A DNA stretch of 64,000 nucleotides from the NCBI GenBank assembly GCA_024875585.1, contig GCA_024875585.1_4107.1, one strand, 5' to 3'. The notes under the pieces were generated by a model. That model ran no database searches. It was not told where the DNA came from and saw nothing but the letters and a program-made list of their open reading frames with translations. This document shows, piece by piece, positions 1 to 64,000 of this stretch. How positions within the stretch are numbered: position 1 is the first letter of the stretch; every line of letters starts with the position of its first letter. This DNA is from a phage. The translations under genes and the position numbers were made by a program.

Positions 1-26
1 AATTGAATCATATAATGTACAAGAAC

Positions 27-55
27 TTGATGTGAACAGTATTAAGTAGTATAAT
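27..55 (+). promoter_or_regulatory. sigma70-type promoter
   Basis: TTGATG(27-32)-17nt-TATAAT(50-55) upstream of 93..1334. Confidence 0.45.
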
Positions 56-92
56 AAATAATAATATATTATATGTTAAAGGAGGGCACACG

Positions 93-1334
93 ATGCCTAG
101 TGATTATAATAATGGTGATATGAAGCACAGAAATGGTGCAATTGTTCAACATTCAAAACGCAAGTCGGAGTACCGCCCTGCTGGAAACTATCATAGTGGT
201 AGAAAAATGAGTCGTAACCAAAGCACTGGTGCACAAGGTGTAGAAAATGCAAAGCCAGGTGAAGTAACAGATACTTCCAAAATGAATCAACATGAAAAAT
301 TAAAATACATGAATGCTTTGGGATTACTTAATGCTCATCAAAAAGAGCAACTAGCTGCAATGGATAAAGCACAAGAACGACCAGAAGCAGCAGAAGCCCC
401 CGCACAATCAAAAGCGACTAACCCTGTCAAAGAACTGTCTGATAAGTTAGGTAAGATCTTTGCAAATAAACCCCAACTTATTCAAGGTATTGTCAAAGAA
501 TTGCAATCTGTACCTAAAGAAGAATTAAAAGTCAAAGCACAAGCTGTTCTGGATGCAATGAAAGGAAACACCAGTACTGAACCAACCGAAGTATTCAGTA
601 CTATTATGCGTGCACTGGAAGGTAAACAACAAGGTGAAGAACGTGGTGATGAAGTAAGTCTTGAACGTGTTCTTAAAACATTTGATAGTATTGGGAAAGA
701 AGACCGTGTTAATGCACAACAGGTTAAAAATGTACTAGCAAAATTGGAAAACCGTCTAGAAGGTAAAGATGATAAGATTAAATTGGTATCCGATGCAGTT
801 GAAAATGCACTTAAATCTTATGTACAAGGTGAAAAGAGTCGTTTTGTAACTGCTATGGATGCTGCATTCAATACTATGAAAAAGTACGAAGCGGATCATG
901 GAGAGAAGGTAACACGAGATGGTTATTTGATGCGTGATGATGAAGAAGGTGCAGTGGAACAGAATGATGTTCATTCTGACGAAGATATTGATGACATGGA
1001 AGCAGAACTGTCACAGGACCGCCAAATGACTGAAAAATCTCACAATGAACTAAAGAAATTAATGCAGTGGGTTGCAGACGTAGGTGAAAAGGCGGGTGCT
1101 GACAAGAAGAGTATCAACCGAAACCTAAGTTGGATTAAAGATAAGGTTGGTAATAACGCTCGTAAACTACAAAAAGCATGGACTGATGTAGTGAATGGTG
1201 CAGTAGATATTGACGTTGAATCTGGTGAAGCATATGATTATGCATTGATTACACTTGATGATTCTTTTCGTGACTACGAAAAAGGAAACGTGACTCCTTG
1301 GGAAAAAGACATAATGAGCAAATACGGTAAATGA
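93..1334 (+). CDS. hypothetical protein (413 aa; basic N-terminus, K/E-rich helical body)
   Basis: long ORF; SD aaaggaggg just upstream of ATG; hairpin terminator follows. Confidence 0.85.
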   Translation: MPSDYNNGDMKHRNGAIVQHSKRKSEYRPAGNYHSGRKMSRNQSTGAQGVENAKPGEVTDTSKMNQHEKLKYMNALGLLNAHQKEQLAAMDKAQERPEAAEAPAQSKATNPVKELSDKLGKIFANKPQLIQGIVKELQSVPKEELKVKAQAVLDAMKGNTSTEPTEVFSTIMRALEGKQQGEERGDEVSLERVLKTFDSIGKEDRVNAQQVKNVLAKLENRLEGKDDKIKLVSDAVENALKSYVQGEKSRFVTAMDAAFNTMKKYEADHGEKVTRDGYLMRDDEEGAVEQNDVHSDEDIDDMEAELSQDRQMTEKSHNELKKLMQWVADVGEKAGADKKSINRNLSWIKDKVGNNARKLQKAWTDVVNGAVDIDVESGEAYDYALITLDDSFRDYEKGNVTPWEKDIMSKYGK

Positions 1335-1339
1335 TAACA

Positions 1340-1375
1340 AAAAGGTTGACTTCGGTCAGCCTTTTTTGTTATCAT
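1340..1375 (+). promoter_or_regulatory. bifunctional terminator hairpin / promoter (TTGACT across loop)
   Basis: aaaaggttgac-ttcg-gtcagcctttttt stem-loop with T-run; TTGACT(1346-1351)-18nt-TATCAT. Confidence 0.55.
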
Positions 1376-1400
1376 AGCTTTCCTAACTACAAAGGATGAC

Positions 1401-2045
1401 GTGATGACTAAGCAAGAAATATTCAAAACATTAATTGACATTTTACGTTCATCTAAAACTCGTTGTGCAATGGAGTTTGATATTCCTTACGCTGAACGAG
1501 TCATCTTTCCACAAGTAAAAGAGGCAGGGCTTACTTTACTTGGTATGGGGATGTACTCTGTAGTAGTTGAACATAAAAACTATCCAGGTCGTGCATTTAA
1601 AGTAACCACGTCACGATGGGATGGTTTTCGTGCTTATGCAAAGTACTGTATTGATAACACAGGAACTAAGTTTCTTCCTGTAATATACAGTGCAAATGAA
1701 CAAGGAAACTTTGGATGGTATGAAATGGATAAGTACTACCCTATCATTAAACAAAAAAATAATTATGATGACTTTGTTAGTACTAAAATTGGAGATTTGT
1801 ATTCGTATGCACATGCTGGTCAGCACGTAACTTCAGTGAATGAACTGCGTGGAAATTCAGAAGAGATTGCAATTGCAACTGTTGTAGCTAACATAATGAA
1901 AGAGTTTCATGGTCGTTTTGTACCAGACATTCATTCCAGTAATGTAATGATGGATAAAGATGGAAATTTATTCATCACTGACCCTATTTCGTGTGATGTA
2001 CGTCGAGAAATACCAATCACTGAAGAAGACCCAATTTTTTATTGA
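1401..2045 (+). CDS. atypical minimal protein-kinase-fold protein (RIO/Bud32/Kdo-kinase-like)
   Basis: G-loop-like LGMGMYSVV, AFKV lysine, catalytic-loop-like PDIHSSNVMM, LFITD in DFG position; ATG at 1404 after aaagga (GTG at 1401 also possible). Confidence 0.6.
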   Translation: MMTKQEIFKTLIDILRSSKTRCAMEFDIPYAERVIFPQVKEAGLTLLGMGMYSVVVEHKNYPGRAFKVTTSRWDGFRAYAKYCIDNTGTKFLPVIYSANEQGNFGWYEMDKYYPIIKQKNNYDDFVSTKIGDLYSYAHAGQHVTSVNELRGNSEEIAIATVVANIMKEFHGRFVPDIHSSNVMMDKDGNLFITDPISCDVRREIPITEEDPIFY

Positions 2046-2108
2046 CAGAACTTGTGTTCTGGTGTATATTAAGTGAATTATAAACAAATTGTGACACAGG
2101 ATTAAATC

Positions 2109-2390
2109 ATGCGTTCATTTGAAAACTTAATAGGTAAACTTCTTTTATCTGAAATTAGTGAAGACGTTAAGGAATTATGCAAATCAAAAAGTTACATTCA
2201 TTTGGATGAACTGTTTGTTAAGTACGGAGAGATTAGTTTTAAATCATTATTTGTTTTTACTATGAAAGTACATAGTTTAAAGTACTTCGATTTAAGTTAT
2301 AAAAATGGTCAACCAAATCTATATCATATGTATTATCTCAAGAATATAGAAGAAGCTCATATCTTATTTTCTGAATATCTGAAGGTATAA
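2109..2390 (+). CDS. hypothetical protein (93 aa)
   Basis: ORF in + strand gene train, abuts next gene. Confidence 0.6.
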   Translation: MRSFENLIGKLLLSEISEDVKELCKSKSYIHLDELFVKYGEISFKSLFVFTMKVHSLKYFDLSYKNGQPNLYHMYYLKNIEEAHILFSEYLKV

Positions 2391-2391
2391 A

Positions 2392-2730
2392 ATGGAACAA
2401 TATTTTGAATTAGTTAATAAAGTGTCATTCTATGTAGTGTCATTGGTTTGGGTTTATTTCATGTTTTGCTACATTATTGCATTCTTCCGATATACTACTT
2501 TATATGAACGTATCTATTATGATGCACCAATATCATTCTTGGTGTTCTGTGCATGTACCTGGGGAATATTAGAAGTACTGATATGTGGATATAGTACTGA
2601 TGAATTAAATCTGGTATCGGTATTGACTGGGTTATCACTTGGTGTTATGATATCTTTCTTTCCAGTATGGTTGTTCTTTGAACTGATCCATCGCATTGAT
2701 GTATGGCGTTCTAATATCCCTGAAAAATAA
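2392..2730 (+). CDS. family D small multi-pass membrane protein
   Basis: hydrophobic helices; basic tail ...WRSNIPEK; tandem with two paralogs. Confidence 0.75.
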   Translation: MEQYFELVNKVSFYVVSLVWVYFMFCYIIAFFRYTTLYERIYYDAPISFLVFCACTWGILEVLICGYSTDELNLVSVLTGLSLGVMISFFPVWLFFELIHRIDVWRSNIPEK

Positions 2731-2739
2731 GGATTGATA

Positions 2740-3081
2740 ATGATTTATTACACTAACGTGTTTGCCTATGCTGTTGCTTGCATTTACATTGTTTACTTCT
2801 TATTTGGTGGAGTGCTTTGCTTCTTTAAGTACAAAACACTGTTTAATAGGATGTATCCAAATCATCCTATTGTAGTTGTACTTTTGATTCTTTCTCTTTC
2901 CCAAATAATCGTTGAAACTACATTGGGTATCAGTAGTGTACATTATAGTTTTGGCACTATAGTAATTATTACTATGCTTATTGCATACATTTTAGTACTT
3001 GGATATGGTATATTTGGTAATGTTGGAATGAAAATGTATCATCGAATTAAAACCTTACGTGATAATCTACCGGAGCGTTAA
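2740..3081 (+). CDS. family D small multi-pass membrane protein
   Basis: ATG 2740 after aagga (track start 2734 is TTG); tail ...LRDNLPER. Confidence 0.75.
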   Translation: MIYYTNVFAYAVACIYIVYFLFGGVLCFFKYKTLFNRMYPNHPIVVVLLILSLSQIIVETTLGISSVHYSFGTIVIITMLIAYILVLGYGIFGNVGMKMYHRIKTLRDNLPER

Positions 3082-3082
3082 G

Positions 3083-3427
3083 ATGTATAATTTAAACCTA
3101 ATCTCATATATTATAACAACCCTGTTTACATTTTATGTCTATGTTGGTATAATCCTACTGTACTTTAAATTTTATAAAGTGTTTAACCGTTTCTATCCTT
3201 CAATGGAGAATGAGTTCTTCTTTGTGTTGTACGTCTGCTACACGCTAATGGCTACTTGTTTCACTGTAGTTGATGGTATCATTGGTATTAAAGCAGATGG
3301 ACCAAATGGTAGTACGCTGGTTGCATTTATTCTTACCGGATTCTTGGCAACTTATATTACCTTCATTTCAACATGGTCAGTGGTTGAATTTCTCTTACGA
3401 CTACGAAAGAATATGCCGAATCGATAG
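3083..3427 (+). CDS. family D small multi-pass membrane protein
   Basis: ATG 3083 after ggag; tail ...LRKNMPNR; track start 3059 overlaps previous gene. Confidence 0.75.
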   Translation: MYNLNLISYIITTLFTFYVYVGIILLYFKFYKVFNRFYPSMENEFFFVLYVCYTLMATCFTVVDGIIGIKADGPNGSTLVAFILTGFLATYITFISTWSVVEFLLRLRKNMPNR

Positions 3428-3436
3428 GAGACATAT

Positions 3437-3694
3437 ATGTTTGCATTGCGTAACAAAAACACTAAAGAATTATTATGTATTGATACAGTATGGGATTGTG
3501 CGGGTTCAACTACTGTTCTTGAAGAAGGTACTGGATATTGCGTGTTTGTTGTTCATGATAGGAATGAACTCGAATCATTGCTTGCTGAGTTTAATGCTGG
3601 TGGTAATCCTAACAGTACTAAATTCCCTGTGATTGTTAATCCAGCACCACCTGGTTCTTATGAAATTCTAACACTATGTGAGATGGATAAGTAA
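3437..3694 (+). CDS. hypothetical protein (85 aa), paralog of 5579..5848
   Basis: SD aggag; MFALRNKNTKE.. / ..VVHDRNELESLL resembles MYALYNKEKKQ.. / ..YVHDDVSVLQRLL. Confidence 0.7.
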   Translation: MFALRNKNTKELLCIDTVWDCAGSTTVLEEGTGYCVFVVHDRNELESLLAEFNAGGNPNSTKFPVIVNPAPPGSYEILTLCEMDK

Positions 3695-4074
3695 TGCGTC
3701 AAATGTACAAAGTGACCGAGCTAAACAAGCGTCTAGTTAAACAATCAATGTTCGAGGATAAAGAGTCTTATTATAACTTTAAACGTGCTGTAGAGGCTGC
3801 TATCCACATTCAGAAGCTTAAAGAACGTGGTTGTATTATTTTGGAAAATGGATCGGAAGTTGTATCGGATGACTTTAGTGTAGCGTTTGATGTTTCACCT
3901 GATGGGACGCTATCAATGCCCCGCTTAGGAACTGGAAACATGACTGTTTGGGTTGGCTTCACTATGGGTAATGTACCAGGCACAGTGTATGTAGATGATA
4001 TGGAGTTGAAAGAAAGCTTCAAAAACTTATCTTATCTTGAACCACAATACGCACATGAAATGAATTTATTTTGA
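3694..4074 (+). CDS. hypothetical protein (126 aa)
   Basis: TAATG overlap with upstream gene. Confidence 0.7.
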   Translation: MRQMYKVTELNKRLVKQSMFEDKESYYNFKRAVEAAIHIQKLKERGCIILENGSEVVSDDFSVAFDVSPDGTLSMPRLGTGNMTVWVGFTMGNVPGTVYVDDMELKESFKNLSYLEPQYAHEMNLF

Positions 4075-4075
4075 G

Positions 4076-4132
4076 TTGACAAACACATTCAGTACTGTAT
4101 AATGCTTATCAAGGGGATGAACTTCTCATCCC
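4076..4132 (+). promoter_or_regulatory. sigma70-type promoter + leader hairpin
   Basis: TTGACA(4076-81)-16nt-TATAAT(4098-4103) with cagtacTG; hairpin GGGGATGA-acttc-TCATCCC 4113-4132. Confidence 0.6.
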
Positions 4133-4150
4133 TACAATCGAGGAACGACC

Positions 4151-4705
4151 ATGATTACTTTTAAGAAAACTGCTAACCACATCCATGAAATCTACATTAA
4201 CGGTCACAAAGCTGGCCTTCTTCGTTTACTCAGCCATCATCCTGATGTTATTGTATCTGATAATGAACCCAAAGATTGGCGTGTCTTTTTCTTTGGGAAG
4301 TACAGTGATTTTCAAGTATCAAATCTGAAGAACATTCGTTCAGTATGCACGTTAACTGAAATTAAAGAAAAGTTAGTAAAAGCATTGAAAACTAATCCAG
4401 ATGCAGTTCTTCCACCAGATAACTTTGTAGAGAAAGGTTATGCCTTAGCTCATTTCAAAGATGGCACTATTCAATCTATCAGCACTGCATATGAATATCA
4501 ATGGACTGAGTACTTCACTTATGGCTCCCGTGAAACTTTGATGGCTTCACGTAGTGAATTGGAAGAAGTAATAACTATTATAAATGAACGTGAACGTCAT
4601 TTATATGATAAACCTGAAATGTGGAGTTCAAATTACATTGACCGTATTGACTATGTTATTATGACTCCAATCTTTGACACTGCTTACTATGATTCTTTGA
4701 AATAA
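4151..4705 (+). CDS. hypothetical protein (184 aa)
   Basis: SD gaggaa; clean ORF. Confidence 0.8.
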   Translation: MITFKKTANHIHEIYINGHKAGLLRLLSHHPDVIVSDNEPKDWRVFFFGKYSDFQVSNLKNIRSVCTLTEIKEKLVKALKTNPDAVLPPDNFVEKGYALAHFKDGTIQSISTAYEYQWTEYFTYGSRETLMASRSELEEVITIINERERHLYDKPEMWSSNYIDRIDYVIMTPIFDTAYYDSLK

Positions 4706-4716
4706 GGATAACTTAT

Positions 4717-4893
4717 ATGAAACTACGTACTCGTAATCGTTTGATGGATGCACTGTACCACGAACAATGTACAATGAATGATGTAAAGCGTCAGTTAATG
4801 TATACATATCAGTTACCAGCCCGTGCTGCGAAACAACGTTCCAAAGAATTACTGAAAGAAGCTATCGAGTACTGGGAATCTGATTCGTACTAA
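4717..4893 (+). CDS. hypothetical small protein (58 aa; below ORF-track cutoff)
   Basis: ATG 4717 after taaggat; MKLRTRNRLMDALYHEQ...EYWESDSY; fills an otherwise empty gap. Confidence 0.5.
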   Translation: MKLRTRNRLMDALYHEQCTMNDVKRQLMYTYQLPARAAKQRSKELLKEAIEYWESDSY

Positions 4894-4932
4894 TATTACG
4901 TGATATGTCACGTTAATTAAGTGAGACTATAA

Positions 4933-5193
4933 ATGAAAATTTTATTAGTTCTAATACTACTAATACTACTAATTGTTTTACCATTTACTTTAGTATCTCC
5001 TGAACTTGCATGGAATGTGTTTGTGTACTTAGTATGTACTATTGCGGTAAATGGTATCTTGTTCTTAGTTCTATTCATAAATGGAATAGGACACGGGGGT
5101 GGGTGGACCAGTACTGCTGATATTGTACATAAAACCACTATGTCTTTATTTGTAGTGTGGAATTTATTCTGGACTTGGTTTGTGTTCTTCTAA
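4933..5193 (+). CDS. small membrane protein (86 aa)
   Basis: very hydrophobic, 3 predicted TM runs; stop directly abuts next ATG. Confidence 0.65.
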   Translation: MKILLVLILLILLIVLPFTLVSPELAWNVFVYLVCTIAVNGILFLVLFINGIGHGGGWTSTADIVHKTTMSLFVVWNLFWTWFVFF

Positions 5194-5577
5194 ATGAAAA
5201 AAAATATGAATATAGATTTGAAAGGTGCAACCAGAACTGTTATCCTCATTGGTGAATACGCTATCAAGATTCCAACCTTCAAAAGCTGGAAGTTATTCTT
5301 AACGGGAATGATAGCTAACCTAAATGAACGTTCGTGGATGCAGTACTCCAATCGTAGTGACAGTAGTATCTGTCCTACGTTGTGGTCATCATGTACTGGA
5401 CTAATAACTGTACAGAAACGTTGTAAGCCAGTACAACATAGGGGTTTATTTTGGGTGGAGTTGTGTGCTTTAGCATTGAATTCTGAGTTAAGTATTGACT
5501 TCTTCTATTCAGATGCGAAGCCAGAAAACTTTGGGTATCTGGGTGGTAAGTTAGTTAAACTTGATTATGGAGATTAA
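5194..5577 (+). CDS. minimal kinase-fold protein ending right after the DFG-like motif
   Basis: GATRTVILIGEYAIKIP (G-loop + Lys), SDAKPENFGY (D-x-K-P-x-N catalytic loop), KLDYGD (DFG-like) then stop. Confidence 0.55.
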   Translation: MKKNMNIDLKGATRTVILIGEYAIKIPTFKSWKLFLTGMIANLNERSWMQYSNRSDSSICPTLWSSCTGLITVQKRCKPVQHRGLFWVELCALALNSELSIDFFYSDAKPENFGYLGGKLVKLDYGD

Positions 5578-5578
5578 T

Positions 5579-5848
5579 ATGTACGCATTGTATAATAAAG
5601 AAAAGAAACAATTTGCTAAGGTTGAAATTTCGATTGATACATTTGATATGTTGGAGTACTGTATTGTAACGGACCCATGTGCTAACTTGTATTACGTTCA
5701 TGATGACGTATCAGTACTGCAACGATTGCTTGAGAGTTCAAAAAGTCAATGTCAGGGAATCCATGATGGTTCATCCTATGAAACTCCTGAGTGTTCATAT
5801 GGCTGTCTGGATGGATATGAGATTGTTAAGTTAGGGATCGTTGAATAA
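5579..5848 (+). CDS. hypothetical protein (89 aa), paralog of 3437..3694
   Basis: ATG 5579 after ggag; track start 5561 overlaps upstream gene. Confidence 0.65.
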   Translation: MYALYNKEKKQFAKVEISIDTFDMLEYCIVTDPCANLYYVHDDVSVLQRLLESSKSQCQGIHDGSSYETPECSYGCLDGYEIVKLGIVE

Positions 5849-5850
5849 AG

Positions 5851-5887
5851 AAAAGGGTTGACTTTAGTCAGCCCTTTTTTCTATAAT
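5851..5887 (+). promoter_or_regulatory. bifunctional terminator hairpin / promoter
   Basis: aaaagggttgac-ttta-gtcagcccttttt; TTGACT(5858-63)-18nt-TATAAT(5882-87); near-identical copy at 10530. Confidence 0.6.
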
Positions 5888-5915
5888 CATTTCATCGGAA
5901 CGGAAGGATGTTGAA

Positions 5916-6398
5916 ATGAACTATTTAGATTTAATTAATACGTATGTCATCAGCCCATATCTTAACGATGAAAGTATCAAATGTGTAGTATCTGTTGATA
6001 ATCATCCAAATGGTGCATTAGAACTATTCGGTGCAGGACAGATTAACAATCGTTGTGGGTATACTTTTGAGTACTTACCAGAAAGAGATGTATTTGGTTG
6101 TTATGACCACAAAATCAAAAAAGGTGCTATATGGGGTAATCACAAAGATATTGCACAATCTTCACTTTTCGAAGATCATAATGGATATATGTGGCGTTCT
6201 CTTGGTGCAGTCCTACTTGATATCGCCCGTAGATATAAAAAGCGTATAACTCTTACTTATACACATACAGTTGAATATAAAAATGAAGTACAAGTAGAAG
6301 ATGAAGAATTTTTTAAAAGTATCCCGTACATTGAATTCAACTTCCAAAACGGGTATGCTATATATCCTGATGATTTTATTGGTGAAAAATATTTTTAA
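5916..6398 (+). CDS. hypothetical protein (160 aa)
   Basis: SD ggaagga; clean ORF. Confidence 0.8.
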   Translation: MNYLDLINTYVISPYLNDESIKCVVSVDNHPNGALELFGAGQINNRCGYTFEYLPERDVFGCYDHKIKKGAIWGNHKDIAQSSLFEDHNGYMWRSLGAVLLDIARRYKKRITLTYTHTVEYKNEVQVEDEEFFKSIPYIEFNFQNGYAIYPDDFIGEKYF

Positions 6399-6405
6399 AA
6401 AATAT

Positions 6406-6433
6406 TTGAAAAGAAAAGAATAAGTGCTATAAT
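6406..6433 (+). promoter_or_regulatory. sigma70-type promoter
   Basis: TTGAAA(6406-11)-16nt-TATAAT(6428-33), then ttacatcaagacaac leader as at other promoters. Confidence 0.5.
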
Positions 6434-6489
6434 TATTACATCAAGACAACAAACACTAACATGTAAACGCTACTAATTAGGAGACACAC

Positions 6490-6900
6490 ATGATTAACAA
6501 ACATTTCGCAGTTTCTAAAACAGTAACCATCGATAACGAATGGGAAATTACTATTCTTAATGATCCTGCTCGTGGGTTGCTTGCAGAGAATCTTGTACAG
6601 AAATACATCGACTGTAAGTCTGAATTGATTATTCACGACCGTACCAAATTTCTTCTCATCAATGGCAAGAAGTGTAAAGTATTAGTATTCACGGATAAAA
6701 TGAGCCGTGCAGACATTATCACCAAATTGGTAAGTTCTTCACGTCACCGCCCAGGAGTTAACAAATCTATCGAAGAAGTTAAAGATATGAAGCCTGGTGA
6801 TTTATTCATTATTGCGGGTTTTGATTCTAAAACAAGAGAAATGTACATTTCAGAAATGTACACTAATGCTGAAATGCGTAACAAATTCTTCTCTAACTAA
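6490..6900 (+). CDS. hypothetical protein (136 aa)
   Basis: SD taggag; clean ORF. Confidence 0.75.
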   Translation: MINKHFAVSKTVTIDNEWEITILNDPARGLLAENLVQKYIDCKSELIIHDRTKFLLINGKKCKVLVFTDKMSRADIITKLVSSSRHRPGVNKSIEEVKDMKPGDLFIIAGFDSKTREMYISEMYTNAEMRNKFFSN

Positions 6901-6931
6901 TCAACCTAATTATGTATTATACAAATCTATA

Positions 6932-8149
6932 ATGGATAAAAATATGATCTTCGAAACAGAAAAAACTTTACTTGAAACTTATACTTTAGAAAATCTTGTA
7001 CAACTTAATCTGGCCCGTCCTGATATTCAACGAAACTGGCAATGGAAAAGTAATAATCAAAATAATCTTATAATTTCTATTCTAAAGAATTCACCAATTG
7101 GACAATTTTTGGTATGGAATGAAACTTCTTCAAATACAATGTACATTACTGATGGACGCCATCGTTATACTGTAATTTCAAACTTCATTAATAATAAGTT
7201 CCCAGTAACAGTTAAAACCGAAAGTGGAACCAAAGATTATTATTATGGTTCTGACGATCCAATCGAAGAAGAAAACATTTCACTAAAACTTGGTGGTAAA
7301 AGTAAGACTTGGAATTTCTTATCAAAAGAAGAGCGTAATGCTTTTCGCAATAAAGAAGTATCAGTAACATTTGTTCATACAGATGATGCTGAGAAGATTT
7401 CTGAAATGTTTATGGCTATCAACACTGCTTCATCTAATTTGTGTAAAGTAGACTTGCTGGTATGCAAGCACCACAAAAATGCATACATGAAACGTATTGA
7501 TAAACTATTTTCAATTGAGATTGAAAAAGATGACCAAATGGCAGTTCTAGTTAGCGATTTCTATCGTGCAATCGGACACTGTAATGTCAACGGTAATTAC
7601 GAGAAACATTTAGCTAAACTTAAAGCTAACCCAAAAGTTCAGAAGCGTGAATTTTTTGAGATGTATTTTATGGTACGAGCCTTCACCAAATTGTGTCGTG
7701 ATGCTTTAAACGATACATTGAATTCATATCGTATGCCTAAGATGAATAAACAAATTGAAGATGCTATTATTAGTACTGAATCACTGAGTGAACAGCAAGC
7801 TAACGCCGATTTTGTTCAGTTCGTGAATGCAGTTCGTGAGATGAACCTTGTATCTCCAATAAAAGATTTACAAAAGTTTCAATTCATCCACGAAGATATG
7901 AAGAATACCTTTAACAAGCGTCTTTTTTGTATCTTAATGGGATTATATTATGCTTACGGTACACGTTTACCATTGCATTTTCGTGATGTTTGGTGTGCCA
8001 TTTATAATGAAATGTCAGAAAAAAGTACTGAACTACCAACAAACGGGACTGATAGTTCTTCTGCTATTGTAGCTGGTATCCAATTGATTGAACCGTACTT
8101 TAGTTCAGCCTTTAATAATATTTCATTGAGTGCTCGCGTGGGAAAGTGA
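6932..8149 (+). CDS. DUF262 (ParB/Srx-fold, GmrSD N-terminal-like) domain protein
   Basis: PDIQRNWQW, LIISILKNSPIGQFLVW, ITDGRHRYTVISNFI match the DUF262 FQR..W / PIG / DGQQR pattern; start at first ATG after stop of 6490..6900. Confidence 0.7.
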   Translation: MDKNMIFETEKTLLETYTLENLVQLNLARPDIQRNWQWKSNNQNNLIISILKNSPIGQFLVWNETSSNTMYITDGRHRYTVISNFINNKFPVTVKTESGTKDYYYGSDDPIEEENISLKLGGKSKTWNFLSKEERNAFRNKEVSVTFVHTDDAEKISEMFMAINTASSNLCKVDLLVCKHHKNAYMKRIDKLFSIEIEKDDQMAVLVSDFYRAIGHCNVNGNYEKHLAKLKANPKVQKREFFEMYFMVRAFTKLCRDALNDTLNSYRMPKMNKQIEDAIISTESLSEQQANADFVQFVNAVREMNLVSPIKDLQKFQFIHEDMKNTFNKRLFCILMGLYYAYGTRLPLHFRDVWCAIYNEMSEKSTELPTNGTDSSSAIVAGIQLIEPYFSSAFNNISLSARVGK

Positions 8150-8358
8150 AAAATCGTGGAATACTAAATATTTCACAAAAACAATATATTTTGAAAAAAT
8201 ATCCCGTTTGTTATCTTTGTAAACAATTTATATTAGATACAGATAAACCACACTTTGATCATGTACAGTCATTGAAAAATGGTGGTAGTAATGACCTAGA
8301 AAATATTAGACCAACGCACCCCATTTGTAATTTACGCAAAGGTGCTAAAAGTATGTAG
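8146..8358 (+). CDS. HNH endonuclease (70 aa)
   Basis: CYLCKQ...HFDHVQSLKNGGSNDLENIRPTHPICNLRKG; GTGA start/stop overlap with DUF262 gene. Confidence 0.75.
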   Translation: MKNRGILNISQKQYILKKYPVCYLCKQFILDTDKPHFDHVQSLKNGGSNDLENIRPTHPICNLRKGAKSM

Positions 8359-8407
8359 AATAAAGACTCCCATTGACTGGGAGTCTTGTTATATTAAAAG
8401 GATTTAT

Positions 8408-9244
8408 ATGAGTATTAAAAATAAATTAGATCAGTATTATACAAAACCAGAGTATGCTGTAGATTGTTATACTAAATCATTAGAATTAATTTCTGAACGT
8501 ATGGATATTAGTTCATCGTATTTTATGGAACCATGTGTCGGTACTGGTTCATTTTATCTACAATTTCCTGAAGAACGTCGTTTTGGTTGTGATATCGAAC
8601 CAGTACATCTTGATGAAAATGTTATACATTCTGATTTTTTGCTTGAGTTCGGGATTAATGCAAGAAGTAAAGGTGAGCCAATAATTGTTATAAGTAATCC
8701 ACCATTTGGTAAGATTTCTTCTTTGGCTATCAAATTCTTTAATAAATGTGCATCTATGCCTGAAGTGAAATATATTTGTTTTATTGTACCTAAGACATTC
8801 CGTAAAGTTGCAACACAGAATAAACTAAACGAGATGTTCCATCTTGTTCTTGATGAAGATTCACCACATGATGCTTTTATTCTGCATGGCGAACCGCATC
8901 ATGTACCATGTGTATTTCAGATATGGGAGCGTAGAGATGAAGTTCGTGAACAACACGAAATTAAAAATAAATCAAACTACTTCCAGTTTTGTACTAAGGA
9001 TGAAGCGGATATTTACATTAAGCGTGTAGGAACTAAAGCTGGTGAGTATGCTGCACCTGGTAAAGAACACAAAGATGCAAGTATGTACTACATTAAAACT
9101 GATTATGTTGATGAAATTATTAGAATTTTGCAAAGTGAAGACTACATTGACGAGATTAAACGTATACGCAAAACCACCGCTGGTGTATTCTGTGTATCTA
9201 AATCTGAACTTGTACTGAACATTGAAAAACGTTTGAATTTTTAA
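8408..9244 (+). CDS. N6-adenine DNA methyltransferase (gamma-type motif order)
   Basis: YYTKPE (motif X-like), EPCVGTGSF (motif I), VISNPPFG (motif IV NPPF); ATG 8408 after aaagga. Confidence 0.75.
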   Translation: MSIKNKLDQYYTKPEYAVDCYTKSLELISERMDISSSYFMEPCVGTGSFYLQFPEERRFGCDIEPVHLDENVIHSDFLLEFGINARSKGEPIIVISNPPFGKISSLAIKFFNKCASMPEVKYICFIVPKTFRKVATQNKLNEMFHLVLDEDSPHDAFILHGEPHHVPCVFQIWERRDEVREQHEIKNKSNYFQFCTKDEADIYIKRVGTKAGEYAAPGKEHKDASMYYIKTDYVDEIIRILQSEDYIDEIKRIRKTTAGVFCVSKSELVLNIEKRLNF

Positions 9245-9250
9245 AATACA

Positions 9251-9283
9251 GGGTTGACTTAGGTCAGCCCTTTTTGCTAAAAT
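9251..9283 (+). promoter_or_regulatory. bifunctional terminator hairpin / promoter
   Basis: gggttgac-ttag-gtcagccc+ttttt; TTGACT(9254-59)-18nt-TAAAAT. Confidence 0.55.
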
Positions 9284-9311
9284 TCTTTCATCGAAACGTG
9301 AGGATGAATAC

Positions 9312-9827
9312 ATGACACGCATTAACTTAGTACACGTTAAAGAACTTGCAGACCAACATCTGATGGCTGAATATCGTGAACTACCACGTGTATTTGGTGC
9401 TGTACAAAAACACGTTCAAGCATGTAAGCGTGTACGTGATTTCAAAATTAACAGTACTTATCTGTTAGGTTCAGGTCATGTGACATTCTTTTACGACAAG
9501 TTGCTGTACTTACAGAAGCGTCATATCGATATTGTCAACGAATGTTTGCGTCGTGGTATGAAGATTCAAAATACTGAAGTAAACGACATTAGCAGCTTCC
9601 CTGCTGAGTTTTGTAATGACTATGTACCATCGGAGTCAGAGATTGAAATGTCTCGTAAGCGTTTGATTGAGAAGCTTCAGATGAAGCCTACGTGGTATAA
9701 GTTTACTGATGTTGAATGTCCACAGTACGTTACAGATATGCTGAACGTAAGTAGTAAGTTCGAATATAGTACGGCTATGTTAGACGAAATTGAAGAACAA
9801 ATCAAAGATGAAATGAATAATTATTAA
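9312..9827 (+). CDS. denV: endonuclease V, pyrimidine-dimer DNA glycosylase/AP lyase
   Basis: [50 protein letters not shown] is near-colinear with T4 DenV as I recall it; about 35 extra acidic C-terminal residues. Confidence 0.92.
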
Positions 9828-9865
9828 AGGAAAGGATTGACTTCGGTCACATAAAGGAACATAAC

Positions 9866-10060
9866 ATGTTATTAGTATATTCAAAGCGTTTCTGGATTTC
9901 TTTTATTGTACTATCGCTAATCGGCTTCGGTGTGAGTATACTCTTTTCGTGGGATGAATTGGGCACATGGTATTATGAAGTCCCGTGGTACATGAAGATA
10001 GCTCCTTGTTACGCGGCATTGTTCGTATCATTCCTTATTGTTGTCTTCAGCGAGGATTAG
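9866..10060 (+). CDS. small membrane protein (64 aa)
   Basis: two hydrophobic runs; SD aaagga. Confidence 0.6.
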   Translation: MLLVYSKRFWISFIVLSLIGFGVSILFSWDELGTWYYEVPWYMKIAPCYAALFVSFLIVVFSED

Positions 10061-10112
10061 TTGATGTAGTATGTTCTACATCAAAAGTATTTGGATATTT
10101 GAGATATAAACA

Positions 10113-10141
10113 TTGACACATGTTCTATCTTTCTGTATTAT
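10113..10141 (+). promoter_or_regulatory. sigma70-type promoter
   Basis: TTGACA(10113-18)-17nt-TATTAT(10136-41) with upstream TG. Confidence 0.6.
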
Positions 10142-10167
10142 GTACATCACCAAATGAGGAATACAAC

Positions 10168-10527
10168 ATGGCATCTTTAAGTGAAATCGCGGAATACAAT
10201 CCACTAACAATCTCAACAATTCAACGTACAAAAACTTTTTATTTCCGTCCTGTTGATGGATGGAAACGTGGAATGAATAGTGACTATCGAGTACTGGAAG
10301 ATTCACTCATCGAGCGTATCAACTCTGAACTACAGAAGTATGAAGGTGTTAAAGTTGTACGTTCAACTTCTCGTTATTTTGAGTACTATATTGAGTCTTT
10401 AACAGTAAATGAAAACTCATCATCATCTGTGGATAACACTGATATTCTTCGTAATGCAGTTGGTCTGTTATGCAACATTGCAGAAGAAATGGGATTAACT
10501 ATCACAACAATGAGTGAAATAGAATAA
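10168..10527 (+). CDS. hypothetical protein (119 aa)
   Basis: ATG 10168 after tgaggaa; the track start 10120 lies inside the promoter. Confidence 0.75.
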   Translation: MASLSEIAEYNPLTISTIQRTKTFYFRPVDGWKRGMNSDYRVLEDSLIERINSELQKYEGVKVVRSTSRYFEYYIESLTVNENSSSSVDNTDILRNAVGLLCNIAEEMGLTITTMSEIE

Positions 10528-10529
10528 CA

Positions 10530-10567
10530 AAAAAGGGTTGACTTTAGTCAGCCCTTTTTGCTATAAT
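10530..10567 (+). promoter_or_regulatory. bifunctional terminator hairpin / promoter
   Basis: aaaagggttgac-ttta-gtcagccctttt; TTGACT(10538-43)-18nt-TATAAT(10562-67). Confidence 0.6.
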
Positions 10568-10595
10568 CATTTCATCAACTGATGAGGATAACGAA

Positions 10596-11369
10596 ATGAA
10601 CCGTACAGAGAAAGCACTCCAAATTGAAAAGAACTTCAACTCCATGATGGCAGCACTGGAATGTCTTCTTGATACACAAACTAACTCGATCAACTCGCTG
10701 ATCGTTTCTGGTAAAGGTGGTGTTGGTAAAACTTACAATGTTGACCAACGGTTACAGAAAGCTGATGACAACTTTGAAATCGACTACAAGAAAATCAGTG
10801 GTAAAGTAACTACTGTAGGTCTGTACGAAGCACTGTATCGTTCACGTCATGCTGCTTCAGTACTGTTACTTGACGACGTTGATATCTTCTCTGATGAAAC
10901 GAATATTGATTTGCTTAAAGCTGTATTGGATACTTCTGAGAAGCGTGTAGTGTCTTATGCTACATCTGCGAAGTACCTGGAACAGCAGGGTATCCCTAAA
11001 CAGTTTGAATTCCGTGGTAAAGTAATCTTTCTGACTAACAAAAATCTGTCACAGATTGCTAAAGGTAAAAGCAGTTTAGCACCACACATTGATGCACTGA
11101 TTACTCGTAGTATCTTTGTTGACCTGCAACTGTTCACCAACGAAGAAGTTATGATTCACATTGAGAATATCATGAACAAAACTAACATCCTTGAGAACAA
11201 TGGTGTTAACAAAAATGGTTGTAAAGCAATTTTGAACTGGATGTTGAGTAATGAAGATCGTCTGCGTTCACCTTCACTGCGTATGCCAGTACTGATCGCT
11301 GGACTGTATAATAAATTCCCATATGATTGGGAGTCAATGGCAGAGAATATGTTCCTTGAGAAAAATTGA
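10596..11369 (+). CDS. AAA+ family P-loop ATPase
   Basis: Walker A SGKGGVGKT, Walker B VLLLDDVD, sensor-1-like VIFLTN. Confidence 0.7.
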   Translation: MNRTEKALQIEKNFNSMMAALECLLDTQTNSINSLIVSGKGGVGKTYNVDQRLQKADDNFEIDYKKISGKVTTVGLYEALYRSRHAASVLLLDDVDIFSDETNIDLLKAVLDTSEKRVVSYATSAKYLEQQGIPKQFEFRGKVIFLTNKNLSQIAKGKSSLAPHIDALITRSIFVDLQLFTNEEVMIHIENIMNKTNILENNGVNKNGCKAILNWMLSNEDRLRSPSLRMPVLIAGLYNKFPYDWESMAENMFLEKN

Positions 11370-11425
11370 TCACGAGCATTAACCGAACTAACAATGTGTA
11401 GTATTTAATTTACTGGAGACACCCA

Positions 11426-11767
11426 ATGTGTGAGTTTTTTGAATCTAATATAATGCTTGGTATTACATTGATATACATGTATGTATTCTTGTTTTATCAT
11501 TCAATTGTAATTAGTCTTTGGTATTTTAAAAGGAAAATGGTTTTTAAATTATATTCATATGATAATGTATTCTTAGTTATATATAGTATCATACAAGGTG
11601 GGTTTGTTCTATTTGGTATTATGACGTATGTGATTTATAGATTACAAATTGATAACACACCATACATTACACAATATGTTGTGTTTTCAGGACTAATCGT
11701 ATGGTTATTGGTGTGTATAATTTATTTTATAATTAAAGCTCGTGATAAAATTAAAGGGGATTTCTAA
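11426..11767 (+). CDS. family D small multi-pass membrane protein
   Basis: MCEFFESNIMLGITLIYM..; tail ARDKIKGDF; first of 8 tandem paralogs. Confidence 0.8.
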   Translation: MCEFFESNIMLGITLIYMYVFLFYHSIVISLWYFKRKMVFKLYSYDNVFLVIYSIIQGGFVLFGIMTYVIYRLQIDNTPYITQYVVFSGLIVWLLVCIIYFIIKARDKIKGDF

Positions 11768-12105
11768 TGTTAGAATTTTTTAAATCAGATGTGATGCTTA
11801 GTATTACATTGATTTATATGTTTGGTTTTTTATTTTATCATCTACTAGTTGTAGTTCTATGGTATTTTAAAAAGAAAATAGTTTTCAAACTGTATCCACC
11901 TAGTAACATTTTATTGTTTCTTTACACACTTATTCAAGGTATGTTTGTTATTATTGGTGTTATCACACACTTAATCTATTGTTATAATCCACATTTAAAA
12001 TCAATAACACAATATATTGTTTTCTTTGGGTTGTTCATTTGGTTAATTATATACTTAATTGAACTCATTATTCATAGTAGAGAAAAAATTCGTGGAGACT
12101 TCTAA
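11767..12105 (+). CDS. family D small multi-pass membrane protein
   Basis: MLEFFKSDVMLSITLIYM..; tail SREKIRGDF; TAATG junction. Confidence 0.8.
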   Translation: MLEFFKSDVMLSITLIYMFGFLFYHLLVVVLWYFKKKIVFKLYPPSNILLFLYTLIQGMFVIIGVITHLIYCYNPHLKSITQYIVFFGLFIWLIIYLIELIIHSREKIRGDF

Positions 12106-12452
12106 TGTTTGAAGCTTATCTTGATTTTTTAAGAAATAGTCCAGTTGCACATTCACTTGCAGGAATTATACTAACAACTTATATCACATTTTGGGGAGTT
12201 ATGTTTCTAGGATGGTATTTTAAACGACAATTCTATAAACGTAATGGCGAACATTTTATGAATTCTGTCATTAATCAATCGTTGTTTGCATCAACATTTA
12301 TAGCATCTATTTTAGCCATACTCACAGGAAAGGTTCTGCCAGCGTATTCAGTAACTTACGGAACACTTTGGATGATATGTTTAACTTTTATATTGACCAT
12401 TAAAATTTGTTGTGTTATGATTGAACTTCGAAATAAGATACCGGAGGAATGA
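12105..12452 (+). CDS. family D small multi-pass membrane protein
   Basis: tail LRNKIPEE; TAATG junction. Confidence 0.8.
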   Translation: MFEAYLDFLRNSPVAHSLAGIILTTYITFWGVMFLGWYFKRQFYKRNGEHFMNSVINQSLFASTFIASILAILTGKVLPAYSVTYGTLWMICLTFILTIKICCVMIELRNKIPEE

Positions 12453-12787
12453 TGGAGTATTTTATTGATTTACTGCCGTGGTATATGAAAGTGAGTATTT
12501 TATACTATATTATTAGTACTGGATTCTACTTCCTGATGTGGTTTTTTAAACGACCAATTTCAGTGTACATTGCTAATAACATGCTGCAATTAAAATTACA
12601 CGCATGGTTTTTTATGGCGATGTTTATGCCTATTATTCACTACTCAATGATTAGTATAGGTTTACGTTCTAATGGTGAACCAATTGTATTAGTATTCTAT
12701 TGGGGTTCAACTATAGTATATTTCGGTTTGCTATTGTTCCCCATCATTCATAAATTACGTGCTAAAGTTCCTGATGCGAGGTATTAA
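12449..12787 (+). CDS. family D small multi-pass membrane protein
   Basis: tail LRAKVPDARY; ATGA overlap. Confidence 0.8.
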   Translation: MMEYFIDLLPWYMKVSILYYIISTGFYFLMWFFKRPISVYIANNMLQLKLHAWFFMAMFMPIIHYSMISIGLRSNGEPIVLVFYWGSTIVYFGLLLFPIIHKLRAKVPDARY

Positions 12788-13101
12788 TGGATATCGTAAC
12801 ATTGATCTACACGTTGTATTCATTCTATTTCATTATGTGTTGGGTTGGATTTTTATTTGTACTCAAGATGTTTGATTATGTTGAAAAACAGATAAAAGAT
12901 TTTTGTATTCCTTTTATCGGTTCAACCATTATTAGTGTTTCTTGTGTTTATTTTTTAGTGTTTGATCCACCAGATAACACTGCGATGATTGACTTCATGT
13001 TACTACCAACCACTGTAATTTTTTTATGTAGTCTGATGCCACCTATTAGTCGTGGATTAACTGAATTTAGACGCAAACAAAAGCGTAAAAGAGGGATGTA
13101 A
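12787..13101 (+). CDS. family D small multi-pass membrane protein
   Basis: tail EFRRKQKRKRGM; TAATG junction. Confidence 0.75.
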   Translation: MDIVTLIYTLYSFYFIMCWVGFLFVLKMFDYVEKQIKDFCIPFIGSTIISVSCVYFLVFDPPDNTAMIDFMLLPTTVIFLCSLMPPISRGLTEFRRKQKRKRGM

Positions 13102-13469
13102 TGGAAATTGCTCTTATTATCTTAACTGCTATGCTGTTTATTAGTACATTGGTTATAATTGGCAAATTCTTTTGTGTATCATTTTTAGAAACGGTATACG
13201 ATGAAATTGCTGATGATTATGAATTACACGCCGGATTTTTCATTACGTATTGGCTTAGTTTATTTTGTCTAGTCATTGTTTGGATTTTACATATCTTTAA
13301 ATGGGGTATGGTGGACGGTGATCCTATCATGGCAATTATTGTTCTAGTGTTTGGTATCCTAGGTGGTGCAGTACATAATATGATGGTTATTTGGCAAACT
13401 GTTCAATGTGTATTGGTTCCTTATTTCGAAAAAATGCACAGTACAATTAAAAAACGTAAACGAGGTTAG
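13101..13469 (+). CDS. family D small multi-pass membrane protein
   Basis: tail HSTIKKRKRG; TAATG junction. Confidence 0.75.
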   Translation: MEIALIILTAMLFISTLVIIGKFFCVSFLETVYDEIADDYELHAGFFITYWLSLFCLVIVWILHIFKWGMVDGDPIMAIIVLVFGILGGAVHNMMVIWQTVQCVLVPYFEKMHSTIKKRKRG

Positions 13470-13470
13470 T

Positions 13471-13833
13471 ATGAACGGGATTGAATTATCTTTCATTGGT
13501 CAAATACTAGTAATGGTGAATACTTTCTTTTTCTCACTTATTGCATTAATGTGCATTGGAAAGTATTTTCATAAACAACCATTCTCAAATTTATATGATG
13601 TAATAAAAAAGAAATATAGTCCTGCACATAGTGTACTTATTTGCAGTTTCAATTTTGGTTTTGTTGTATTAATAATTGGATTGTTAACATCAACGTCAAA
13701 TGTAATGATCTTCGGTCTTATGATCTGTTCATTGGTATTAGCAGTAATTGTATGTTGTTTAGTACTGCACCTTGTAGTACTATTATATATAAAGCTCGTT
13801 GAAATCCATCAACGTTTAGGTATGAGGAAATAA
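13471..13833 (+). CDS. family D small multi-pass membrane protein
   Basis: ATG 13471 right after previous stop (track start 13408 overlaps); tail HQRLGMRK. Confidence 0.75.
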   Translation: MNGIELSFIGQILVMVNTFFFSLIALMCIGKYFHKQPFSNLYDVIKKKYSPAHSVLICSFNFGFVVLIIGLLTSTSNVMIFGLMICSLVLAVIVCCLVLHLVVLLYIKLVEIHQRLGMRK

Positions 13834-13834
13834 T

Positions 13835-14206
13835 ATGAGTTACCGTGAGATATTTTCCATTATTTCAATTATTATGTTCAGTGCTGGGACATTGGTGTGG
13901 GTATTATATTTTTTCTGTGTATCACCAGTGTATAATATGTTATGTAATATTAAATCAAGTTCTGGATATATGACTTTTATGATCTTTATGGGATATTATT
14001 GTCTAAGCATTTTAGGTGTTGTTTTGGTTGTTATATTTGATGTAGGGCCAAATAAGGATGGTCTGAAAATGTATGAGTTAATAACTATGTTTGGGTGTAT
14101 GATACCAACTGCACTAATGTTTGTAGCTATTGGTGCTGGATGTATAAAGTTATACAATTATTTAAAATCCATTCATCATTCCATTCATAATAAACGTATG
14201 TCATAA
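13835..14206 (+). CDS. family D small multi-pass membrane protein
   Basis: tail HHSIHNKRMS; last of the array; hairpin ccagtact-gaat-agtactgg follows (14214-14233). Confidence 0.75.
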   Translation: MSYREIFSIISIIMFSAGTLVWVLYFFCVSPVYNMLCNIKSSSGYMTFMIFMGYYCLSILGVVLVVIFDVGPNKDGLKMYELITMFGCMIPTALMFVAIGAGCIKLYNYLKSIHHSIHNKRMS

Positions 14207-14247
14207 TAAAAATCCAGTACTGAATAGTACTGGACTAATAAGGAGTT

Positions 14248-14898
14248 ATGATGAAATCAAAATTAGGTTTGTTTTATGGAAACTACTTCATTAAACAGCG
14301 TAAATTCATAAAAAAATACTTCTCCACAGAGAAATCTAGTCCTATAATTTTTAAAAGACCAAAATATAATTTTTACTTAGCAGGTGCTAAACAGTCTAAG
14401 AAATTCATTACATTTTTAAATAAAAACAAAATTAAAGCTTCTTATGTTGAAACTAGAAAGAACTCATCGATAATTCCTGGTGATTTCATTGAATACGGAT
14501 GTTTCAATATTAAGTACAATGATAGCACATACTGTATGGATATTGATTGCAATACATCAAATCTTTTTAACATTGTAATAAATCCATCGAAACAATATAA
14601 TGTTTATGGTGATTCAATTATCAAATTAATAAAAAACAAAGATTGGTTTGATTTTGAAATAAATGTTTTAGATGAAAATTATGATGAAGTTCCAGTTAAC
14701 CCTGAAATATGTGATATATTAAACAGTTTAAAAGGTAGTAGCTACAATATACCATCTGATTTAATGTTTCAGTACTCTTTAATACATAAAGATATTGAAC
14801 ATTATATTGTGTGTGCTAAAATCTTGAATTATCTGTATGATGAATTTAAAATGAGTTCTAAAATAACAGCATATACTCTTTATAATATTTCTATATAA
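14248..14898 (+). CDS. hypothetical protein (216 aa), distant family B member
   Basis: SD aaggag; C-terminal SDLMFQYSLIHKD matches the family B xxxFQxSL(I/V)xxD core. Confidence 0.75.
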   Translation: MMKSKLGLFYGNYFIKQRKFIKKYFSTEKSSPIIFKRPKYNFYLAGAKQSKKFITFLNKNKIKASYVETRKNSSIIPGDFIEYGCFNIKYNDSTYCMDIDCNTSNLFNIVINPSKQYNVYGDSIIKLIKNKDWFDFEINVLDENYDEVPVNPEICDILNSLKGSSYNIPSDLMFQYSLIHKDIEHYIVCAKILNYLYDEFKMSSKITAYTLYNISI

Positions 14899-14908
14899 TT
14901 TAAAATAT

Positions 14909-14936
14909 TAAAGCCAGTACGAGAGCACTGGCTTTA
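14909..14936. terminator. bidirectional terminator between convergent genes
   Basis: taaagccagt-acgagagc-actggcttta, A/T runs on both sides. Confidence 0.6.
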
Positions 14937-14939
14937 ATA

Positions 14940-16085
14940 TTATTTTTTCCAAGGAAGTAACGAAGTTGGAATCTTGATAGGTATATTTGATGCAACAACA
15001 TCAGGAAAATTTGCATCTCCACAAACATACAAATTATCGATTTCGTCTATCAATAATGTATAGTTGTAACTTCTACAAAAACCACTTAAGACTCTTCCCT
15101 CTAATGCAGATAAATTCATTTCAGTGAATTGAGTGATATATGTTTCATTTGAACCAACACCACATTGACCATTAGCATTTATACCACAAGTAAGCAATTT
15201 ATTATTGTTTTGAATTACACATGATGGTCCAGCAAGGTTCGTACCTAGTTCACCTACAACATTAACTTCACCTTTTAATGATAAATTTGGGATCACTGTA
15301 CTCATTGGGACTCGAGATGTATTTCCGACACCTGCTTGCCCTGAGCCATTAGTGGATGCTACTTTAACAGTACCGTCATTAAGAAAAATATAAGATGTTT
15401 CGATTGTATTAACTGCTTGAGTAGCTGATGTTATTGACGTATCCTGTTTGAATTTAAGTACATTTGTCGTTGTTGAACCAGAGATAAATGTAGCACCTGC
15501 GTACCAATATGTTCCATCCTGGAGTACTAAACCAGTACTTCTAATTGAACACCCAGCACTTCGAACATTTTCTATATGACTATATGTAAAGGTTGATACG
15601 ATTGAAGATTCACCATTACCGAACACCCCACCAGTACCTGCACCACAGAAAAACCATTTACCGTTTTTCAAAAATACACGCATACAAGCAGAAATAACCA
15701 CACTATCAATATCACTTGCAGTTACACCAAAATCGGTAAAGAAATGAGTTATATCAATCCAATTACCACCAGTATTTGATGGGAGATGTGGAATTACAAC
15801 TCTAGTCCCTGTGTACCAGATTGTATCATCATCTTTAATAACAAGCGTACCTTGAACACCACCCCAATACCTGGTTACATTAGTATTAACAAGTGTCCAC
15901 TCATTAGATGATTCCGTTGAGCCATTACCACCTTGACCATATGATGATGAACCGCACCAGTATAAATTGCCATTTTTATTTAAATAAAATTTTGCATCAG
16001 CCGAACATTGTAATCTGTATTTGAATACAGTTTTTGGTGCTGGTGCAATATTTGCATACTTAATCATTCTTCCAAAAGGTAACAT
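14940..16085 (-). CDS. RCC1-like repeat (beta-propeller) protein, paralog 1
   Basis: N-terminus MLPFGRMIKYAN; repeats LYWCGSSSYGQGGNGS, WFFCGAGTGGVFGNGES, LLTCGINANGQCGVGSNE. Confidence 0.75.
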   Translation of the reverse strand: MLPFGRMIKYANIAPAPKTVFKYRLQCSADAKFYLNKNGNLYWCGSSSYGQGGNGSTESSNEWTLVNTNVTRYWGGVQGTLVIKDDDTIWYTGTRVVIPHLPSNTGGNWIDITHFFTDFGVTASDIDSVVISACMRVFLKNGKWFFCGAGTGGVFGNGESSIVSTFTYSHIENVRSAGCSIRSTGLVLQDGTYWYAGATFISGSTTTNVLKFKQDTSITSATQAVNTIETSYIFLNDGTVKVASTNGSGQAGVGNTSRVPMSTVIPNLSLKGEVNVVGELGTNLAGPSCVIQNNNKLLTCGINANGQCGVGSNETYITQFTEMNLSALEGRVLSGFCRSYNYTLLIDEIDNLYVCGDANFPDVVASNIPIKIPTSLLPWKK

Positions 16086-16151
16086 ATTTTCCTCCTTTAT
16101 TCATTATACTGTATTTAACCCAATTAAGAAAAGCCAGTATCAAGTACTGGT
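16086..16151 (-). promoter_or_regulatory. conserved upstream cassette (SD + TATAAT) plus terminator hairpin of the gene above
   Basis: minus-strand reading: ccagtacttgatactgg hairpin, ...cagTATAATgaataaaggaggaaaatATG; -10 at 16103-16108. Confidence 0.5.
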
Positions 16152-16157
16152 ATTTTA

Positions 16158-17507
16158 TTATTGTAATGGAATTTCAGTGAGTGTTTTATATGTACTTCCG
16201 TTATACACCCCTCTCCAATATACTTTACCATCAGTACTAACCACTAATAATCCATATGTTGTAAACCCAAGAGTACCACCAACATACATAGCATCTTTGA
16301 TTCTAATACCAATGTCTTCATATGTAAATGACGCGACTGCACCCGCTTGCCATGACGGACTAGCGTAGTAATCACTATAAACACCATGTGCTTTATATAT
16401 TGATGTTGTTCCTGGTTCAAAAATTACAGTTCCACAGTAGTTCATTCGTATTTTAGTACTGGATGAAGTTGGTACATTTATACCCACGTCATCTTTTATC
16501 CCTGTGGTTAGAACGTTAAAACCCCCCGCCACACGGTTGACATCATTCTCACCGATTGAATACATACCAACGTTGTAGCCCATATAATACACACTAGAAC
16601 TTCCATTCCAGAAAGAAAAACCACCACCATTACCACAGCGATATAGTTGTGAATTTGAGCAGTACATCATACCTTCGTTTGTTGCATCAAATTCATCTGC
16701 TGTTCCGATCACAGCCACTGTAGTCCATGTTTTAATCACTTGGTTTGCACTAGCGGGTTTTTGAATACCATATCGTATATTATATCCTTTACCGACTATT
16801 GTACCATCTTCTAATTTGGCATAAAGTACAGGTCTATTACCAACAAAATACATATTATTGTGTGACATGTCTATTGTACGTCTTAATGAAACTACTTTTT
16901 TTGTCAATTGATTATCTTTAGTAAAAGACGTAAAGTAGTAATCCGATGTTGAATTGTTTATTAAACCTTGTATTGACAACCCCATATACCAGATTTCTCC
17001 CTTACTATTCAAAGATGCCAAAATACAACTATATTTTGAAGTGTATGTTGGGTTTACTGAAGTTGCTGGTCCTTTGTCATATCCACCACAGAATACCATC
17101 TCCACAACTTCACCTACGTTAGCAAAATAAGAAGATACATTGATAAAACCATTTGTTATAAAAGGTGCTGTATTTATACTTGAATGTGTGAATATCCCAT
17201 TTGCATATACACCACAAAAATGATATGAACCATCATTATCTTGGACTATTATTCCATTTGATAGTAACCAAAAATTGTTTACATTTTTTCTTACTAATTC
17301 GATTCCTGCCCCATTAGTTGGCGTTATACCAAAAGAAACATATTTTGTTTGACCAATTCCATATAAATTTCCATTTGATGCTAATATTGCACCAAACCAA
17401 TTACCACCACCATTCTTGTTATGACCCATACCTATAGAATCAAATTTCTTAACAGTAGGAGCTTGTACTTTGTTCCCATAATTCACCATTCTTCCAAAAG
17501 GTAACAT
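16158..17507 (-). CDS. RCC1-like repeat protein, paralog 2 (most diverged)
   Basis: N-terminus MLPFGRMVNYGN; LYGIGQTKYVSFG, LYRCGNGGGFSFWNGSS. Confidence 0.65.
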   Translation of the reverse strand: MLPFGRMVNYGNKVQAPTVKKFDSIGMGHNKNGGGNWFGAILASNGNLYGIGQTKYVSFGITPTNGAGIELVRKNVNNFWLLSNGIIVQDNDGSYHFCGVYANGIFTHSSINTAPFITNGFINVSSYFANVGEVVEMVFCGGYDKGPATSVNPTYTSKYSCILASLNSKGEIWYMGLSIQGLINNSTSDYYFTSFTKDNQLTKKVVSLRRTIDMSHNNMYFVGNRPVLYAKLEDGTIVGKGYNIRYGIQKPASANQVIKTWTTVAVIGTADEFDATNEGMMYCSNSQLYRCGNGGGFSFWNGSSSVYYMGYNVGMYSIGENDVNRVAGGFNVLTTGIKDDVGINVPTSSSTKIRMNYCGTVIFEPGTTSIYKAHGVYSDYYASPSWQAGAVASFTYEDIGIRIKDAMYVGGTLGFTTYGLLVVSTDGKVYWRGVYNGSTYKTLTEIPLQ

Positions 17508-17573
17508 ATTTCCCTCCTTTATTCATTATACTATATTTAATACTAAAAGAAAAAGCCAGTATCAAGTACTGGC
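17508..17573 (-). promoter_or_regulatory. conserved upstream cassette + terminator hairpin
   Basis: ...aaatatagTATAATgaataaaggagggaaatATG (minus); hairpin gccagtatcaagtactggc 17555-17573. Confidence 0.5.
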
Positions 17574-17579
17574 ATTATG

Positions 17580-18689
17580 TCATTTTGGTAAATTAATTTT
17601 AGTAAAGACTGCAACATCCTCGATTGCACCAGGAATTGCGTAATACGATCCAGTACTATATACATCTCCGTCTTTGGTTAATATTGATGTTAAACCATCA
17701 CTAAAAAGAACATCCCTAATCTCACTAACTTCAACGGGTAATTGTAAATTAGTAGCACTATATATTGCACCAGTTTGAGAATTGTTTAATCCCAAACCAC
17801 GGTTCGCCCCAACACCCTTCTGATATGTACTAGTAATTACCATTTGTGTAGCAGTATTTAAGGCAGGTGAATTCGTCATAAACAACGGTGAACTATTAGG
17901 CAAAGTACTTGCAGGAACTGCACGAAATGTAGTTGTATCTGAACTAAGAAAGTTTGGCGTTTGACCACATACGAAATATGATGTACCATTATAGTAATTA
18001 AATGCATTACCACCAATGACTGCATCGATTACACCAGAGCTACGTAATCCCCACGTGTTAATTTGTGTTCGGTTCCCCGTGCCATGCTGACCCCTGTCAT
18101 TCCACCCAGAACTATATAACTTATTATCTAATGTAATATACATACTGTCATTTGCATTCGTCATTACTTTACGCACATTAGTAGCACATTGAGTTAATGT
18201 GTAAATTGATGATGAACCAATACCTAAAGCACCACGATATCCATTAGCTCCTGCACCATAGAGTACTGAACTAGTGCTAAGTACAAATATTAAACCATAC
18301 GAACATACAATATTAGCAATTTCACTCACTGGTATAGCACTGGTAAACCAATTAGTTCTTTCAACTAATACTGTGCTGTAAGAAGTAGTTGTAGACGATG
18401 TGAACCAATATGTTTCCCCTGATGTCCATATAGTATTATCATTTTTAATAATAACAAGTGCACGATCACCTACGAAAAAATTAGAAACATCTGCACTTAC
18501 TAATATCCATGAAGATACCGTGTTTTTATTACCATTTCCAGATTCACCACCTTGATTTCTACCTATGTAATATAAATCATGTGAATCAGTTAATAAGAAT
18601 TGACCCTGTGTAGATGCACCAACTTTAATTATATTTTTAGGACCAGGTACAATATTCCCATAATCAAACATTCTTACAAAAGGTAACAT
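17580..18689 (-). CDS. RCC1-like repeat protein, paralog 3
   Basis: start at MLPFVRMFDYGN (18689) as in paralogs; LYYIGRNQGGESGNGNK, LYGAGANGYRGALGIGSS, LYSSGWNDRGQHGTGNRT. Confidence 0.75.
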   Translation of the reverse strand: MLPFVRMFDYGNIVPGPKNIIKVGASTQGQFLLTDSHDLYYIGRNQGGESGNGNKNTVSSWILVSADVSNFFVGDRALVIIKNDNTIWTSGETYWFTSSTTTSYSTVLVERTNWFTSAIPVSEIANIVCSYGLIFVLSTSSVLYGAGANGYRGALGIGSSSIYTLTQCATNVRKVMTNANDSMYITLDNKLYSSGWNDRGQHGTGNRTQINTWGLRSSGVIDAVIGGNAFNYYNGTSYFVCGQTPNFLSSDTTTFRAVPASTLPNSSPLFMTNSPALNTATQMVITSTYQKGVGANRGLGLNNSQTGAIYSATNLQLPVEVSEIRDVLFSDGLTSILTKDGDVYSTGSYYAIPGAIEDVAVFTKINLPK

Positions 18690-18760
18690 AACTAAAATCT
18701 CCATATAATAATTATAATGTATTTACAAAAAAATACCAGTACGTATTTCAGTACTGGTAT
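18690..18760 (-). promoter_or_regulatory. upstream cassette + terminator hairpin
   Basis: minus reading gtaaatacatTATAATtattatatggagattttagttATG; hairpin ataccagtac-gtatttca-gtactggtat 18734-18760. Confidence 0.45.
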
Positions 18761-18763
18761 CAT

Positions 18764-19945
18764 TTATGGTAAAATGATAGATTGTAACGAACTCATACCC
18801 AATGCTGGAACACTAGCCTGTGGTGCTGGAGAATTCAATTTTGGTGATGAAACCGCATATGACATTCCTGAACCCAAATCTGGATCAAAAACTACAGCAC
18901 AATAATTCCCACTATATATAAGTCCATTCTTGTATCCTTGTGCACTTTGAATGCATTTCGTGAACGTACCAATATCTGTCGTGGCATTTATTAAGTTCCT
19001 CCCACGATAACCGCAGGTGTATATGAAATTATCATCGCCTATGTACATACTAGAATCCCCAGAAGAACTACATAGATACGACATATAAGCACGCATGTTT
19101 TTAGGAGCAACTGACAATGTACCTGCATAGAATTTATTATTCGAACCCGTAATATCACCATCACCCAATGCACCAAAACTTCCCCAGCCAGTACCGTAAT
19201 ATCTCTTATCACTCAAAAATATAATACAGTTGTTATTACACATCTTGATTTGATATATCAATGAAGGATCAACCCCAGGGAATGATTCAGTGAATGTTAG
19301 AACAGCCGGATCAGTACTAGCATTACATTGATGATATGTATTAGTACCAGCGGACAAGATTGTTCCATTAGCTAACAGAATTCTCGCAGTACCAGTACCA
19401 GCAGTACAAGCAACTGCACTTCCTGCACTTCCGGTGTATATTTGTCTGAAAGTAAAGAAACCAACAGTTTTACTTCCCTGCCCACTCCAACCAGTATTAT
19501 CAACTCCACACGCCCATACTGAACCATCTTGCATGATCATCATTACACCAAAGCGTTCTATTGAAATATAAACAATCTTCGTTGTATCAACTGCACTAAA
19601 TCTAGAAGTTATATCAGTCCATACCTTAACACTTACCGCCGTCGCACTGGAAGTAGGATCTTCACCAGCTATCATTATCCTCCCATTGTTAGTAAGATAC
19701 ATTGTCTGACTATAACCAGTACTACAAAACTTAACACTATCAGTCTCTGGAACTTTTAACCACTCGTTGTAACGTGTTACGTTAGTGTTATTACCTAACT
19801 GATAATAGTTATTCATCCCAGATACATATAACACACCATCCTTTATTAAACTATAAGTCGCACTATAGTCACTACAGGTATAACGTGTACCCACAGGTCG
19901 CTCAACGACGTTCCCGTACTTAACCATTCTCCCAAAAGGTAACAT
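18764..19945 (-). CDS. RCC1-like repeat protein, paralog 4
   Basis: MLPFGRMVKYGN; LYVSGMNNYYQLGNNTN, VWACGVDNTGWSGQGSK, YYGTGWGSFGALGDGD. Confidence 0.75.
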   Translation of the reverse strand: MLPFGRMVKYGNVVERPVGTRYTCSDYSATYSLIKDGVLYVSGMNNYYQLGNNTNVTRYNEWLKVPETDSVKFCSTGYSQTMYLTNNGRIMIAGEDPTSSATAVSVKVWTDITSRFSAVDTTKIVYISIERFGVMMIMQDGSVWACGVDNTGWSGQGSKTVGFFTFRQIYTGSAGSAVACTAGTGTARILLANGTILSAGTNTYHQCNASTDPAVLTFTESFPGVDPSLIYQIKMCNNNCIIFLSDKRYYGTGWGSFGALGDGDITGSNNKFYAGTLSVAPKNMRAYMSYLCSSSGDSSMYIGDDNFIYTCGYRGRNLINATTDIGTFTKCIQSAQGYKNGLIYSGNYCAVVFDPDLGSGMSYAVSSPKLNSPAPQASVPALGMSSLQSIILP

Positions 19946-20011
19946 ATTTTCCTCCTTTATTCATTATACTATATTTAATACAAAAAGAAATGCCAGTATC
20001 AAGTACTGGCA
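19946..20011 (-). promoter_or_regulatory. conserved upstream cassette + terminator hairpin
   Basis: ...aaatatagTATAATgaataaaggaggaaaatATG (minus); hairpin tgccagtatcaagtactggca 19991-20011. Confidence 0.5.
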
Positions 20012-20018
20012 TATTAAT

Positions 20019-21167
20019 TCATTGTATAAATGACATATCTACTTCTGTATAATTAAGAACGTTCTGTCCAGAAATACCACCCATTACTACTATTGCAAGG
20101 CCACAATAATATAATTTTCCAGTATCCGTAAGTATAAGTGATCCAGATGGACTGCGTACCAAATCACACGAACTATTAAAAGAAGTATAAGAAGGAGTAT
20201 AGGAGTACTGATTATTATTATTACCAACACCTAATTGCCCAAACCCATTCGATCCAGAAGCATATAGAACTTCATCTGCTTTGACAATATGTGATGCCAT
20301 GTTACCAACACAAGTATATAGAGTATAAACTCCTGAACTCAATAATGTCGGAGTTTTATATTGTATATCTGTAGATGTAGAAGTACCACCTGTACCAAAT
20401 TCGTTCCCATATTGTGCACCGAACTGTTTACCACAAGCGTACAAATTATTATCCGATTTGATAAAAAATGTACTCTGATAACTTACATTAAAATCTATAA
20501 CATCCGAAGAAATCATCGTCACCCCAGTAATAGAAGTTTGATTACCCGTGCCCAACTGGTAGTAATAGTTAAAACCACAACCCCATAAAGTATTATCTTC
20601 TCGCAAATAAATGTTACCAACTGCCTTTTTAACCGAAGTTATAGTATCTACTCTTTTGAATGTGTTAAAAGAATTAATGTTTGTACCATCACCAAATGAT
20701 GATATGTTCGATATATTGTTAACTCCACAACAATACAATGTACCATCTTTTGTTATCAAATTCACCTTCATATCATAAAAACTACTCATGTATTTTATAT
20801 CAGAAACATTAACACCACTTGATGTTATCCACGTAGTACAGTCCGTCCACAAAGTTTTTCTATCAGTTACACCAGTGAATGCCTTCGTGTTACCAGTGAT
20901 AAAAACTTTTCCAGTACCTTTCTCTTCATACAATTGACAATCACTACTGTTATCTTCCAATAGAACTCGTTTAACATTCTCCGCACAAAGAATAAATTTA
21001 CTCGATGCTACACCTGTACCAGTACCCCAATTCGTCGCAGAAGATGCATACAACTTATCAGTATAAGTATCATGAAGATACATAGAATCACTGGAATATA
21101 TTTTAAAACGCCCTTCTTTCTCAGGTATAATATTCCCGTACTTAACCATTCTCCCAAAAGGTAACAT
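20019..21167 (-). CDS. RCC1-like repeat protein, paralog 5
   Basis: MLPFGRMVKYGN; LWGCGFNYYYQLGTGNQT, LYACGKQFGAQYGNEFGTG, LYASGSNGFGQLGVGNNN. Confidence 0.8.
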   Translation of the reverse strand: MLPFGRMVKYGNIIPEKEGRFKIYSSDSMYLHDTYTDKLYASSATNWGTGTGVASSKFILCAENVKRVLLEDNSSDCQLYEEKGTGKVFITGNTKAFTGVTDRKTLWTDCTTWITSSGVNVSDIKYMSSFYDMKVNLITKDGTLYCCGVNNISNISSFGDGTNINSFNTFKRVDTITSVKKAVGNIYLREDNTLWGCGFNYYYQLGTGNQTSITGVTMISSDVIDFNVSYQSTFFIKSDNNLYACGKQFGAQYGNEFGTGGTSTSTDIQYKTPTLLSSGVYTLYTCVGNMASHIVKADEVLYASGSNGFGQLGVGNNNNQYSYTPSYTSFNSSCDLVRSPSGSLILTDTGKLYYCGLAIVVMGGISGQNVLNYTEVDMSFIQ

Positions 21168-21200
21168 ATCCCCTCCTTATTCATTATATCATATTTACCC
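21168..21200 (-). promoter_or_regulatory. conserved upstream cassette
   Basis: minus reading gggtaaatatgaTATAATgaataaggaggggatATG. Confidence 0.45.
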
Positions 21201-21209
21201 AAAAAACAC

Positions 21210-21238
21210 TTGACACCCTTTCAGTACTGTTGTACGAT
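21210..21238 (+). promoter_or_regulatory. sigma70-type promoter of the family C array (divergent from RCC1 island)
   Basis: TTGACA(21210-15)-17nt-TACGAT(21233-38); spacer contains cagtactg. Confidence 0.55.
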
Positions 21239-21263
21239 AGAAGGAATATTAGGAGAACTACAC

Positions 21264-21491
21264 ATGACAAATACCCTTAAGTACTACCTCAATACTCTGC
21301 CCGACCTAGAGTACGGGAAGTTTCTCGCAGATAGTTCGTGGCTGATTGAGCTAAAAACACATAACAGCCCTGGATGCACCCTTATGATGAACAATGCAAT
21401 TGATACCCTTATAGTGAGTATTTTACATAGCAATATCTACGAGGATAACAATAAACAATTAACAAAAATCTTAGTACTGCTATCTCTATGA
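21264..21491 (+). CDS. family C small protein (diverged member)
   Basis: ATG 21264 after aggag; LKYYLNTL.., MNNAIDTLI.., tail ILVLLSL. Confidence 0.65.
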   Translation: MTNTLKYYLNTLPDLEYGKFLADSSWLIELKTHNSPGCTLMMNNAIDTLIVSILHSNIYEDNNKQLTKILVLLSL

Positions 21492-21700
21492 ACACTATGA
21501 GCACTGAACAGTTCTACATCAATGCACTACCAACTAAAAGTCTTCAAGAAAGCTTACTGTATACACAAAAGAATTTTAAAAACTTCAAACGTTGCCCTAA
21601 ACTACTGAACTCGTACAGGAATAATATTATAAGAAATGTTTTACAAGGAGAAGAAAGTATGCAATACTATCACATCCTTATCCTTATATTGGAGTACTAA
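21488..21700 (+). CDS. family C small protein
   Basis: ATGA overlap; EQFYINAL.., tail ILILILEY. Confidence 0.65.
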   Translation: MNTMSTEQFYINALPTKSLQESLLYTQKNFKNFKRCPKLLNSYRNNIIRNVLQGEESMQYYHILILILEY

Positions 21701-21701
21701 T

Positions 21702-21911
21702 ATGAATACTGAACATAAAGAATTCTACACCAAATACCTCAGTAACGAAGAACAATTGTTTCTAAGAAGTGTATCACCTGTAAGTACCAATACTCAATTC
21801 GGTAGAGATTGCTTTAATAATTGTATACGTAGTACCCTAGAAGCTATCGAATACAATAACAAAAATATTATGTACTCAGGTTTAATAGGACTAATATTCT
21901 TCTATGAATAA
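21702..21911 (+). CDS. family C small protein
   Basis: MNTEHKEFYTKYL.., FNNCIRSTLEAI, tail LIGLIFFYE. Confidence 0.7.
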   Translation: MNTEHKEFYTKYLSNEEQLFLRSVSPVSTNTQFGRDCFNNCIRSTLEAIEYNNKNIMYSGLIGLIFFYE

Positions 21912-22098
21912 TCATAAAGATTTCTATGGTAGTAAACTACACAAACATGAACAGCTATCATTCTCTTTAGCACCACCTATGAGAAAGGATAATCTATATT
22001 ATAATTACGATTTCAGGATGGCGACACGTTATGCAATAGAACATCAGTTCCCTGAAACTAAGTACCGCTCTATCCTGAACCTCATCTTTAAGTTCTAA
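21904..22098 (+). CDS. family C small protein
   Basis: MNNHKDFYGSKL.., tail ILNLIFKF. Confidence 0.7.
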   Translation: MNNHKDFYGSKLHKHEQLSFSLAPPMRKDNLYYNYDFRMATRYAIEHQFPETKYRSILNLIFKF

Positions 22099-22145
22099 AA
22101 ACCGCACCAGGGTCCGAGTACTTTAACATAGTAAGGCTAATTACA

Positions 22146-22331
22146 ATGAATCACATAAGCTACTACTACCAACAACTATCCGACAGAGACAAGTACAGCC
22201 ACAATTCCCATGTATGGTACTACAAACGCGGCAGTATAAGAGACAAACAACATTACTTCTGTATTTCTATTAAAGAAGCACTAACAACTAAGTACACGTA
22301 CAGAGCAGTACTTAAACTAATCTCTATCTAA
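22146..22331 (+). CDS. family C small protein
   Basis: MNHISYYYQQL.., tail VLKLISI. Confidence 0.6.
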   Translation: MNHISYYYQQLSDRDKYSHNSHVWYYKRGSIRDKQHYFCISIKEALTTKYTYRAVLKLISI

Positions 22332-22339
22332 GGAATACT

Positions 22340-22519
22340 ATGCAAGAATTCTATATAGAACATATAACCATAAAAGACCGTTTCATGTACGACACCTTCG
22401 TGAAATACTACAAACTGGGAACAAAAAGTACTAAAAATATAAATCTCAATAGCTGCATTCATTCTGCACTAACAAAAGAAAATCCCTTCAGGGAAATCCT
22501 TGCACTTGCATCTGTATAA
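22340..22519 (+). CDS. family C small protein (59 aa; below ORF-track cutoff)
   Basis: MQEFYIEHI...NSCIHSALTKEN...ILALASV; SD aagga. Confidence 0.6.
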   Translation: MQEFYIEHITIKDRFMYDTFVKYYKLGTKSTKNINLNSCIHSALTKENPFREILALASV

Positions 22520-22529
22520 AGGAATTCAA

Positions 22530-23189
22530 ATGAAACTTAATCCACACAGTAAACAATACCTTAAGCACTTTAAATACCTCAACAGTATTCAAGCAGAATC
22601 AGTTACATCATCTTATACGTATCACCCGAATATACTAAAGAAACGAAATAAAAAGAAAAAATCCAGACCTGTTCTCGTATCTAAGAACCTCAAATCGTAC
22701 TTGAAGAAAAATAATATAGCTCTTGCTTTTATTAGTATCTATAATACTGATTTAAAAGTATTGAGTACTAATACCAGCACAAAAGCACTAAAGAATGCAT
22801 CTATCTATATACACATGGATAATATCCCGTGCACTATAATTCTATCTTTCGGGAATGTATACTTCTTCGGGAATTGTAATAGCACCCATGATATCAGTAC
22901 TGCACAATTCCAAATCGGAGATATGTACTGCATGGGTTCAGAAAAAATACACGATAACATGCACTTCTTCCAAAAGCAACGTACTAACGAAACTGATACA
23001 GTACTGCAATTCCTCAAAGAATTACAAAACAAAGAATTATCCGAGGAAGAAGAATTCATGTACAGTACTGTAATCGATAATCCAGGACTCTATAAAAACG
23101 CGTACAAACTAACAAAACATGTACAGGAACTTATCAGTACTGATAAGAAATTCCATCACCTCATTACGTATATTTCAAACTATGTATAA
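22530..23189 (+). CDS. hypothetical protein (219 aa) embedded in family C array; family B-like core
   Basis: ATG 22530 after aaagga; LSEEEEFMYSTVIDN resembles family B LSDESLFQYSTMYDN (Q replaced by M). Confidence 0.7.
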   Translation: MKLNPHSKQYLKHFKYLNSIQAESVTSSYTYHPNILKKRNKKKKSRPVLVSKNLKSYLKKNNIALAFISIYNTDLKVLSTNTSTKALKNASIYIHMDNIPCTIILSFGNVYFFGNCNSTHDISTAQFQIGDMYCMGSEKIHDNMHFFQKQRTNETDTVLQFLKELQNKELSEEEEFMYSTVIDNPGLYKNAYKLTKHVQELISTDKKFHHLITYISNYV

Positions 23190-23364
23190 AGAATTCTACA
23201 AAGATAAAATCCCAATGCATCTACAACACCATATACCAAACGTTGCATTGGGCATAAAAGATCACGCAAAGATAATGTTCCAACAATGTACTAAGTACAC
23301 GCTCATATACGATGATAATCCATATATGCTGTACTACGTAGTAATGCTAACATTCAGGTACTAA
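23182..23364 (+). CDS. family C small protein
   Basis: MYKEFYKDKI.., tail VVMLTFRY. Confidence 0.7.
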   Translation: MYKEFYKDKIPMHLQHHIPNVALGIKDHAKIMFQQCTKYTLIYDDNPYMLYYVVMLTFRY

Positions 23365-23365
23365 T

Positions 23366-23545
23366 ATGCACAAATATAAAGAATTCTACCTCTCGTACCT
23401 TAATTCCGATATAGTAACATCCAATACCTTCAGTACTAAAATTATCTATAATGAAGTAATGAAAGAATGTATTAAAGGTGCTATTAACCCTAAAGATACG
23501 TATGACTTGTACTATGCAGTACTAACCCTTGTTTTCACGAAATAA
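23366..23545 (+). CDS. family C small protein (59 aa; below ORF-track cutoff)
   Basis: MHKYKEFYLSYL...MKECIKGAINPK...VLTLVFTK; ggtactaatATG junction. Confidence 0.6.
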   Translation: MHKYKEFYLSYLNSDIVTSNTFSTKIIYNEVMKECIKGAINPKDTYDLYYAVLTLVFTK

Positions 23546-23553
23546 CACATAAT

Positions 23554-23742
23554 ATGAATAACCACAAAGAATACTACATACAATTTCTCCCCAGTATTTT
23601 TGAACACTACGCCAGATATAAAGTCCCCCTGGATAACGATTTGGCAGTACTGGGATTCAATCACTGCATAGAACGAAGTATAGAAAATAGTAATAGCTAT
23701 GAACAATTATATAACACTATCCTACTTATATTCAGGTACTAA
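23554..23742 (+). CDS. family C small protein
   Basis: MNNHKEYYIQFL.., FNHCIERSIENS, tail ILLIFRY. Confidence 0.75.
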   Translation: MNNHKEYYIQFLPSIFEHYARYKVPLDNDLAVLGFNHCIERSIENSNSYEQLYNTILLIFRY

Positions 23743-23743
23743 T

Positions 23744-23932
23744 ATGCACAAAGAATACTACGCAAAATATTTCCCAATGTATCTCAGAACTAATCTATTA
23801 GATAAACCTCGCGATATCAATGCACAAAACGATAAAGTGTACTTTATTATGTGCACTAAAGCATGTATACTAGATCATGACAGCTACCATCGAGTACTGT
23901 ATCATACACTGTACCTAGCTTTCGTATTCTAA
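23744..23932 (+). CDS. family C small protein
   Basis: MHKEYYAKYF.., tail LYLAFVF; ggtactaatATG junction. Confidence 0.75.
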   Translation: MHKEYYAKYFPMYLRTNLLDKPRDINAQNDKVYFIMCTKACILDHDSYHRVLYHTLYLAFVF

Positions 23933-23941
23933 GAGAACAAT

Positions 23942-24127
23942 ATGCATAAAGAATTCTACTTAAGCCATCTGGATCTAAACTCCCAAATGCTTATACCACT
24001 AATCCCAATAGATATCAAGGATAAGAAAAATACCGAACAATTCATTTACCATACACAGTGTGCGATCACCCCAAATTACATTCCATATGAATTGTACTAC
24101 ATTCTCGCCCTAATATATAGGTACTAA
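23942..24127 (+). CDS. family C small protein
   Basis: MHKEFYLSHL.., tail LALIYRY. Confidence 0.75.
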   Translation: MHKEFYLSHLDLNSQMLIPLIPIDIKDKKNTEQFIYHTQCAITPNYIPYELYYILALIYRY

Positions 24128-24128
24128 T

Positions 24129-24314
24129 ATGCATAGAGAATACTACACACAATTTGTTAAAGGGAACTACAAACATGCCGTACCCAGAACCCCTTTAAAT
24201 TCTCATGACCCAAGTACTATATTCCTGTTTAATGACGCAATACGTACAGTACTCAATACTAAAGATGAACAAGTGCAGTACGTATTCTTACTTTTACTTA
24301 TATACAGACACTAA
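24129..24314 (+). CDS. family C small protein
   Basis: MHREYYTQFV.., FNDAIRTVLNTK, tail LLLIYRH; 18-bp tandem duplication (atacagacactaactaat x2, 24302-24337) at its 3' junction. Confidence 0.75.
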   Translation: MHREYYTQFVKGNYKHAVPRTPLNSHDPSTIFLFNDAIRTVLNTKDEQVQYVFLLLLIYRH

Positions 24315-24337
24315 CTAATATACAGACACTAACTAAT

Positions 24338-24520
24338 ATGAATAAAGAACATAAAGACTTCTACATAAGAAAACTAACATTCGTCCCCGTAAGAATATAC
24401 AAAGAATGCGACCCAAGATTATACCTATGGCACTTCAATGAGTGCATAAAAGATTCTATATACCCTAAGAACTATAAAGAACAATTGTGCTCAGTACTAA
24501 CACTAGTACTATCATATTAA
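24338..24520 (+). CDS. family C small protein
   Basis: MNKEHKDFYIRKL.., FNECIKDSIYPK, tail LTLVLSY. Confidence 0.75.
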   Translation: MNKEHKDFYIRKLTFVPVRIYKECDPRLYLWHFNECIKDSIYPKNYKEQLCSVLTLVLSY

Positions 24521-24533
24521 TAGAGATAATACT

Positions 24534-24725
24534 ATGTATAAAGAGTACTATATAAGTAAACTCAAAGAGAATGAACAAGCATGGATTAAATCTATAATAG
24601 CACTTGCATTTAATAGATATGCATTTAACAGATGCACAGAGATTGCTATAGAACCTTGTCCTATTAAAGAGAAGGCACAGTACAATCAGTACTACTATAT
24701 GTTAATGCTTATATATAGAAAGTAA
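24534..24725 (+). CDS. family C small protein
   Basis: MYKEYYISKL.., FNRCTEIAIEPC, tail LMLIYRK. Confidence 0.75.
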   Translation: MYKEYYISKLKENEQAWIKSIIALAFNRYAFNRCTEIAIEPCPIKEKAQYNQYYYMLMLIYRK

Positions 24726-25381
24726 TTCAACATAGAGACAGGGGAAGCTCCGCAGGGTAAGCATTGGACAGGCTTTAACATATGTTATATATGTTAAAAT
24801 TCAGCCTGGACAAATGCGATCACTAGGATTCTCCCCAGGCTAAACCCCGTAATCATATATAAACATTTAAGTAATCATTTATAATCATTGTGGTGATCAG
24901 TAGTGATTAGTATTGAGTACTAGAGTGTAATAGAGTACAGGAATGTGCACGTTTAATCAAGAACGTAGCAGTACTGATATGCCACTAAGTAGGCAGAGGA
25001 AGTCTGCCGTACTTTGTAGTTTCCAAGCTCCTTTTCCATTTTGCAAATTACATCAAATGTAATCAAAAGTAATCACGTAATGATTAGTACTGAAATATTA
25101 GTTTCATCTTTTTTCAAATACCTTTTTACCCTTCGGGATAAATGTATTTTTATCCATTTACCTTTGGGGTAAAATCCCATTACCCCTTGAGGCTCCAGCA
25201 AAAAGTTGGAAAGTACTCCATCGTAAATATGGATCGTAAAAATTTTGGAGTACCTATGAAATAAAAGTTGGATCTTCGAAAGTTGAAATTTACGTTGGGA
25301 CATTGATGTTTTTTGGGATATAATGAGTTTTGTAGTGATGAAGTTTGTACGATTACAGTACTGAATAATGAAAGAAAGCTA

Positions 25382-25409
25382 TTGACATTATGATTCAGTA
25401 CTGTATAAT
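25382..25409 (+). promoter_or_regulatory. orphan sigma70-type promoter (no ORF downstream)
   Basis: TTGACA(25382-87)-16nt-TATAAT(25404-09) with cagtacTG extended -10. Confidence 0.55.
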
Positions 25410-25811
25410 GTTCTACATAGAGAGATGAGTTGCCGCAAACAATTCATTCACTCTACCTCCTGTCGTGAGACAGTACAGAAAAGATAGTTCCTCCTATGCG
25501 TGGTACATCTTTTTATAACCTCTTTTTTAGTAATATAAACAGTACTGGTATTAACAGAATGGTATCAGTACTGACTTTAATCTAATACATTATACCACCA
25601 GCACAAGCTGGTGGATTCCCTCTAACAGTATTCAGTACTACATGATAGTCTTCATCCTCCTAGGGTAACATAGTGAGGGCTATTGTGGGAGTACTGAATA
25701 CTCCTTTCAAAAGATAGAATAATGGTATAGTACCGACGGATTTTGGGCGTAGTTACCCTGGGTGGATTTTGGACGTAGATATGTCTAGCCCTCCAGAAGT
25801 CTGGAAGTAAA

Positions 25812-25923
25812 GATGGCTATCCATCTAGACGGCTAAACGGATAGATTTCTAGATGGCTGTATGGCTAGACGTTTGGATGGCTAAACGGCTAGATGGTTAC
25901 ACGTCTGGAAGTATAGACGGCTA
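25812..25923. repeat. 8-bp-periodic iteron-like array (about 14 units, consensus GAYGGCTA)
   Basis: gatggcta tccatcta gacggcta aacggata gatttcta gatggctg tatggcta gacgtttg gatggcta aacggcta gatggtta cacgtctg gaagtata gacggcta; flanked by gtctggaagta at 25797 and 25901. Confidence 0.7.
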
Positions 25924-26084
25924 AATCAAAATTTTTATTTTGTTTTTCCAATAGTTCCCCTACCGCGTGAGGATATTTTTCCCCGCAGTATCTGGAGTTA
26001 GATTTTTCTGAATCTGGAATCATTATCTAATAAACTGGGGGCAATGTCAACCGCCTGGATGAATATTTTTAAAAATAATCTAGT

Positions 26085-26174
26085 ACTGAATTTTGGGCGT
26101 AACTATGCACCCGGTGGGCTTGAGTCTTTCTCGACTTGATGAAACTATTATACAGTACTAGAAAAATAAAGCAA
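26085..26174 (-). ncRNA. candidate small-RNA unit (own promoter + CCCAC-core transcript)
   Basis: minus reading TTGCTT(26174-69)-16nt-TATAAT(26152-47), then agtttcatcaagtcgagaaagactcaagCCCACCGGGTGCatagttacgcccaaaattc; no ORF. Confidence 0.35.
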
Positions 26175-26261
26175 TACCCTAAACGCAAAAAAATTTAATT
26201 AATTTGCTTGCTATCCTGGGCCGTAATATGGTACTATTAGTTCAGTACTGAGAAAGTGCTT

Positions 26262-26290
26262 TAACCTGCTAGGGTGCGGGAGTGTATCCT
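26262..26290 (+). repeat. partial plus-orientation copy of the CCCAC-N-GGGTGCGGGAGTGTATC element
   Basis: ctgctAGGGTGCGGGAGTGTATCc; faces the reverse copy at 26313-26324. Confidence 0.5.
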
Positions 26291-26294
26291 TTTT

Positions 26295-26391
26295 AAATTA
26301 TATGAATTTTGGGCGGATCTCGGCACCCTGTGGGTCAGTGCCTTGTGTCCGGCTTATGTAGTAATTATACGCTTTTTCAGTACTGAGTCAA
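26295..26391 (-). ncRNA. candidate small-RNA unit (own promoter + CCCAC-core transcript)
   Basis: minus reading TTGACT(26391-86)-16nt-TATAAT(26369-64), then tactacataagccggacacaaggcactgaCCCACAGGGTGCcgagatccgcccaaaattc; GGCAC/GUGCC can close an 11-nt loop. Confidence 0.35.
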
Positions 26392-26628
26392 TAGCTAAAA
26401 ACAAAAATAATTGAAAATAATTTAACGCGTTTAAACGGCCCGTAAAGCCCTGGAGTGATTGGAATGGTACAAATGTATAGCTTAGGTGTATTAATGCGTT
26501 AGAATGCGATTGAGGCCGTTTTATGGGGTGTAGTGGTGATTTGATTGATTCAGTACTGAATAATAGTACTGAAAGATAGTTCCCCTATATAGAAAGAAAA
26601 CTATTTTAAAAGTACATGTAGAAAGTAC

Positions 26629-26687
26629 TTGCAAACTATCTCAATTGGCGTATAATGTTTTACATCGAGAGCGGGAACACTTCCCGC
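26629..26687 (+). promoter_or_regulatory. early-type promoter + GGGAA/TTCCC leader hairpin
   Basis: aaAGTACTTGCAA-16nt-TATAAT(26651-56); hairpin gcgggaa-cac-ttcccgc 26671-87. Confidence 0.65.
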
Positions 26688-26711
26688 TGCACATAAAGAG
26701 AGATTAAAACG

Positions 26712-27074
26712 ATGGCTACTCAAATCAATAAAATTATTGCTAACCTGGTTAACTTCCGCGACGAGATGAAAGGTCTTCCGGCTGAAACGGTAAAAATTCA
26801 CATTTCAGCTTATCGGGAACTTATTGCAATGTTACCGCTTAAGCGTGAACAATACGCCGCTACCGTGATGCTTGATGCGATGATCCATAAGATGATCGCC
26901 AGTGATTTAACGATGGTTTATCAGTACATGGGCGAAAATTTCGCGGTGTCTGGTAAGCCAGTACCAGGGATGGCAACTACTGAGGAATTGCACGGTTTAA
27001 ATTTAAAACAAGATGCATGGGATAATATGCCTCGTTTCCTGGTATGGGCTGACAGTGGCAAAATTTACAAATAA
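26712..27074 (+). CDS. hypothetical protein (120 aa)
   Basis: clean ORF after promoter/hairpin; purine-rich SD agagag. Confidence 0.8.
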   Translation: MATQINKIIANLVNFRDEMKGLPAETVKIHISAYRELIAMLPLKREQYAATVMLDAMIHKMIASDLTMVYQYMGENFAVSGKPVPGMATTEELHGLNLKQDAWDNMPRFLVWADSGKIYK

Positions 27075-27088
27075 GTTTAATAAAGTAC

Positions 27089-27174
27089 TTGCATACTAAG
27101 TTAAAACAAGTATAATACTTTCTATCAGGTGCAACGGGAAGTTTTTAAACTTCCCTATAGGGGAATAGTTCCCC
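27089..27174 (+). promoter_or_regulatory. early-type promoter + tandem leader hairpins
   Basis: TTGCAT-16nt-TATAAT(27111-16); hairpin A gggaagtttttaaacttccc 27136-55; hairpin B ggggaa-tag-ttcccc 27160-74. Confidence 0.65.
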
Positions 27175-27195
27175 ACTATATAAGAGGATTAAAAA

Positions 27196-27435
27196 ATGGC
27201 TAAATCAAAAATGTTCTTAGGTCACAAAAACAAAACTCATTGGAATGTAAGCCTTTGGATTAATAACGATGAGTCATTGTACCGGTTGGCCCAGGACTTT
27301 ATTGCCGCCAACACTAATCGCAATGATGCGGCCCGTCATATGATGTTATTTTTAGAACAGACTGGACAAGATAAAACACCGGACGGATTCAAATATAGCA
27401 CTACTGCGATCCGTGCGGCGATGGTTGGAATGTAA
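27196..27435 (+). CDS. hypothetical small protein, paralog of 29228..29467
   Basis: GHKNKTHWNVSLWINNDESLYR...TPDGFKYSTTAIRAAMVGM shared with paralog. Confidence 0.85.
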   Translation: MAKSKMFLGHKNKTHWNVSLWINNDESLYRLAQDFIAANTNRNDAARHMMLFLEQTGQDKTPDGFKYSTTAIRAAMVGM

Positions 27436-27447
27436 TAGAATTTATTT

Positions 27448-27483
27448 AAAGTACTATCGCAAAAAATGATAGTACTTTATAAT
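27448..27483 (+). promoter_or_regulatory. promoter embedded in 11-bp inverted repeat
   Basis: AAAGTACTATC(27448-58)...GATAGTACTTT(27468-78) overlapping TATAAT(27478-83); weak -35 ATCGCA. Confidence 0.5.
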
Positions 27484-27520
27484 AGTGTTTTATTCATACA
27501 CCAACGATAAGGGCAACAGC

Positions 27521-27787
27521 ATGAATATTAAGTATTTTGCGACGCGTGAACAAGCTCGGAAGGCGGCGAAAGTGGAAGGTGCAACGTTTAAAGATATGGG
27601 CATACAATCGGAACGTGGTAAACGTTGGGCCATTGTAAAGCGTAGTACAGCCAGATCATTACAGTACTGGCTATCAGCTTTAAAAAGTCCTGATAGTGTA
27701 TCGCGTCGAGTGGTAGAAATAAAGCTCGACCGTAAGGGGAATCGTGTTACCGTGTACCGTACTAAAAAGATTGCAGTGCTTGAATAA
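27521..27787 (+). CDS. hypothetical small protein, paralog of 39641..40036
   Basis: MNIKYFATREQARKAAKVEGATFKDMG...DRKGNRVTVYRTKK shared pattern; ATG 27521. Confidence 0.8.
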   Translation: MNIKYFATREQARKAAKVEGATFKDMGIQSERGKRWAIVKRSTARSLQYWLSALKSPDSVSRRVVEIKLDRKGNRVTVYRTKKIAVLE

Positions 27788-27794
27788 AAAGTAC

Positions 27795-27853
27795 TTGCAA
27801 ACTATGTTTAATGGCGTATAATGTTTTACATCGAGAGCGGGAACACTTCCCGC
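27795..27853 (+). promoter_or_regulatory. early-type promoter + leader hairpin
   Basis: TTGCAA(27795-800)-16nt-TATAAT(27817-22); gcgggaa-cac-ttcccgc 27837-53. Confidence 0.65.
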
Positions 27854-27873
27854 CTATAACCTGGAGTAATAAA

Positions 27874-28104
27874 ATGACTAATATGTATATGACTGAAGTT
27901 AAAACCGTAAAAGATACTACCACTAATAAAACTACTTACTTACAGCGGATCTGTGGTGTATGGCAACGTATCAGCAAATCAAAGTACTTTAAATTAACAT
28001 CATATGCCAATCGTTCGGATTCATTCAGTACTGAAATAAAAGGTAATAAAGTACACCAATACGGCACTTATTATTATTATAGCCTGGCCGCGATTGCAGT
28101 ATAA
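27874..28104 (+). CDS. hypothetical small protein (76 aa)
   Basis: ATG 27874 after ctggag; the track start 27811 lies in the promoter. Confidence 0.7.
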   Translation: MTNMYMTEVKTVKDTTTNKTTYLQRICGVWQRISKSKYFKLTSYANRSDSFSTEIKGNKVHQYGTYYYYSLAAIAV

Positions 28105-28134
28105 GTAGTTTACAAATCTTTACAATTGCCGGTA

Positions 28135-28225
28135 TTGACTTAAAATGTCAGTACTGGCATAATGTATCTATTGAAACGAACAATTTGGCCCACGGGGTGC
28201 GGGAGTGTATCTATAGAAAAAGTAG
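28135..28225 (+). ncRNA. candidate small-RNA unit, rightward member of a convergent pair
   Basis: TTGACT(28135-40)-17nt-CATAAT(28158-63), then gtatctattgaaacgaacaatttggCCCACGGGGTGCGGGAGTGTATCtatag; no ORF. Confidence 0.35.
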
Positions 28226-28308
28226 TTTAGTACAGTTACAATTGTGCACCCGGTGGGTTAGCTGTTGTCATGGGATATATTATACCAGTACTGGATAGTG
28301 CTGTCAAT
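28226..28308 (-). ncRNA. candidate small-RNA unit, leftward member of a convergent pair
   Basis: minus reading TTGACA(28308-03)-18nt-TATAAT(28284-79), then atatcccatgacaacagctaaCCCACCGGGTGCacaattg. Confidence 0.35.
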
Positions 28309-28352
28309 ACCTTTTTACTATTCAGTACTGAAAACTATTTGATAAAAAGTAC

Positions 28353-28380
28353 TTGCAAACTATGTTTAAAGGCGTATAAT
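28353..28380 (+). promoter_or_regulatory. early-type promoter driving structured leader
   Basis: TTGCAA(28353-58)-16nt-TATAAT(28375-80); upstream ttcagtactgaa palindrome. Confidence 0.6.
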
Positions 28381-28386
28381 GTTTTA

Positions 28387-28466
28387 CATCAGGACGGGGA
28401 ATGAAATAAGTAACTTCCCGTTAAGTAGCCCAGGAGTAAGGCATACGAAAAACTCCCCTGATAAAA
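28387..28466 (+). ncRNA. structured leader / candidate RNA motif (three-way junction), copy 1
   Basis: P1 atcagg/cctgat, P2 acgggga/ttcccgt, P3 ggagt/actcc, helices abutting; near-identical copy at 38447. Confidence 0.45.
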
Positions 28467-28470
28467 TAGT

Positions 28471-28498
28471 TTGACAATTGTTTTTAAAAGCGTATAAT
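28471..28498 (+). promoter_or_regulatory. second sigma70-type promoter after the structured leader
   Basis: TTGACA(28471-76)-16nt-TATAAT(28493-98). Confidence 0.55.
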
Positions 28499-28530
28499 AC
28501 TTACATCAACTACTGAATGAGGGTTACAAA

Positions 28531-29142
28531 ATGAAAACTATCACTACTACTACTTATGTTATGGATTTTTCTGAATTGAACGCAGAACAAAAAACGTCAG
28601 CTATCGAACTGGTTCGGGAACGTGAAAAAAACTTAAACGACGATTATTTTTCTGAAAGTGAAATTGAATACTATAAAGAAACAGTATTGCCGGAATATGG
28701 CATTAATGAAGCTGAAATACAATTCAGTGGTTTTTGGTCGCAGGGTGACGGTGCATCAATTAGTACTGACCACGTTGACGCAGTGAAGTTTTTACGTAAG
28801 GTAAGAGCATTAACTAAGTATCGCTCAATCCGTCACCTGCTGAATGAAGATGATTTGGCGATGAGTGTAAAGCGTTCTCACTCCCGCTACTCACATGAGA
28901 ACACTGTAAGCGGGTACATTGAATCGGCTTACACTGATTTAACCGCAAAACAAGAAACGTTAGTTAATGAGCTTGAGGAACTACTCACTGATACTATTCG
29001 TGAATTATCCCGCAAGTTGTACCGTGATTTAGAAAATGCATATGAGGATCAATTCACTACTGAAAACATCGTATCACTGATTGAGGGTAACGAATATCAA
29101 TTCAATGTTATTGATGGCGTAGTAGAATCAATTGCATATTAA
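28531..29142 (+). CDS. hypothetical acidic protein (203 aa)
   Basis: SD tgaggg; contains FSGFWSQGDGASISTD motif that I cannot place in a family. Confidence 0.85.
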   Translation: MKTITTTTYVMDFSELNAEQKTSAIELVREREKNLNDDYFSESEIEYYKETVLPEYGINEAEIQFSGFWSQGDGASISTDHVDAVKFLRKVRALTKYRSIRHLLNEDDLAMSVKRSHSRYSHENTVSGYIESAYTDLTAKQETLVNELEELLTDTIRELSRKLYRDLENAYEDQFTTENIVSLIEGNEYQFNVIDGVVESIAY

Positions 29143-29149
29143 AAAGTAC

Positions 29150-29209
29150 TTGCAAACTAAGTTTAAAAGCGTATAATACTTTATATCGAGGCGGGGAATG
29201 GTTCCCCGC
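29150..29209 (+). promoter_or_regulatory. early-type promoter + leader hairpin
   Basis: TTGCAA(29150-55)-16nt-TATAAT(29172-77); gcggggaa-tgg-ttccccgc 29191-209. Confidence 0.65.
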
Positions 29210-29227
29210 TCAAACGAGGATTTAAAA

Positions 29228-29467
29228 ATGGCTAGTACTAAAACTTACAACGGACACAAAAACAAAACTCATTGGAATGTAAGCCTTTGGATCAATAACG
29301 ATGAATCATTGTACCGGATTGCTCAAAATTGCATCGCTCAAAGTAAAACGAAAGATATTGCAGCGGAATTTATGTACCGCAGATTAAAAGCCAACGGTAT
29401 TACTACAACGCCGGACGGATTCAAGTATAGCACTACGGCGATCCGTGCTGCAATGGTTGGAATGTAA
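29228..29467 (+). CDS. hypothetical small protein, paralog of 27196..27435
   Basis: ATG 29228 after cgagga; NGHKNKTHWNVSLWINNDESLYR...AIRAAMVGM. Confidence 0.85.
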   Translation: MASTKTYNGHKNKTHWNVSLWINNDESLYRIAQNCIAQSKTKDIAAEFMYRRLKANGITTTPDGFKYSTTAIRAAMVGM

Positions 29468-29486
29468 TATTCAGTACTATAACAAT

Positions 29487-29506
29487 GGCGGGGAATAGTT
29501 CCCGCC
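29487..29506 (+). promoter_or_regulatory. GGGAA/TTCCC hairpin between genes
   Basis: ggcggggaa-tag-ttcccgcc followed by ttta. Confidence 0.45.
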
Positions 29507-29524
29507 TTTACTAAGGGTTATCTA

Positions 29525-29806
29525 ATGAGTAAAGTAATAAAGTACAATGTGTTAAGCAAATCATTGTCTATCAGTGAATGCACCGATGGTTTTTGGCTGT
29601 ACGATGAAACGCGTGGCATGAATTTAGCTATGCAGGAGAAAACTGCTGATGCGGCATATCTTAAAGCACTGGAATACTACCAGAAGCGTTTAACGGAAGT
29701 AGAAAACGATTATAATAACCTTAAAGCGAAAGTGGATAATTTCGTTGGTCAATTCGTTGACGATGACGAGGGGCACTACTGCGACCGTTGTGGATCTTAC
29801 AGTTAA
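29525..29806 (+). CDS. hypothetical protein (93 aa)
   Basis: SD taaggg; C-terminal HYCDRCGSYS. Confidence 0.75.
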   Translation: MSKVIKYNVLSKSLSISECTDGFWLYDETRGMNLAMQEKTADAAYLKALEYYQKRLTEVENDYNNLKAKVDNFVGQFVDDDEGHYCDRCGSYS

Positions 29807-29823
29807 GTACTAAGGATTATATA

Positions 29824-30027
29824 ATGAGTGATTTAATTGAACGTATCAAAGAGCTTGAAGAAAAAGAATTGCAGTTGATCGGTTTACAGAATAAAATCTA
29901 TCATGATTTGGGGAGTTTTATCAATGCGTGGGATAATGGCGATCCTGATGCGTTACCTGCTAACCGCCAGGCAATGATCAATGATGTGCGTGGTGTCTTT
30001 GAGTATGTTTTAAAGCAATTAAATTAA
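29824..30027 (+). CDS. hypothetical small protein (67 aa, coiled-coil-like)
   Basis: ATG 29824 after taagga. Confidence 0.7.
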   Translation: MSDLIERIKELEEKELQLIGLQNKIYHDLGSFINAWDNGDPDALPANRQAMINDVRGVFEYVLKQLN

Positions 30028-30036
30028 AAAAAGTAC

Positions 30037-30096
30037 TTGCAATTAGTTTTTAGTACTGTATAATGTTTTACATAGAGGGGAGAAATGGTTCTCCCT
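30037..30096 (+). promoter_or_regulatory. early-type promoter + leader hairpin
   Basis: AGTACTTGCAA-16nt-tAGTACTGTATAAT(30059-64); aggggagaa-atgg-ttctccct 30076-96. Confidence 0.65.
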
Positions 30097-30114
30097 GGTA
30101 ATGAGGAAAATACA

Positions 30115-30336
30115 ATGGCTAATATCACTACTCTTTCTCAACTGGAAGCACTGGTTAAATCTATGCGGGAACATGCCGACAAAATCGGCGTAAAAGATCC
30201 AGCCGTTTGCTTCTGCGACGAAATGAATGATGATACATTGGTAATAGCAGAAGTTCAGGACGTTTCTAACTATTCATCGCGTTACACTGGCGGCGTAGCA
30301 AATAAAGGTGACTTCTGTTTATACCTTACAAAATAA
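30115..30336 (+). CDS. hypothetical small protein (73 aa)
   Basis: ATG 30115 after tgaggaa. Confidence 0.75.
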   Translation: MANITTLSQLEALVKSMREHADKIGVKDPAVCFCDEMNDDTLVIAEVQDVSNYSSRYTGGVANKGDFCLYLTK

Positions 30337-30341
30337 CAACG

Positions 30342-30368
30342 AGGGGATCAATTGATCCCCTTTCTTTT
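30342..30368 (+). terminator. intrinsic terminator
   Basis: aggggatca-at-tgatcccct + tttcttttt. Confidence 0.7.
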
Positions 30369-30371
30369 TCA

Positions 30372-30469
30372 GTACTGAATAATTTAATAGACGGATCTAT
30401 GCACCCGGTGGGTTAGTGACTGTTTCGTCTTTATGTAGTAATTATGCCAGTACTGGATGCACTTGTCAA
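30372..30469 (-). ncRNA. candidate small-RNA unit (own leftward promoter + CCCAC-core transcript)
   Basis: minus reading TTGACA(30469-64)-17nt-CATAAT(30446-41), then tactacataaagacgaaacagtcactaaCCCACCGGGTGCatagatccgtcta...; runs into the palindromic terminator at 30342. Confidence 0.35.
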
Positions 30470-30502
30470 CAACTATTTTTCAAATACTTTTTATTAAAAT
30501 AC

Positions 30503-30556
30503 TTGCAATTAGTTTTTAAACGCGTATAATGTTTTGCATAGGGGGAGCGGTTCCCC
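30503..30556 (+). promoter_or_regulatory. early-type promoter + leader hairpin
   Basis: TTGCAA(30503-08)-16nt-TATAAT(30525-30); gggga-gcggt-tcccc 30541-56. Confidence 0.6.
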
Positions 30557-30577
30557 TGGTAACTAAGGAATAAGAAA

Positions 30578-30814
30578 ATGGTCGAACAAATCAAATCAAC
30601 GTCTTCGAATGTAACGGGAACGGTAGCACACTTTACTTGTGATGAATCGCGGGGCGTTCCCTATTGTGCTGTACATGTAAACACTGAGGGTAACTACTGG
30701 TTTACGGTTTACGGATCATATTCATTTGGACGGCCAGGGCATCAAAAAATTCTGGATAAAGTACAACCAACGGGTAAAAATATCACTGCCGAAATGTTTT
30801 ATAAAAACAAATAA
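30578..30814 (+). CDS. hypothetical small protein (78 aa)
   Basis: SD taagga. Confidence 0.8.
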   Translation: MVEQIKSTSSNVTGTVAHFTCDESRGVPYCAVHVNTEGNYWFTVYGSYSFGRPGHQKILDKVQPTGKNITAEMFYKNK

Positions 30815-30831
30815 AAGTACTTGATAATAGT

Positions 30832-30888
30832 TTGACTATGTATTACAGTACTGTATAATAGATACATAAGGGGCGAATAGTTTGCCCC
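30832..30888 (+). promoter_or_regulatory. sigma70-type promoter + leader hairpin
   Basis: TTGACT(30832-37)-16nt-TATAAT(30854-59); ggggcgaa-tag-tttgcccc 30870-88. Confidence 0.6.
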
Positions 30889-30908
30889 TAGTACAAAGGG
30901 GAAACATT

Positions 30909-31139
30909 ATGCCAGGCCGAATAGTTTTACTTAACGCTGGAAGTACTACACAACTCCTTAACGCCGTGTATTATGATATTGAAACGAGCGTCAATCTTAT
31001 CAGTACTGTAGTATTGTTGGACACTGGAAAGGTCGCAAATGATAAAGCGATTGCAGGTATACTAACGGATCTTAAACCAGGTTGCAGTACTCCAATAACT
31101 TTAAATGATAAAGTGTTTAATATTTTACTAACTGATTAA
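30909..31139 (+). CDS. hypothetical small protein (76 aa)
   Basis: ATG 30909 after aaagggga. Confidence 0.7.
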   Translation: MPGRIVLLNAGSTTQLLNAVYYDIETSVNLISTVVLLDTGKVANDKAIAGILTDLKPGCSTPITLNDKVFNILLTD

Positions 31140-31145
31140 GTACAT

Positions 31146-31168
31146 AGCCCACCTGGTGGGCTTTTTTG
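31146..31168 (+). terminator. intrinsic terminator
   Basis: agcccac-ctg-gtgggct + tttttt. Confidence 0.75.
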
Positions 31169-31211
31169 TTTTTGTAGTACTGCATACTTTGAAAATAGTT
31201 TTAAAAAAGTA

Positions 31212-31239
31212 GTTGACATTACCGCAAAAAGGCGTAGAA
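31212..31239 (+). promoter_or_regulatory. sigma70-type promoter
   Basis: TTGACA(31212-17)-16nt-TAGAAT(31234-39). Confidence 0.55.
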
Positions 31240-31245
31240 TGTATT

Positions 31246-31330
31246 ACATCAAGACGGGGAGCACTAAGTAGACCGCCAGTAAGTCGAACGAAAAACTGGA
31301 CACGTCGAGAAAACTTTGATACACTAACTA
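31246..31330 (+). ncRNA. structured leader, diverged third copy of the 28387/38447 motif
   Basis: keeps ctaagtagacc and acgaaaaa; P3 is ccagt/actgg instead of ggagt/actcc; P1 atcaag/ctttgat. Confidence 0.35.
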
Positions 31331-31363
31331 ACATAAACTAAACTTTAATTGAGGATTTATAAA

Positions 31364-31846
31364 ATGGCTAATGTAAAATCATTTCTGAAAGCACTGATTT
31401 CTAACGATACTGCTATTGCTGCTGAATTGCTGGCGGATCTGGATAGCGATACCATGAAAGCGGTACGCAACAATTTTAACATTGCGTACAGTGAAGCTAA
31501 AGAACTGCAAGCCAAAAAGATAGCAGAACTGGAAGAACAGAAAAAAGCCCGTGAAGAAGAATTACAAGCAACTATTGAAAGTATTCAGGCGGCGGTTGCA
31601 GGGTTGGATCTGGATGTAGTTGTAGAAATGGCACATAAAGCCCTGGCAGTTAAGTACGGTGAAGATAAGCCAGTATCTAAACCTAAAAAATGGATTCAGG
31701 AACGCGTAACGGTTGTTCTTGATAATGGCGAGGAACATTTAATTCCCGTGCGTGGTAACTGCATTGCGGTAGTTCTGGATGCTATCAAAGAAAGCGGATT
31801 GACTCGCGAGGAATGGATCGAAGCTCACCGCAAGATTGAAGCATAA
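31364..31846 (+). CDS. hypothetical protein (160 aa, helical/coiled-coil middle)
   Basis: ATG 31364 after tgagga. Confidence 0.8.
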   Translation: MANVKSFLKALISNDTAIAAELLADLDSDTMKAVRNNFNIAYSEAKELQAKKIAELEEQKKAREEELQATIESIQAAVAGLDLDVVVEMAHKALAVKYGEDKPVSKPKKWIQERVTVVLDNGEEHLIPVRGNCIAVVLDAIKESGLTREEWIEAHRKIEA

Positions 31847-31867
31847 CAATTAAAGTACTGAATCAAT

Positions 31868-31895
31868 AGCCCACTTTTTATAGTGGGCTTTTTTG
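31868..31895 (+). terminator. intrinsic terminator
   Basis: agcccact-ttttat-agtgggct + tttttt. Confidence 0.75.
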
Positions 31896-32049
31896 TGCTT
31901 ATCGTTTACCATGCCACCAGCACCGCCTAGAATCGATTCTAACGCATTAAACTGATTATCTGATGAATCGCCCTAGCTGGTGGCGTTAATGCCGTTAGAA
32001 CGCGATTGAGGATGTTTAAAGTATTTTTGCAAAAAGTAATAAAAAGTAC

Positions 32050-32077
32050 TTGCACGATTAAGAGATTAGAGTATAAT
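32050..32077 (+). promoter_or_regulatory. early-type promoter
   Basis: AGTACTTGCAC-16nt-TATAAT(32072-77). Confidence 0.6.
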
Positions 32078-32122
32078 TAATTACATCAAGACAAGACACC
32101 TTAACTAACTGAGGATATAAAG

Positions 32123-32275
32123 ATGAATACTTATGAACTGGATTGTTTTACTTTACAAGTAATGTCAGTATGCAGTAAAAAAGATTGGTCATCAAAGGAA
32201 TTTAAAGCAGTTATTGCGTGTGCAAAACACGGCAAGACTATCAATGAAACGGCATCAATCATTGATAAACTTTAA
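32123..32275 (+). CDS. hypothetical small protein (50 aa; below cutoff), paralog of 36122..36265
   Basis: ATG 32123 after tgagga; ...HGKTINETASIIDKL resembles ...DGKSVKDTVKIIRKM. Confidence 0.55.
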   Translation: MNTYELDCFTLQVMSVCSKKDWSSKEFKAVIACAKHGKTINETASIIDKL

Positions 32276-32283
32276 AAAATAGT

Positions 32284-32312
32284 TTGACAATAGTTTTAAG
32301 TACTGCGATAAT
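32284..32312 (+). promoter_or_regulatory. sigma70-type promoter
   Basis: TTGACA(32284-89)-17nt-GATAAT(32307-12). Confidence 0.55.
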
Positions 32313-32345
32313 ACATACATCAACTACTGAATAGGAATAAAAACA

Positions 32346-32573
32346 ATGGCTATCGTAATCACTCGCGTAACTGGTACTACTGGCACTGCTTCAACTGTTG
32401 CTGTAATTACTAATAAGAAAGGTGCAGAATTACATTTTGCAATGGATAAATGGGCCGTTAATGAGTTTGGTCAGTGGGCAAGTGTAGAATACATTGAAAC
32501 CTATCAAGTGCCATCGATTAGCTTAACTGATTTAGGTGTAGAACGTATCCTTTGTCTGGATGAATTAAATTAA
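32346..32573 (+). CDS. hypothetical small protein (75 aa)
   Basis: SD tagga; MAIVITR.. N-terminus like 32886 and 35841. Confidence 0.75.
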   Translation: MAIVITRVTGTTGTASTVAVITNKKGAELHFAMDKWAVNEFGQWASVEYIETYQVPSISLTDLGVERILCLDELN

Positions 32574-32581
32574 AAAAGTAC

Positions 32582-32642
32582 TTGCAAAGTAAATCGAATA
32601 AAGTATAATACATTACATCAAGGGGAGAAAATGGTTCTCCCC
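32582..32642 (+). promoter_or_regulatory. early-type promoter + leader hairpin
   Basis: TTGCAA(32582-87)-16nt-TATAAT(32604-09); ggggagaa-aatgg-ttctcccc 32622-42. Confidence 0.65.
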
Positions 32643-32660
32643 ACTAAGAGGAAACTAAAA

Positions 32661-32804
32661 ATGAAAACTTGTCAATGTGGTAAAAAATCTATTACTGGTT
32701 TGAAACGGGGCGTTTCACTTTGCCAGTACCATTATAATTTACAAGTATGGGGTAAAGAATGGGCCGACCAGGTTGAAGCATCAAAGAAAGCAAAAAGTAA
32801 GTAA
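32661..32804 (+). CDS. hypothetical Cys-rich small protein (47 aa; below cutoff)
   Basis: ATG 32661 after aagagga; MKTCQCGKK...SLCQYHYN. Confidence 0.55.
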   Translation: MKTCQCGKKSITGLKRGVSLCQYHYNLQVWGKEWADQVEASKKAKSK

Positions 32805-32805
32805 A

Positions 32806-32885
32806 ATTATTATCACAGTACTATTGACATAGATTGATAGTACTGGCATAATAGATTTTATCAAGACAACTAAGAGGAAATTAAA
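32806..32885 (+). repeat. about 80-bp promoter cassette, copy 1 of 4
   Basis: tatcaCAGTACTATTGACAtagattgATAGTACTGgCATAATagattttatcaagacaactaagaggaaattaaa; TTGACA 32824-29, CATAAT 32847-52; 9-bp inverted arms 32816-24 / 32837-45. Confidence 0.7.
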
Positions 32886-33098
32886 ATGGCTATCATTATT
32901 AAAAACAAAGTTAATAAGACTATCGTTAAACTGGCAGAAGTGAAAGAAGGTTATAAAGTATCTTGGGAGGGTTTTTATCGGACGTTTACTGATATTGACG
33001 ATGCAATCAATTACTACACTGATACGGTTAAAAACTTTGTTCGTGCTGATGTGGTTATGGCAGTGGCAACATATAAAGCATCAAAAGAAAGTAAGTAA
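32886..33098 (+). CDS. hypothetical small protein (70 aa), paralog of 35841..36020
   Basis: MAIIIKNK...FYRTFTDIDDAINYYTDTVKNF vs MAIIAKTE...YVREYETVDEAFESYIRQVNKA. Confidence 0.8.
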   Translation: MAIIIKNKVNKTIVKLAEVKEGYKVSWEGFYRTFTDIDDAINYYTDTVKNFVRADVVMAVATYKASKESK

Positions 33099-33100
33099 AA

Positions 33101-33180
33101 AATATTATCACAGTACTATTGACATAGATTGATAGTACTGGCATAATAGATTTTATCAAGACAACTAAGAGGAAATTAAA
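33101..33180 (+). repeat. promoter cassette, copy 2 of 4
   Basis: near-identical to 32806-32885; TTGACA 33119-24, CATAAT 33142-47. Confidence 0.7.
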
Positions 33181-33525
33181 ATGGCTAACATCAATACTAT
33201 AGCAGCACAAAATATCAACCTGTCTTCTGTTGAAGTTGTACACATTGCCGCCCGGCGTTGGTTCCAGGCGTCTTATGGTAATACGTATTTCTCTTTAACG
33301 GTAGATGTTGAAATCAATGGCGAATTTATTGAAGTAGTAAACGTGCCGTTCCAATATGGCTACGGGGATCATTTTGACACTGTAGCAATGGAAGAATTAA
33401 GCAAGGTTATTAATATGGAAGGTAAAGAGTTTTTACGCGGTTCTTATCTTTCCCGTTTTTGCCGTGATAATAATATTACTGTTTATAGTTCTGTTAGTGA
33501 TGTTAAACGCAAAAAAGATCTTTAA
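33181..33525 (+). CDS. hypothetical protein (114 aa), paralog of 39222..39545
   Basis: YGNTYFSL..V..FQYGYGDHF...DVKRKKDL vs NGNTYHSC..FTYGYGTQG...DVKRKKDM. Confidence 0.85.
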   Translation: MANINTIAAQNINLSSVEVVHIAARRWFQASYGNTYFSLTVDVEINGEFIEVVNVPFQYGYGDHFDTVAMEELSKVINMEGKEFLRGSYLSRFCRDNNITVYSSVSDVKRKKDL

Positions 33526-33605
33526 TTAGCTTTACTTTATGCAGATACTTTGATACAGTGTCTGCATAGGGGAAAGAAATTAAATCAACTTAAGAGGATA
33601 GTAAA

Positions 33606-33875
33606 ATGAAAAATATCAGTACTTTAATCGATGCAGGTACACATGTTCGTCGGTCTATGGTTGCAACCAGTTCTACAAAACAAGTAGCGAGCGGTTATCT
33701 TGTATTTGTGCACGATGGTAAACTCCTGGAACGTTCAATCAATTTTGATGTTAAAAACAATTGCCGTTTTATTATCTTTAAGCGTGAGCAATATAAAATT
33801 GATTTACCAGCGAAGCCCATTAGTGGGGCGTACAACGTTCAATCATTGTTTGAGCGTCAACCATACACCTATTAA
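33606..33875 (+). CDS. hypothetical protein (89 aa)
   Basis: SD taagagga. Confidence 0.75.
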   Translation: MKNISTLIDAGTHVRRSMVATSSTKQVASGYLVFVHDGKLLERSINFDVKNNCRFIIFKREQYKIDLPAKPISGAYNVQSLFERQPYTY

Positions 33876-33926
33876 TCAAAACAACGTTAGCGGTCGATTT
33901 AGGCCGCTTATACTGGGGATTATATA

Positions 33927-34199
33927 ATGAATACTAATCAAGTACTGAATGAGATTGAAAGCATCATTAAACCGATGAAGCGTACTGATGCTATGTTAAC
34001 ACCGGAAGAATGCCGCCTTTATGAGCGTTACAGCGTCGAACAAGTCCAGGCAATGGCTATGGCTACCCCAGCCGTTAAACAGCCTGAGAACGCGTTACAG
34101 GACGTTACAGGGGATTATATCATCAATCCAGTACTAGGGAAGATGGAAGCAATCACCGAAGAACAAAAAGACTACTTAAGCCAGTACTTAAAAGGTTAA
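33927..34199 (+). CDS. hypothetical protein (90 aa)
   Basis: SD tgggga. Confidence 0.7.
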   Translation: MNTNQVLNEIESIIKPMKRTDAMLTPEECRLYERYSVEQVQAMAMATPAVKQPENALQDVTGDYIINPVLGKMEAITEEQKDYLSQYLKG

Positions 34200-34204
34200 T
34201 TAAT

Positions 34205-34414
34205 ATGCTTACTGTACAGGATAAGATCGACATCTTAAAGGTTAATATGTATGTGATTGATGCAGATCCTGAAAAAGTATTTGCATACGATGATTCTAAT
34301 CGTAGTCCTTTTTATTGTAGTCATGTAGTTGGATATGTGCCGTTATCGTATGTTATCGAAAGAGTGGTTGATTCAGCATACAAACATTTTTTAGAAAATA
34401 GTACTTGCAATTAG
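34205..34414 (+). CDS. hypothetical protein (69 aa)
   Basis: in-train ORF; its 3' end overlaps the next promoter. Confidence 0.65.
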   Translation: MLTVQDKIDILKVNMYVIDADPEKVFAYDDSNRSPFYCSHVVGYVPLSYVIERVVDSAYKHFLENSTCN

Positions 34415-34464
34415 TTTTTAGTACTGTATAATGTTTTACATGAAGGGGGGAAATGATTCTCCCC
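34405..34464 (+). promoter_or_regulatory. early-type promoter + leader hairpin
   Basis: TTGCAA(34405-10)-16nt-TATAAT(34427-32); gggggaaa-tga-ttctcccc 34445-64. Confidence 0.6.
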
Positions 34465-34482
34465 AATAACAGGAGAAACAAA

Positions 34483-34635
34483 ATGAAACAATACAACGCT
34501 CGGTTTGATGTTACTATCGGCAACGGCAAAGGTCAATTCTCTTTCAGTACTCGTAAGAGTTATACAGAAAACTTCTTGCGTAATTGTGCACTGACCGCCG
34601 CACAAATTAAACATTATTTTCAGGCTAAAAAATGA
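34483..34635 (+). CDS. hypothetical small protein (50 aa)
   Basis: ATG 34483 after caggag. Confidence 0.6.
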   Translation: MKQYNARFDVTIGNGKGQFSFSTRKSYTENFLRNCALTAAQIKHYFQAKK

Positions 34636-34721
34636 AATCATTAGCTTATTATAGCTCGGCCCTGGTCGGTGCATTGATCGCGGCATTGTTAGTAGCTTAT
34701 CTATTCTTTATGGTGATTTAA
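34632..34721 (+). CDS. 29-aa hydrophobic single-TM peptide (below cutoff)
   Basis: ATGA overlap; MKSLAYYSSALVGALIAALLVAYLFFMVI. Confidence 0.45.
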   Translation: MKSLAYYSSALVGALIAALLVAYLFFMVI

Positions 34722-34859
34722 ATGAATCCTAACGGTATAATTTACAGTACTCCTAAAACGAAAGCAGATAAAGCGGAAGCACGTAAAGCGAAAGTAAAGG
34801 AGTACATCAAGCAAGGTATGACACGAAAGGCGGCGATTCTAAAAGCTAAAAATAAATGA
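34722..34859 (+). CDS. 45-aa basic peptide (below cutoff)
   Basis: ATG directly abuts previous stop; MNPNGIIYSTPKTKADKAEARKAKVKEYIKQGMTRKAAILKAKNK. Confidence 0.45.
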   Translation: MNPNGIIYSTPKTKADKAEARKAKVKEYIKQGMTRKAAILKAKNK

Positions 34860-34866
34860 AAAAAAG

Positions 34867-34898
34867 TGGTTGACTTCGGTCAGCCATTTTGCTATTAT
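34867..34898 (+). promoter_or_regulatory. bifunctional terminator hairpin / promoter
   Basis: tggttgac-ttcg-gtcagcca+tttt; TTGACT(34870-75)-17nt-TATTAT(34893-98). Confidence 0.6.
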
Positions 34899-34904
34899 AT
34901 ATTC

Positions 34905-34960
34905 ATTGAGAGATAGCTCACTAGCCCACAGGGTGCGGGAGTGTATCTATTATATAAGTA
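34905..34960 (+). ncRNA. candidate short transcript with CCCAC-N-GGGTGCGGGAGTGTATC core
   Basis: attcattgagagatagctcactagCCCACAGGGTGCGGGAGTGTATCtattatataag; core 34925-36; no ORF. Confidence 0.35.
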
Positions 34961-35002
34961 TTGAGTACTGAAAACTATTTTAAAAGTACATGTAGAAAGT
35001 AC

Positions 35003-35061
35003 TTGTAAACTATGTTTAAAGGCGTATAATGTTTTACATCGAGAGCGGGAAACGGTTTCCC
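35003..35061 (+). promoter_or_regulatory. early-type promoter + leader hairpin
   Basis: TTGTAA(35003-08)-16nt-TATAAT(35025-30); gggaaa-cgg-tttccc 35047-61. Confidence 0.6.
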
Positions 35062-35082
35062 CTAGTAATAAGGAATAAAATC

Positions 35083-35424
35083 ATGACTATTGCAATTGTA
35101 CAATCTAACTTTGAAAACGAAATCATCGCCCAAGCACTGCGTTTAAATGATGGTCGGGCCGAAATTAATTACGGTTTCAATTCAGGCGGTTGTGAAAAAT
35201 ATCAGTACTTTATAACTGCTGATGGCGGTGTCCTGGGTATTAATACAGTTATTGTAAACATTCAGAAAATTAATTTCAATGATCCAGACGATAGCCAGTT
35301 TTACATTGTAGGCGTAGACGTGAACTATGAGGATGACTCACTAACTGATGATTACACTGGCGAGAAGTTAGAAAGTGCATACGGTGAAGATGATTATCAG
35401 TCAGTACCGGAAGATTTTGAATAA
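35083..35424 (+). CDS. hypothetical acidic protein (113 aa)
   Basis: ATG 35083 after taagga. Confidence 0.8.
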   Translation: MTIAIVQSNFENEIIAQALRLNDGRAEINYGFNSGGCEKYQYFITADGGVLGINTVIVNIQKINFNDPDDSQFYIVGVDVNYEDDSLTDDYTGEKLESAYGEDDYQSVPEDFE

Positions 35425-35438
35425 TATTAAAAAATAGT

Positions 35439-35528
35439 TTGACAATAGATTATAGTACTGTATAATAGTTTACATCAAGGGCGACGGGAAGTTTTAAAAA
35501 CTTCCCTATAGGGAGAATAGTTCTCCCC
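35439..35528 (+). promoter_or_regulatory. sigma70-type promoter + tandem leader hairpins
   Basis: TTGACA(35439-44)-16nt-TATAAT(35461-66); hairpin A 35486-506, hairpin B gggagaa-tag-ttctcccc 35511-28. Confidence 0.65.
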
Positions 35529-35548
35529 ACTAACAGAGAGAAAACAAA

Positions 35549-35761
35549 ATGGCTAATATCTGCACTGTACTGAAAAATGCAAAACAAGTTTTATTTTCTG
35601 ATCACGATCATTTAAACAAGGATATTACTGGCGTTCGGAATATCAAAGATGTAAAACGTGTTATGGGTATCTATTGCAATATGAAACGTGTCGGCACGTT
35701 CGGTAATAAATTTCTATACCAGGCGGGGGATTACAATTTTACACTGACTATCATTAACTAA
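35549..35761 (+). CDS. hypothetical small protein (70 aa)
   Basis: SD agagag. Confidence 0.75.
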   Translation: MANICTVLKNAKQVLFSDHDHLNKDITGVRNIKDVKRVMGIYCNMKRVGTFGNKFLYQAGDYNFTLTIIN

Positions 35762-35840
35762 AAATATTATCACAGTACTATTGACATAGATTGATAGTAC
35801 TGGCATAATAGATTTTATTAAAACAACTGAGGAAATTAAA
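35762..35840 (+). repeat. promoter cassette, copy 3 of 4
   Basis: TTGACA 35781-86, CATAAT 35804-09; near-identical to 32806-32885. Confidence 0.7.
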
Positions 35841-36020
35841 ATGGCTATCATCGCAAAAACTGAAATCATCGGCCTGGATTCTATCATCATGACGTTTGAA
35901 GATCAAAAAGGTATGTATGTAGTTTCCTATGGTGATTATGTTCGGGAGTATGAAACGGTAGACGAAGCCTTTGAAAGTTACATTCGCCAGGTGAATAAAG
36001 CATACGACGATTACCGCTAA
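35841..36020 (+). CDS. hypothetical small protein (59 aa; below cutoff), paralog of 32886..33098
   Basis: MAIIAKTEIIGLDSII... Confidence 0.65.
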   Translation: MAIIAKTEIIGLDSIIMTFEDQKGMYVVSYGDYVREYETVDEAFESYIRQVNKAYDDYR

Positions 36021-36030
36021 AATATATTAC

Positions 36031-36075
36031 CAGTACTATCAAAGCTATTGACAACGTTTGATAGTACTGTATAAT
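36031..36075 (+). promoter_or_regulatory. promoter enclosed by 13-bp inverted repeat
   Basis: CAGTACTATCAAA(36031-43)...TTTGATAGTACTG(36057-69); TTGACA 36048-53, TATAAT 36070-75. Confidence 0.6.
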
Positions 36076-36121
36076 AAGTTTTATCAACTGTAGTTAACTT
36101 AACAAAAGAGAGAGAAACAAA

Positions 36122-36265
36122 ATGATCGCACTGGATTCATTCATCGATGCAGTTCTGGCAAAAACTGGCGAGGATCTGACCGCAGAACAATACGCAATGA
36201 TCGAGCAATGCCAGCAAGACGGTAAATCGGTGAAAGATACTGTTAAGATTATCCGCAAGATGTAA
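36122..36265 (+). CDS. hypothetical small protein (47 aa; below cutoff)
   Basis: SD agagagag; MIALDSFIDAVLAKTGEDL... Confidence 0.55.
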   Translation: MIALDSFIDAVLAKTGEDLTAEQYAMIEQCQQDGKSVKDTVKIIRKM

Positions 36266-36272
36266 GATTATA

Positions 36273-36300
36273 AGCCCATTAGTTAACGCTGGTGGGCTTT
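36273..36300 (+). terminator. terminator-like hairpin
   Basis: agcccat-tagttaacgctg-gtgggct + tt. Confidence 0.5.
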
Positions 36301-36371
36301 AATCATTTACCCTATACAATGCCAGTACTAAACCGTTTATCTCGTTAGAATGCATTACAGGACGTTTGACA

Positions 36372-36569
36372 ATGATTAGCATGAAATCAGTACAAAAACA
36401 AATAGAAACATTATCAAAAATTAAACGTAAACAGTACTCATTAGAATATAATATCAATGGTAACTATCATCTAATGAAAGAGAATAATTTTATCGTCATT
36501 GATGAATCATTGCAAATTATTAGTATAGTACTGAAAGCATTAATTAATGATAGAAAAAGGTTAAAATAA
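36372..36569 (+). CDS. hypothetical small protein (about 65 aa)
   Basis: first ATG of the ORF (track start 36366 is TTG); weak SD. Confidence 0.5.
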   Translation: MISMKSVQKQIETLSKIKRKQYSLEYNINGNYHLMKENNFIVIDESLQIISIVLKALINDRKRLK

Positions 36570-36826
36570 TGGCAGTAGGATTCGCGAAAGATGGAGCCGA
36601 GCAAGATGAGATTAACGCAGTTATTCAAGCCGCCGTTAACCACGCTAGAAAGCAAATTAACGCACAAATAGAATCACTGATACATTGCCTCGACTGCGGC
36701 GATAAAATCCCTGAGAATCGCCGACAGGCTGTTAAGGGATGTAAGTACTGCATAACCTGCCAGGAAGATCATGATAGTACTTTTAAAAGAGATCCGCGTA
36801 ATTGTTGGCATAGATCTATGAGATAA
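36569..36826 (+). CDS. TraR/DksA-family C4 zinc-finger protein
   Basis: CLDCGDKIPENRRQAVKGCKYCITCQ matches C-x2-C-G-x2-IP-x2-RR...C-x2-C. Confidence 0.75.
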   Translation: MAVGFAKDGAEQDEINAVIQAAVNHARKQINAQIESLIHCLDCGDKIPENRRQAVKGCKYCITCQEDHDSTFKRDPRNCWHRSMR

Positions 36827-36833
36827 AAAGTAA

Positions 36834-36861
36834 TTGACAGTACTGAAAGATAGTGTATAAT
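36834..36861 (+). promoter_or_regulatory. sigma70-type promoter
   Basis: TTGACA(36834-39)-16nt-TATAAT(36856-61). Confidence 0.6.
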
Positions 36862-36890
36862 GTTTTATATCTTAACTGAGGATAGAAATC

Positions 36891-37247
36891 ATGGGAATAC
36901 AACATATCACGCGGACCACTGACAATGGCGAGATCACTGGTTATCAAGTACAGGGCAAAGTAGCACAATTGCAGTACTGGTTTGTTAAACGTGGAATCAT
37001 TGCACCGGATCTTGATTATGACCGTGTAGCGTTTATTGATTCTCTTTATGTTGATCCTGATAGTCGGGGCAATGGTGAAGGTAACGAATTAATGAATGCC
37101 TTTATTGATGCTGCCGATGATTCAGATTGTATCATTTTAGAATGCGATACGGGAGAAGATAACGCCTTCAATCTTAAAGAATGGTACGAAGGTTTCGGAT
37201 TCGAAGTACTGATCGATAGTGAATATCCTATCATGATTTTATCATAG
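36891..37247 (+). CDS. GNAT-family N-acetyltransferase
   Basis: LYVDPDSRGNGEGNELMNAF (R-G-x-G-x-G motif A) and WYEGFGFE. Confidence 0.6.
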   Translation: MGIQHITRTTDNGEITGYQVQGKVAQLQYWFVKRGIIAPDLDYDRVAFIDSLYVDPDSRGNGEGNELMNAFIDAADDSDCIILECDTGEDNAFNLKEWYEGFGFEVLIDSEYPIMILS

Positions 37248-37261
37248 TACTAAAAAAGTAA

Positions 37262-37318
37262 TTGACAGTACTATCAGATAGTGTATAATGTTTTACATAG
37301 AGGGGAAACATCTTCCCC
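37262..37318 (+). promoter_or_regulatory. sigma70-type promoter + leader hairpin
   Basis: TTGACA(37262-67)-16nt-TATAAT(37284-89); ggggaa-acatc-ttcccc 37302-18. Confidence 0.65.
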
Positions 37319-37336
37319 TACTAAGAGGAAATGAAA

Positions 37337-37525
37337 ATGGAAAAATTATCAAGTATTTTAGTACAAGATGATTTTGGTAATCCTGGAAGTGCTATCATTG
37401 TTCGGGGTAATAAAGCAACGTTTGTTATTGCTGGTGGACCTGTACAGCGTAGCATTAAAAACAATGCTGTTACTATTAATAATGTACGCTATCGCTTAGA
37501 TAAAGAATTGATTCATAAACTTTAA
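37337..37525 (+). CDS. hypothetical small protein (62 aa)
   Basis: ATG 37337 has better SD spacing (aagagga) than 37331. Confidence 0.7.
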   Translation: MEKLSSILVQDDFGNPGSAIIVRGNKATFVIAGGPVQRSIKNNAVTINNVRYRLDKELIHKL

Positions 37526-37532
37526 AAAGTAC

Positions 37533-37622
37533 TTGCAATTAGTTTTTAGTACTGTATAATAGTTTACATGAAAGGCAACGGGAAGTTTAAAAACTTCCCT
37601 AAAGGGGGAAATGATTCTCCCC
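37533..37622 (+). promoter_or_regulatory. early-type promoter + tandem leader hairpins
   Basis: TTGCAA(37533-38)-16nt-TATAAT(37555-60); hairpin A 37580-99; hairpin B 37604-22. Confidence 0.65.
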
Positions 37623-37640
37623 ACTAAGAGGAAAGAAAAA

Positions 37641-37853
37641 ATGCAAGGTCAACTAATCGTTCGTAAATGGTCTGATACTAATGAAAAACCGTGGGATGTA
37701 CAATACATCGGACCGGATGGGGTATCACGTTATCAGCCAGGCGTAACGCATAGTACTGAGCAATATGCCGCCGCTCATCGTGAACGCCTGTTAGAATCTA
37801 TGCAACAGGGTTTAGGTGAAAAATTCATTCAAGATCATTGGCTGAAAGATTAA
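37641..37853 (+). CDS. hypothetical small protein (70 aa)
   Basis: ATG 37641 after aagagga. Confidence 0.75.
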   Translation: MQGQLIVRKWSDTNEKPWDVQYIGPDGVSRYQPGVTHSTEQYAAAHRERLLESMQQGLGEKFIQDHWLKD

Positions 37854-37860
37854 AAAGTAC

Positions 37861-37920
37861 TTGTGTAGTATAGAAAATAAAGTATAATGTTTAATACAGG
37901 AAGGGGAATAGTTCCCCTCC
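37861..37920 (+). promoter_or_regulatory. early-type promoter + leader hairpin
   Basis: TTGTGT(37861-66)-16nt-TATAAT(37883-88); ggaaggggaa-tag-ttcccctcc 37899-920. Confidence 0.6.
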
Positions 37921-37939
37921 TAACAAAAAGGAAAGTAAC

Positions 37940-38113
37940 ATGATTCATGTAGAATTGTCAGTACTGAGAGATTTGTTTTATCGGATGGGTACTACTGGCG
38001 AATATCCGAAGGGTGATACTGCAAAACTTTTTGTATCTCTCGACTTATGGCAACGCGAACAATTAGTAATGTCGTGGCGTAAAGGTAAAGCAGATCGCGA
38101 GGTGAAAGCATGA
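37940..38113 (+). CDS. hypothetical small protein (57 aa; below cutoff)
   Basis: ATG 37940 after aaagga; MIHVELSVLRDLFYRMG... Confidence 0.55.
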   Translation: MIHVELSVLRDLFYRMGTTGEYPKGDTAKLFVSLDLWQREQLVMSWRKGKADREVKA

Positions 38114-38259
38114 AAGAATTTTTATTCGAAGTAGTTTTTATTGGTGTAAGTAGTCACCAATTGATTCGCTCAAGTGGTTATAATGTTTGCCAGGCATGGA
38201 ATAACATTAAACAAATGTACCCGAACGCTATCACATATCGCAACCCAAAACAAGTTTAA
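38110..38259 (+). CDS. hypothetical small protein (49 aa; below cutoff)
   Basis: ATGA overlap with 37940..38113; MKEFLFEVVFIGVSSHQ... Confidence 0.5.
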   Translation: MKEFLFEVVFIGVSSHQLIRSSGYNVCQAWNNIKQMYPNAITYRNPKQV

Positions 38260-38270
38260 AAATAATTAAA

Positions 38271-38307
38271 AAAAGGATTGACTTCGGTCAGTCCTTTTTG
38301 CTATTAT
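38271..38307 (+). promoter_or_regulatory. bifunctional terminator hairpin / promoter
   Basis: aaaaggattgac-ttcg-gtcagtcctttt; TTGACT(38278-83)-18nt-TATTAT(38302-07). Confidence 0.6.
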
Positions 38308-38313
38308 ATATTC

Positions 38314-38370
38314 ATTGAGAGATAGCTCACTGACCCATAGGGTGCGGAAGTGTATCTATTATATGCTGGT
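38314..38370 (+). ncRNA. candidate short transcript with CCCAC-type core
   Basis: attcattgagagatagctcactgaCCCATAGGGTGCGGAAGTGTATCtattatatgc; core 38334-45. Confidence 0.35.
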
Positions 38371-38412
38371 GGGTGTATTATCTAGTACTGAAAACTATTT
38401 GATAAAAAGTAC

Positions 38413-38440
38413 TTGCATTGTACTTAGAATCAAGTATAAT
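38413..38440 (+). promoter_or_regulatory. early-type promoter driving structured leader
   Basis: TTGCAT(38413-18)-16nt-TATAAT(38435-40). Confidence 0.6.
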
Positions 38441-38446
38441 GTTTTA

Positions 38447-38526
38447 CATCAGGACGGGGAACGAAATAAGTAAATCCCTGTTAAGTAGCCCAGGAGTAAG
38501 GCATACGAAAAACTCCCCTGATAAAA
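38447..38526 (+). ncRNA. structured leader / candidate RNA motif (three-way junction), copy 2
   Basis: same P1/P3 as copy 1; P2 acgggga/tccctgt re-pairs with a shifted G-U. Confidence 0.45.
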
Positions 38527-38530
38527 TAGT

Positions 38531-38559
38531 TTGACAATAATTTTAAGTACTGATAAAAT
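38531..38559 (+). promoter_or_regulatory. second promoter after structured leader
   Basis: TTGACA(38531-36)-17nt-TAAAAT(38554-59). Confidence 0.45.
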
Positions 38560-38591
38560 AATCACATCAACTACTGATAAGGAAACATAAA

Positions 38592-38867
38592 ATGCGGGTT
38601 CTTCTGACAGCTAACGAAATCGAGCAAGTACTTACTACTAACCTGGAACAATGGAAACGTGAAGCAGATATCCAGGCGGTTCAATTGTTAAATGAGAAGT
38701 TAACGCCGGATGATTTAAGTAAGATTGTAGATCCTCAATTCTACGAAGATATTCACGACACCGCGTTAAGCGTCGAGGATGTACTAGATAAGCACTACAT
38801 TGATACTAATTTACAGGGTTACGGTCGTAAAAATTTTATTACTATTCACGACATTTACAATAATTAA
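38592..38867 (+). CDS. hypothetical protein (91 aa)
   Basis: SD taagga. Confidence 0.8.
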   Translation: MRVLLTANEIEQVLTTNLEQWKREADIQAVQLLNEKLTPDDLSKIVDPQFYEDIHDTALSVEDVLDKHYIDTNLQGYGRKNFITIHDIYNN

Positions 38868-38870
38868 GTA

Positions 38871-38931
38871 TTGACAAAGTATCTTAGTACTGTATAATAG
38901 TTTACATCAAGTGAGGGGAATGGTTCCCCTC
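38871..38931 (+). promoter_or_regulatory. sigma70-type promoter + leader hairpin (cassette copy 1 of 3)
   Basis: TTGACA(38871-76)-16nt-TATAAT(38893-98); gaggggaa-tgg-ttcccctc 38913-31. Confidence 0.65.
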
Positions 38932-38952
38932 CTAACAAAGAGAGAAATAAAA

Positions 38953-39135
38953 ATGGCTAAGTGCACTATCTGTAAGAAAGAAATCGTATTAGTTCCAAGT
39001 GCCCGTGAGCGTGCCGCTCGGTTCGGTGGCAAAGCGTCAGACTATACAAAAATGTTTACTACTCATGCAAATTGCCAGGTAGCAAAACGTTCACAAGAAA
39101 GCGTAGAATTAATGCGTAAACTTTCCAAAAAATAA
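38953..39135 (+). CDS. hypothetical basic Cys-containing small protein (60 aa)
   Basis: ATG 38953 after agagag; MAKCTICKKEIVL...HANCQVAKR. Confidence 0.7.
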   Translation: MAKCTICKKEIVLVPSARERAARFGGKASDYTKMFTTHANCQVAKRSQESVELMRKLSKK

Positions 39136-39138
39136 GTA

Positions 39139-39200
39139 TTGACAAAGTATCTTAGTACTGTATAATAGTTTACATCAAGTGAGGGGAAACGGTTCCCCTC
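39139..39200 (+). promoter_or_regulatory. sigma70-type promoter + leader hairpin (cassette copy 2 of 3)
   Basis: TTGACA(39139-44)-16nt-TATAAT(39161-66); gaggggaa-acgg-ttcccctc 39181-200. Confidence 0.65.
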
Positions 39201-39221
39201 CTAACAAAGAGAGAAATAAAA

Positions 39222-39545
39222 ATGACTATGATCCTTGCCCAGAAAGTAGAACTGAAAATTGTAACTTCCTTTGACATTAAAGTTAATCGCTGGACTGATC
39301 GGAACGGTAATACTTACCACTCTTGCTACGTGTCTGCATTGATTGGTGATCGTTGGGAAGACTTGGGACACGAAACCTTTACATACGGTTATGGTACGCA
39401 AGGCGAATACACTGGTTTGGAGATCATTAAAGAAACCGTTATAGGTTTCAACCCGAAAGAAAAAGTTATTCACCGCATCGAAAAAGAGATTAACAAAGAA
39501 ATAACAGTTCGCTACTACGATGTAAAACGTAAGAAAGACATGTAA
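39222..39545 (+). CDS. hypothetical protein (107 aa), paralog of 33181..33525
   Basis: see 33181; shared tail DVKRKKD(L/M). Confidence 0.85.
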   Translation: MTMILAQKVELKIVTSFDIKVNRWTDRNGNTYHSCYVSALIGDRWEDLGHETFTYGYGTQGEYTGLEIIKETVIGFNPKEKVIHRIEKEINKEITVRYYDVKRKKDM

Positions 39546-39557
39546 TAGAATCCATTT

Positions 39558-39596
39558 AAAGTACTATTTGACATTACACAGATAGTACTTTATAAT
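39558..39596 (+). promoter_or_regulatory. promoter embedded in 10-bp inverted repeat
   Basis: AAAGTACTAT(39558-67)...ATAGTACTTT(39582-91); TTGACA 39568-73 -17nt- TATAAT 39591-96. Confidence 0.6.
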
Positions 39597-39640
39597 AGAC
39601 TCTAACTTGTAGTACTAACTTAACTAATAGGATGTATACC

Positions 39641-40036
39641 ATGATTACTAAATTCTACGCTACCCGTGAAGCTGCCCGTATTGTTGCACGCGAGGAAGGA
39701 GCGGCATTTAAAGACATGGGCAAAGATGCACCGAAAGGCCAACGCTGGAGCGTACAGTTCAAAGAAATCTCTGATATTGTGAATTCACCTGAACCAGTAC
39801 TGACAGCAGCAGAACAGAAGAAAGCTGATGAACTGGCGGCAATTCTTAACGCTCAAGATGAATTCGTCGAGGGTGCTGATATCCAGGTTGTAGTAAATTC
39901 GAATGCATGGACTCACGCGGATCATCTGGCTAACCTGAAGCGTCCAAGCGTACTGATTCGCAACCAGAAAGAGATCCGTCATGACCGTAAGGGTAATCGT
40001 GTAACAGTATACAGTAAACGCCGCCAGGTTATCTAA
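39641..40036 (+). CDS. hypothetical protein (131 aa), paralog of 27521..27787
   Basis: MITKFYATREAARIVAREEGAAFKDMG...HDRKGNRVTVYSKRR. Confidence 0.8.
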   Translation: MITKFYATREAARIVAREEGAAFKDMGKDAPKGQRWSVQFKEISDIVNSPEPVLTAAEQKKADELAAILNAQDEFVEGADIQVVVNSNAWTHADHLANLKRPSVLIRNQKEIRHDRKGNRVTVYSKRRQVI

Positions 40037-40058
40037 TAACTTGCAGTTCTAACAACAC

Positions 40059-40083
40059 GGCGGGATCTGTTCCCGCCTTTTTT
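40059..40083 (+). terminator. intrinsic terminator
   Basis: ggcggga-tctgt-tcccgcc + tttttt. Confidence 0.7.
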
Positions 40084-40098
40084 ACAGGATAAACTAAA

Positions 40099-40353
40099 AT
40101 GATTAAGGTAAAACTATCTAAAGATAATATCTTGCGGGTACACTATAAAGCCCCTCAGAGAATCATCACAAAGGCCGTACAGCTTGCGAATGAGTTTATT
40201 AATGGTAATCTATTACCTAGGAAGTTAAGCAACGGAAAACTGCGTGTAATCGATGTAGACACTAACAACAGAATAGTAATAGAGAATACCGGAAAGATAA
40301 ACCTATATGAACACCAACAATATAATAAGAAAATAAAACTAATTAGTCGTTGA
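40099..40353 (+). CDS. hypothetical protein (84 aa)
   Basis: SD cagga. Confidence 0.7.
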   Translation: MIKVKLSKDNILRVHYKAPQRIITKAVQLANEFINGNLLPRKLSNGKLRVIDVDTNNRIVIENTGKINLYEHQQYNKKIKLISR

Positions 40354-40378
40354 CAGTACTCAAATGTTTTAGTACTAT
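40350..40378 (+). promoter_or_regulatory. sigma70-type promoter
   Basis: TTGACAGTACTcaaatgttttAGTACTAT; -10 TACTAT 40373-78; duplicated at 40627. Confidence 0.5.
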
Positions 40379-40407
40379 ATATCTATACCAACACGGAGAG
40401 AAACAAA

Positions 40408-40626
40408 ATGAAATTATCTAAAATCGAAAAGAAAACTATTGACGTAGCTATCCAACATGGTTACACATTTCGTAATGATTTACATTTTACCAATTTTCAA
40501 CAAGGGTATCGTACTATTAAAAAACTAATTGACAAAGGTTTATTAGTTAAAGTAGACAACGGCAACGGCGTTGAATATCAACCAACACAGGACGCATTTA
40601 ATTTTAAGAAATATAATATTATCTAA
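40408..40626 (+). CDS. possible winged-helix DNA-binding protein (72 aa)
   Basis: ...YRTIKKLIDKGLLVKVDNGNG... resembles a wHTH recognition helix plus wing; weak. Confidence 0.7.
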   Translation: MKLSKIEKKTIDVAIQHGYTFRNDLHFTNFQQGYRTIKKLIDKGLLVKVDNGNGVEYQPTQDAFNFKKYNII

Positions 40627-40655
40627 TTGACAGTACTCAAATATTTTAGTACTAT
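40627..40655 (+). promoter_or_regulatory. sigma70-type promoter (duplicate of 40350)
   Basis: TTGACA(40627-32)-17nt-TACTAT(40650-55). Confidence 0.5.
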
Positions 40656-40682
40656 ATCTATACCAACACAGGAAAAAACAAA

Positions 40683-41267
40683 ATGCGTAATTATACTAAA
40701 TTCATCCGTACACTGTCAGAAATGGAAACCAACAAAGAGATCTTGACAGCTTGTCGGTTAGCTGGTCTGGAGATCATCGGTGCGGGGTCTTCCCGTATTG
40801 TATTCGCTTTAAATGATCGGTTAGTGATTAAGGTCGCGAATTGTGATGCAGGTGTAGAACAAAATGAAACAGAATGTAAAGTATGGAATTTTTTAGATTA
40901 TGACCGCCCTCAGTTGAAACAGTTCTTTGCTAAAGTACATATGCATTTAAGCGATCCTGATAATATGTTTATTGTTATGGATCGGTTGAGTACTGCAAGT
41001 AAAGGCAGTGTAAAGCACGTTAATGCGTGCAACGAATTAAAGTACAATATTAAACGTAATGCCATTGAACGCCAACACCGCTTTGCTGATGCACTACAAC
41101 ACGTAGATGATACATTATCAACACTAACGATTAGAGATATCAGAAAACAGAATATCGGCCAGGATCGAAATGGACTGATTAAAGTACTTGATTATGGTTT
41201 AACCCGCAATATCTGGAATCAGTACTATAAAAAGCGTGATGTAGCAGCAAGTAAGGTAACACGATAA
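40683..41267 (+). CDS. atypical minimal protein-kinase-fold protein
   Basis: GAGSSRIVFALNDRLVIKVAN (G-loop + VIK Lys), IRDIRKQNIG (D-x-x-x-x-N), KVLDYGL (DFG-like). Confidence 0.65.
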   Translation: MRNYTKFIRTLSEMETNKEILTACRLAGLEIIGAGSSRIVFALNDRLVIKVANCDAGVEQNETECKVWNFLDYDRPQLKQFFAKVHMHLSDPDNMFIVMDRLSTASKGSVKHVNACNELKYNIKRNAIERQHRFADALQHVDDTLSTLTIRDIRKQNIGQDRNGLIKVLDYGLTRNIWNQYYKKRDVAASKVTR

Positions 41268-41280
41268 AAAAGATTAAAAA

Positions 41281-41314
41281 AGGGATTGACTCCGGTCAGT
41301 CCCTTTGCTATTAT
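41281..41314 (+). promoter_or_regulatory. bifunctional terminator hairpin / promoter
   Basis: agggattgac-tccg-gtcagtccct; TTGACT(41286-91)-17nt-TATTAT(41309-14). Confidence 0.6.
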
Positions 41315-41320
41315 ATATTC

Positions 41321-41375
41321 ATTGAGAGATAACTCACTGACCCATAGGGTGCGGGAGTGTATCTATTATATAAGT
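41321..41375 (+). ncRNA. candidate short transcript with CCCAC-type core
   Basis: attcattgagagataactcactgaCCCATAGGGTGCGGGAGTGTATCtattatataag; core 41341-52. Confidence 0.35.
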
Positions 41376-41407
41376 ATTGAGTACTGAAAACTATTTTTAA
41401 AAAGTAC

Positions 41408-41468
41408 TTGCAATGTACTTAGAATCAAGTATAATGTTTTATATCGAGAGGGGGAAATGGTTCTCCCC
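41408..41468 (+). promoter_or_regulatory. early-type promoter + leader hairpin
   Basis: TTGCAA(41408-13)-16nt-TATAAT(41430-35); gggggaaa-tgg-ttctcccc 41450-68. Confidence 0.6.
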
Positions 41469-41489
41469 AATACAATAAGGAATAAAATC

Positions 41490-41711
41490 ATGACTACAAT
41501 GACTTGCATTTACGCTTCCAATCTTCTGAATGATGCGGCCTTTAATGTTGATTCAGAATATCAATGTTATCGGGATGAAAATAAAAAAGTTTTTGTAGTT
41601 GATAATAATGGTTTCCATATTGAATTGCAATCCGGCTTCACTGGCGTTGATGGTAAATCAGTATGGGGCGTACAGGATGATAAAGGTACATATCATTTTA
41701 AACGTAATTAA
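41490..41711 (+). CDS. hypothetical small protein (73 aa)
   Basis: ATG 41490 after taagga. Confidence 0.75.
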   Translation: MTTMTCIYASNLLNDAAFNVDSEYQCYRDENKKVFVVDNNGFHIELQSGFTGVDGKSVWGVQDDKGTYHFKRN

Positions 41712-41714
41712 GTA

Positions 41715-41804
41715 TTGACAAAGTATCTTAGTACTGTATAATAGTTTACATCAAGGGCAACGGGAAGTTTTTAAAACTTCCCTATAGGGAGAATAGATCT
41801 CCCC
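41715..41804 (+). promoter_or_regulatory. sigma70-type promoter + tandem leader hairpins (cassette copy 3 of 3)
   Basis: TTGACA(41715-20)-16nt-TATAAT(41737-42); hairpin A 41762-82; hairpin B 41787-804. Confidence 0.65.
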
Positions 41805-41826
41805 GATACTAAAAGGAAACAAAAAT

Positions 41827-42099
41827 ATGTCTAGCTACTCCGCTACTATGATCATTAAAGATATGAACGGTAATCCTACTGCTGCTGGTGGATCATTTGG
41901 AAACATTAACTTAGATGGTCGGTTAACCATGCAATCAGCCATCAATGCAGCGAAAGAAGTTTTTAAGAATGAATGCACTGTAAGTAAGCTGGATTATATG
42001 GGATTCGCTATCGAGAAAACTAATCGTTTTGTGAACTACAAAAATCCACTGATGATTGATACCAACCTGAAAGCTAACGAAGTGGAATACTTATTATGA
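41827..42099 (+). CDS. hypothetical protein (90 aa)
   Basis: SD aaagga. Confidence 0.8.
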   Translation: MSSYSATMIIKDMNGNPTAAGGSFGNINLDGRLTMQSAINAAKEVFKNECTVSKLDYMGFAIEKTNRFVNYKNPLMIDTNLKANEVEYLL

Positions 42100-42287
42100 C
42101 AGTTGAAGAAGTTAAAAAAGTACTGGCAGTTCTACGCTATCATAATCATTGCAAGGTGAAGAATGATCCTGATTATCTTGATTCATCCCTTGAGGAAGAC
42201 ACATTAAACGCAATAAGCTATATGCAAACATTATTAAAACGTATGACCGAAAAGAATAGACCGGACTATATCGGAAATAAAATTTAA
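42096..42287 (+). CDS. hypothetical small protein (63 aa)
   Basis: ATGA overlap with upstream gene. Confidence 0.7.
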   Translation: MTVEEVKKVLAVLRYHNHCKVKNDPDYLDSSLEEDTLNAISYMQTLLKRMTEKNRPDYIGNKI

Positions 42288-42294
42288 AAAGTAC

Positions 42295-42355
42295 TTGCAT
42301 TGTAGTTAGATTAACGTATAATGTTTTATATCGAGAGGGGAAATGGTTTCCCCTC
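42295..42355 (+). promoter_or_regulatory. early-type promoter + leader hairpin
   Basis: TTGCAT(42295-300)-16nt-TATAAT(42317-22); gaggggaaa-tgg-tttcccctc 42335-55. Confidence 0.65.
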
Positions 42356-42373
42356 AAGTCCAGGAGATACACA

Positions 42374-42637
42374 ATGAACACTATCGAAATCACTATCAAT
42401 GCTCACGTATACGACAACGTAGTACTGCAAACTACTATGACCGCTAATGATACCAGAACTTTGCGGAATACTGTTATAAGTGCCGTATGTGCTGCAATTG
42501 GTGATGTATCCCTGGAAAATGCAGAACATATCAACAACGGTTTCACTATGTGCAAACGTGATAACGCAAAACATATCATCGTAGAAGGTTACGGCGGTGT
42601 AGAATATAATCTTTATATGAAAAAAGTACTTGCATAG
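42374..42637 (+). CDS. hypothetical protein (87 aa)
   Basis: SD caggag; 3' end overlaps next promoter. Confidence 0.8.
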   Translation: MNTIEITINAHVYDNVVLQTTMTANDTRTLRNTVISAVCAAIGDVSLENAEHINNGFTMCKRDNAKHIIVEGYGGVEYNLYMKKVLA

Positions 42638-42686
42638 TAACTAAAACAAAGTATAATGTTTTGCATAGGGGGAGATATCCTCCCCC
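42629..42686 (+). promoter_or_regulatory. early-type promoter + leader hairpin
   Basis: TTGCAT(42629-34)-17nt-TATAAT(42652-57); gggggag-atatc-ctccccc 42668-86. Confidence 0.6.
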
Positions 42687-42704
42687 ACTAAAAGGAGTAC
42701 TAAA

Positions 42705-42929
42705 ATGGCTAACTTTGATGAACTGATGCGGGAAGTAGCTACCCTGGCAGAAGAGAAGAAATCATTTGATTCTATCTATAACACCTCTTACCGTGATTCA
42801 GTACTGGCATGTAACCAGGATCAAAAAGATGAACTAATCGCCACCTATCATGAAGCGTGGAAGTATTACCGCCAATGGGAGAAAGAAGAAAGTGAGTCTA
42901 CCATTGACGGCCTCAATAATCTAATCTAA
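42705..42929 (+). CDS. hypothetical acidic small protein (74 aa)
   Basis: SD aaaggag. Confidence 0.8.
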   Translation: MANFDELMREVATLAEEKKSFDSIYNTSYRDSVLACNQDQKDELIATYHEAWKYYRQWEKEESESTIDGLNNLI

Positions 42930-42934
42930 AGTTT

Positions 42935-42976
42935 TATTTCAGTACTATTGACATAGATTGATAGTACTGATATGAT
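42935..42976 (+). repeat. promoter cassette, partial copy 4 of 4
   Basis: tttCAGTACTATTGACAtagattgATAGTACTGatatgat; TTGACA 42948-53 -17nt- TATGAT 42971-76. Confidence 0.55.
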
Positions 42977-43004
42977 AACTTTACTAACTACAAGGGGAAA
43001 CATC

Positions 43005-43262
43005 ATGGAACAATTCACACAATATCGGGTAAATCCTCAAGCTATGGCATACGTAGAAGACCATAAAACGTTACCAGTACAAACACCAATTAAAGGCCAT
43101 ATCTATCGTGCAATGTCATGGAATCCGGCCCAGGATGGCTATAAAACCGTAGCCGTGGGTATGTACTGCGGTAATGGTGAATGGTTTGATCCTAACAATC
43201 CGATTGCACTTGATAGTACTGAAAAAATGAAATGGGCCGACTACATCGAAGATATTTCATAA
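43005..43262 (+). CDS. hypothetical protein (85 aa)
   Basis: ATG 43005 after aagggga. Confidence 0.75.
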   Translation: MEQFTQYRVNPQAMAYVEDHKTLPVQTPIKGHIYRAMSWNPAQDGYKTVAVGMYCGNGEWFDPNNPIALDSTEKMKWADYIEDIS

Positions 43263-43269
43263 AAATTAT

Positions 43270-43330
43270 TTGACAGTACTAACCAGTAATGTATAATGTT
43301 TTACATAGAGCGGGGGAATAGTTCTCCCGC
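43270..43330 (+). promoter_or_regulatory. sigma70-type promoter + leader hairpin
   Basis: TTGACA(43270-75)-16nt-TATAAT(43292-97); gcgggggaa-tag-ttctcccgc 43310-30. Confidence 0.65.
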
Positions 43331-43352
43331 CAATAGTTTGGAGTAAAACATT

Positions 43353-43553
43353 ATGTCTATCGCTATCGCCCTGGTCGAAGTACTGAAAGAAGCTAAAGCC
43401 AACCTTATCGATGTACAGATTAAGGAATTGCAAAATGGCTTAATCGGCTGTACTTGTACCGCTGGTGGCCCGTCAGACTATCGGGAATTCGAATCACTTG
43501 AATCGATGGTCCGTTATCTTACAATCATCGTAGAAGATTGGAGAATCATCTAA
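43353..43553 (+). CDS. hypothetical small protein (66 aa)
   Basis: SD tggag. Confidence 0.75.
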   Translation: MSIAIALVEVLKEAKANLIDVQIKELQNGLIGCTCTAGGPSDYREFESLESMVRYLTIIVEDWRII

Positions 43554-43571
43554 CAAAAAAAAAGAATAAAA

Positions 43572-43605
43572 AGGGATTGACTCCGGTCAGTCCCTTTGCT
43601 ATTAT
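43572..43605 (+). promoter_or_regulatory. bifunctional terminator hairpin / promoter
   Basis: agggattgac-tccg-gtcagtccct; TTGACT(43577-82)-17nt-TATTAT(43600-05). Confidence 0.6.
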
Positions 43606-43611
43606 ATACGC

Positions 43612-43670
43612 ATAGACAAAAACTAGCCCACAGGGTGCATAGGTGTATCTAAAATATATAGTTAATAACG
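43612..43670 (+). ncRNA. candidate short transcript with CCCAC-type core (diverged 3' half)
   Basis: cgcatagacaaaaactagCCCACAGGGTGCATAGGTGTATCtaaaatat; core 43627-38. Confidence 0.3.
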
Positions 43671-43716
43671 GTGAGTAACCATCTGCTGGTGGAGTGAAAA
43701 CTATTAATAAAAAGTA

Positions 43717-43745
43717 TTGACAAAGTATATCAGTACTGCAATAAT
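43717..43745 (+). promoter_or_regulatory. sigma70-type promoter
   Basis: TTGACA(43717-22)-17nt-AATAAT(43740-45), cagtactg in spacer. Confidence 0.5.
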
Positions 43746-43799
43746 GTATCTCGTAGGGCGGCAATGGTGCGACGGCCCACAAAGTTAGGAGATACACAA

Positions 43800-44132
43800 A
43801 TGAGTACTTCAATCGCTATCGTTAAAGCTTTCATCCGTACCAACGTTTCATCTGTATTCATTGACGGATTGGATCGGGAAGTAGAATACTCAATCATTAT
43901 CGCACAAACGGCAAACGGTGCTCGGTACATCCTTAATGATAGTGAAGCAAATCACTACTACTTCACTAAAGCCACTGGCTTTAAACGCATCGATGCTGAT
44001 GTAGTATACGCTAAGATGAATAAGCTGGTAGATAAGATTAACACTAAAGGTACTATCGATTTACAGTACTGGACCGAAACCGATCCAGAATATGGATCTC
44101 ACCGCTACCTGAATCCAGGTATTAAAATGTAA
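43800..44132 (+). CDS. hypothetical protein (110 aa)
   Basis: ATG 43800 after taggag. Confidence 0.8.
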   Translation: MSTSIAIVKAFIRTNVSSVFIDGLDREVEYSIIIAQTANGARYILNDSEANHYYFTKATGFKRIDADVVYAKMNKLVDKINTKGTIDLQYWTETDPEYGSHRYLNPGIKM

Positions 44133-44139
44133 AAAGTAC

Positions 44140-44201
44140 TTGTGTAGCACTTAGATTTAAGTATAATGTTTTTCATAGAGAGGGGGAAATGGTTCTCCCT
44201 C
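44140..44201 (+). promoter_or_regulatory. early-type promoter + leader hairpin
   Basis: TTGTGT(44140-45)-16nt-TATAAT(44162-67); gagggggaaa-tgg-ttctccctc 44180-201. Confidence 0.6.
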
Positions 44202-44221
44202 ATAAATTAAGGAGTTTTATC

Positions 44222-44623
44222 ATGACCTTCTCAATCACTTCCTTCGCTGACGTTTTAGTACTGGCTCGGACTTTTGGCAAAGCTGGCCTTGAGCACGCTG
44301 TAAGTAATGGTTATATGCACCCGGAATATTGCCGCATTATCGGTAGCTGCAAACGTTGGGCCGTGTCCCGTAATATTGAGATTGAAAACTTCAATGATGG
44401 TAACAACGAATATACAGTTGATGCAGTATTCGAATCCGTTGATCTCGGCGGTATCTATAACACTAACCTGAATGATGTGCGTATCGTTCGCACGGGGTTC
44501 GGTGCTTATGATGTATCTATCCGTGAAGCGATGGACAAGGGATACATTAGCAAGGATCAGTTAGCTTACATTATGCAGCAGACTAAAGAGCGTAATGAAG
44601 CACGCACTATCTTAGGTCTGTAA
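44222..44623 (+). CDS. hypothetical protein (133 aa)
   Basis: ATG 44222 after aaggag. Confidence 0.85.
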   Translation: MTFSITSFADVLVLARTFGKAGLEHAVSNGYMHPEYCRIIGSCKRWAVSRNIEIENFNDGNNEYTVDAVFESVDLGGIYNTNLNDVRIVRTGFGAYDVSIREAMDKGYISKDQLAYIMQQTKERNEARTILGL

Positions 44624-44647
44624 GCATTACACATCACTAAACATCAT

Positions 44648-44667
44648 AGGCCGCTCTCTAGCGGCCT
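44648..44667 (+). terminator. GC-rich hairpin (terminator-like, no clear T-run)
   Basis: aggccgct-ctct-agcggcct. Confidence 0.4.
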
Positions 44668-44691
44668 TAACTATATCAGGAGTACATACAC

Positions 44692-44901
44692 ATGATCTAT
44701 ACAGTATACAGCGTTCTAGGCACTATTGCAGGTGTACACGATAACGTCGATGATACTATGAGTACAGTACTGCAACAGGTTCCACTAAAGCCTAAGACAG
44801 TTAAGAAGATGACCGCACGACTAACCAGGGCGACGGCTGGCGTGGAAGTATGGCAGGACTACGGGGATACACAGGTAATCGTAAGCGTAACGAGGGATTA
44901 A
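44692..44901 (+). CDS. hypothetical small protein (69 aa)
   Basis: SD caggag. Confidence 0.75.
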   Translation: MIYTVYSVLGTIAGVHDNVDDTMSTVLQQVPLKPKTVKKMTARLTRATAGVEVWQDYGDTQVIVSVTRD

Positions 44902-44926
44902 TACGTAAAATGATTTAGTACTGATT

Positions 44927-45010
44927 CAGAAAAAAGTCAAGGCGTTTTTAAAATTATGCGTTAAAAAAATGCATAGGTAATCCCTTGACTTTTTTGAAAT
45001 AAAAGGGATT
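44927..45010 (+). promoter_or_regulatory. overlapping alternative hairpins at the module boundary
   Basis: aaaaaagtcaagg(44930-42)/ccttgactttttt(44983-95) versus aatccctt(44979-86)/aagggatt(45003-10); the two share 44983-86. Confidence 0.35.
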
Positions 45011-45150
45011 GGACTATGGCAAAATGCGTAGGGGGGCTAAAGTGCGGGTAACTTAGCGGCTTCGATAAAGGGGTATTACGAATAAAATGTTATTGACTTT
45101 TTATATAAATCGTATAAAATATGATTGATAATAATTTTAAGGGAGTCCCT

Positions 45151-45348
45151 GTGCGTATTTTAACTCAAGCAGAACACCACGAAAGACTTATCAATAACAT
45201 GGCTATGATAATGTATAAGTCCCATGACCGTGGTATTGCCTATAAGCGTGAATTAGTACTGGAACTATTCATTGGAACTAACTTTCAGGAAAGGTATGTC
45301 AACGATTGGATTTGGTATTTAATTGAAGATATAACGAGTAAACTATGA
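45151..45348 (+). CDS. family A small protein (LGTNYQE-motif paralog) A1
   Basis: GTG 45151 after aagggag gives family-like N-terminus VRILTQAEHHERL; IGTNFQERYV...ITSKL. Confidence 0.7.
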   Translation: MRILTQAEHHERLINNMAMIMYKSHDRGIAYKRELVLELFIGTNFQERYVNDWIWYLIEDITSKL

Positions 45349-45539
45349 TCATTTTAAATAAAGAAGAATATCAAGAACTGTTACGTAAAAACTTTGTAAA
45401 GATTTATAATACAGACACACACGTAGAACGAATGGAGTTATACCTTTTGATTACATTGGGAACTAACTATCAGGAAAGATGGGTGATTCAATATATGGAT
45501 ACATTGAAAAATAAAATATTGTCCACGAGGAAACAATGA
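45345..45539 (+). CDS. family A small protein A2
   Basis: ATGA overlap; MIILNKEEYQELL; LGTNYQERWV. Confidence 0.85.
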   Translation: MIILNKEEYQELLRKNFVKIYNTDTHVERMELYLLITLGTNYQERWVIQYMDTLKNKILSTRKQ

Positions 45540-45745
45540 AAACTATAACACGAACCCAATCATACGGACTTATCTTGAAATACATGGACTTAATGGTGGA
45601 TATCAGCAAAGACCTGCCTAAAACTGCAATTGAAGTTGCAAGAGCAGAGATCCGCATGTTGGCTGTACTGAACACAAACCATCAGGAAGAGTATGTTGAC
45701 GATTGGATTCGATTTTTAATAGAAGATATTAAGAGTAAACTATGA
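45536..45745 (+). CDS. family A small protein A3
   Basis: ATGA overlap; LNTNHQEEYV...IKSKL. Confidence 0.85.
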   Translation: MKTITRTQSYGLILKYMDLMVDISKDLPKTAIEVARAEIRMLAVLNTNHQEEYVDDWIRFLIEDIKSKL

Positions 45746-45954
45746 TTATATTAACACCTGAAGAATATAAGAAACGTTTTAATTCTGTCCAGACTGAAAT
45801 ATTACTTATATACCTTTCAAATGCAGATCTTAACTTATCAAGGGTAATGGAGAAGGATTTACTTATGGGTGCATTTTTGGATACAGACTTTCAGGAGTAT
45901 TATGTAGGGGAATACTTTATTGCACTTCAGAACCACATTAAGAGTAAACTATGA
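45742..45954 (+). CDS. family A small protein A4
   Basis: ATGA overlap; MIILTPEEYKKRF; LDTDFQEYYV. Confidence 0.85.
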   Translation: MIILTPEEYKKRFNSVQTEILLIYLSNADLNLSRVMEKDLLMGAFLDTDFQEYYVGEYFIALQNHIKSKL

Positions 45955-46166
45955 TTATTCTAGAAAAATCATATCAATATACTGAACGCATCGCTGCCAG
46001 ACAACTTGAAATCCTCATAATATACGAAGAGACTTCTGATTTAAACTTAGCCGAGGTATTGGAAAATGAAATACTTTTGGGTGCATTCTTGGGAACAGAC
46101 TATCAGGAGTATTATGAGGAAAAGTATTTGTCATCTCTTGAGAAATACGTCAGGAGCAAACTATGA
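45951..46166 (+). CDS. family A small protein A5
   Basis: ATGA overlap; LGTDYQEYYE. Confidence 0.85.
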   Translation: MIILEKSYQYTERIAARQLEILIIYEETSDLNLAEVLENEILLGAFLGTDYQEYYEEKYLSSLEKYVRSKL

Positions 46167-46390
46167 AACATTTAAGTAATATAGAGAAGAATAAAATTAT
46201 CATTGCTGTAATAAACAAATATTTTACACTTCCACAAAAAGAATGTTTATCTATAAGGGAACACAGGATAAACACCACCGAGATTCGCATGTTGGCTGTA
46301 CTGGGGACTAACTTCCAAGAAGGCTATGTTCATGAGCACATCGTTGCACTCACTAATTACATAATGGACAAATGTAATGAACATCATTAA
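46163..46390 (+). CDS. family A small protein A6
   Basis: ATGA overlap; LGTNFQEGYVHEHIVALTNYIMDKC. Confidence 0.85.
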   Translation: MKHLSNIEKNKIIIAVINKYFTLPQKECLSIREHRINTTEIRMLAVLGTNFQEGYVHEHIVALTNYIMDKCNEHH

Positions 46391-46601
46391 TAACTTTGAA
46401 TACGAGGCCCGTGCTAAGAGTGCCAGAAAAAAAGAGAACACCATTTACTTCACTATGATGTACTTACAATGGACTGAAATTGAAGAAAAGGTTGCTGAAG
46501 TATGGATGTTGGAATTCATGGGGACGCAGTATCAGAATAGGTTTGCGGGTGAGTATATCAATGTTCTTATGAAACAAATAGAAAGGAAGGAAAAGAACTA
46601 A
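46377..46601 (+). CDS. family A small protein A7
   Basis: MGTQYQNRFA. Confidence 0.8.
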   Translation: MNIINNFEYEARAKSARKKENTIYFTMMYLQWTEIEEKVAEVWMLEFMGTQYQNRFAGEYINVLMKQIERKEKN

Positions 46602-46690
46602 TGGAGGGATGCTGTACTTTATTGGAACTTTTATATATTCATGAACACATAGTTGCCCTCACAAATCTAATAAAGGATAAATGTAAATGA
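46601..46690 (+). pseudogene. truncated family A remnant (C-terminal half only, 29 codons)
   Basis: MEGCCTLLELLYIHEHIVALTNLIKDKCK aligns with the 3' half of A6 (..VHEHIVALTNYIMDKC); GTNxQE region degraded. Confidence 0.55.
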
Positions 46691-46944
46691 AACACTTGAC
46701 TGATGATGAACATGAAACTATAATTCGTAAACTAACCCCCATCACAAGGATAGTCTACGGTGATCCCAGCCTCACATGGAACCAAATGCGAGCTAAAGTT
46801 AATGAGCTATGGTTGCTGTACTTTATGGGGACTCAATATCAAGATAAGTTTTGCACAGAATATATCGAACAATTAACGAATGTTATACAGGATAAACTAA
46901 ATGAACGAATTGTGGAAAAATATGAAAACTTTATCAAGCATTGA
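46687..46944 (+). CDS. family A small protein A8 (3'-extended)
   Basis: MGTQYQDKFC; usual ..aaactATGA junction reads aaactaaATGA here, so the ORF runs 18 extra codons. Confidence 0.8.
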   Translation: MKHLTDDEHETIIRKLTPITRIVYGDPSLTWNQMRAKVNELWLLYFMGTQYQDKFCTEYIEQLTNVIQDKLNERIVEKYENFIKH

Positions 46945-47173
46945 GTATCAGACTGCCCTCTTCTCTCTTCTAAACACCCTCCGCACGAACAATAAACTTT
47001 ATAATTCCCGTGAAGCTGATATTGTCAACGCTGATGTATATCTTAATAAATTTATAGGGACTAACTATCAAGAACTGTTTGTTTTACGATATATCTCTGC
47101 ACTAAGAAACGAAATATCAGATAAAACCCGCCAAGCCAGAAGAGAATGGAAGAGACAATGCAACAAAGACTAA
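46901..47173 (+). CDS. family A small protein A9
   Basis: IGTNYQELFV; start at junction ATG 46901 or at 46922 (MKTLSSIEY, more family-like). Confidence 0.75.
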   Translation: MNELWKNMKTLSSIEYQTALFSLLNTLRTNNKLYNSREADIVNADVYLNKFIGTNYQELFVLRYISALRNEISDKTRQARREWKRQCNKD

Positions 47174-47409
47174 ATCACAAAATGTATTGTAAACTATTAC
47201 AGAATCTAGGACAAAAACACTATGATACAGTATCTGAAATATTACCCTATGATATCATGCGTTTAATTCATAGTGAGGCAGAGATGCTTGTACTGATGAC
47301 CGGTACTGATAAAACAGCAATCACCAGATCGATAGAGCAATATATTGATGCACACTGTCAATGTATTAGAACTGAGATATGGAGGCGAGTAAATGAAAGT
47401 ACTGAATGA
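47146..47409 (+). CDS. family A small protein A10 (diverged)
   Basis: MTGTDKTAITRSIEQYI in the motif position. Confidence 0.65.
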   Translation: MEETMQQRLNHKMYCKLLQNLGQKHYDTVSEILPYDIMRLIHSEAEMLVLMTGTDKTAITRSIEQYIDAHCQCIRTEIWRRVNESTE

Positions 47410-47608
47410 GTATCAGTATCATTGGAGGTTACAAACTATAAGAGGGAAAGTTGTTAGTATTTCTTTAGATAAGTCTATTGCACAAGAGGACAAATGTGTT
47501 ATAATAGCTGAAATGAAGTTGGGTGTATTTGTAGGAACAAACTATCAAAACATCTACACTGACGTATTATTAAGTGCCTTACGCAACAAGGTGTTATCCA
47601 GAGAATGA
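47393..47608 (+). CDS. family A small protein A11
   Basis: VGTNYQNIYT. Confidence 0.85.
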   Translation: MKVLNEYQYHWRLQTIRGKVVSISLDKSIAQEDKCVIIAEMKLGVFVGTNYQNIYTDVLLSALRNKVLSRE

Positions 47609-47823
47609 GAAAATTAATAGGTTACGAATATGTTAAGCTTCTGAAAACCTGTAGTATTAGCAGGGTAAAGATTCAATCTGATAAGAGTATTCCTGTTGAA
47701 CTAAAGTACGCAATGATGGCTGAACTTTATGTAGGTGCACTATTGGGGACAAACTATCAACAAATGTATGTAGACCTATGGGTTGACGCACTACTGAAAG
47801 AGGTCCAAAGTAAATGCAAATGA
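47605..47823 (+). CDS. family A small protein A12
   Basis: ATGA overlap; LGTNYQQMYV. Confidence 0.85.
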   Translation: MRKLIGYEYVKLLKTCSISRVKIQSDKSIPVELKYAMMAELYVGALLGTNYQQMYVDLWVDALLKEVQSKCK

Positions 47824-48035
47824 TTCATTTATCTTACTATGAATATCAAAAACGTTTAAATGCATCAAGGGATATAAGGATTAAAATCTACAATAACAAA
47901 AGATTGAAATCTGAAGCCAAAAAAATCAAAATGATAGAAGCTGAATTATGCAACTTCCTTGGGACGAACTATCAGGATGATAAGGTAACAAACTATCTTA
48001 GAGAACTAATGATTAGTATCAAGAGTAAATGTTAG
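47814..48035 (+). CDS. family A small protein A13
   Basis: LGTNYQDDKV. Confidence 0.85.
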   Translation: MQMIHLSYYEYQKRLNASRDIRIKIYNNKRLKSEAKKIKMIEAELCNFLGTNYQDDKVTNYLRELMISIKSKC

Positions 48036-48045
48036 GCAGATGTAC

Positions 48046-48297
48046 ATGAAAATGATTAAATTATCTCAAGCAAAATATAAAGAACGCCTGGTGAAAATTG
48101 CACCTAGACTTAATGAAATCCATCACGGAGAAGTCATTAAACACGGAAATAAGATGATTATGAAACTTGAGTTAAAGGTGGGTGCATTCATAGGAACAAA
48201 CTATCAGGAGTATTATGTAGATGAATACATAATCGCACTTAAGAGATACATTGGAAGAAAACTATATCTACAAACTAAAGAATTGTATTGCAAATAA
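48046..48297 (+). CDS. family A small protein A14
   Basis: IGTNYQEYYV; three candidate ATGs (48040/48046/48052). Confidence 0.8.
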   Translation: MKMIKLSQAKYKERLVKIAPRLNEIHHGEVIKHGNKMIMKLELKVGAFIGTNYQEYYVDEYIIALKRYIGRKLYLQTKELYCK

Positions 48298-48314
48298 ATG
48301 CAAGGATAATGAAT

Positions 48315-48578
48315 ATGAAAATGATCAATTTAAGTAAAGATGAATATACCGAGCGTATGACAAAAATTACGCACAAACGTAATACAATCTATCACAACCC
48401 AGAAATTCAACACAGTAAGAAAATGATTATGATGCGTGAGTTAAAGATGGGTGTATTCTTAGGAACAAACTATCAAGATACAGAAGTAAATCGCTTAATC
48501 GCGGAGTTACTACTGGAAATCAGAGGTAAGCTGTACTTTCATCAAATGACCCAACCACTGAGGTGTACTAAGAAATGA
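48315..48578 (+). CDS. family A small protein A15
   Basis: LGTNYQDTEV; ATG 48315 has best spacing to aagga. Confidence 0.8.
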   Translation: MKMINLSKDEYTERMTKITHKRNTIYHNPEIQHSKKMIMMRELKMGVFLGTNYQDTEVNRLIAELLLEIRGKLYFHQMTQPLRCTKK

Positions 48579-48790
48579 TCAACATCACATTGCAAGAAAG
48601 ATTCATCCGAATCAACTATGCAATTACCAAATTAGATGCTACTATAGGATTCCAAAGTCTACCGTTCCAAACAAGAATGATATTAGAGTGCGAAGCTAAA
48701 TTGGGTGTACTGTTAGGAACGCAACACCAACAACGATATGTGGAAATCTGGATTGATCTTTTAACCCAAAATGTACATGAGAAAATGTAA
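48575..48790 (+). CDS. family A small protein A16
   Basis: ATGA overlap; LGTQHQQRYV. Confidence 0.85.
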   Translation: MINITLQERFIRINYAITKLDATIGFQSLPFQTRMILECEAKLGVLLGTQHQQRYVEIWIDLLTQNVHEKM

Positions 48791-49027
48791 ATGAAAAATG
48801 AAATGATATACTTAACGAATGAAGAGTTTCAAGAGAAGATGTTAAAAATCTATGATAATACTCTTGAGTACGTTCCAAATCAATCAATATATGAAGTGTC
48901 TGCGAATGTATTATTTCAGAAGCTACCATACGTTCTTGGAACGGATAAACAAGAATTTATGGTCAAAAATATGATTGAACATCTTATGATGAGTATTAAG
49001 GAAAAAGTGAATGCAAAAGAAAAATGA
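48791..49027 (+). CDS. family A small protein A17
   Basis: MKNEMIYLTNEEF; LGTDKQEFMV. Confidence 0.8.
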   Translation: MKNEMIYLTNEEFQEKMLKIYDNTLEYVPNQSIYEVSANVLFQKLPYVLGTDKQEFMVKNMIEHLMMSIKEKVNAKEK

Positions 49028-49274
49028 AATGATATACTTAACACCTGCTGAGTTAACAGAAAGACTAGTTAAATCCAGAAGATATACAAATCAACTTCCT
49101 CACAACCCAAATCAAACCCCAGCGGAAAGGAGTGCAGAAGTTTTATTCCAATCACTACCATACCTTCTTGGAACTAATAGACAAGAGTATCATATCGAAC
49201 GTATAATTAAATATCTTAAAATTACTATTAAGGAAAAAGTAAATGCTCAAGAATTTAAAAATCCTAACAGTTAA
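49011..49274 (+). CDS. family A small protein A18
   Basis: MQKKNEMIYLTPAEL; LGTNRQEYHI. Confidence 0.8.
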   Translation: MQKKNEMIYLTPAELTERLVKSRRYTNQLPHNPNQTPAERSAEVLFQSLPYLLGTNRQEYHIERIIKYLKITIKEKVNAQEFKNPNS

Positions 49275-49485
49275 TGAATATCATAAGATTGTAATGAAAA
49301 CTAATAGTGCAATTTCTAAAAAATCAAACCCAAAGTACATACTGGAACACACATTTGAAGAACGTCAATTAGCTTTAGTTGAAGCAAAACTTCTTGCACT
49401 ATTAGGAACAAACTATCAGGAAGAATACATCAGAAAACTAATATACCTTTTAACTAAACACATCAGGAAAAGAAAAAAAGCATGA
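49243..49485 (+). CDS. family A small protein A19
   Basis: LGTNYQEEYI. Confidence 0.85.
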   Translation: MLKNLKILTVNEYHKIVMKTNSAISKKSNPKYILEHTFEERQLALVEAKLLALLGTNYQEEYIRKLIYLLTKHIRKRKKA

Positions 49486-49712
49486 AGCACTTGACAGATG
49501 ATGAACATGGGCTTATAGTAATGGATGTAATCAACATCGAATACAAAAAGTTGATACGCTATCGTTGTTATGAAGATAAGCAACTAGTTCTAGCAGAACA
49601 GAAGTTGTTTCGACTCTTAAACACAAACTTCCAAGCACAATACGAAGAATCGTATATGTACCTTTTGGCGAGGAAAGCAAAAAGAGATTATGAAAATTTT
49701 AAGCAAAGGTGA
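49482..49712 (+). CDS. family A small protein A20
   Basis: ATGA overlap; LNTNFQAQYE. Confidence 0.8.
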   Translation: MKHLTDDEHGLIVMDVINIEYKKLIRYRCYEDKQLVLAEQKLFRLLNTNFQAQYEESYMYLLARKAKRDYENFKQR

Positions 49713-49911
49713 TTCAGTAATATTACTTATAGAGAGTTCAAATAAATTCTTAAACATAACACTGTCTGATATAGATGAAGATGATAAAGAAGTACTGAGA
49801 GCAGATTTAAGAGTACTGTTACATCTCGGAACAAACCTACAAGAAGAATATGTAGAGTACTACATTGATGAACTTAAAGAATCAGTACTGAGAAGATGCA
49901 AATGCGAATGA
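49690..49911 (+). CDS. family A small protein A21
   Basis: LGTNLQEEYV. Confidence 0.85.
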   Translation: MKILSKGDSVILLIESSNKFLNITLSDIDEDDKEVLRADLRVLLHLGTNLQEEYVEYYIDELKESVLRRCKCE

Positions 49912-50123
49912 TTACCGACGAAGAATACCTAACAATTATAAATGGATTGTTTTTGAAGTTGTTTGTTATTAACACATCAGATATACCAGATATGGATAAA
50001 ATTATTAAGAGAAATGAAATCTATGTTCTAGCTACCCTGGGAACTAACTATCAAGAATGCAATATTAATGATTATATTAATACACTTAAAGGAGCGATTG
50101 AACTAAAATGCCAAAACCACTAG
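49896..50123 (+). CDS. family A small protein A22
   Basis: LGTNYQECNI. Confidence 0.85.
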   Translation: MQMRMITDEEYLTIINGLFLKLFVINTSDIPDMDKIIKRNEIYVLATLGTNYQECNINDYINTLKGAIELKCQNH

Positions 50124-50323
50124 GAACAGCAGAATACATTGAACTCATGGGATTACACTTCTCATCCTTTCAGAAACTTATGCGAGAATCAAAGAATGAT
50201 TTAGAATATACCATCAGAGGTTCAGATTTAAGAATGCTTCTCACCCTAGACACAGATTCCCAAGAGAGATTTGTCAATGAGCATATTAGAGCACTTTTAA
50301 TGGAAATTAAAAGTAAACTATGA
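50108..50323 (+). CDS. family A small protein A23
   Basis: LDTDSQERFV...IKSKL. Confidence 0.8.
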   Translation: MPKPLGTAEYIELMGLHFSSFQKLMRESKNDLEYTIRGSDLRMLLTLDTDSQERFVNEHIRALLMEIKSKL

Positions 50324-50535
50324 AGGTAATATCAAACCAAGAGTACTTGGCACTATTCAGGAAGAATAATCACAAATATATGGCACTTGATTCAAGAACT
50401 GATATAGGGGAACTTGAAAAAAATCTTTTGCGTTCAGAGATGATAGTACTGACACTCTTAGGAACACAACATCAAGAGAGAACTGTTGATTCATATATTG
50501 AGATTCTTAAGAAGCTTATACAGGAAAAACTATGA
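50320..50535 (+). CDS. family A small protein A24
   Basis: ATGA overlap; LGTQHQERTV. Confidence 0.85.
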   Translation: MKVISNQEYLALFRKNNHKYMALDSRTDIGELEKNLLRSEMIVLTLLGTQHQERTVDSYIEILKKLIQEKL

Positions 50536-50762
50536 GAATCATAACACAAACAGACATATTTAAGTTAGCAAGGGAACATACATCTGAAATTGATGCTATA
50601 GTATCAAAAAGTTACAATGACCCTTATACACAAGATGTGCACTACAATGAATTATGGGTGTATATACTTTTAGGTACAAATTATCAAGAGCAAGCAGTAC
50701 AGAAGTATTTGGCAGCTTTAAGTACTGCTACTGCTAATAGTATAGGTATTAAAAAATGCTAG
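50532..50762 (+). CDS. family A small protein A25
   Basis: ATGA overlap; LGTNYQEQAV. Confidence 0.85.
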   Translation: MRIITQTDIFKLAREHTSEIDAIVSKSYNDPYTQDVHYNELWVYILLGTNYQEQAVQKYLAALSTATANSIGIKKC

Positions 50763-50992
50763 TACTGACAGAACTAGAAATGTATCATAGATTTAATAAG
50801 TACTATCATTTACTTAAGCCTATACAGAGGATTAAATGTCCATTTGAAGAGAAACAGGTATTAATTTATGAGCATAAGTTATTTGTATCATTAGGTACGA
50901 ATGAACAAGAGTATTATTTGAAGTTGTACTTAATTACTTTAATTGAATTGATTAATCACAAAACACAGAAAGCTAAGAAATCTAAAAAATGA
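50756..50992 (+). CDS. family A small protein A26
   Basis: LGTNEQEYYL. Confidence 0.8.
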   Translation: MLVLTELEMYHRFNKYYHLLKPIQRIKCPFEEKQVLIYEHKLFVSLGTNEQEYYLKLYLITLIELINHKTQKAKKSKK

Positions 50993-51327
50993 AAACTAAT
51001 ATTCAACTCAAGGTATACATATCTTATGAATCTATATACATCAAATGCAGTCTATGTAAAGATGTAATGGATTATAAAGGTAAGCCATTCACAATTACTT
51101 ACAGTCTAACAGGAGGCTTTTATATATCTTTTGTTGATTACGAAAATAAAATATACAAGCACATTGATATTAAAGATTTAAGTACCTTGTCAGATGAGGA
51201 ATACTTTCAAGAATCATTAGTATGGGATTTAGAGTTTCCTATGACATTAGTACACAAAATGATAGTACTAATGAAAGAAACTAAACCTGAGCCGAGTGGT
51301 TATGAAGAATTCATTATTGAGTATTAA
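50989..51327 (+). CDS. family B protein B1 (short form, core domain only)
   Basis: ATGA overlap; LSDEEYFQESLVWDLEF. Confidence 0.8.
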   Translation: MKTNIQLKVYISYESIYIKCSLCKDVMDYKGKPFTITYSLTGGFYISFVDYENKIYKHIDIKDLSTLSDEEYFQESLVWDLEFPMTLVHKMIVLMKETKPEPSGYEEFIIEY

Positions 51328-51339
51328 GAGTACTGATAT

Positions 51340-51555
51340 ATGAAAAGATTATCATACAAAGATTACAGTAAACTTATCAGTACTTTACAACCAGAAATTA
51401 GAAGAATTAATTATCTTCCTATACCCAACGAAGAACGTGTAGTACTGAAAAATGAGTTAATATTAAAACGCACAGTAGGTACTAACTATCAAGATAATAG
51501 TGTTTGCGATTTAATTAGAGGGTTAATGATCACAATAAAGGCCAAGTGCTATTGA
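51340..51555 (+). CDS. family A small protein A27
   Basis: VGTNYQDNSV. Confidence 0.85.
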   Translation: MKRLSYKDYSKLISTLQPEIRRINYLPIPNEERVVLKNELILKRTVGTNYQDNSVCDLIRGLMITIKAKCY

Positions 51556-51561
51556 CAGTAC

Positions 51562-51591
51562 TTGACGGAGCTTTTCATTACTGATATAGTA
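51562..51591 (+). promoter_or_regulatory. possible sigma70-type promoter
   Basis: TTGACG(51562-67)-18nt-TATAGT(51586-91). Confidence 0.4.
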
Positions 51592-51619
51592 CACTAACGT
51601 TAATCATAGGGTAGAAATT

Positions 51620-51865
51620 ATGTTAAAATTTTTAAATTTCCTTATCGTCTTGTGTATTGTTCTTGGGATTGCACCGTTTGTACTGGTGTATATGGATTCA
51701 GATGAAATGCAAAAGATGAATTGCACAAAGACGGGACAGAGTAGAGAAGAGACGATTCTTATGCCTGTTACTGTTATTGTTAATAATATGCCCATTACAA
51801 ACATGGTCCCTACCCTAACGACAACGTACCAGTACTCTTGTACAGACGGGGAGAGGTGGAGATGA
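51620..51865 (+). CDS. small membrane/secreted protein (81 aa)
   Basis: N-terminal hydrophobic MLKFLNFLIVLCIVLGIAPFVLV. Confidence 0.65.
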   Translation: MLKFLNFLIVLCIVLGIAPFVLVYMDSDEMQKMNCTKTGQSREETILMPVTVIVNNMPITNMVPTLTTTYQYSCTDGERWR

Positions 51866-52182
51866 AATTTAATATAGCAAAAACATCGAATGTATGTATA
51901 TTTGGTTATGCAGAAGAGTTAGGTGATATTGACATTCTTTTGTACAAAAAGGATGGTGTTATGCATTTCAAGTACCAGGATGAAGAGGCAGACAATTATC
52001 TTTTGCCTAATTTAGTACAAATGCAGGAAGAGGAATTATTCCAGTACAGCTTAGTATATGACATTGATATTTGCACGATGCCAGTACTAATTAATATTCA
52101 AAAAGTGATGCTCGATGTGTTTGATAGGCTAATACAAGGCACACAAGGAAGAACCATATATGTCAATGTACAAGACAATTAA
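51862..52182 (+). CDS. family B protein B2 (short form)
   Basis: ATG 51862 after ggtggag; MQEEELFQYSLVYDIDI. Confidence 0.8.
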   Translation: MKFNIAKTSNVCIFGYAEELGDIDILLYKKDGVMHFKYQDEEADNYLLPNLVQMQEEELFQYSLVYDIDICTMPVLINIQKVMLDVFDRLIQGTQGRTIYVNVQDN

Positions 52183-52375
52183 TCAAGAATGGAAGAATCA
52201 AAAGTACAGAGAATTCAATAGGAATTTTACAAAAGACGAATTGAATATAAAAACAACAGAATTTGATATGTTTATTTTTCTCGGAACACGTTCTCAGGAG
52301 CAATTTGTTCATTATTATATAAATTCGTTGCGAGCGGAGATAGTATGCAAAACAAAGGGTATTATAAAAAGGTAA
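52160..52375 (+). CDS. family A small protein A28 (diverged)
   Basis: LGTRSQEQFVHYYINSL. Confidence 0.75.
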   Translation: MSMYKTINQEWKNQKYREFNRNFTKDELNIKTTEFDMFIFLGTRSQEQFVHYYINSLRAEIVCKTKGIIKR

Positions 52376-52611
52376 ACCAACATTTGTACGCTACAAAGTA
52401 CAGGGATTTTTGTTTAAAGGGTGGTGATGAAGATTTTTCTTTGCGATTATCAGAATTTAATCTGTTATTTTATCTTGGTACATCGGAACAAGAAGAAATG
52501 GCACAGAAATTTCTCAATCACCTTGTACAAAAAATTAATATGCAAATTTTGATGCTTAAGTTACAGGATGAGATAAATGAATATGAACCCAACAATAGTA
52601 CAGGATCTTAA
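52345..52611 (+). CDS. family A small protein A29 (diverged)
   Basis: LGTSEQEEMAQKFLNHL. Confidence 0.75.
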   Translation: MQNKGYYKKVNQHLYATKYRDFCLKGGDEDFSLRLSEFNLLFYLGTSEQEEMAQKFLNHLVQKINMQILMLKLQDEINEYEPNNSTGS

Positions 52612-52972
52612 ACAAGTAATATTCCTTTTGAATACAAGAAGTGAATTGTATACAGAGTTTAAAGAGATTAATGCATTTTATCAGAATTTTGTAATTCAAG
52701 AGTTCAGTGATTTAATTACAGATGCATTATTTGAATTATCGGAAAAATACAAAGGAACAGAGTTCAGTGTTAAAAATGTATTACGTTCTTTATCAACGCG
52801 TATAATAAAATTAGATCATTTCAAATTTGAAAATAAAGATTTATTCAGTCACAATCCAAGTACAGCTTTATATTTTATTCCTGATTCAGACAAAAATCAT
52901 CCTATTCATTACGGATGGATTTTGTCGTACATAGTACAAGGAAAGGAGTATCCTATTAAATGGAACGATTAG
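52577..52972 (+). CDS. hypothetical protein (131 aa)
   Basis: SD cagga; in-train ORF. Confidence 0.7.
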   Translation: MNMNPTIVQDLKQVIFLLNTRSELYTEFKEINAFYQNFVIQEFSDLITDALFELSEKYKGTEFSVKNVLRSLSTRIIKLDHFKFENKDLFSHNPSTALYFIPDSDKNHPIHYGWILSYIVQGKEYPIKWND

Positions 52973-53121
52973 GGCGATTAGATTATTACACAATTAATAC
53001 AAATTATTTGTTGCGTAATATAAAATCCGATTACAAAATATGGATAAAGAACAGAGATAGCATGTGTTATGAATTTTATTTAGATTATGCTATCAAACGA
53101 TTTTTAAGAGAAGAACATTAG
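52960..53121 (+). CDS. hypothetical small protein (53 aa; below cutoff)
   Basis: MERLGRLDYYTINTNYLLRN...; bridges the gap between neighbours with short overlaps. Confidence 0.45.
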   Translation: MERLGRLDYYTINTNYLLRNIKSDYKIWIKNRDSMCYEFYLDYAIKRFLREEH

Positions 53122-53324
53122 TGCAAAATAGTAATACGATAACATTAAATGCATTACAGGATTCATTATTAGATAGTATTAAGATGTATTACAATATACA
53201 TTTGAGGGGTGGCATTGATGATTATAATTATTATTTGAGTTTAATTGTAATTGAGCACCTTTCAGTACAGGACAGGATTTTACATCCTACAAATCCTAGG
53301 TATCCATCGATAGGTAAATTATGA
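53121..53324 (+). CDS. hypothetical small protein (67 aa)
   Basis: GTG start overlapping the previous stop (taGTG). Confidence 0.55.
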   Translation: MQNSNTITLNALQDSLLDSIKMYYNIHLRGGIDDYNYYLSLIVIEHLSVQDRILHPTNPRYPSIGKL

Positions 53325-53878
53325 ATGAGATAGAGTTATTAGCACACAAGATAAGTACAATAATGCTTATCCTCAATAACAACCATCCTATATCGCAGAT
53401 AGATGGAATCCTGAGTCAGAGGACAGGTGGTAGTTTATATTTGTCCCTAAACGCAAATATCGCAAGGAAATACATTGACATTGGTGATGTTGATGCTGAA
53501 ATCGAATGTGATACAACTGGAATTGTTGATGTAGGTGCATTAATCAGTTCAAATCCTGTATCAGTATCCCCGTTGACCAAAGGTGTTAGTACAGGATTCG
53601 AAGGATATTTGTGGTATAATGCTAATGATAATTATTTTATATATCAGCATTCTAATACAAATTATGATGAAGATAAATTTGAGTTCATTGACCCTTATGA
53701 TGAAGCTGGAGTATTTCAACAATCATTAATCACAAAACCACATCAAATGATGTATCTAATGTTATTCAGTACAATGAATTTGAATCCATTAATTAATGGT
53801 TTAAAGTTTTATATTCAATTGAATTTGGTTCATGTAGTTTATGATTTATTAATGCAAGGATATAGTTATGAAGTATAA
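53321..53878 (+). CDS. family B protein B3
   Basis: ATGA overlap; YDEAGVFQQSLITKP. Confidence 0.8.
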   Translation: MNEIELLAHKISTIMLILNNNHPISQIDGILSQRTGGSLYLSLNANIARKYIDIGDVDAEIECDTTGIVDVGALISSNPVSVSPLTKGVSTGFEGYLWYNANDNYFIYQHSNTNYDEDKFEFIDPYDEAGVFQQSLITKPHQMMYLMLFSTMNLNPLINGLKFYIQLNLVHVVYDLLMQGYSYEV

Positions 53879-54170
53879 AATGATGTATACTCCAGATATG
53901 ATTTATGTTGAATTAGAAGACGATGACGACGGCTGGAATTTGATTTATTCAATTAGTTCAGGTTGGTACATGGCACATTTAAATGATAACAAAGTTACAG
54001 ATTATTTTGTAGATTTCAACACCTTATCCGATGAAGAATTGTTTCAACAACAATTAGTGATTGATACAGGTGGTTATGATGTGTTATTATTAAAAAAGAT
54101 ACAGAAAGCTGTTATTGATTTTAAGCCCAATATGTTGCAAAGGAAATATTATGACATCGAAGTACAATAA
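53868..54170 (+). CDS. family B protein B4 (short form)
   Basis: SD caagga; LSDEELFQQQLVIDTG. Confidence 0.8.
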   Translation: MKYKMMYTPDMIYVELEDDDDGWNLIYSISSGWYMAHLNDNKVTDYFVDFNTLSDEELFQQQLVIDTGGYDVLLLKKIQKAVIDFKPNMLQRKYYDIEVQ

Positions 54171-54504
54171 TGTATTTGATATTAAGAAATTAAAAGAATG
54201 GGTTTATAGTATTGAAATTGAAGCAATTCCTTATCATAGATACAAACAATATGATTTATGTAATATAGATATTCGTGAGTTGTACGCATATTATCAGAGT
54301 GCATTAGAGATGCATAAGATATTTTTGAGTTCAAATTACATGACACGTTGTAATGATGCTTTTAAAGAATTTAATAATTATAATTTAGTACAAAAATATG
54401 TCGTATCAAAGTACATGTACAATCAAGGAATTAAAGGTTGTATTGAATTCAATTCGGTCTTTGCTTTAGTTGAGATAATTTTATGCAGTACATGTCTGAT
54501 TTAG
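54151..54504 (+). CDS. hypothetical protein (117 aa)
   Basis: ATG 54151 after aaagga. Confidence 0.7.
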   Translation: MTSKYNNVFDIKKLKEWVYSIEIEAIPYHRYKQYDLCNIDIRELYAYYQSALEMHKIFLSSNYMTRCNDAFKEFNNYNLVQKYVVSKYMYNQGIKGCIEFNSVFALVEIILCSTCLI

Positions 54505-54980
54505 AGTTTAGTTTAGATGCTGCTTTTAAATTTGTACACAAGATAGAAACAATATATCGTACATTATGTGCAATACGATTAGTAACATCTGAACTTGATG
54601 TTGGTAAAAGGTATCAGGTATGGAATAACACATTTCTAGACAAAGAGCGTTGTTCAACTGGGTTTAATATTTTATCATTTAATCCAAGTAATTGTTACCC
54701 AGAGAAGCATGAGCGTTATCCGAATGATGACATGTGGTTTGAGTACAAAGAAGATGGTGATATGTCGTTCATTGAAGTTCCTGATGATTTTAATGCACAA
54801 GATTTAACAGAAGAATGGTGGTTCCAGCAGAATTTAGTCCACGATGATATTGATTTATTTTTTTATGTAGTATTTAAAATGCTTTATCACAACAAGATAG
54901 TACAAGATAGTGTATTTTTTTCATGTCTATATATTGATGATTTGTACAATGAAATTCAAATCAACATGCCTGTATCGTAA
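54483..54980 (+). CDS. family B protein B5
   Basis: LTEEWWFQQNLVHDDID. Confidence 0.8.
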   Translation: MQYMSDLEFSLDAAFKFVHKIETIYRTLCAIRLVTSELDVGKRYQVWNNTFLDKERCSTGFNILSFNPSNCYPEKHERYPNDDMWFEYKEDGDMSFIEVPDDFNAQDLTEEWWFQQNLVHDDIDLFFYVVFKMLYHNKIVQDSVFFSCLYIDDLYNEIQINMPVS

Positions 54981-55005
54981 GATATGGGCTTTTTTTGTTT
55001 TGGTA

Positions 55006-55034
55006 TTGACATAGAAGTACAAAACTGTTATCAT
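55006..55034 (+). promoter_or_regulatory. sigma70-type promoter
   Basis: TTGACA(55006-11)-17nt-TATCAT(55029-34); preceded by a T-run. Confidence 0.5.
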
Positions 55035-55060
55035 GGGTAATCATTTTAAAGGAGGAATTT

Positions 55061-55594
55061 ATGGCGAGTTTTATGGTTCCAAGTACATACGAAGATGCAT
55101 CAAGTGCAGTGCATAAGGTTCATCATATTTTTAATTTAATTATTAATGCATCAAAAAATAAAATGTATGCACCTCTAGTGAAATTTAATAAAAATGAGGA
55201 AATTTTTGTTAGTACAGAACAAACGATTTTTCCATATTTCAATAAAGATAGATTATGGTTCATGCATTCAGTTGCATTACAAAGATATAATATAACAAGA
55301 TCCAACGAAAATCATAATCCAGGATATTTGCATATATCGTTATACCATCCCGATATTGGAGAGGATGTATATTTTCAGTACAGCACAGTACACTGCCATG
55401 AAGATATCTTTGCTGCTATGCTTATTGCTAAACTGAACACCGTTGATTTGGAGTACCACAAATACAATAATAAATCATTTAAGATCATAATCCCTGCATT
55501 CATAGCTCTTTATGATTATGTGGTGCATAACAAAAAAGATGATACATATGCTTTCAATGAAGAGTATTTGGATTTTTTTAAGGAGAACATATGA
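55061..55594 (+). CDS. family B protein B6
   Basis: SD aaaggagg; GEDVYFQYSTVHCHED. Confidence 0.85.
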   Translation: MASFMVPSTYEDASSAVHKVHHIFNLIINASKNKMYAPLVKFNKNEEIFVSTEQTIFPYFNKDRLWFMHSVALQRYNITRSNENHNPGYLHISLYHPDIGEDVYFQYSTVHCHEDIFAAMLIAKLNTVDLEYHKYNNKSFKIIIPAFIALYDYVVHNKKDDTYAFNEEYLDFFKENI

Positions 55595-56136
55595 GCAGTA
55601 CAACAGTACAGAAAGCAATGACATTCAATGAAATTGGTGCATTTAAAGATAAGATTATTGATAGTATTGAATATTTGATTTGTTGTAACATCAATAAGAT
55701 AGATGTATATAACAAGGTAAATGGTTCATATCACACAATGTACATGACAAACAACAATGGAACTATTCCATTTATTTCGGATAGTACAATATGGTACGCA
55801 TGTGATACAACAAAATACACAGCAGGTTCGTATGTGTTAGGGACACATAAGGAATTAATTATTCCTGAGCATTGTATACAAGAAGAAGAATATTTTCAAA
55901 TGCAGTTAGTACACGCACCATTAGAGATGGTTGCTTTATATATGATACCTTATATCTCTAAATGTGTTCATGAGAATAAAGCTCCATGGAATCATGAATT
56001 TGGTTCGTTGAAGTTATTGTATAATGTTTTAGCACAATATTATGATTACAGACACGAGGGTACAATCAGCGATGTATGGGATTTTGAATCACTAAGGGTG
56101 AAAACATACACAGGTGAATTATATGTCCAGAATTAA
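55591..56136 (+). CDS. family B protein B7
   Basis: ATGA overlap; IQEEEYFQMQLVHAP. Confidence 0.85.
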   Translation: MSSTTVQKAMTFNEIGAFKDKIIDSIEYLICCNINKIDVYNKVNGSYHTMYMTNNNGTIPFISDSTIWYACDTTKYTAGSYVLGTHKELIIPEHCIQEEEYFQMQLVHAPLEMVALYMIPYISKCVHENKAPWNHEFGSLKLLYNVLAQYYDYRHEGTISDVWDFESLRVKTYTGELYVQN

Positions 56137-56737
56137 AATGTGTGATTTGATGCAGTACAGTAAAATTGCAATTCCAGTACTTAATAAAGTTCTTGATGCA
56201 TTCATTGCAAAATACCCTGAGAATTCAGAATTACGTATTCCGTTTCGTGTACCAGACATAGATGATACATTCTATGTAAATGTCAGTACACGTGGTATTA
56301 CATTGCAGCAGAAATACAGGGATACAGAATACTATGGAATAAAGTTGGATTCGGGGCAGGGTTCTAAATCATCCTATGATTTTTTTGTTCCTAATAATAT
56401 AGAGTCATGGGAAACAAACATTTCAAAGAAAGATGAAAATGATGTTCCTATTAGTGGTGAATTAAGCAATAAAGTTTTTTATTATTACGAAACTGATAAA
56501 TTCCCTGAAGAGTTATATTACAATTCAGAAATGAGTGAAGATGTAGATGCATTCATGTTTCAATTATCTTTAGTACAGGATATAATTAATGTTCAAGAGT
56601 TAAGAGCAGAAATCAATTTAGCTAAAGAGTTGTCGGACATGTTGCCACCGTTTAGTATGATTTTTTGTGAAGGAGGTTATTTTACAAAAGAAGTGTTTGA
56701 ACATTTCGTAGATGTTGTAAAAGGGTTGGATATATAG
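56123..56737 (+). CDS. family B protein B8
   Basis: ATG 56123 after aggtg; DVDAFMFQLSLVQDI. Confidence 0.8.
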   Translation: MSRIKMCDLMQYSKIAIPVLNKVLDAFIAKYPENSELRIPFRVPDIDDTFYVNVSTRGITLQQKYRDTEYYGIKLDSGQGSKSSYDFFVPNNIESWETNISKKDENDVPISGELSNKVFYYYETDKFPEELYYNSEMSEDVDAFMFQLSLVQDIINVQELRAEINLAKELSDMLPPFSMIFCEGGYFTKEVFEHFVDVVKGLDI

Positions 56738-56738
56738 T

Positions 56739-56969
56739 ATGCTTACTGATGATATTAAACAAAAATACCGTAAGTTTGATTGGTTCACCGACAGTTTCCA
56801 GCTTGAATTACTGTATTTGAATATAAGTGAGACATTATGTGCAGAAACACAAGATGAATTTGATGACAGAGTTCTTAACATAGTAATGCTTTCTTGCTTT
56901 AAACACTTTGGTTATTTTTCGAACAGGATTAAGGTACAAAATGCATCAACACAAGCATCATTCATATGA
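56739..56969 (+). CDS. hypothetical small protein (76 aa)
   Basis: in-train ORF. Confidence 0.6.
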   Translation: MLTDDIKQKYRKFDWFTDSFQLELLYLNISETLCAETQDEFDDRVLNIVMLSCFKHFGYFSNRIKVQNASTQASFI

Positions 56970-57456
56970 TTTTGCAATTAACATTATGAAGTTCATTCGA
57001 GCGTTGGAGGATGGGAAGCTTAGTCATAAGTACAGGAAAGAGGGTAACAATTGGTTCAGAAATGATTCCGAGTTCAGGAGTCATAACATCGTGTATAGCA
57101 ATCAGTACAGTGCTAATTACCTACAAGATGTAGTGATGTGTTTTGAATATGTATTGCAGTTCAGGGGTACAATCCAGAATGAATTAATGGATCACATGTA
57201 CATCCGATACCTTCCAATGCATAAAGATGAAAATGCATTATTAGGTTCAATATACCAACGAGTAAGGGAAATTGAGTGCAGGGATATATTAGATACAGAA
57301 GAATCGTATTTCCAGCAATCTCTTATTACTGCACCTGATTCATTACAGGCACATAATTTGTTTAATACATTACGTCAGAACATCAGTACAGACATATTTT
57401 TGTCATTATTGGATTATGATACATTTGTCAAAGATTTAGAGGAAATAGGTTTATGA
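56941..57456 (+). CDS. family B protein B9
   Basis: ATG 56941 after aagg; DTEESYFQQSLITAP. Confidence 0.8.
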   Translation: MHQHKHHSYDFAINIMKFIRALEDGKLSHKYRKEGNNWFRNDSEFRSHNIVYSNQYSANYLQDVVMCFEYVLQFRGTIQNELMDHMYIRYLPMHKDENALLGSIYQRVREIECRDILDTEESYFQQSLITAPDSLQAHNLFNTLRQNISTDIFLSLLDYDTFVKDLEEIGL

Positions 57457-57809
57457 GTATATTTTCGGTTTATATAGTAAACGTCCACAACGATGGTAGT
57501 TTAATTGAATTTGATCTAGTTGATAACGATGATAATGCATATGGTATTAAAGTGCAGGGAGATGAAGTGCAGTTCACTACAAGAACAAATTTTGAAAATC
57601 CAGTCCAAGTTCCTAATTTCATAGAAGATGAAGCTGCACGATTCCAATACGAAACGATATACGAGAATGTACATATGCATACTGTTATGCAACAAAGTTT
57701 AGTTCAATTAGTTCCTTTGTTTAAACAAAATATATATGTACATGAATTGTCGATTAATGACGTTCGCAGTTCCGTTTTGTTCGGTTCCAGGGATACCGAT
57801 GATATGTAA
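57453..57809 (+). CDS. family B protein B10 (short form)
   Basis: ATGA overlap; EDEAARFQYETIYEN. Confidence 0.75.
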   Translation: MSIFSVYIVNVHNDGSLIEFDLVDNDDNAYGIKVQGDEVQFTTRTNFENPVQVPNFIEDEAARFQYETIYENVHMHTVMQQSLVQLVPLFKQNIYVHELSINDVRSSVLFGSRDTDDM

Positions 57810-57818
57810 GGAAGTGTT

Positions 57819-58367
57819 ATGAGTTTATTAGATACATTAGAAAAAGACCGAAGTGCAATTAAACGATTAAAAAAGCAAATTCAAAAGATTGTATACAACG
57901 TTGATAAGTTTGAGGTTCCTGGGAGAGTAGGTGATATTTCCCATACTGAGATCAAATCCCTTAAGTCAGATTTGTTGGTTAAAAATAAAAATGAGTTGAT
58001 TTTAGTTTTGAGTTCAGATATGATGGGGGTAAGATATGGTTTTAATTCAGTATCAGTGCATCCTAAGAGTGAAGGGATATATCTATCACAGGGTTTCAAT
58101 AGCAACGAGCAGAAGTGTTTTTACGATGCTGTACATGAACCTTTGAAGTTTACGAGAAGTGAAGCTCAAGCGTTATTAGAGCTATCAGACGAGAGTTTGT
58201 TTCAGTACAGTACAATGTACGACAATGACAAGCTTCGTTGTATGTACGCAGTGAAGCATTATGCACATGAGTTCTCTGGATTTGAATACCTTTTAGTTAG
58301 AACCAATACAATGTATCTTGATATGTTAGAAGAATACATCGATAAAGTTGTTAATGAGTATCACTAA
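57819..58367 (+). CDS. family B protein B11
   Basis: SD aagga; LSDESLFQYSTMYDND. Confidence 0.85.
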   Translation: MSLLDTLEKDRSAIKRLKKQIQKIVYNVDKFEVPGRVGDISHTEIKSLKSDLLVKNKNELILVLSSDMMGVRYGFNSVSVHPKSEGIYLSQGFNSNEQKCFYDAVHEPLKFTRSEAQALLELSDESLFQYSTMYDNDKLRCMYAVKHYAHEFSGFEYLLVRTNTMYLDMLEEYIDKVVNEYH

Positions 58368-58528
58368 TGAAAGAGTTATTTGAAGATCAGTTCAATACCT
58401 ATGTGGATAATATTCTTTATTCCAATCGTGCCAGTCAACGAGGAAATCGTGCTTACAATATTGATTACCTATTAGTGGTACTGAGTTCACAGTACACACA
58501 CGCTGTACAGAGGATGTATTATGAATAG
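58367..58528 (+). CDS. hypothetical small protein (53 aa; below cutoff)
   Basis: TAATG junction; MKELFEDQFNTYVDNILYSN... Confidence 0.45.
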   Translation: MKELFEDQFNTYVDNILYSNRASQRGNRAYNIDYLLVVLSSQYTHAVQRMYYE

Positions 58529-58724
58529 TTATCACGATATTGCAAAGGAGAAGTTGGAGTGTAGTTTAGATTACGGTTTAAATAATTTTCTTACATGCAC
58601 AATGTACAGGGATGAAGATTATGAACAATCCGTAATTTCGTTGCATAGATATTTCGAAATAATTTACGCAAGATATCTTAGAAGGTTAAACGGGATAGGG
58701 GATTGGAATTATGATTACGTTTGA
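58521..58724 (+). CDS. hypothetical small protein (67 aa)
   Basis: SD gagga. Confidence 0.6.
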   Translation: MNSYHDIAKEKLECSLDYGLNNFLTCTMYRDEDYEQSVISLHRYFEIIYARYLRRLNGIGDWNYDYV

Positions 58725-58965
58725 AGAACCAGAAACAATGAGTCCATATACGATGAAAGGTTTTGAATTCATGATGGATTCGATTTTGAAGAATTCGTGT
58801 TTAGTACACAATCCTGGATGTGCTACAGTGAGGGAATATCAGGACAATGCATTGCATCGTGTAATGAATATGTACAGGAATACGAGCCGTAAGCTTTGTG
58901 CGATTAAAAGGATTAAAGAAATCAAGGCTTCTAAGATGAATAAAATCAATCCGTGTGATTTTTGA
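58711..58965 (+). CDS. hypothetical small protein (84 aa)
   Basis: in-train ORF. Confidence 0.6.
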   Translation: MITFEEPETMSPYTMKGFEFMMDSILKNSCLVHNPGCATVREYQDNALHRVMNMYRNTSRKLCAIKRIKEIKASKMNKINPCDF

Positions 58966-59001
58966 AATCTTCGTATTCATATATCATAAGGTTTAATAAA
59001 A

Positions 59002-59730
59002 ATGAAATATAAAGAATTTTGTATAAAAACATGGATGTACACTGGTGAATTGCTTACGTGCTGTAATTTGTACAAGCGTGATGTAAACTTCACAAAGGAC
59101 AAAGTTATCAAGTATGAAAATTCTCAATTTTATTTGATGGATTTTAGTACTGGGTTTCATGGTAAATCAACCGAGATGCTGGATTATACATTAATGGATG
59201 AGGCGGCACTATTTCAAGAATCATTAGTATTTGATAAGAAGTACATCTGTACATTAGAAGAGATGATTGAAATTCAGAATAAAATTAAATGTGTTCACAG
59301 GGAATGTATTGATAAATGGTGTAAAACGGGTGAAACTGATTTTAGTAATCATTTTAATCTAGGAGAAAGAGTGATGGAATTTGATTTTTTAATATCAGTG
59401 CATACATTCAAGAATACACATCAGTACTTTTGTAATTTAAACAAAGGTGATTTAATGCACAGTGCGAATGAGTATATTCATTTTATGGATGGTAAATTCA
59501 CATTCATTGATTACAGTTCATTACAATATCCACATCAAGATATGCCGGACTATACAATAATGAATGAGGCTGAACTATTTCAAGCTTCATTAGTATTTGA
59601 CAAGAAGTACATCTGTACATTTGAAGAAGTAATTACTATACAAAATGAAATGAAGGAGTATGCATCTTTGAATAAACCCAATGAAGGTATTAATCAAGAA
59701 TACAAATTCAATATAGAGATTCCAAAATGA
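59002..59730 (+). CDS. family B protein B12 (two fused core domains)
   Basis: MDEAALFQESLVFDKKYICTLEEM and MNEAELFQASLVFDKKYICTFEEV in one ORF; second unit begins near MEFDF (about 59375). Confidence 0.85.
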   Translation: MKYKEFCIKTWMYTGELLTCCNLYKRDVNFTKDKVIKYENSQFYLMDFSTGFHGKSTEMLDYTLMDEAALFQESLVFDKKYICTLEEMIEIQNKIKCVHRECIDKWCKTGETDFSNHFNLGERVMEFDFLISVHTFKNTHQYFCNLNKGDLMHSANEYIHFMDGKFTFIDYSSLQYPHQDMPDYTIMNEAELFQASLVFDKKYICTFEEVITIQNEMKEYASLNKPNEGINQEYKFNIEIPK

Positions 59731-60086
59731 CATATGATTACTCTATGTACTATTATAAGTTACCTAAAGGATGGGACTTGTGCTGTAATCTTATTAAGGG
59801 AGACTCGGAACATGAGTTGAATTTATATATGCACTACAAAGATTCTTGTTTTAAATTTATTCATGTATCACATGATGACTATGACTATGAATCTGAGAGT
59901 CTTATAGATTATACAGTACTGGACGATGGCGAACTATTTCAGGAAGCATTAGTGTTTGATAAGAATAAGTACTCCTGTACATTTGAAGAAATGGTTTCTT
60001 TGCAAACTGAAATGAAGAGATTTGAAAAAGAAAACGTATTTAATCCATCCCCATCAAGAACGAATAATTATTATTTCAATATATGA
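59727..60086 (+). CDS. family B protein B13 (short form)
   Basis: ATGA overlap; LDDGELFQEALVFDKNKYSCTFEEM. Confidence 0.85.
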   Translation: MTYDYSMYYYKLPKGWDLCCNLIKGDSEHELNLYMHYKDSCFKFIHVSHDDYDYESESLIDYTVLDDGELFQEALVFDKNKYSCTFEEMVSLQTEMKRFEKENVFNPSPSRTNNYYFNI

Positions 60087-60095
60087 GATTATAAA

Positions 60096-60578
60096 ATGAC
60101 ATTACAGAGTTCATTGGAAAAAGCAAAGAAGATCCATGAGTACATGAATATGGCAAAAGAAGGTTCAGTTTACGGTGTTTTCAAAGACACAAGTACTCAA
60201 TATTTTGTGCCGGATAACCTCCTTTATAATGACTACTCAGATACAGAAACGTGCGTACTGGATACCGACCCTAAAGATTATGAATGTTTCATTGATATGC
60301 ATTATGAGTACATGGTCTATATTAATGATGCAGATATTACCATCTACAGTACTGACTGCAATTCCGATGATATTATAATTCCTAGTGAAGTTCTGAATGG
60401 CCCGTGGGATAGTGAAGAGTATTACTTCCAACAAAGTACTGTATACAATGAAGAAGTACTTGATGTTATTATAATTATGTGGTACTTTAAAAATATTGGT
60501 TCTGATAACTTCTATTTCGATTACAGATACGTAAAGAAAGCTATAGATAACGATATTAATAAACCACACGGGGGTTGA
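60096..60578 (+). CDS. family B protein B14 (MSLQSALEKAKKIH subfamily)
   Basis: WDSEEYYFQQSTVYNEEVLDVIIIMWYFKN. Confidence 0.85.
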   Translation: MTLQSSLEKAKKIHEYMNMAKEGSVYGVFKDTSTQYFVPDNLLYNDYSDTETCVLDTDPKDYECFIDMHYEYMVYINDADITIYSTDCNSDDIIIPSEVLNGPWDSEEYYFQQSTVYNEEVLDVIIIMWYFKNIGSDNFYFDYRYVKKAIDNDINKPHGG

Positions 60579-60579
60579 A

Positions 60580-61050
60580 ATGAGTTTAGAAAGAGCATTA
60601 GAGATTGCGAAGTTAATTGATTTATGCAGCAAAGAAATTGTATCAAATTGTCTCAATGGATATCTATTCAAGGAAGGTAAATCATATTGTCGAATGAGAT
60701 ACGATGACAGTAGTGAGTATATTCACATGTATGAAGAAGACCTTGATGATTCCGAAATAACACTGAATGGGTGTGATGTTAATCTGGAAGATAATTACAT
60801 TTACTTCAGTCGTGGTGCTGATATTTTAATACAAGAAACATCAATTCAACATGTGAATCCAGATGTATATCTTCCATATTCAGTACTGGATAATGACTGG
60901 GGAAGTGAAGAGGTTTACTTTCAGCATAATACTATCTACGATGAAGATGTGCTTGACAAGCTTGTCATTCTGTGGTACTTTAAGAACACTGATACTCCCA
61001 ACTTCTATATGGATTTGGATCTACTACGAGTTATAAAAGAGGATATATGA
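60580..61050 (+). CDS. family B protein B15 (same subfamily)
   Basis: MSLERALEIAKLI; WGSEEVYFQHNTIYDEDVLD. Confidence 0.85.
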   Translation: MSLERALEIAKLIDLCSKEIVSNCLNGYLFKEGKSYCRMRYDDSSEYIHMYEEDLDDSEITLNGCDVNLEDNYIYFSRGADILIQETSIQHVNPDVYLPYSVLDNDWGSEEVYFQHNTIYDEDVLDKLVILWYFKNTDTPNFYMDLDLLRVIKEDI

Positions 61051-61490
61051 GTTTAGCAAGTGCACTTAAACTGGCACACAAAATACATCACTTCCACGAT
61101 AACATAAAAAGTGGGTTCTATGGTGATAAAGTAAGTGCATTGGGTAATGAGTATTATCTATCAGGTATAAAGACATACTCTGATGATATTTTACTTATGG
61201 GACATGATAAAGACAATACTATACAGTACTCTTCATGTAGTCAATATACTAGTTTTATGGTATATATTCCAGGTACTAAGATTACGTTTGACACATCAAA
61301 TTCACCTGTTGACTTCGGGGTACTTGATGGCCCGTGGGGTACTGAAGAGTATTACTTCCAACAGAGTCTTATTTTCAACCAAGAAATTCTTGATTCCTTG
61401 GTTGTTTTGTGGTACTTTAAGGAATTGAATTTTGAACCATTCTTTCTTGACTGGGGAGCATGTGAGTATTTAAGTACAGGGGATTTGTAA
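61047..61490 (+). CDS. family B protein B16 (same subfamily)
   Basis: ATGA overlap; MSLASALKLAHKIH; WGTEEYYFQQSLIFNQEILD. Confidence 0.85.
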   Translation: MSLASALKLAHKIHHFHDNIKSGFYGDKVSALGNEYYLSGIKTYSDDILLMGHDKDNTIQYSSCSQYTSFMVYIPGTKITFDTSNSPVDFGVLDGPWGTEEYYFQQSLIFNQEILDSLVVLWYFKELNFEPFFLDWGACEYLSTGDL

Positions 61491-61978
61491 TGTCGTTACA
61501 AAGTGCATTAAAAGAAGCAAAGAAAATCCATGAGTACATGATTATGGTACAAGAAGGTTCAGTCCCAGGTGTGTATAAAACATCTGATACTGAATTTTTT
61601 GTAAAAGACCGTGACGATTATGATGAGTCAGAGATATGTGCAGAAACGTTAGTACTGCACACTGATACTGGTGATAGTGATAACTGTGAATATCATATGT
61701 ACAATCAGTACATTAGTTATTGCCGTAATGAAGATATTACCATCTACAACACAGATATTGATGCTGATGACACTATCATTCCGTATTCAGTACTGGAAGG
61801 TCCGTGGGATAGTGAAGGGTATTACTTTCAGAATAGTACTATCTACAATGAAGAAGAACTGGATGTTATTGTGATTATGTGGTACTTTAAAAGTATTGAC
61901 TCCAGTAGTTTCTATTTTGATTATGAATATGTAGAGAATACAGTAGGAGAAGGTAATGTCATTACAAAGTGCTCTTGA
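61490..61978 (+). CDS. family B protein B17 (same subfamily)
   Basis: TAATG junction; MSLQSALKEAKKIH; WDSEGYYFQNSTIYNEEELD. Confidence 0.85.
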   Translation: MSLQSALKEAKKIHEYMIMVQEGSVPGVYKTSDTEFFVKDRDDYDESEICAETLVLHTDTGDSDNCEYHMYNQYISYCRNEDITIYNTDIDADDTIIPYSVLEGPWDSEGYYFQNSTIYNEEELDVIVIMWYFKSIDSSSFYFDYEYVENTVGEGNVITKCS

Positions 61979-62402
61979 AAAAGCAAAAGAAATACATGGA
62001 TACTTTGAAGATATAAAGGCAGGAAAGTTCAAAGAAGTATACAAAGCCGAGAACGGTAACTACTACAAAGATGAAATATATAATAATTCCGTTGGTGTAA
62101 GGGTTATTCTTGAGTTGAATTCCAATAGTCCTGTGTCGTTTTCTGAATACAATAGAGATGCAGAATTCATTAGTTATGTTGAAAATGGTAGCATTCGTTT
62201 TATTAATAGACAAAAACCATTAATTTTGAATTATGAAGTTCTGGATGGTCAGTGGGATAATGAAGAGTATTACTTCCAAAACAGTACTGTATACGACGAT
62301 GAAGTACTTGAAGCATTAGTTATTATGTGGTACTTCAAGAGTATTAACTGTCCTCGATTTTATTTGGATTTCGAAGAACTTGGTAAAGATCCAGAGGTAT
62401 AG
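61956..62402 (+). CDS. family B protein B18 (same subfamily)
   Basis: MSLQSALEKAKEIH; WDNEEYYFQNSTVYDDEVLE. Confidence 0.85.
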   Translation: MSLQSALEKAKEIHGYFEDIKAGKFKEVYKAENGNYYKDEIYNNSVGVRVILELNSNSPVSFSEYNRDAEFISYVENGSIRFINRQKPLILNYEVLDGQWDNEEYYFQNSTVYDDEVLEALVIMWYFKSINCPRFYLDFEELGKDPEV

Positions 62403-62403
62403 A

Positions 62404-62718
62404 ATGAAAAACTTATTCAGTGTTCAGTACGTTCCAGGTGAAATTAGTTTATTGTATCTCTTTGACCATGATAATTCATTATTACTAGTAGTAAAGAAAT
62501 GTCAAGCTAGTTCGTTTGTTGAATACATTCACGATAATGAATATATACCTGATTTTTTAGAGTGCGATTATTACGATGATCATGAATCATTTATTTTTCA
62601 GGAATCGCTAGTATGGGACAAATCGATTAACTTCTTTACGTTAATTGAATTACAAAAGCAAGTGAAGTATCATTGGGATTATTTAATTACACAGGATTAC
62701 ATTGAGATAGAAATATAA
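62404..62718 (+). CDS. family B protein B19 (short form)
   Basis: ATG 62404 after agagg; DDHESFIFQESLVWDKS. Confidence 0.8.
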   Translation: MKNLFSVQYVPGEISLLYLFDHDNSLLLVVKKCQASSFVEYIHDNEYIPDFLECDYYDDHESFIFQESLVWDKSINFFTLIELQKQVKYHWDYLITQDYIEIEI

Positions 62719-62960
62719 TGACTAAAAATGAATTTGATTCACTTTGTACTGTTTATAATTCATTAACAGAAATACCTAACTTTATTAGTTATATTTCAGC
62801 TTTAAATCACATTATGCATAGTTTTGAACAATCGTTTGAAGAGAAATATGCTGGAAGAAAAGTTCTATGTCATATGCCAATGTACTTAGGAGATGGTGAG
62901 CCTTACACTACAAGTACTACATGTGAAATAAAAAATATAATATATTATTGGGTACTATAG
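62718..62960 (+). CDS. hypothetical small protein (80 aa)
   Basis: TAATG junction. Confidence 0.6.
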   Translation: MTKNEFDSLCTVYNSLTEIPNFISYISALNHIMHSFEQSFEEKYAGRKVLCHMPMYLGDGEPYTTSTTCEIKNIIYYWVL

Positions 62961-63021
62961 AATTCACAGTATCCAATGGCGGTAGTTATATGTACTTTAG
63001 AGATGGAGTGGTTGAATTATT

Positions 63022-63471
63022 ATGAGTTACGAAAGTGCAATCAAGAAAGCAAATGATATTCTACGCGTCGTTCAATTCTTCAAAGAAAATCCTGAATACG
63101 TAGATGATAAAAACCAAGAGCACGATGAGAGATTGAGACGAAAAATTATCTCTTTATTTGACACTAATAAAGATAATTGGAGTCTAATTGAGTTAGCATA
63201 CGATTATATTTCATTGAACCGAAATGATGATGTAGTTAAGATAGAAAGGCATGAGTCAGAAGAATCTTTTAGAATTTCAGATATTTTATCCCTGAGTACT
63301 GAAGAAGGGTACTTCCAGGGTAGCACTCTTTATAATGAAGAAACACTTGACAATCTATGCACATTCAGTGTAATATATCAGAAATCTGTACTAGATATAT
63401 TTTATCTTGACACTGCTGAACTGCATACCCTAACCAATTTTGTTACTACCGAAGAGGCTACATTCGAGTGA
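63022..63471 (+). CDS. family B protein B20
   Basis: MSYESAIKKANDIL; LSTEEGYFQGSTLYNEETLD. Confidence 0.85.
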   Translation: MSYESAIKKANDILRVVQFFKENPEYVDDKNQEHDERLRRKIISLFDTNKDNWSLIELAYDYISLNRNDDVVKIERHESEESFRISDILSLSTEEGYFQGSTLYNEETLDNLCTFSVIYQKSVLDIFYLDTAELHTLTNFVTTEEATFE

Positions 63472-64000
63472 TGAAAGTTAACATTAATGACTTTGATGCA
63501 TTACAAGATTTATCAAAAAAGATTCGCACCATCGTACCAGTACTTAAAAAATGCAGTACTGGTTTAATCGATCCTAGTTCTGTTGTCAATGAGAAGTACA
63601 ATTTTCATCGTGTATTACAGGGGACAGGTGCATTTCAGAAGTGTGAGGTACGTGAGAAACATGTAATTGATACATCGTTGTTTTCTATTGGTGCACCTGT
63701 GTCAAACAATACTATTTTCCTGGATGCCGCTGGAAATATTCAACAATTAACATTTAAGAAAAGGAAAAAGAATAATAACATTGGTGTGTACGAGATGAAG
63801 TGGGGACAGCCAGAGTTGATGCGTGACATTCACATTCCTAAGTACAATTTCAATGCATTTGAAGAACAGTGTTTTCAACTTTCTTGTACTGACCCTGACT
63901 ATGCTATCATTCAATTCTATATGGAATTGCAGATTGCATTTAATAGTAATTTGTATATTAACTTATTGGCAATGAACATAGATGAAGTATTCAAAAACAT
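63471..64000 (+). CDS. family B protein B21 (3'-partial, runs off window)
   Basis: ATGA-type overlap with B20; open to the window end; AFEEQCFQLSCTDPDY. Confidence 0.7.
   Translation, partial: MKVNINDFDALQDLSKKIRTIVPVLKKCSTGLIDPSSVVNEKYNFHRVLQGTGAFQKCEVREKHVIDTSLFSIGAPVSNNTIFLDAAGNIQQLTFKKRKKNNNIGVYEMKWGQPELMRDIHIPKYNFNAFEEQCFQLSCTDPDYAIIQFYMELQIAFNSNLYINLLAMNIDEVFKN

What the first reader, a model, noticed from the sequence alone, without database searches (positions are those of the whole stretch)
21264..24725. Family C: 15-gene tandem array of about 60-aa KE(F/Y)Y...L(I/V)(F/Y)RY proteins
Fourteen short genes (59-75 aa) and one long insert gene share three features:
- an N-terminal M(N)xHKE(F/Y)YxxxL
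- a central (F/M)N(x)CI(K/R)xx(I/L) box
- a hydrophobic tail YxxLLxL(I/V)(F/Y)RY

Many junctions reuse the same sequence, ggtactaatATG.

Two members (22340..22519 and 23366..23545) are 59 aa and are therefore missing from the 60-aa ORF track.

An 18-bp tandem duplication (24302-24337) sits at one gene junction, consistent with ongoing slippage or recombination.

The array is driven by the promoter at 21210, which is divergent from the RCC1 island.

The family is unknown to me.
Basis: partly seen in the sequence, partly recalled or inferred. Interest (0 to 1): 0.6.

Follow-up and report, generated by a model that had tools for sequence, protein, structure and literature searches.

The report
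Tandem small-protein gene family in jumbo coliphage
A giant E. coli phage carries 14 diverged tandem copies of a gene for a 60-residue helical protein of unknown function, and the copy number changes between related phages by recombination, which suggests a role in host interaction that has not been tested.

Summary
The array is real. The window comes from an Asteriusvirus (a 121Q/PBECO4-like jumbo coliphage). At 21264-24725 the + strand carries 14 short genes of one family (PHROG phrog_11711, function unknown, no Pfam) plus one 219-aa gene (phrog_29152) that is not demonstrably related.

- **Coding:** the ORFs are intact in all 11 Asteriusvirus genomes compared, and pooled dN/dS is 0.35.
- **Fold:** AlphaFold predicts a soluble four-helix protein (pLDDT 89). 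The hydrophobic C-terminus is core helix 4, not a membrane anchor.
- **Distribution:** a search of 1.84 billion proteins found 30 clusters. Every phage match was an E. coli or Salmonella Asteriusvirus.
- **Copy number:** it ranges from 14 to 21. Breakpoints lie in 24-47 nt of homology at gene ends, and one relative has an in-frame chimera.
- **Divergence:** against phage JNE01 the array proteins are 20-59% identical, while flanking proteins are 88-97%.
- **Expression signals:** a conserved sigma-70-like promoter precedes the array, and stop/start junctions (AGG TAC TAA T ATG) suggest translational coupling.
- **Position:** the array ends 263 nt before the predicted terminal repeat.

The most likely reading is a diversifying accessory operon for host interaction. 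The function is inferred only.

The parts
21210..21238 (+). Sigma-70-like promoter TTGACA-17-TACGAT. It has an A-rich upstream stretch and TTCAGTACTG in the spacer.
   Evidence: One search gives 10 of 12 matches. One search shows the -35 invariant in 11 genomes and the -10 reading TACTAT, TACAAT or TACGAT. One search shows the AGTACT spacer motif shared with the strong promoters at 25-43 kb. Function is inferred, with no transcript data.
21250..21255 (+). Shine-Dalgarno TAGGAG (AAGGAG in relatives) for gene 1.
21264..21491 (+). Gene 1 (slot A), 75 aa, a divergent family member.
   Evidence: The leave-out HMM gives only 10 bits and there is no PHROG hit. It is present in all 10 genomes mapped.
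21488..21700 (+). Gene 2 (slot V, a variant of B), 70 aa counted from the ATG at 21488. Its start overlaps the stop of gene 1 (ATGA).
   Evidence: The leave-out HMM gives E 5e-6.
21702..21911 (+). Gene 3 (slot C), 69 aa.
   Evidence: One search gives phrog_11711 E 9e-13. One search gives E 3e-15.
21904..22098 (+). Gene 4 (slot D), 64 aa. It overlaps gene 3 by 8 nt.
   Evidence: One search gives E 2e-22. Among its orthologues dN/dS is 2.2, based on few substitutions.
22146..22331 (+). Gene 5 (slot E), 61 aa.
   Evidence: One search gives E 7e-8.
22340..22519 (+). Gene 6 (slot J), 59 aa.
   Evidence: One search gives E 1e-7.
22530..23189 (+). Embedded 219-aa gene (phrog_29152, function unknown). 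It is conserved at this position in every relative examined, and broken in Salmonella phage SD-6_S16. It is not demonstrably a family member.
   Evidence: One search gives E 7e-114 to phrog_29152. Homologues occur only in the same phage group. hhalign against the family gives 0.2%. The AF2 model has pLDDT 36.6 and is uninformative.
23182..23364 (+). Gene 8 (slot K), 60 aa. It ends in AGG TAC TAA.
23366..23545 (+). Gene 9 (slot L), 59 aa.
23554..23742 (+). Gene 10 (slot N), 62 aa. This is the member whose structure was modelled. Its first 24 nt are the M/N recombination junction.
   Evidence: One search gives pLDDT 89 and four helices. One search shows 23557-23580 matching the 5' ends of both M and N in JP4.
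23744..23932 (+). Gene 11 (slot O), 62 aa.
23942..24127 (+). Gene 12 (slot P), 61 aa.
24129..24314 (+). Gene 13 (slot Q), 61 aa.
24296..24339 (+). 18-bp tandem duplication (ACTAATATACAGACACTA, 2.4 copies). It lies at the junction where slots R and S are missing, and is not found in the relatives checked.
24338..24520 (+). Gene 14 (slot T), 60 aa.
24534..24725 (+). Gene 15 (slot U), 63 aa, the last gene of the array.
22308..22342 (+). 35-nt stretch that matches both the E-end and the I-end junctions of phage JP4. It marks the breakpoint of the F-G-H-I copy-number difference.
24741..24850 (+). Structured, highly conserved non-coding element directly after the array. It may be the 3' end of the operon or a signal near the genome terminus.
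   Evidence: folds 24741-24836 at -39 kcal/mol, z -3.0. One search shows about 65 nt nearly invariant in 11 genomes, including divergent JNE01. Its role is unknown.
24988..24988 (.). Predicted physical genome end, which is the start of the roughly 21-kb direct terminal repeat. The prediction rests on homology to phage fEgEco12.
   Evidence: fEgEco12 nt 1 aligns to window 24988. Its termini were determined experimentally (PMC13070987).

Best explanation
**What it is (shown).** This is an operon-like tandem array of a genus-restricted multigene family in an Asteriusvirus jumbo coliphage. It holds 14 paralogous genes for small soluble proteins of about 60 aa, predicted to form four helices, plus one unrelated 219-aa gene. 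The conserved residues are Y7/Y8, L12, F35, C38/I39, I43, L52, I55/L56 and L58/I59. They recur on helical faces, which is the pattern expected of a hydrophobic core. Helix 2, the following loop and the first half of helix 3 are hypervariable.

**How it evolves (shown).** The array expands, contracts and shuffles by unequal homologous recombination. The crossovers fall in short stretches that all copies share at their 5' ends (ATG..CACAAAGAATTCTAC, encoding HKEFY) and at their 3' ends and junctions.

**How it is expressed (inferred).** Host sigma-70 RNA polymerase would transcribe the whole array from the conserved promoter at 21210. Translation would be coupled from gene to gene. In the recurring junction AGG TAC TAA T ATG, the Arg-Tyr codons of one gene supply the AGGT ribosome-binding site of the next.

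**What it does (inferred, weakest step).** The proteins would be non-virion accessory factors that each bind a host target, such as a defence or takeover target. Multiple diverged copies would give breadth against variable hosts. This resembles the multigene families next to the terminal repeats of large eukaryotic DNA viruses.
For: - **Family and array:**
- **Coding under selection:** pooled dN/dS is 0.35. Variable sites favour the third codon position, and all copies are intact in 11 genomes.
- **Fold:** pLDDT 89, pTM 0.73, four helices.
- **Core versus variable positions:** per-column entropy. Within orthologue groups, polymorphism is 2.25 groups per core column against 4.15 per other column.
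- **No membrane segment:**
- **Narrow distribution:** 30 clusters among 1.84e9 representatives. tblastn with members from that search hits only Escherichia and Salmonella Asteriusvirus records.
- **Copy number 14-21 and slot map:**
- **Breakpoints in 24-47 nt of shared sequence:**
- **In-frame K/M chimera in SD-6_S16, and junction transfer in UE-S1:**
- **Hypervariable island:** array proteins are 20-59% identical to JNE01, while flanking proteins are 88-97%.
- **Promoter conservation:**. The same AGTACT spacer motif occurs in the strong promoters of the predicted terminal repeat.
- **Coupling signal:** all 35 C-terminal Arg-Tyr pairs are encoded AGGTAC, whereas AGG makes up 53 of 419 Arg codons elsewhere in these genes. 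AGGT lies upstream of 51 of 178 starts.
- **Not in the virion:** the phAPEC6 mass-spectrometry list includes RCC1-like gp549 and gp551 but none of gp530-548 (PMC7247149).
- **Precedent:** in the related phage CBB, RpoD-type promoters cluster in front of short hypothetical ORFs, which the authors regard as early host-takeover genes (PMC5259590).
Against: - There is no transcript, proteomic or phenotypic evidence for any member.
- Neither sequence nor fold links the family to any protein of known function. The binder or counter-defence role therefore rests on evolutionary pattern and analogy alone.
- The -10 element is weak (TACGAT in this window), and promoter-like matches in the region as a whole are no more frequent than in shuffled sequence.
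- Fast divergence could reflect relaxed constraint rather than diversifying selection. The orthologue groups with dN/dS at or above 1 (D, I, M) rest on few substitutions, and recombination among paralogues could produce the same signal.
- AGGTAC at the junctions may be shared by descent or homogenised by recombination, rather than selected as a ribosome-binding site.
- Mass spectrometry often misses 7-kDa proteins.
Confidence: 0.5

Rival explanations
1. The proteins are small transcription or nucleic-acid regulators. Each paralogue would bind DNA, RNA or RNA polymerase to tune the early-to-middle programme. This would resemble the roughly 35-copy zinc-ribbon expansion of Bacillus phage G, which has been proposed to act as specific transcription factors.
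For: - The proteins are small helical bundles.
- Median pI is 8.3.
- The array lies beside the promoter-dense terminal repeat.
- A precedent exists in PMC7824862.
Against: - pI ranges from 4.4 to 10.0, and five of the window's 14 members are acidic.
- No helix-turn-helix or other DNA-binding fold was detected.
- Individual copies are freely lost between close relatives.
Confidence: 0.15
2. The proteins are structural or assembly subunits. Separately encoded helical-hairpin units would assemble with each other, or with the neighbouring virion RCC1-like propeller proteins, for example in the hair-like fibres of 121Q-type virions.
For: - The adjacent RCC1-like proteins are in the virion.
- These phages carry hair-like fibres (PMC7824862).
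Against: - No array protein appears among the 62 virion proteins of phAPEC6.
- The promoter is of the host sigma-70 type, not a late type.
- Copy number and sequence vary too freely for a stoichiometric structure.
Confidence: 0.1
3. The proteins are membrane-targeted or tail-anchored small proteins, for example acting in superinfection exclusion or modulating lysis. This follows the first reader's suggestion about the hydrophobic C-terminus.
For: The C-terminus is hydrophobic, with the pattern YxxLxLIxRY.
Against: - The highest 19-residue Kyte-Doolittle mean among 178 members is 1.23, below the roughly 1.6 usually taken to indicate a transmembrane helix.
- In the window's 14 members the longest run free of D, E, K, R, N, Q, H and P is 13 residues.
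- The segment is modelled with high confidence as helix 4 packed in the bundle.
Confidence: 0.04
4. The array is functionally neutral. Duplicated filler DNA at a recombination-prone boundary between unique sequence and the terminal repeat would persist without selection, so the ORFs would have no product that matters. Alternatively the repeats could act at the DNA level.
For: - The array abuts the predicted terminal-repeat boundary.
- Copies are gained and lost readily.
- Some orthologue groups show dN/dS at or above 1.
Against: - About 190 copies across 11 genomes keep intact ORFs of the same length class.
- Pooled dN/dS is 0.35.
- Conservation follows the periodicity of a protein core, while paralogues are too diverged at the nucleotide level to align across JNE01.
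- Seven slots (A, C, E, J, N, Q, U) are kept in all 10 genomes mapped.
Confidence: 0.06

Closest known systems
PHROG family phrog_11711 (62-position profile, function unknown)
   Same: It is the same family. Eight window genes match it end to end, with E from 2e-6 to 5e-23.
   Different: PHROGs gives no function, structure or genomic description. Genes 1 and 2 fall outside its detection range (no hit, and E 0.16).
Multigene families of African swine fever virus (MGF110, MGF360 and others) and poxvirus 'genomic accordions' next to the terminal repeats (own knowledge, not checked in the paper library)
   Same: - Tandem paralogues lie next to the genome's terminal repeat.
- Copy number differs between close isolates through unequal recombination.
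- They diverge faster than the flanking genes.
- Individual copies are dispensable.
   Different: - Those are eukaryotic viruses with unrelated proteins.
- Their role in host range and immune evasion is experimentally shown, whereas here it is only inferred.
- Here the units are about 190 bp and translationally coupled in one operon.
Plastic early-gene regions of T4-type phages, and the early regions proposed for the related jumbo phage CBB (PMC5259590)
   Same: Both are clusters of short hypothetical ORFs behind host-type sigma-70 promoters, variable between relatives, and assumed to act in host takeover or adaptation.
   Different: Those clusters consist mostly of unrelated ORFs, each with its own promoter. 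Here one family is repeated 14-21 times behind a single promoter, and recombination occurs at the conserved gene ends rather than at promoter cassettes.
Lineage-specific expansion of about 35 zinc-ribbon proteins in Bacillus phage G (PMC7824862)
   Same: Both are large lineage-specific expansions of a very small protein in a jumbo phage, with function unknown.
   Different: The fold differs (a zinc ribbon there, a four-helix bundle with no metal-binding site here). The host and the proposed role (DNA binding) also differ.
Tandem arrays of small immunity proteins in bacterial polymorphic-toxin loci (PMC3482391; analogy only)
   Same: Both are arrays of small diverged paralogues with copy-number variation, each thought to neutralise one variant of a polymorphic antagonist.
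   Different: These are bacterial rather than phage loci. No toxin partner is present here, and no sequence or fold relationship was found.

Membership tests
phrog_11711 | A significant full-length match to the 62-position profile. | tested here: met
   genes 3, 4, 10, 12, 13, 14 and 15 match with E from 2e-6 to 5e-23. Gene 2 gives E 0.16 and gene 1 gives no hit. Genes 5, 6, 8, 9 and 11 were not submitted to PHROGs but pass the leave-out HMM test.
phrog_11711 (for the 219-aa gene) | Profile similarity of the long gene to the family. | tested here: not met
   It matches only phrog_29152. hhalign gives 0.2%. hmmsearch gives 6 bits on residues 168-217. The structure model is too poor to judge.
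Tail-anchored or single-pass membrane proteins | A hydrophobic segment of about 18 or more residues near the C-terminus. | tested here: not met
   the highest 19-residue Kyte-Doolittle mean among 178 members is 1.23, and in the window's 14 members the longest run free of D, E, K, R, N, Q, H and P is 13 residues; the segment is helix 4 of the bundle.
Virus multigene family evolving as a recombinational accordion | Tandem paralogues whose copy number differs between close relatives, with breakpoints inside homologous stretches and chimeric genes. | tested here: met
   Copy number is 14-21 in 10 genomes. Breakpoints fall in 24-47 nt shared stretches. An in-frame K/M chimera occurs in SD-6_S16.
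Phage early (host RNA polymerase-dependent) genes | A sigma-70-type promoter upstream. | tested here: inconclusive
   A conserved TTGACA-17-TAC(T/A/G)AT site is present. However, the -10 is imperfect, and promoter-like matches in the region are not enriched over shuffled sequence.
Phage early (host RNA polymerase-dependent) genes | Transcripts appear within minutes of infection, independently of phage protein synthesis. | not testable with these tools
   No Asteriusvirus transcriptome was found in the paper library.
Anti-defence proteins (Acr-like and similar) | Similarity to a known inhibitor, or demonstrated inhibition of a defence system. | tested here: not met
   No similarity was found. 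The Foldseek match to AcrIIC4 has E 7.6 and TM 0.32, which is noise. The PDB profile search found nothing relevant. Inhibition itself cannot be tested here.
HEAT/ARM-type helical repeat | A helical hairpin unit that stacks into a solenoid. | tested here: inconclusive

The most novel reading that the evidence does not exclude
The array is a phage-encoded, recombination-driven library of small binder proteins built on one four-helix scaffold. Each copy would neutralise a different variant of a host defence or takeover target. Copy-number changes next to the terminal repeat would then set the host range of Asteriusvirus jumbo phages. This would be a bacteriophage counterpart of the multigene families of African swine fever virus and poxviruses.
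Probability: 0.25. Interest if true: 0.7.

Novelty: new member of a known kind. Interest (0 to 1): 0.42.

Why it matters
Jumbo phages are candidates for therapy, yet about 80% of their genes have no known function. This array is a well-defined set of dispensable, fast-evolving genes that differs between otherwise near-identical phages. It is therefore an obvious place to look for determinants of host range or counter-defence.

It also shows how such families turn over. Short sequences conserved at the gene ends appear to serve at once as protein motif, ribosome-binding site and recombination substrate.

If a function were shown, the array would be a clear case of an 'accordion' multigene family in a bacteriophage. 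As it stands, it is a well-documented family of unknown function.

Tried and rejected
- **Pfam and NCBIfam:** no hits.
- **PDB sequence profile:** one insignificant match to a designed repeat protein.
- **Long gene:** the AF2 model failed at pLDDT 36.6. Its membership was tested by hmmsearch and hhalign and rejected.
- **RNA searches:** Rfam and tRNA searches of the array and its downstream region found nothing.
- **Literature:** searches found no description of the array and no Asteriusvirus transcriptome.
- **Membrane or tail-anchor idea:** rejected on hydropathy and on the structure model.
- **Programmed frameshift or read-through fusing adjacent genes at TAC TAA T ATG:** considered and dropped. 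The site is not slippery, and the reading frames of successive genes follow no pattern (my own reading of the coordinates).
- **AGTACT enrichment as a property of the array:** rejected, because it is genome-wide.

Full report
**Identity of the window.** The array region matches 34 phage records at 80-98% nucleotide identity. All are Escherichia or Salmonella jumbo phages of about 310-385 kb in or near the genus Asteriusvirus, such as 121Q, PBECO4, SP27, JP4 and UE-S1. In every deposited genome the corresponding ORFs are annotated as 'hypothetical protein'.

**Checking the observation.**
- Fifteen consecutive + strand ORFs occupy 21264-24725. The 14 short ones are 59-75 aa and align with the consensus HKEFYxxxL...FNxCI...YxxLxLIxxY. 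Y8 is invariant.
- An HMM of the family finds exactly 14 members in the 64-kb window. None lies outside the array or on the other strand.
- The independent PHROG profile phrog_11711 (unknown function) matches 8 of the 9 short genes I submitted.
So is the 18-bp tandem duplication, at 24296-24339.
- GGTACTAATATG occurs three times exactly and once with one mismatch, always at junctions, against 0.43 expected by chance. 'Many junctions' therefore means 4 of 14.
- The 219-aa gene at 22530-23189 belongs to a different PHROG, phrog_29152. It shows no profile-profile similarity to the family: hhalign gives 0.2%, and hmmsearch gives a 6-bit C-terminal match. Its AlphaFold model is unusable at pLDDT 36.6. 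It is a conserved passenger in the array, not a demonstrable member.

- I mapped the family in nine relatives. All 164 copies found there are intact ORFs in the same orientation, and a more divergent relative, JNE01, has 14 more.
- Orthologue groups give a pooled dN/dS of 0.35.
- Variable sites fall 177, 112 and 86 times at codon positions 3, 1 and 2.
- Conservation across paralogues follows a helical core pattern. The genes code for proteins under moderate purifying selection.
- Three groups (D, I, M) have dN/dS at or above 1, based on few substitutions.

**What the protein looks like.**
- With a 52-sequence alignment, AlphaFold2 gives a confident model of gene 10: pLDDT 89, pTM 0.73, helices at residues 3-9, 14-21, 29-44 and 48-60.
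- The hydrophobic C-terminus is helix 4 of the bundle.
- Hydropathy rules out a membrane span. The highest 19-residue mean among 178 members is 1.23, and in the window's 14 members the longest run free of D, E, K, R, N, Q, H and P is 13 residues.
- pI ranges from 4.4 to 10.0.
- The low-entropy positions are Y7/Y8, L12, F35, C38/I39, I43, L52, I55/L56 and L58/I59. Helix 2, the loop and the start of helix 3 are the most variable, both between paralogues and within orthologue groups.

**Distribution.**
- An exhaustive profile search of 1.84 billion representative proteins finds only 30 clusters, all 41-69 aa.
- tblastn with members from that search hits only Escherichia and Salmonella Asteriusvirus records.
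- One metagenomic contig of 169 kb shows the same context, with RCC1/WD40-like genes on the other strand followed by the array and its 222-aa gene. A 3-kb fragment shows the array and the 222-aa gene only.

**Dynamics.**
- Clustering the 178 copies at 75% identity yields about 21 syntenic slots, A to U. JP4 has all 21. The window has A V C D E J [long gene] K L N O P Q T U.
- Relative to JP4 the window lacks F-G-H-I, M and R-S. Each breakpoint lies in a short stretch shared by the two flanking copies:
  - 35 nt at the E and I 3' junctions (22308-22342);
  - 24 nt at the M and N 5' ends (23557-23580);
  - the Q/R and S/T junction, where the 18-bp duplication sits.
- That duplication is absent from the 10 relatives fetched by then.
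- SD-6_S16 carries an in-frame chimera. The K N-terminus is fused to the C-terminal part of M, which is 100% identical to M of 121Q.
- UE-S1 has the C/D junction sequence transplanted in front of slot P.
- BF17 and EcMJ have slot C relocated and a diverged duplicate of U.
- Against JNE01 the array is mostly unalignable at the nucleotide level, and array proteins are 20-59% identical. Flanking proteins are 88-97% identical, and the downstream non-coding region is 83% identical.
- The array is therefore a hypervariable island in a conserved neighbourhood.

**Expression signals.**
- The intergenic region upstream contains TTGACA-17-TAC(T/A/G)AT with an invariant -35 in 11 genomes. It also has an A-rich upstream stretch and a conserved AAGGAG for gene 1.
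- Its spacer carries TTCAGTACTG. This motif is shared with the many perfect TTGACA-16-TATAAT promoters further downstream.
- Within the array there is only one weak promoter-like match, at 23877.
- Genes abut or overlap, with junctions of ATGA, 8-nt overlaps or TAATATG.
- All 35 C-terminal Arg-Tyr pairs are encoded AGG TAC, although AGG is a minority Arg codon elsewhere in these genes (53 of 419). AGGT lies in the ribosome-binding window of 51 of 178 starts.
- I infer translational coupling, and a dual constraint on the last two codons. These signals are consistent with one operon read by host RNA polymerase. No transcript data exist.

**Genomic position.**
- Phage fEgEco12 has experimentally confirmed termini and 20,993-bp direct terminal repeats (PMC13070987).
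- Its nucleotide 1 aligns to window 24988. This is 263 nt after the array's last stop codon.
- The array is thus the last unit of the unique region, abutting the right terminal repeat.
- Eleven of the 12 perfect + strand sigma-70 promoters (25382-43270) lie inside the predicted repeat.
- In the related phage CBB, such promoters in front of short ORFs were proposed to mark early host-takeover genes (PMC5259590).
- In phAPEC6 the neighbouring RCC1-like proteins are virion components, but none of gp530-548, the range that includes family member gp545c, is listed (PMC7247149).

**Interpretation.**
- Shown: a genus-restricted, protein-coding, tandem multigene family of small soluble helical proteins, which turns over by unequal recombination at conserved gene ends.
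- Inferred with moderate confidence: a single host-polymerase operon with translational coupling.
- Inferred with low confidence (about 0.3): the proteins are accessory binders of variable host targets, acting in counter-defence or takeover.
- The last inference rests on several observations:
  - the pattern of a conserved scaffold with variable surfaces;
  - the dispensability of individual copies;
  - fast divergence relative to the flanks;
  - the position next to the terminal repeat;
  - analogy to the multigene families of large eukaryotic DNA viruses.
- Rival readings are regulators, structural subunits, membrane proteins and neutral filler. They are weighed in the structured fields.

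**Verdict.** It is a new, uncharacterised member of a known kind of system, namely lineage-specific tandem gene families in large viruses. It is already present in databases as a PHROG of unknown function. Interest is moderate.

Noticed in passing
window 24988 onward (to about 46000): By homology to fEgEco12, whose termini were determined experimentally, the physical genome end and the start of the roughly 21-kb direct terminal repeat map to window 24988. The window therefore appears to come from an assembly in which the repeat is collapsed or joined.
   Followed up: partly
window 25382-43270, + strand: Eleven perfect TTGACA-16/17-TATAAT promoters lie inside the predicted terminal repeat, where my own arithmetic from base composition expects about 0.1 in the whole window. 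Many carry AGTACTG directly 5' of the -10 element, which suggests a phage-specific early promoter class or an operator palindrome.
   Followed up: partly
whole window: AGTACT occurs 225 times and GTAC 583 times in 64 kb. GCGC occurs 0 times, against roughly 50 expected from base composition. This looks like a genome-wide oligonucleotide bias, possibly linked to restriction avoidance or DNA modification.
   Followed up: no
window 1346, 5858, 9254, 10538, 34870, 38278, 41286, 43577 (+ strand): A cassette recurs with the form GGGTTGACTtagGTCAGCCCttttt(g)cTATAAT. It is a terminator-like hairpin plus T-run whose stem supplies the -35 of a following promoter. From memory, it resembles the promoter-stem-loop cassettes of T4-type phages.
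   Followed up: no
window 24741-24850: A structured non-coding element lies between the array and the predicted genome end (-39 kcal/mol, z -3.0). About 65 nt of it are nearly invariant in 11 genomes, including JNE01, where the array itself is unalignable. Rfam finds no match. It could be a terminator, a small RNA or a packaging signal.
   Followed up: partly
window 24726-26711: A 2-kb stretch has no ORF of 100 aa or more and no CDS annotated in 121Q, yet it is 83% identical to JNE01. It contains 16- and 24-nt iteron-like repeats (ATGGCTAnACGnCTAGATGG) at 25813-25924 and many TTCAGTACTGAA palindromes. It could be an origin, a regulatory hub or a terminus region.
   Followed up: partly
window 14940-21167, - strand: Five RCC1-like paralogues of 374-449 aa lie here. 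The copy next to the array (20019-21167) is only 25% identical to its best JNE01 match, while the next copy (18764-19945) is 97% identical. The hypervariable island therefore extends into the RCC1 family.
   Followed up: partly
window 11426-14206, + strand: Eight back-to-back ORFs of 104-141 aa lie here. The three I submitted match three different PHROGs of unknown function (19454, 19046, 27618). This may be another tandem family, but I did not test whether the ORFs are paralogues.
   Followed up: no
L008 (Salmonella phage SD-6_S16) 3875-4474: In this Salmonella-infecting relative the 219-aa gene is split into shorter ORFs, and slots K, L and M are replaced by one K/M chimera. This looks like decay or remodelling of the middle of the array.
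   Followed up: partly
window 23877-23905, + strand: An internal promoter-like site (ATGACA-17-TATCAT, preceded by AGTACTG) lies inside gene 11. It may be a chance product of the RVLYH codons.
   Followed up: no

What the first reader, a model, noticed from the sequence alone, without database searches (positions are those of the whole stretch)
24901..26640. Extreme over-representation of the palindrome AGTACT (often CAGTACTG or TTCAGTACTGAA)
Counting by eye, AGTACT occurs 17 times in 24901-26640 (1.74 kb). A given hexamer would be expected about once or less in a span this size.

The motif is also frequent across the whole window, in stereotyped places:
- fused to the -35 element (aaAGTACTTGCAa)
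- fused to an extended -10 (tAGTACTGTATAAT)
- as TTCAGTACTGAA about 60 bp upstream of promoters (for example 28321, 30369, 26550)
- in the stems of terminator hairpins (ccAGTACTgaatAGTACTgg at 14214; gccagtatcaAGTACTggc after each RCC1 gene)

Possible explanations:
- the binding site of a phage or host DNA-binding protein
- a signal tied to the phage-encoded methyltransferase at 8408..9244
- a structural signal, since the GTAC core is a flexible step

I did not do a whole-window count.
Basis: seen in the sequence. Interest (0 to 1): 0.65.

Follow-up and report, generated by a model that had tools for sequence, protein, structure and literature searches.

The report
Hyper-abundant AGTACT palindrome in jumbo phages
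This giant E. coli phage and its relatives carry the six-letter palindrome AGTACT about ten times more often than chance allows, in genes and between them; selection keeps it there as a DNA-level mark whose reader is still unknown and which seems not to have been described.

Summary
AGTACT occurs 225 times in the window (about 19.6 expected) and 17 times in 24901-26640. It is the top 6-mer. The window is an Asteriusvirus jumbo coliphage (121Q/PBECO4 group).

Promoter consensus does not explain the excess:
- Coding DNA is about 9-fold enriched, in all three reading frames.
- In a relative, 52% of Ser-Thr dipeptides are spelled AGT-ACT.
- 91.5% of sites are conserved at 90% genome identity, against 63% for random 6-mers.

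The trait is clade-wide: about 9-18-fold in Escherichia, Klebsiella, Cronobacter, Pectobacterium, Yersinia and Xanthomonas RaK2-like phages. It is absent from Pseudomonas phage PA5oct, and an unrelated coliphage avoids the word entirely. A host factor such as SlmA is therefore unlikely. The methyltransferase at 8408-9244 is an accessory gene and not the cause.

Early promoters carry the word at -39 and -19.

Two blocks (45.5-49 kb and 52-59 kb) replace AGTACT with the one-strand variant AGTACA, in opposite orientations. This is unexplained.

Best reading: a selected recognition word for a phage-encoded, restriction-enzyme-grade DNA reader or modifier. The nearest analogue is cyanobacterial HIP1.

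The parts
1..64000 (.). Window-wide scatter of AGTACT: 225 copies, 3.5 per kb. The preferred context is (T)(T)nC-AGTACT-GnA(A). G at -1 and C at +1 are disfavoured.
   Evidence: 131 copies lie in coding DNA (14.7 expected) in frames 49/31/51. 92 lie in intergenic DNA (4.6 expected).
24901..26640 (.). Most sites are the extended form (TT)CAGTACTG(AA).
24726..26711 (+). A non-coding leader of about 2 kb with no ORF longer than 46 aa. It is conserved at 85-93% identity in all Asteriusvirus genomes and is left unannotated in most of them.
   Evidence: No Rfam match.
24988..45053 (.). Inferred direct terminal repeat (DTR) of about 20.1 kb, the early-gene region. It holds 118 AGTACT, or 5.9 per kb.
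   Evidence: Base 1 of the annotated DTR of vB_Ec-M-J (1-21525) aligns to window 24988, and its end maps to about 45053. Sharanji has a 20,668-bp DTR by PhageTerm (PMC11895373). Site count. The boundary is inferred by homology and was not measured on this phage.
25382..25409 (+). A perfect sigma-70 promoter (TTGACA-16-TATAAT) inside the leader, with AGTACT (25397) in the spacer directly before the -10 element.
25540..25573 (+). A 14-bp-stem hairpin made by two CAGTACTG copies pairing with each other. It may end a transcript of about 160 nt that starts at the 25382 promoter.
   Evidence: The transcript is an inference.
26624..26656 (+). Early promoter of the first DTR gene, with AGTACT fused to the -35 element (AGTACTTGCAA-N16-TATAAT).
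   Evidence: Across the window, site starts cluster at -39 (13 promoters) and -19 (12 promoters).
45500..49000 (-). Polar domain A, just inside the DTR boundary. It has 9 TGTACT (that is, AGTACA on the minus strand), 0-1 AGTACA on the plus strand, and only 1 AGTACT. All genes here are on the plus strand.
   Evidence: The same layout occurs in TH47 and in EC22.5-2 at 51-55 kb.
49500..52000 (.). An AGTACT-rich segment (15 copies) between the two polar domains. On both sides, AGTACA points away from it in the 5'->3' direction.
52000..59000 (+). Polar domain C. It has 36 AGTACA on the plus strand, 0 TGTACT and only 2 AGTACT. The sites use all three frames (12/9/11), and 12 of 18 Ser-Thr dipeptides are spelled AGT-ACA. 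The 5' flank bias matches that of AGTACT.
   Evidence: 28 of 36 sites are conserved as AGTACA in EC22.5-2 at 88% identity, and none becomes AGTACT. Binomial test for 36:0, p = 3e-11.
14214..14234 (+). An intergenic hairpin whose stem is built from two AGTACT copies (CCAGTACTGAATAGTACTGG).
16133..20010 (-). Hairpins GCCAGTATCAAGTACTGGC just downstream of the minus-strand RCC1-repeat genes, at 16133-16151, 17555-17573 and 19992-20010.

Best explanation
AGTACT is a positively selected recognition word on the duplex DNA of RaK2-like jumbo phages. I propose that a phage-encoded factor reads it. The factor would have two-fold symmetry and restriction-enzyme-grade specificity. Most probably it is a site-specific DNA-modification enzyme (a methyltransferase), its reader, or both.

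The result would be a dense, phage-specific mark on the phage chromosome:
- about one per 280-380 bp genome-wide;
- about one per 170 bp in the terminal repeat;
- about 12-fold or more denser than in a 50-kb sample of host DNA.

This density is comparable to that of GATC in E. coli.

Proposed functions, all inferred:
(i) Distinguish and protect phage DNA. The genome otherwise purges Type II restriction sites, and this word is itself a Type II target.
(ii) Organise or control transactions on phage DNA.
(iii) At -39 and -19 of the sigma-70 early promoters, let the same factor modulate early transcription.

The AGTACA-only domains would be half-sites. They would be bound or modified asymmetrically and so give an orientation-dependent effect next to the terminal repeat.

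Shown: the enrichment, its DNA-level nature, purifying selection, its distribution across the clade, the promoter positions and the polar domains. Inferred: that a protein reads the word, that the protein is phage-encoded, that modification is involved, and every functional consequence.
For: DNA-level selection:
- Coding DNA is 9-fold enriched in all three frames.
- In long ORFs of EC22.5-2, 266 of 515 Ser-Thr dipeptides are AGT-ACT (84 expected). xxA-GTA-CTx occurs 138 times against 27 expected, and xAG-TAC-Txx 69 times against 7.8.
- The Ser-Thr dipeptide itself is inflated: 515 against 379 expected.

Purifying selection:
- 184 of 201 sites are identical in a relative at 90.3% identity, against 63% for random 6-mers.
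- Per-base identity is 96.5-98.5% inside the word and about 90-92% beside it.

Two-fold symmetric, strict recognition:
- The word is palindromic and its flank preferences are symmetric, C at -1 and G at +1.
- CAGTACTG occurs 202 times against 4.4 expected.
- Single-mismatch variants are only 1-2-fold enriched, against 9-fold for the exact word.

A phage factor rather than a host factor. The enrichment is about 9-18-fold in:
- Asteriusvirus, whole genome: 913 against 101 expected, with at least 11 copies in every 10-kb bin;
- RaK2 and GAP32;
- CBB;
- Yersinia phage fHe-Yen9-04;
- Xanthomonas phage XaC1: 116 against 10.8.
PA5oct is depleted, with 4 against 23 expected. The coliphage outra has 0 against 10 expected, although it shares an early promoter and 5'UTR with this phage.

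Candidate enzymes. A Dam-type N6-adenine methyltransferase is conserved, usually next to a cytidyltransferase gene, in every enriched lineage including XaC1. A C5 methyltransferase is conserved in Escherichia, Erwinia and Klebsiella members. The PA5oct paper mentions no methyltransferase.

Density contrast. An E. coli K-12 sample has 0.22 AGTACT per kb. EC22.5-2 has more AGTACT (913) than GATC (602).

Promoter use. Sites start at -39 and -19 in both the window and GAP32, and the only preferred pair spacing is 20-22 bp.

Gradient. Density is highest in the terminal repeat and its non-coding leader, where the 12-bp form TTCAGTACTGAA clusters.
Against: - No reader protein was identified. Forty window proteins scanned against Pfam gave no DNA-binding or nuclease domain that could be linked to the word. 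No homologue of SlmA, YefM, Phd or TrpR exists in EC22.5-2.
- The specificity of the conserved methyltransferases is unknown. Their co-occurrence with the trait is phylogenetically non-independent, since all the phages form one clade. Dam-type enzymes of this family usually methylate GATC (from memory).
- m5C at AGTA-C-T would create McrBC (R-mC) targets in E. coli K-12, which argues against the C5 enzyme (established knowledge, not tested here).
- Methylation alone gives no reason for enrichment.
- A simple symmetric reader does not obviously explain why two gene blocks select AGTACA on one strand and lose AGTACT.
- Over 95% of sites are not in promoters, so transcriptional control cannot be the main function.
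Confidence: 0.45

Rival explanations
1. A strand-read signal for a DNA-tracking machine. Possible machines are a phage-specific Chi-like attenuator of a helicase-nuclease, a KOPS-like translocase guide, or a primase start site. The unit read would be H-AGTAC-W on one strand. The palindrome AGTACT would be the economical two-strand version, used where the machine travels both ways. AGTACA would be used where travel is one-way.
For: - The two polar domains have opposite orientation and are independent of transcription direction.
- In domain C the forward orientation is about 12-fold enriched and the reverse orientation is essentially absent. In 350 kb of EC22.5-2, the only 3-kb windows without AGTACT are these two domains.
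- Density is highest at the genome terminus, where exonucleases enter.
- Genuine E. coli Chi is also about 10-fold or more enriched and concentrated in the terminal repeat. Resisting end-processing nucleases is therefore a real pressure on this phage.
- Spacing is slightly more even than random, with CV 0.81-0.88 and a maximum gap of 2.1 kb.
- Sharanji encodes a helicase-exonuclease-RecA cluster and a solo Cas4 (PMC11895373).
Against: - Only 1.6% of hexamers are palindromes, so a strand-read word being palindromic would be a coincidence or would need special pleading.
- The polar AGTACA sites keep the symmetric flank bias, Y at -1 and R at +1, as expected for duplex recognition.
- If AGTAC alone were read, AGTACT should still be used in the polar domains, yet it falls to chance level or below.
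- Known Chi and KOPS words are not palindromic, and reversed Chi carries no known cost.
- No cognate enzyme was identified.
Confidence: 0.2
2. Operator sites of a non-enzymatic, abundant phage DNA-binding protein. This would be a TF1-like or nucleoid-associated protein, or an early-gene repressor. It would coat the phage chromosome, shut off early promoters, and nucleate at the 12-bp TTCAGTACTGAA sites in the terminal leader.
For: - Paired sites bracket the -35 element at -39 and -19 in two genera.
- The extended palindromes cluster in the leader.
- The word is palindromic with symmetric flanks.
- This overlaps with the best explanation and differs only in excluding catalysis.
Against: - The exact hexamer is far more enriched than any one-mismatch variant. 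That is unusual for helix-turn-helix operators.
- Flanks carry little information, at most 0.32 bit at -1.
- No candidate protein was found.
- It does not explain immunity to AGTACT-specific restriction unless occupancy is near-complete.
Confidence: 0.2
3. A neutral drive rather than selection. Biased mismatch repair (VSP-like, coupled to a methyltransferase) or another mutational process would continually regenerate AGTACT.
For: The phages encode a C5 methyltransferase. VSP repair is known to distort related words in E. coli (from memory).
Against: - Individual sites are conserved well above background.
- The deamination neighbours AGTATT and AATACT are not depleted, at O/E 1.9 and 1.1.
- The effect is 9-18-fold, far larger than known repair biases.
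- Dipeptide composition is altered.
- Recently acquired RaK2 tail-fibre genes have few sites. That fits either slow selection or slow drive, but the polar domains keep AGTACA stably.
Confidence: 0.05
4. A host-protein site. The candidate is the nucleoid-occlusion factor SlmA, whose site GTGAGTACTCAC has an AGTACT core. Phage DNA would activate SlmA and block cell division.
For: - The core is identical to that of the SlmA-binding sequence (PMC3020112).
- Sharanji, a close relative, makes infected cells filament and has no known division inhibitor (PMC11895373).
Against: - No match to GTRAGYRCTYAC, strict or relaxed, in 350 kb. Only 9-10 of 913 sites carry even one correct half-site.
- SlmA needs a purine at position 3, G at position 1 and T at position 2 (PMC3020112). 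The phage prefers a pyrimidine at -1 (430 YAGTACTR against 107 RAGTACTY) and shows no G or T enrichment at -3 or -2.
- The trait is present in a Xanthomonas phage.
Confidence: 0.03
5. An artefact of repeated promoter and terminator modules, or a mark tied to the accessory methyltransferase at 8408-9244.
For: Promoter modules carrying AGTACT are duplicated many times in the terminal repeat. The 8408-9244 protein has methyltransferase motifs.
Against: - Enrichment holds in coding DNA only.
- It extends through 350 kb, including late genes.
- The methyltransferase is absent from EC22.5-2 and from nearly all relatives.
Confidence: 0.02

Closest known systems
HIP1 (Highly Iterated Palindrome 1, GCGATCGC) of cyanobacteria (PMC5861425)
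   Same: Both are short palindromes far above expectation (HIP1 15-300-fold). Both occur within and between ORFs. In both, sites are conserved between genomes, so selection rather than biased repair maintains them. Neither acts as a peptide or RNA motif. The function of both is unknown. HIP1 has been linked to cognate methyltransferases (the last point is from memory).
   Different: The word, host and scale all differ: a virus clade rather than a cellular phylum, and a 6-mer rather than an 8-mer. Here there is a gradient toward the terminal repeat, fixed positions in early promoters, and strand-polar variant domains, none of which are reported for HIP1. I did not test for long-range periodicity.
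GATC / Dam-SeqA-MutH marking of the E. coli chromosome
   Same: Both are palindromic words at about one per 250-400 bp in coding and non-coding DNA, with extra copies in control regions. The E. coli sample has 3.8 GATC per kb. The phage has 2.6-5.9 AGTACT per kb.
   Different: GATC is a 4-mer at roughly chance frequency. AGTACT needs about 10-fold enrichment to reach that density. Methylation of AGTACT is not shown, and no SeqA- or MutH-like reader was found.
Chi (GCTGGTGG) and KOPS (GGGNAGGG): over-represented, oriented words read by RecBCD and FtsK
   Same: All are over-represented and selected in coding DNA at a cost to the protein sequence. The AGTACA domains show the near-total orientation skew typical of such words.
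   Different: AGTACT itself is palindromic and therefore has no orientation. Its density is about 10 times higher than that of Chi in E. coli. No tracking enzyme is known to read it. True Chi is separately enriched in this phage.
SlmA-binding sequence (GTGAGTACTCAC) of E. coli (PMC3020112)
   Same: The central six bases are identical, and both are palindromic.
   Different: The outer six bases that SlmA needs are not enriched, and the -1/+1 preference is the opposite. The phage word also occurs in a Xanthomonas phage.
Type II restriction sites in phage genomes (ScaI-type AGT/ACT; TatI W/GTACW)
   Same: The specificity is of the same kind: an exact 6-bp palindrome, with W-GTAC-W the only GTAC family tolerated. 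The phage clearly responds to restriction pressure, since 23 of 64 palindromic hexamers are absent from 350 kb.
   Different: Restriction targets are expected to be avoided, as in coliphage outra with 0 against 10 expected. Here the word is enriched about 10-fold. That E. coli strains carry ScaI isoschizomers is from memory; I could not confirm it in the paper library.
Stoperators of cluster A mycobacteriophages; TF1 sites of Bacillus phage SPO1 (from memory)
   Same: In both, sites for a phage-encoded DNA-binding protein are scattered along the genome and overlap early promoters.
   Different: Those systems have tens of sites, asymmetric or degenerate and mostly intergenic. Here there are about 900 exact palindromes, mostly inside genes.

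Membership tests
Highly iterated palindromes (HIP1-type) | A short palindrome at least about 10-fold over-represented genome-wide | tested here: met
   225 against 19.6 expected in the window. 913 against 101 in EC22.5-2. 9-18-fold in five further phages.
Highly iterated palindromes (HIP1-type) | Present inside ORFs in all frames as well as between them; not a peptide motif | tested here: met
   Frames 49/31/51 in the window. 266/138/69 in EC22.5-2 long ORFs.
Highly iterated palindromes (HIP1-type) | Sites conserved between related genomes beyond background | tested here: met
   91.5% against 63% for random 6-mers at 90.3% identity.
Highly iterated palindromes (HIP1-type) | The word is GCGATCGC (or a close variant) in a cyanobacterial genome | tested here: not met
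   The word is AGTACT in phage genomes. This is therefore an analogue of HIP1, not a member.
Methylation mark (Dam/GATC-like) | The word is modified by a cognate methyltransferase encoded by the same genome | not testable with these tools
   Conserved Dam-type and C5 methyltransferases exist but their specificity is unknown. The 8408-9244 enzyme is excluded.
Methylation mark (Dam/GATC-like) | Density of roughly one site per few hundred bp throughout the chromosome | tested here: met
   2.6 per kb genome-wide and at least 11 per 10 kb everywhere. The E. coli sample has 3.8 GATC per kb.
SlmA-binding sites | 12-bp GTRAGYRCTYAC with G1, T2, A4 and G5 required (PMC3020112) | tested here: not met
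   0 matches in 350 kb. Flank preferences are opposite.
SlmA-binding sites | Dependence on a host that has SlmA | tested here: not met
   A Xanthomonas phage has the same enrichment. That Xanthomonas lacks SlmA is from memory.
Sigma-70 promoter element | Fixed position relative to the -35 and -10 elements | tested here: met
   Starts at -39 and -19 in the window and in GAP32. At -5 and +15 relative to the -35 start in EC22.5-2.
Sigma-70 promoter element | Occurrence confined to promoters, and required by the promoter type | tested here: not met
   About 31 of 913 sites are at those positions. The homologous promoter of phage outra lacks the word.
Chi/KOPS-type oriented words | Strand-asymmetric word with strong orientation skew | tested here: inconclusive
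   AGTACT has no orientation. AGTACA is 36:0 in 52-59 kb and reversed in 45.5-49 kb, but is roughly balanced elsewhere, 55 against 49 in the window.
Chi/KOPS-type oriented words | A cognate tracking enzyme responds to the word | not testable with these tools
   No biochemical data, and no candidate identified.
Type II restriction target under avoidance | Under-representation in phages exposed to the enzyme | tested here: not met
   The word is enriched about 10-fold, while 23 other palindromic hexamers are absent. It is avoided in outra.

The most novel reading that the evidence does not exclude
RaK2-like jumbo phages run a private epigenetic or 'self' code on their DNA. One hexamer, AGTACT, is written about 900 times per genome and read by a phage-encoded system. 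It has a second, one-stranded dialect (AGTACA), laid out in two divergent domains beside the terminal repeat, which directs an orientation-dependent DNA transaction such as strand-specific marking or nicking, fork direction or end processing. This would be the first highly iterated, functionally read genomic word described in a virus. It would come with its own decoding accommodation: a tRNA-Ser(ACU) cognate to AGU.
Probability: 0.3. Interest if true: 0.9.

Novelty: new variant of a known kind. Interest (0 to 1): 0.78.

Why it matters
Phage genomes are known for purging short palindromes to escape restriction. This clade purges 23 of the 64 palindromic hexamers completely, yet multiplies one of them about tenfold. 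It does so at a visible cost to codon choice and even to protein sequence, and has kept this up across at least six lineages with different hosts.

Such selection implies an unrecognised molecular system that reads or writes AGTACT on about 350 kb of DNA. That system would be a candidate for:
- how nucleus-less jumbo phages tell their own DNA from the host's;
- how they protect and organise their DNA;
- how they switch off early promoters.

The question is directly testable with methylome sequencing, ScaI/TatI digestion and oligonucleotide pull-downs.

The word is also a one-line bioinformatic signature for recognising these phages in metagenomes. The polar AGTACA domains give a rare handle on directional DNA transactions near a terminal repeat. 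Finally, the phage offers a tractable model for the long-unsolved HIP1 problem.

Tried and rejected
- Promoter or terminator consensus as the cause. Rejected by the coding-only statistics.
- The methyltransferase at 8408-9244. Rejected because it is an accessory gene, absent from EC22.5-2.
- The adenine methyltransferase g241 of the Yersinia phage. Also lineage-specific.
- SlmA hijack. It was attractive because Sharanji causes filamentation, but the flanks reject it and there are no SBS matches. The Xanthomonas phage also argues against it.
- LexA, TrpR or YefM/Phd-like readers. Recalled resemblances only. No homologues in the phage and the half-site geometry does not fit.
- An analogous private palindrome in PA5oct (CTGCAG). 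It looked 5-fold enriched in 30 kb, but fell to 2.75-fold in 80 kb with a strand-asymmetric, codon-like context. Dropped.
- Helical phasing between sites. There is none apart from the 20-22-bp promoter pair.
- A GC-skew switch at the polar-domain boundary. There is no sign change, only a compositional shift near 51-52 kb.
- Pfam and PHROG scans of 40 window proteins. These included the terminal-repeat genes and the polar-domain genes. No DNA-binding candidate emerged.
- Rfam and tRNA scans of the window. Nothing significant: no family reached its gathering score, one weak Trp_leader hit below threshold (E = 0.58), and no tRNA genes.
- Literature. No paper in the library links AGTACT or ScaI with these phages. 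Eco255I could not be confirmed.
- One E. coli genome search showed the leader is not present in E. coli genomes.


Full report
**What the window is.** The window matches Asteriusvirus jumbo coliphages at 88-96% identity. These include 121Q, PBECO4, G17, UE-S1 and vB_Ec-M-J, with genomes of 350-380 kb and about 34% GC.

**The observation.**
Dinucleotide-preserving shuffles give 19.6 +/- 4.2, with a maximum of 32.
- It is the single most over-represented hexamer, at O/E 11.6. Its one-base shifts come next. No other palindromic hexamer exceeds O/E 1.9.
- A maximal-order Markov model 'explains' most of the count (E = 187). This is only because its expectation is built from the motif's own 5-mers.
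- The preferred context is C at -1 and G at +1, with a weak T-rich/A-rich extension: TTnCAGTACTGnAA. G at -1 and C at +1 are disfavoured.

**Not a by-product of promoters.**
- Using my own gene calls, coding DNA holds 131 copies against 14.7 expected. Intergenic DNA holds 92 against 4.6. Coding copies use all three frames, 49/31/51.
- I assembled 350 kb of a relative, EC22.5-2, from loci L002-L008. It has 913 copies against 101 expected, and every 10-kb bin has at least 11.
- In its 238 longest ORFs:
  - 266 of 515 Ser-Thr dipeptides are spelled AGT-ACT (84 expected from codon usage);
  - xxA-GTA-CTx occurs 138 times against 27, and xAG-TAC-Txx 69 times against 7.8;
  - the Ser-Thr dipeptide is itself inflated, 515 against 379 expected, while Thr-Ser is at expectation.
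- The word is therefore selected at the DNA level strongly enough to bend protein sequence.
- Site by site, 184 of 201 alignable window sites are identical in EC22.5-2 at 90.3% overall identity, against 63% for random hexamers. Per-base identity is 96.5-98.5% inside the word and about 90-92% beside it.
- Spacing is slightly more even than random, with CV 0.81-0.88 and a largest gap of 2.1 kb.

**Phylogenetic extent.** AGTACT is the top hexamer in each of these samples:

| Phage (host) | Observed | Expected |
|---|---|---|
| RaK2 (Klebsiella) | 120 | 10.9 |
| GAP32 (Cronobacter) | 245 | 13.4 |
| CBB (Pectobacterium) | 77 | 9.0 |
| fHe-Yen9-04 (Yersinia) | 75 | 7.6 |
| XaC1 (Xanthomonas) | 116 | 10.8 |

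- In XaC1 the sites use all three frames.
- The Pseudomonas relative PA5oct has 4 against 23 expected in 80 kb.
- The unrelated coliphage outra (Justusliebigvirus) has 0 against 10 expected. It shares an early promoter and 5'UTR hairpin with this phage, but its version lacks the word.
- The trait therefore follows the phage clade and not the host order.
- Horizontally acquired tail-fibre genes of RaK2 carry few sites, as expected for slow amelioration.
- A 50-kb E. coli K-12 sample has 0.22 AGTACT per kb and 3.8 GATC per kb. EC22.5-2 has more AGTACT (913) than GATC (602).

**Backdrop.** Twenty-three of the 64 palindromic hexamers are entirely absent from 350 kb. Examples are CCATGG (48 expected), TGGCCA (44), GCATGC (40) and GGTACC (33). 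The DNA is evidently exposed to Type II restriction, and yet one classical Type II word is multiplied.

- The stretch 24726-26711 has no ORF above 46 aa. It is conserved in all Asteriusvirus genomes and is unannotated in most.
- The annotated direct terminal repeat of vB_Ec-M-J is 1-21525. Its first base aligns to window 24988, and its last base maps to about 45053. Sharanji has a 20,668-bp repeat by PhageTerm (PMC11895373).
The AGTACT-dense zone is the terminal repeat, which carries the early genes: 118 sites, or 5.9 per kb. This placement is by homology.
- The leader contains:
  - a perfect sigma-70 promoter at 25382-25409;
  - a hairpin made of two CAGTACTG copies at 25540-25573;
  - several 12-bp TTCAGTACTGAA-type sites;
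  - an 8-bp-phased ATGGCTARACG array at 25813-25924.

**Promoters.**
- In sigma-70-like promoters, site starts cluster at -39 (fused to or abutting the -35 element) and at -19 (abutting the -10 element). The counts are 13 and 12 of 32 promoters in the window.
- The same two positions are used in GAP32, for example aaaAGTACTTTGACAaaatggttagAGTACTTTATAAT.
- EC22.5-2 shows the same pattern for 31 of 913 sites. There is no positional signal at late or middle promoter motifs.
- The only preferred distance between sites is 20-22 bp.

**Polar domains (new and unexplained).**
- Between 52.0 and 59.0 kb, AGTACT falls to chance (2 copies). AGTACA occurs 36 times on the plus strand and its complement never does. 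These sites use all frames, 12 of 18 Ser-Thr dipeptides are AGT-ACA, and the 5' flank bias is unchanged.
- Between 45.5 and 49.0 kb, just inside the repeat boundary, the opposite holds: 9 TGTACT, almost no AGTACA and 1 AGTACT. The genes there are also tiled on the plus strand.
- The AGTACT-rich 49.5-52 kb segment lies between the two domains. AGTACA points away from it on both sides.
- The layout recurs in EC22.5-2, where these domains are the only 3-kb windows without AGTACT in 350 kb. It also recurs in TH47, whose block protein is only 53% identical.
- 28 of 36 AGTACA sites are conserved as such at 88% identity, and none has become AGTACT.
- Orientation therefore matters to whatever reads the word, and it is independent of transcription direction.

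**Candidate readers.**
- The 8408-9244 protein has N6-adenine methyltransferase motifs. It is an accessory gene, with close copies in only three records, and EC22.5-2 lacks it.
- A Dam-type methyltransferase is conserved in every enriched lineage sampled, including XaC1, usually next to a cytidyltransferase gene.
- A C5 methyltransferase is shared with Erwinia and Klebsiella jumbo phages. A 51%-identical homologue occurs in phi92-like phages.
- The CBB and phAPEC6 papers report both enzyme types (PMC5259590, PMC7247149). The PA5oct paper mentions none.
- The specificities of these enzymes are unknown.
- No DNA-binding candidate emerged from 40 proteins scanned or from homology to SlmA, YefM, Phd or TrpR.

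**SlmA.**
- Its site GTGAGTACTCAC shares the core, and Sharanji makes cells filament (PMC3020112, PMC11895373).
- However, there is no match to the SlmA consensus in 350 kb, the flank preferences are opposite, and the trait exists in a Xanthomonas phage.

**Interpretation.**
- The palindromy, the symmetric flanks (kept even at AGTACA sites) and the sharp preference for the exact word point to duplex recognition by a two-fold-symmetric reader of restriction-enzyme grade.
- The clade distribution points to a phage-encoded reader.
- The word is a Type II target in a genome that avoids such targets, which suggests that the sites are modified or occupied.
- I therefore favour a phage-specific mark, written and/or read by a conserved phage system. 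It would be used genome-wide, reused at early promoters, and the AGTACA domains would act as oriented half-sites. This is inference (confidence 0.45).
- The main rival is a strand-read signal for a tracking enzyme, Chi- or KOPS-like (0.2). It explains the polar domains and the terminal gradient better, but explains the palindromy worse.
- The nearest known phenomenon is cyanobacterial HIP1 (PMC5861425).
- I found no report of this feature in the accessible literature.

Noticed in passing
Whole window; EC22.5-2 loci L002-L008: Extreme avoidance of palindromic hexamers. 23 of 64 are completely absent from 350 kb, for example CCATGG (48 expected), TGGCCA (44), GCATGC (40), CTGCAG (36) and GGTACC (33). 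GTGCAC, CACGTG and ACGCGT are not avoided. GAP32 shows the same pattern. The XaC1 and RaK2 samples show much less.
   Followed up: partly
Window 25607, 31976, 36288, 37430, 38365, 41884, 43461, 43685 (+), 3596 (+); 25595, 31914 (-): True E. coli Chi (GCTGGTGG) is strongly enriched. The window has 9 on the plus strand and 2 on the minus strand, against about 0.2 expected. EC22.5-2 has 16 and 12 against 1.45 per strand. Chi is concentrated in the terminal repeat, often inside terminator-like hairpins. This suggests selection against RecBCD attack from the genome ends.
   Followed up: partly
Window 25813-25924: An iteron-like array of about 8 copies of ATGGCTA(A/G)ACG with 8/16/24-bp phasing. It lies in the non-coding terminal leader, about 830 bp from the inferred genome end. 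It could be a binding array for a replication or packaging protein.
   Followed up: no
Window 25738-25781, 26087-26118, 26303-26334; also 28200-28300 and 30390-30440: A repeated element TGAATTTTGGGCG(N8-10)GCACCCGGTGGG in the leader and in several intergenic regions of the terminal repeat. No Rfam match.
   Followed up: no
Window 34870-34960, 38275-38370, 41285-41370, 43640-43730: A repeated module. A GC hairpin carries a -35 element (GGGATTGACTCCGGTCAGTCCC) and is followed by TGCTATTATAT and a conserved transcript of about 50 nt ending in CCCAYAGGGTGCGGGAGTGTATC. These may be small RNA genes or terminator-promoter cassettes.
   Followed up: no
Window, 5'UTRs of most terminal-repeat genes, e.g. 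26668-26690: Nearly every early promoter is followed by a GGGGAA-N4-TTCCCC-type hairpin before the ribosome-binding site. Promoter plus hairpin is 83-85% identical to sequences in unrelated phi92/rV5-like coliphages.
   Followed up: partly
L008 19489-19580 and 20851-20924 (EC22.5-2 record 319489-319580 and 320851-320924): The phage tRNA set includes an unusual tRNA-Ser with anticodon ACU, directly cognate to AGU, and a tRNA-Thr(UGU). These are the codons inflated by AGT-ACT and AGT-ACA. This may be an accommodation to the cost of the motif.
   Followed up: no
Window 6866-8149, 1404-2045, 9312-9827: A GmrSD_N/DUF262 (ParB-like nuclease) protein, a T7-like protein kinase and an endonuclease V (pyrimidine-dimer glycosylase) lie upstream of the accessory methyltransferase at 8408-9244.
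   Followed up: no
L017 38449-39724 (PA5oct): PA5oct, the relative that lacks the AGTACT enrichment, encodes GTP cyclohydrolase I and QueD. This suggests 7-deazaguanine DNA modification as an alternative protection strategy.
   Followed up: no
L011 30001-40000 (RaK2 tail-fibre/depolymerase genes): AGTACT density drops to 2 and 6 per 5 kb, against 10-18 elsewhere, in genes annotated as similar to K11, K1E and K5 phage tail fibres. This is consistent with recent acquisition and slow amelioration toward the motif.
   Followed up: no
Window 27196-27435 and 29198-29467: Two paralogous DUF7249 proteins among the terminal-repeat early genes. The window also has a GNAT acetyltransferase at 36891-37247 and a DksA-like zinc-finger ORF around 36570-36890.
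   Followed up: no
Window 51000-53000: Composition shifts at the start of polar domain C. AT skew falls from about 0.2 to about 0.03, and GC skew rises from about 0.08 to about 0.2, without a change of gene strand.
   Followed up: no
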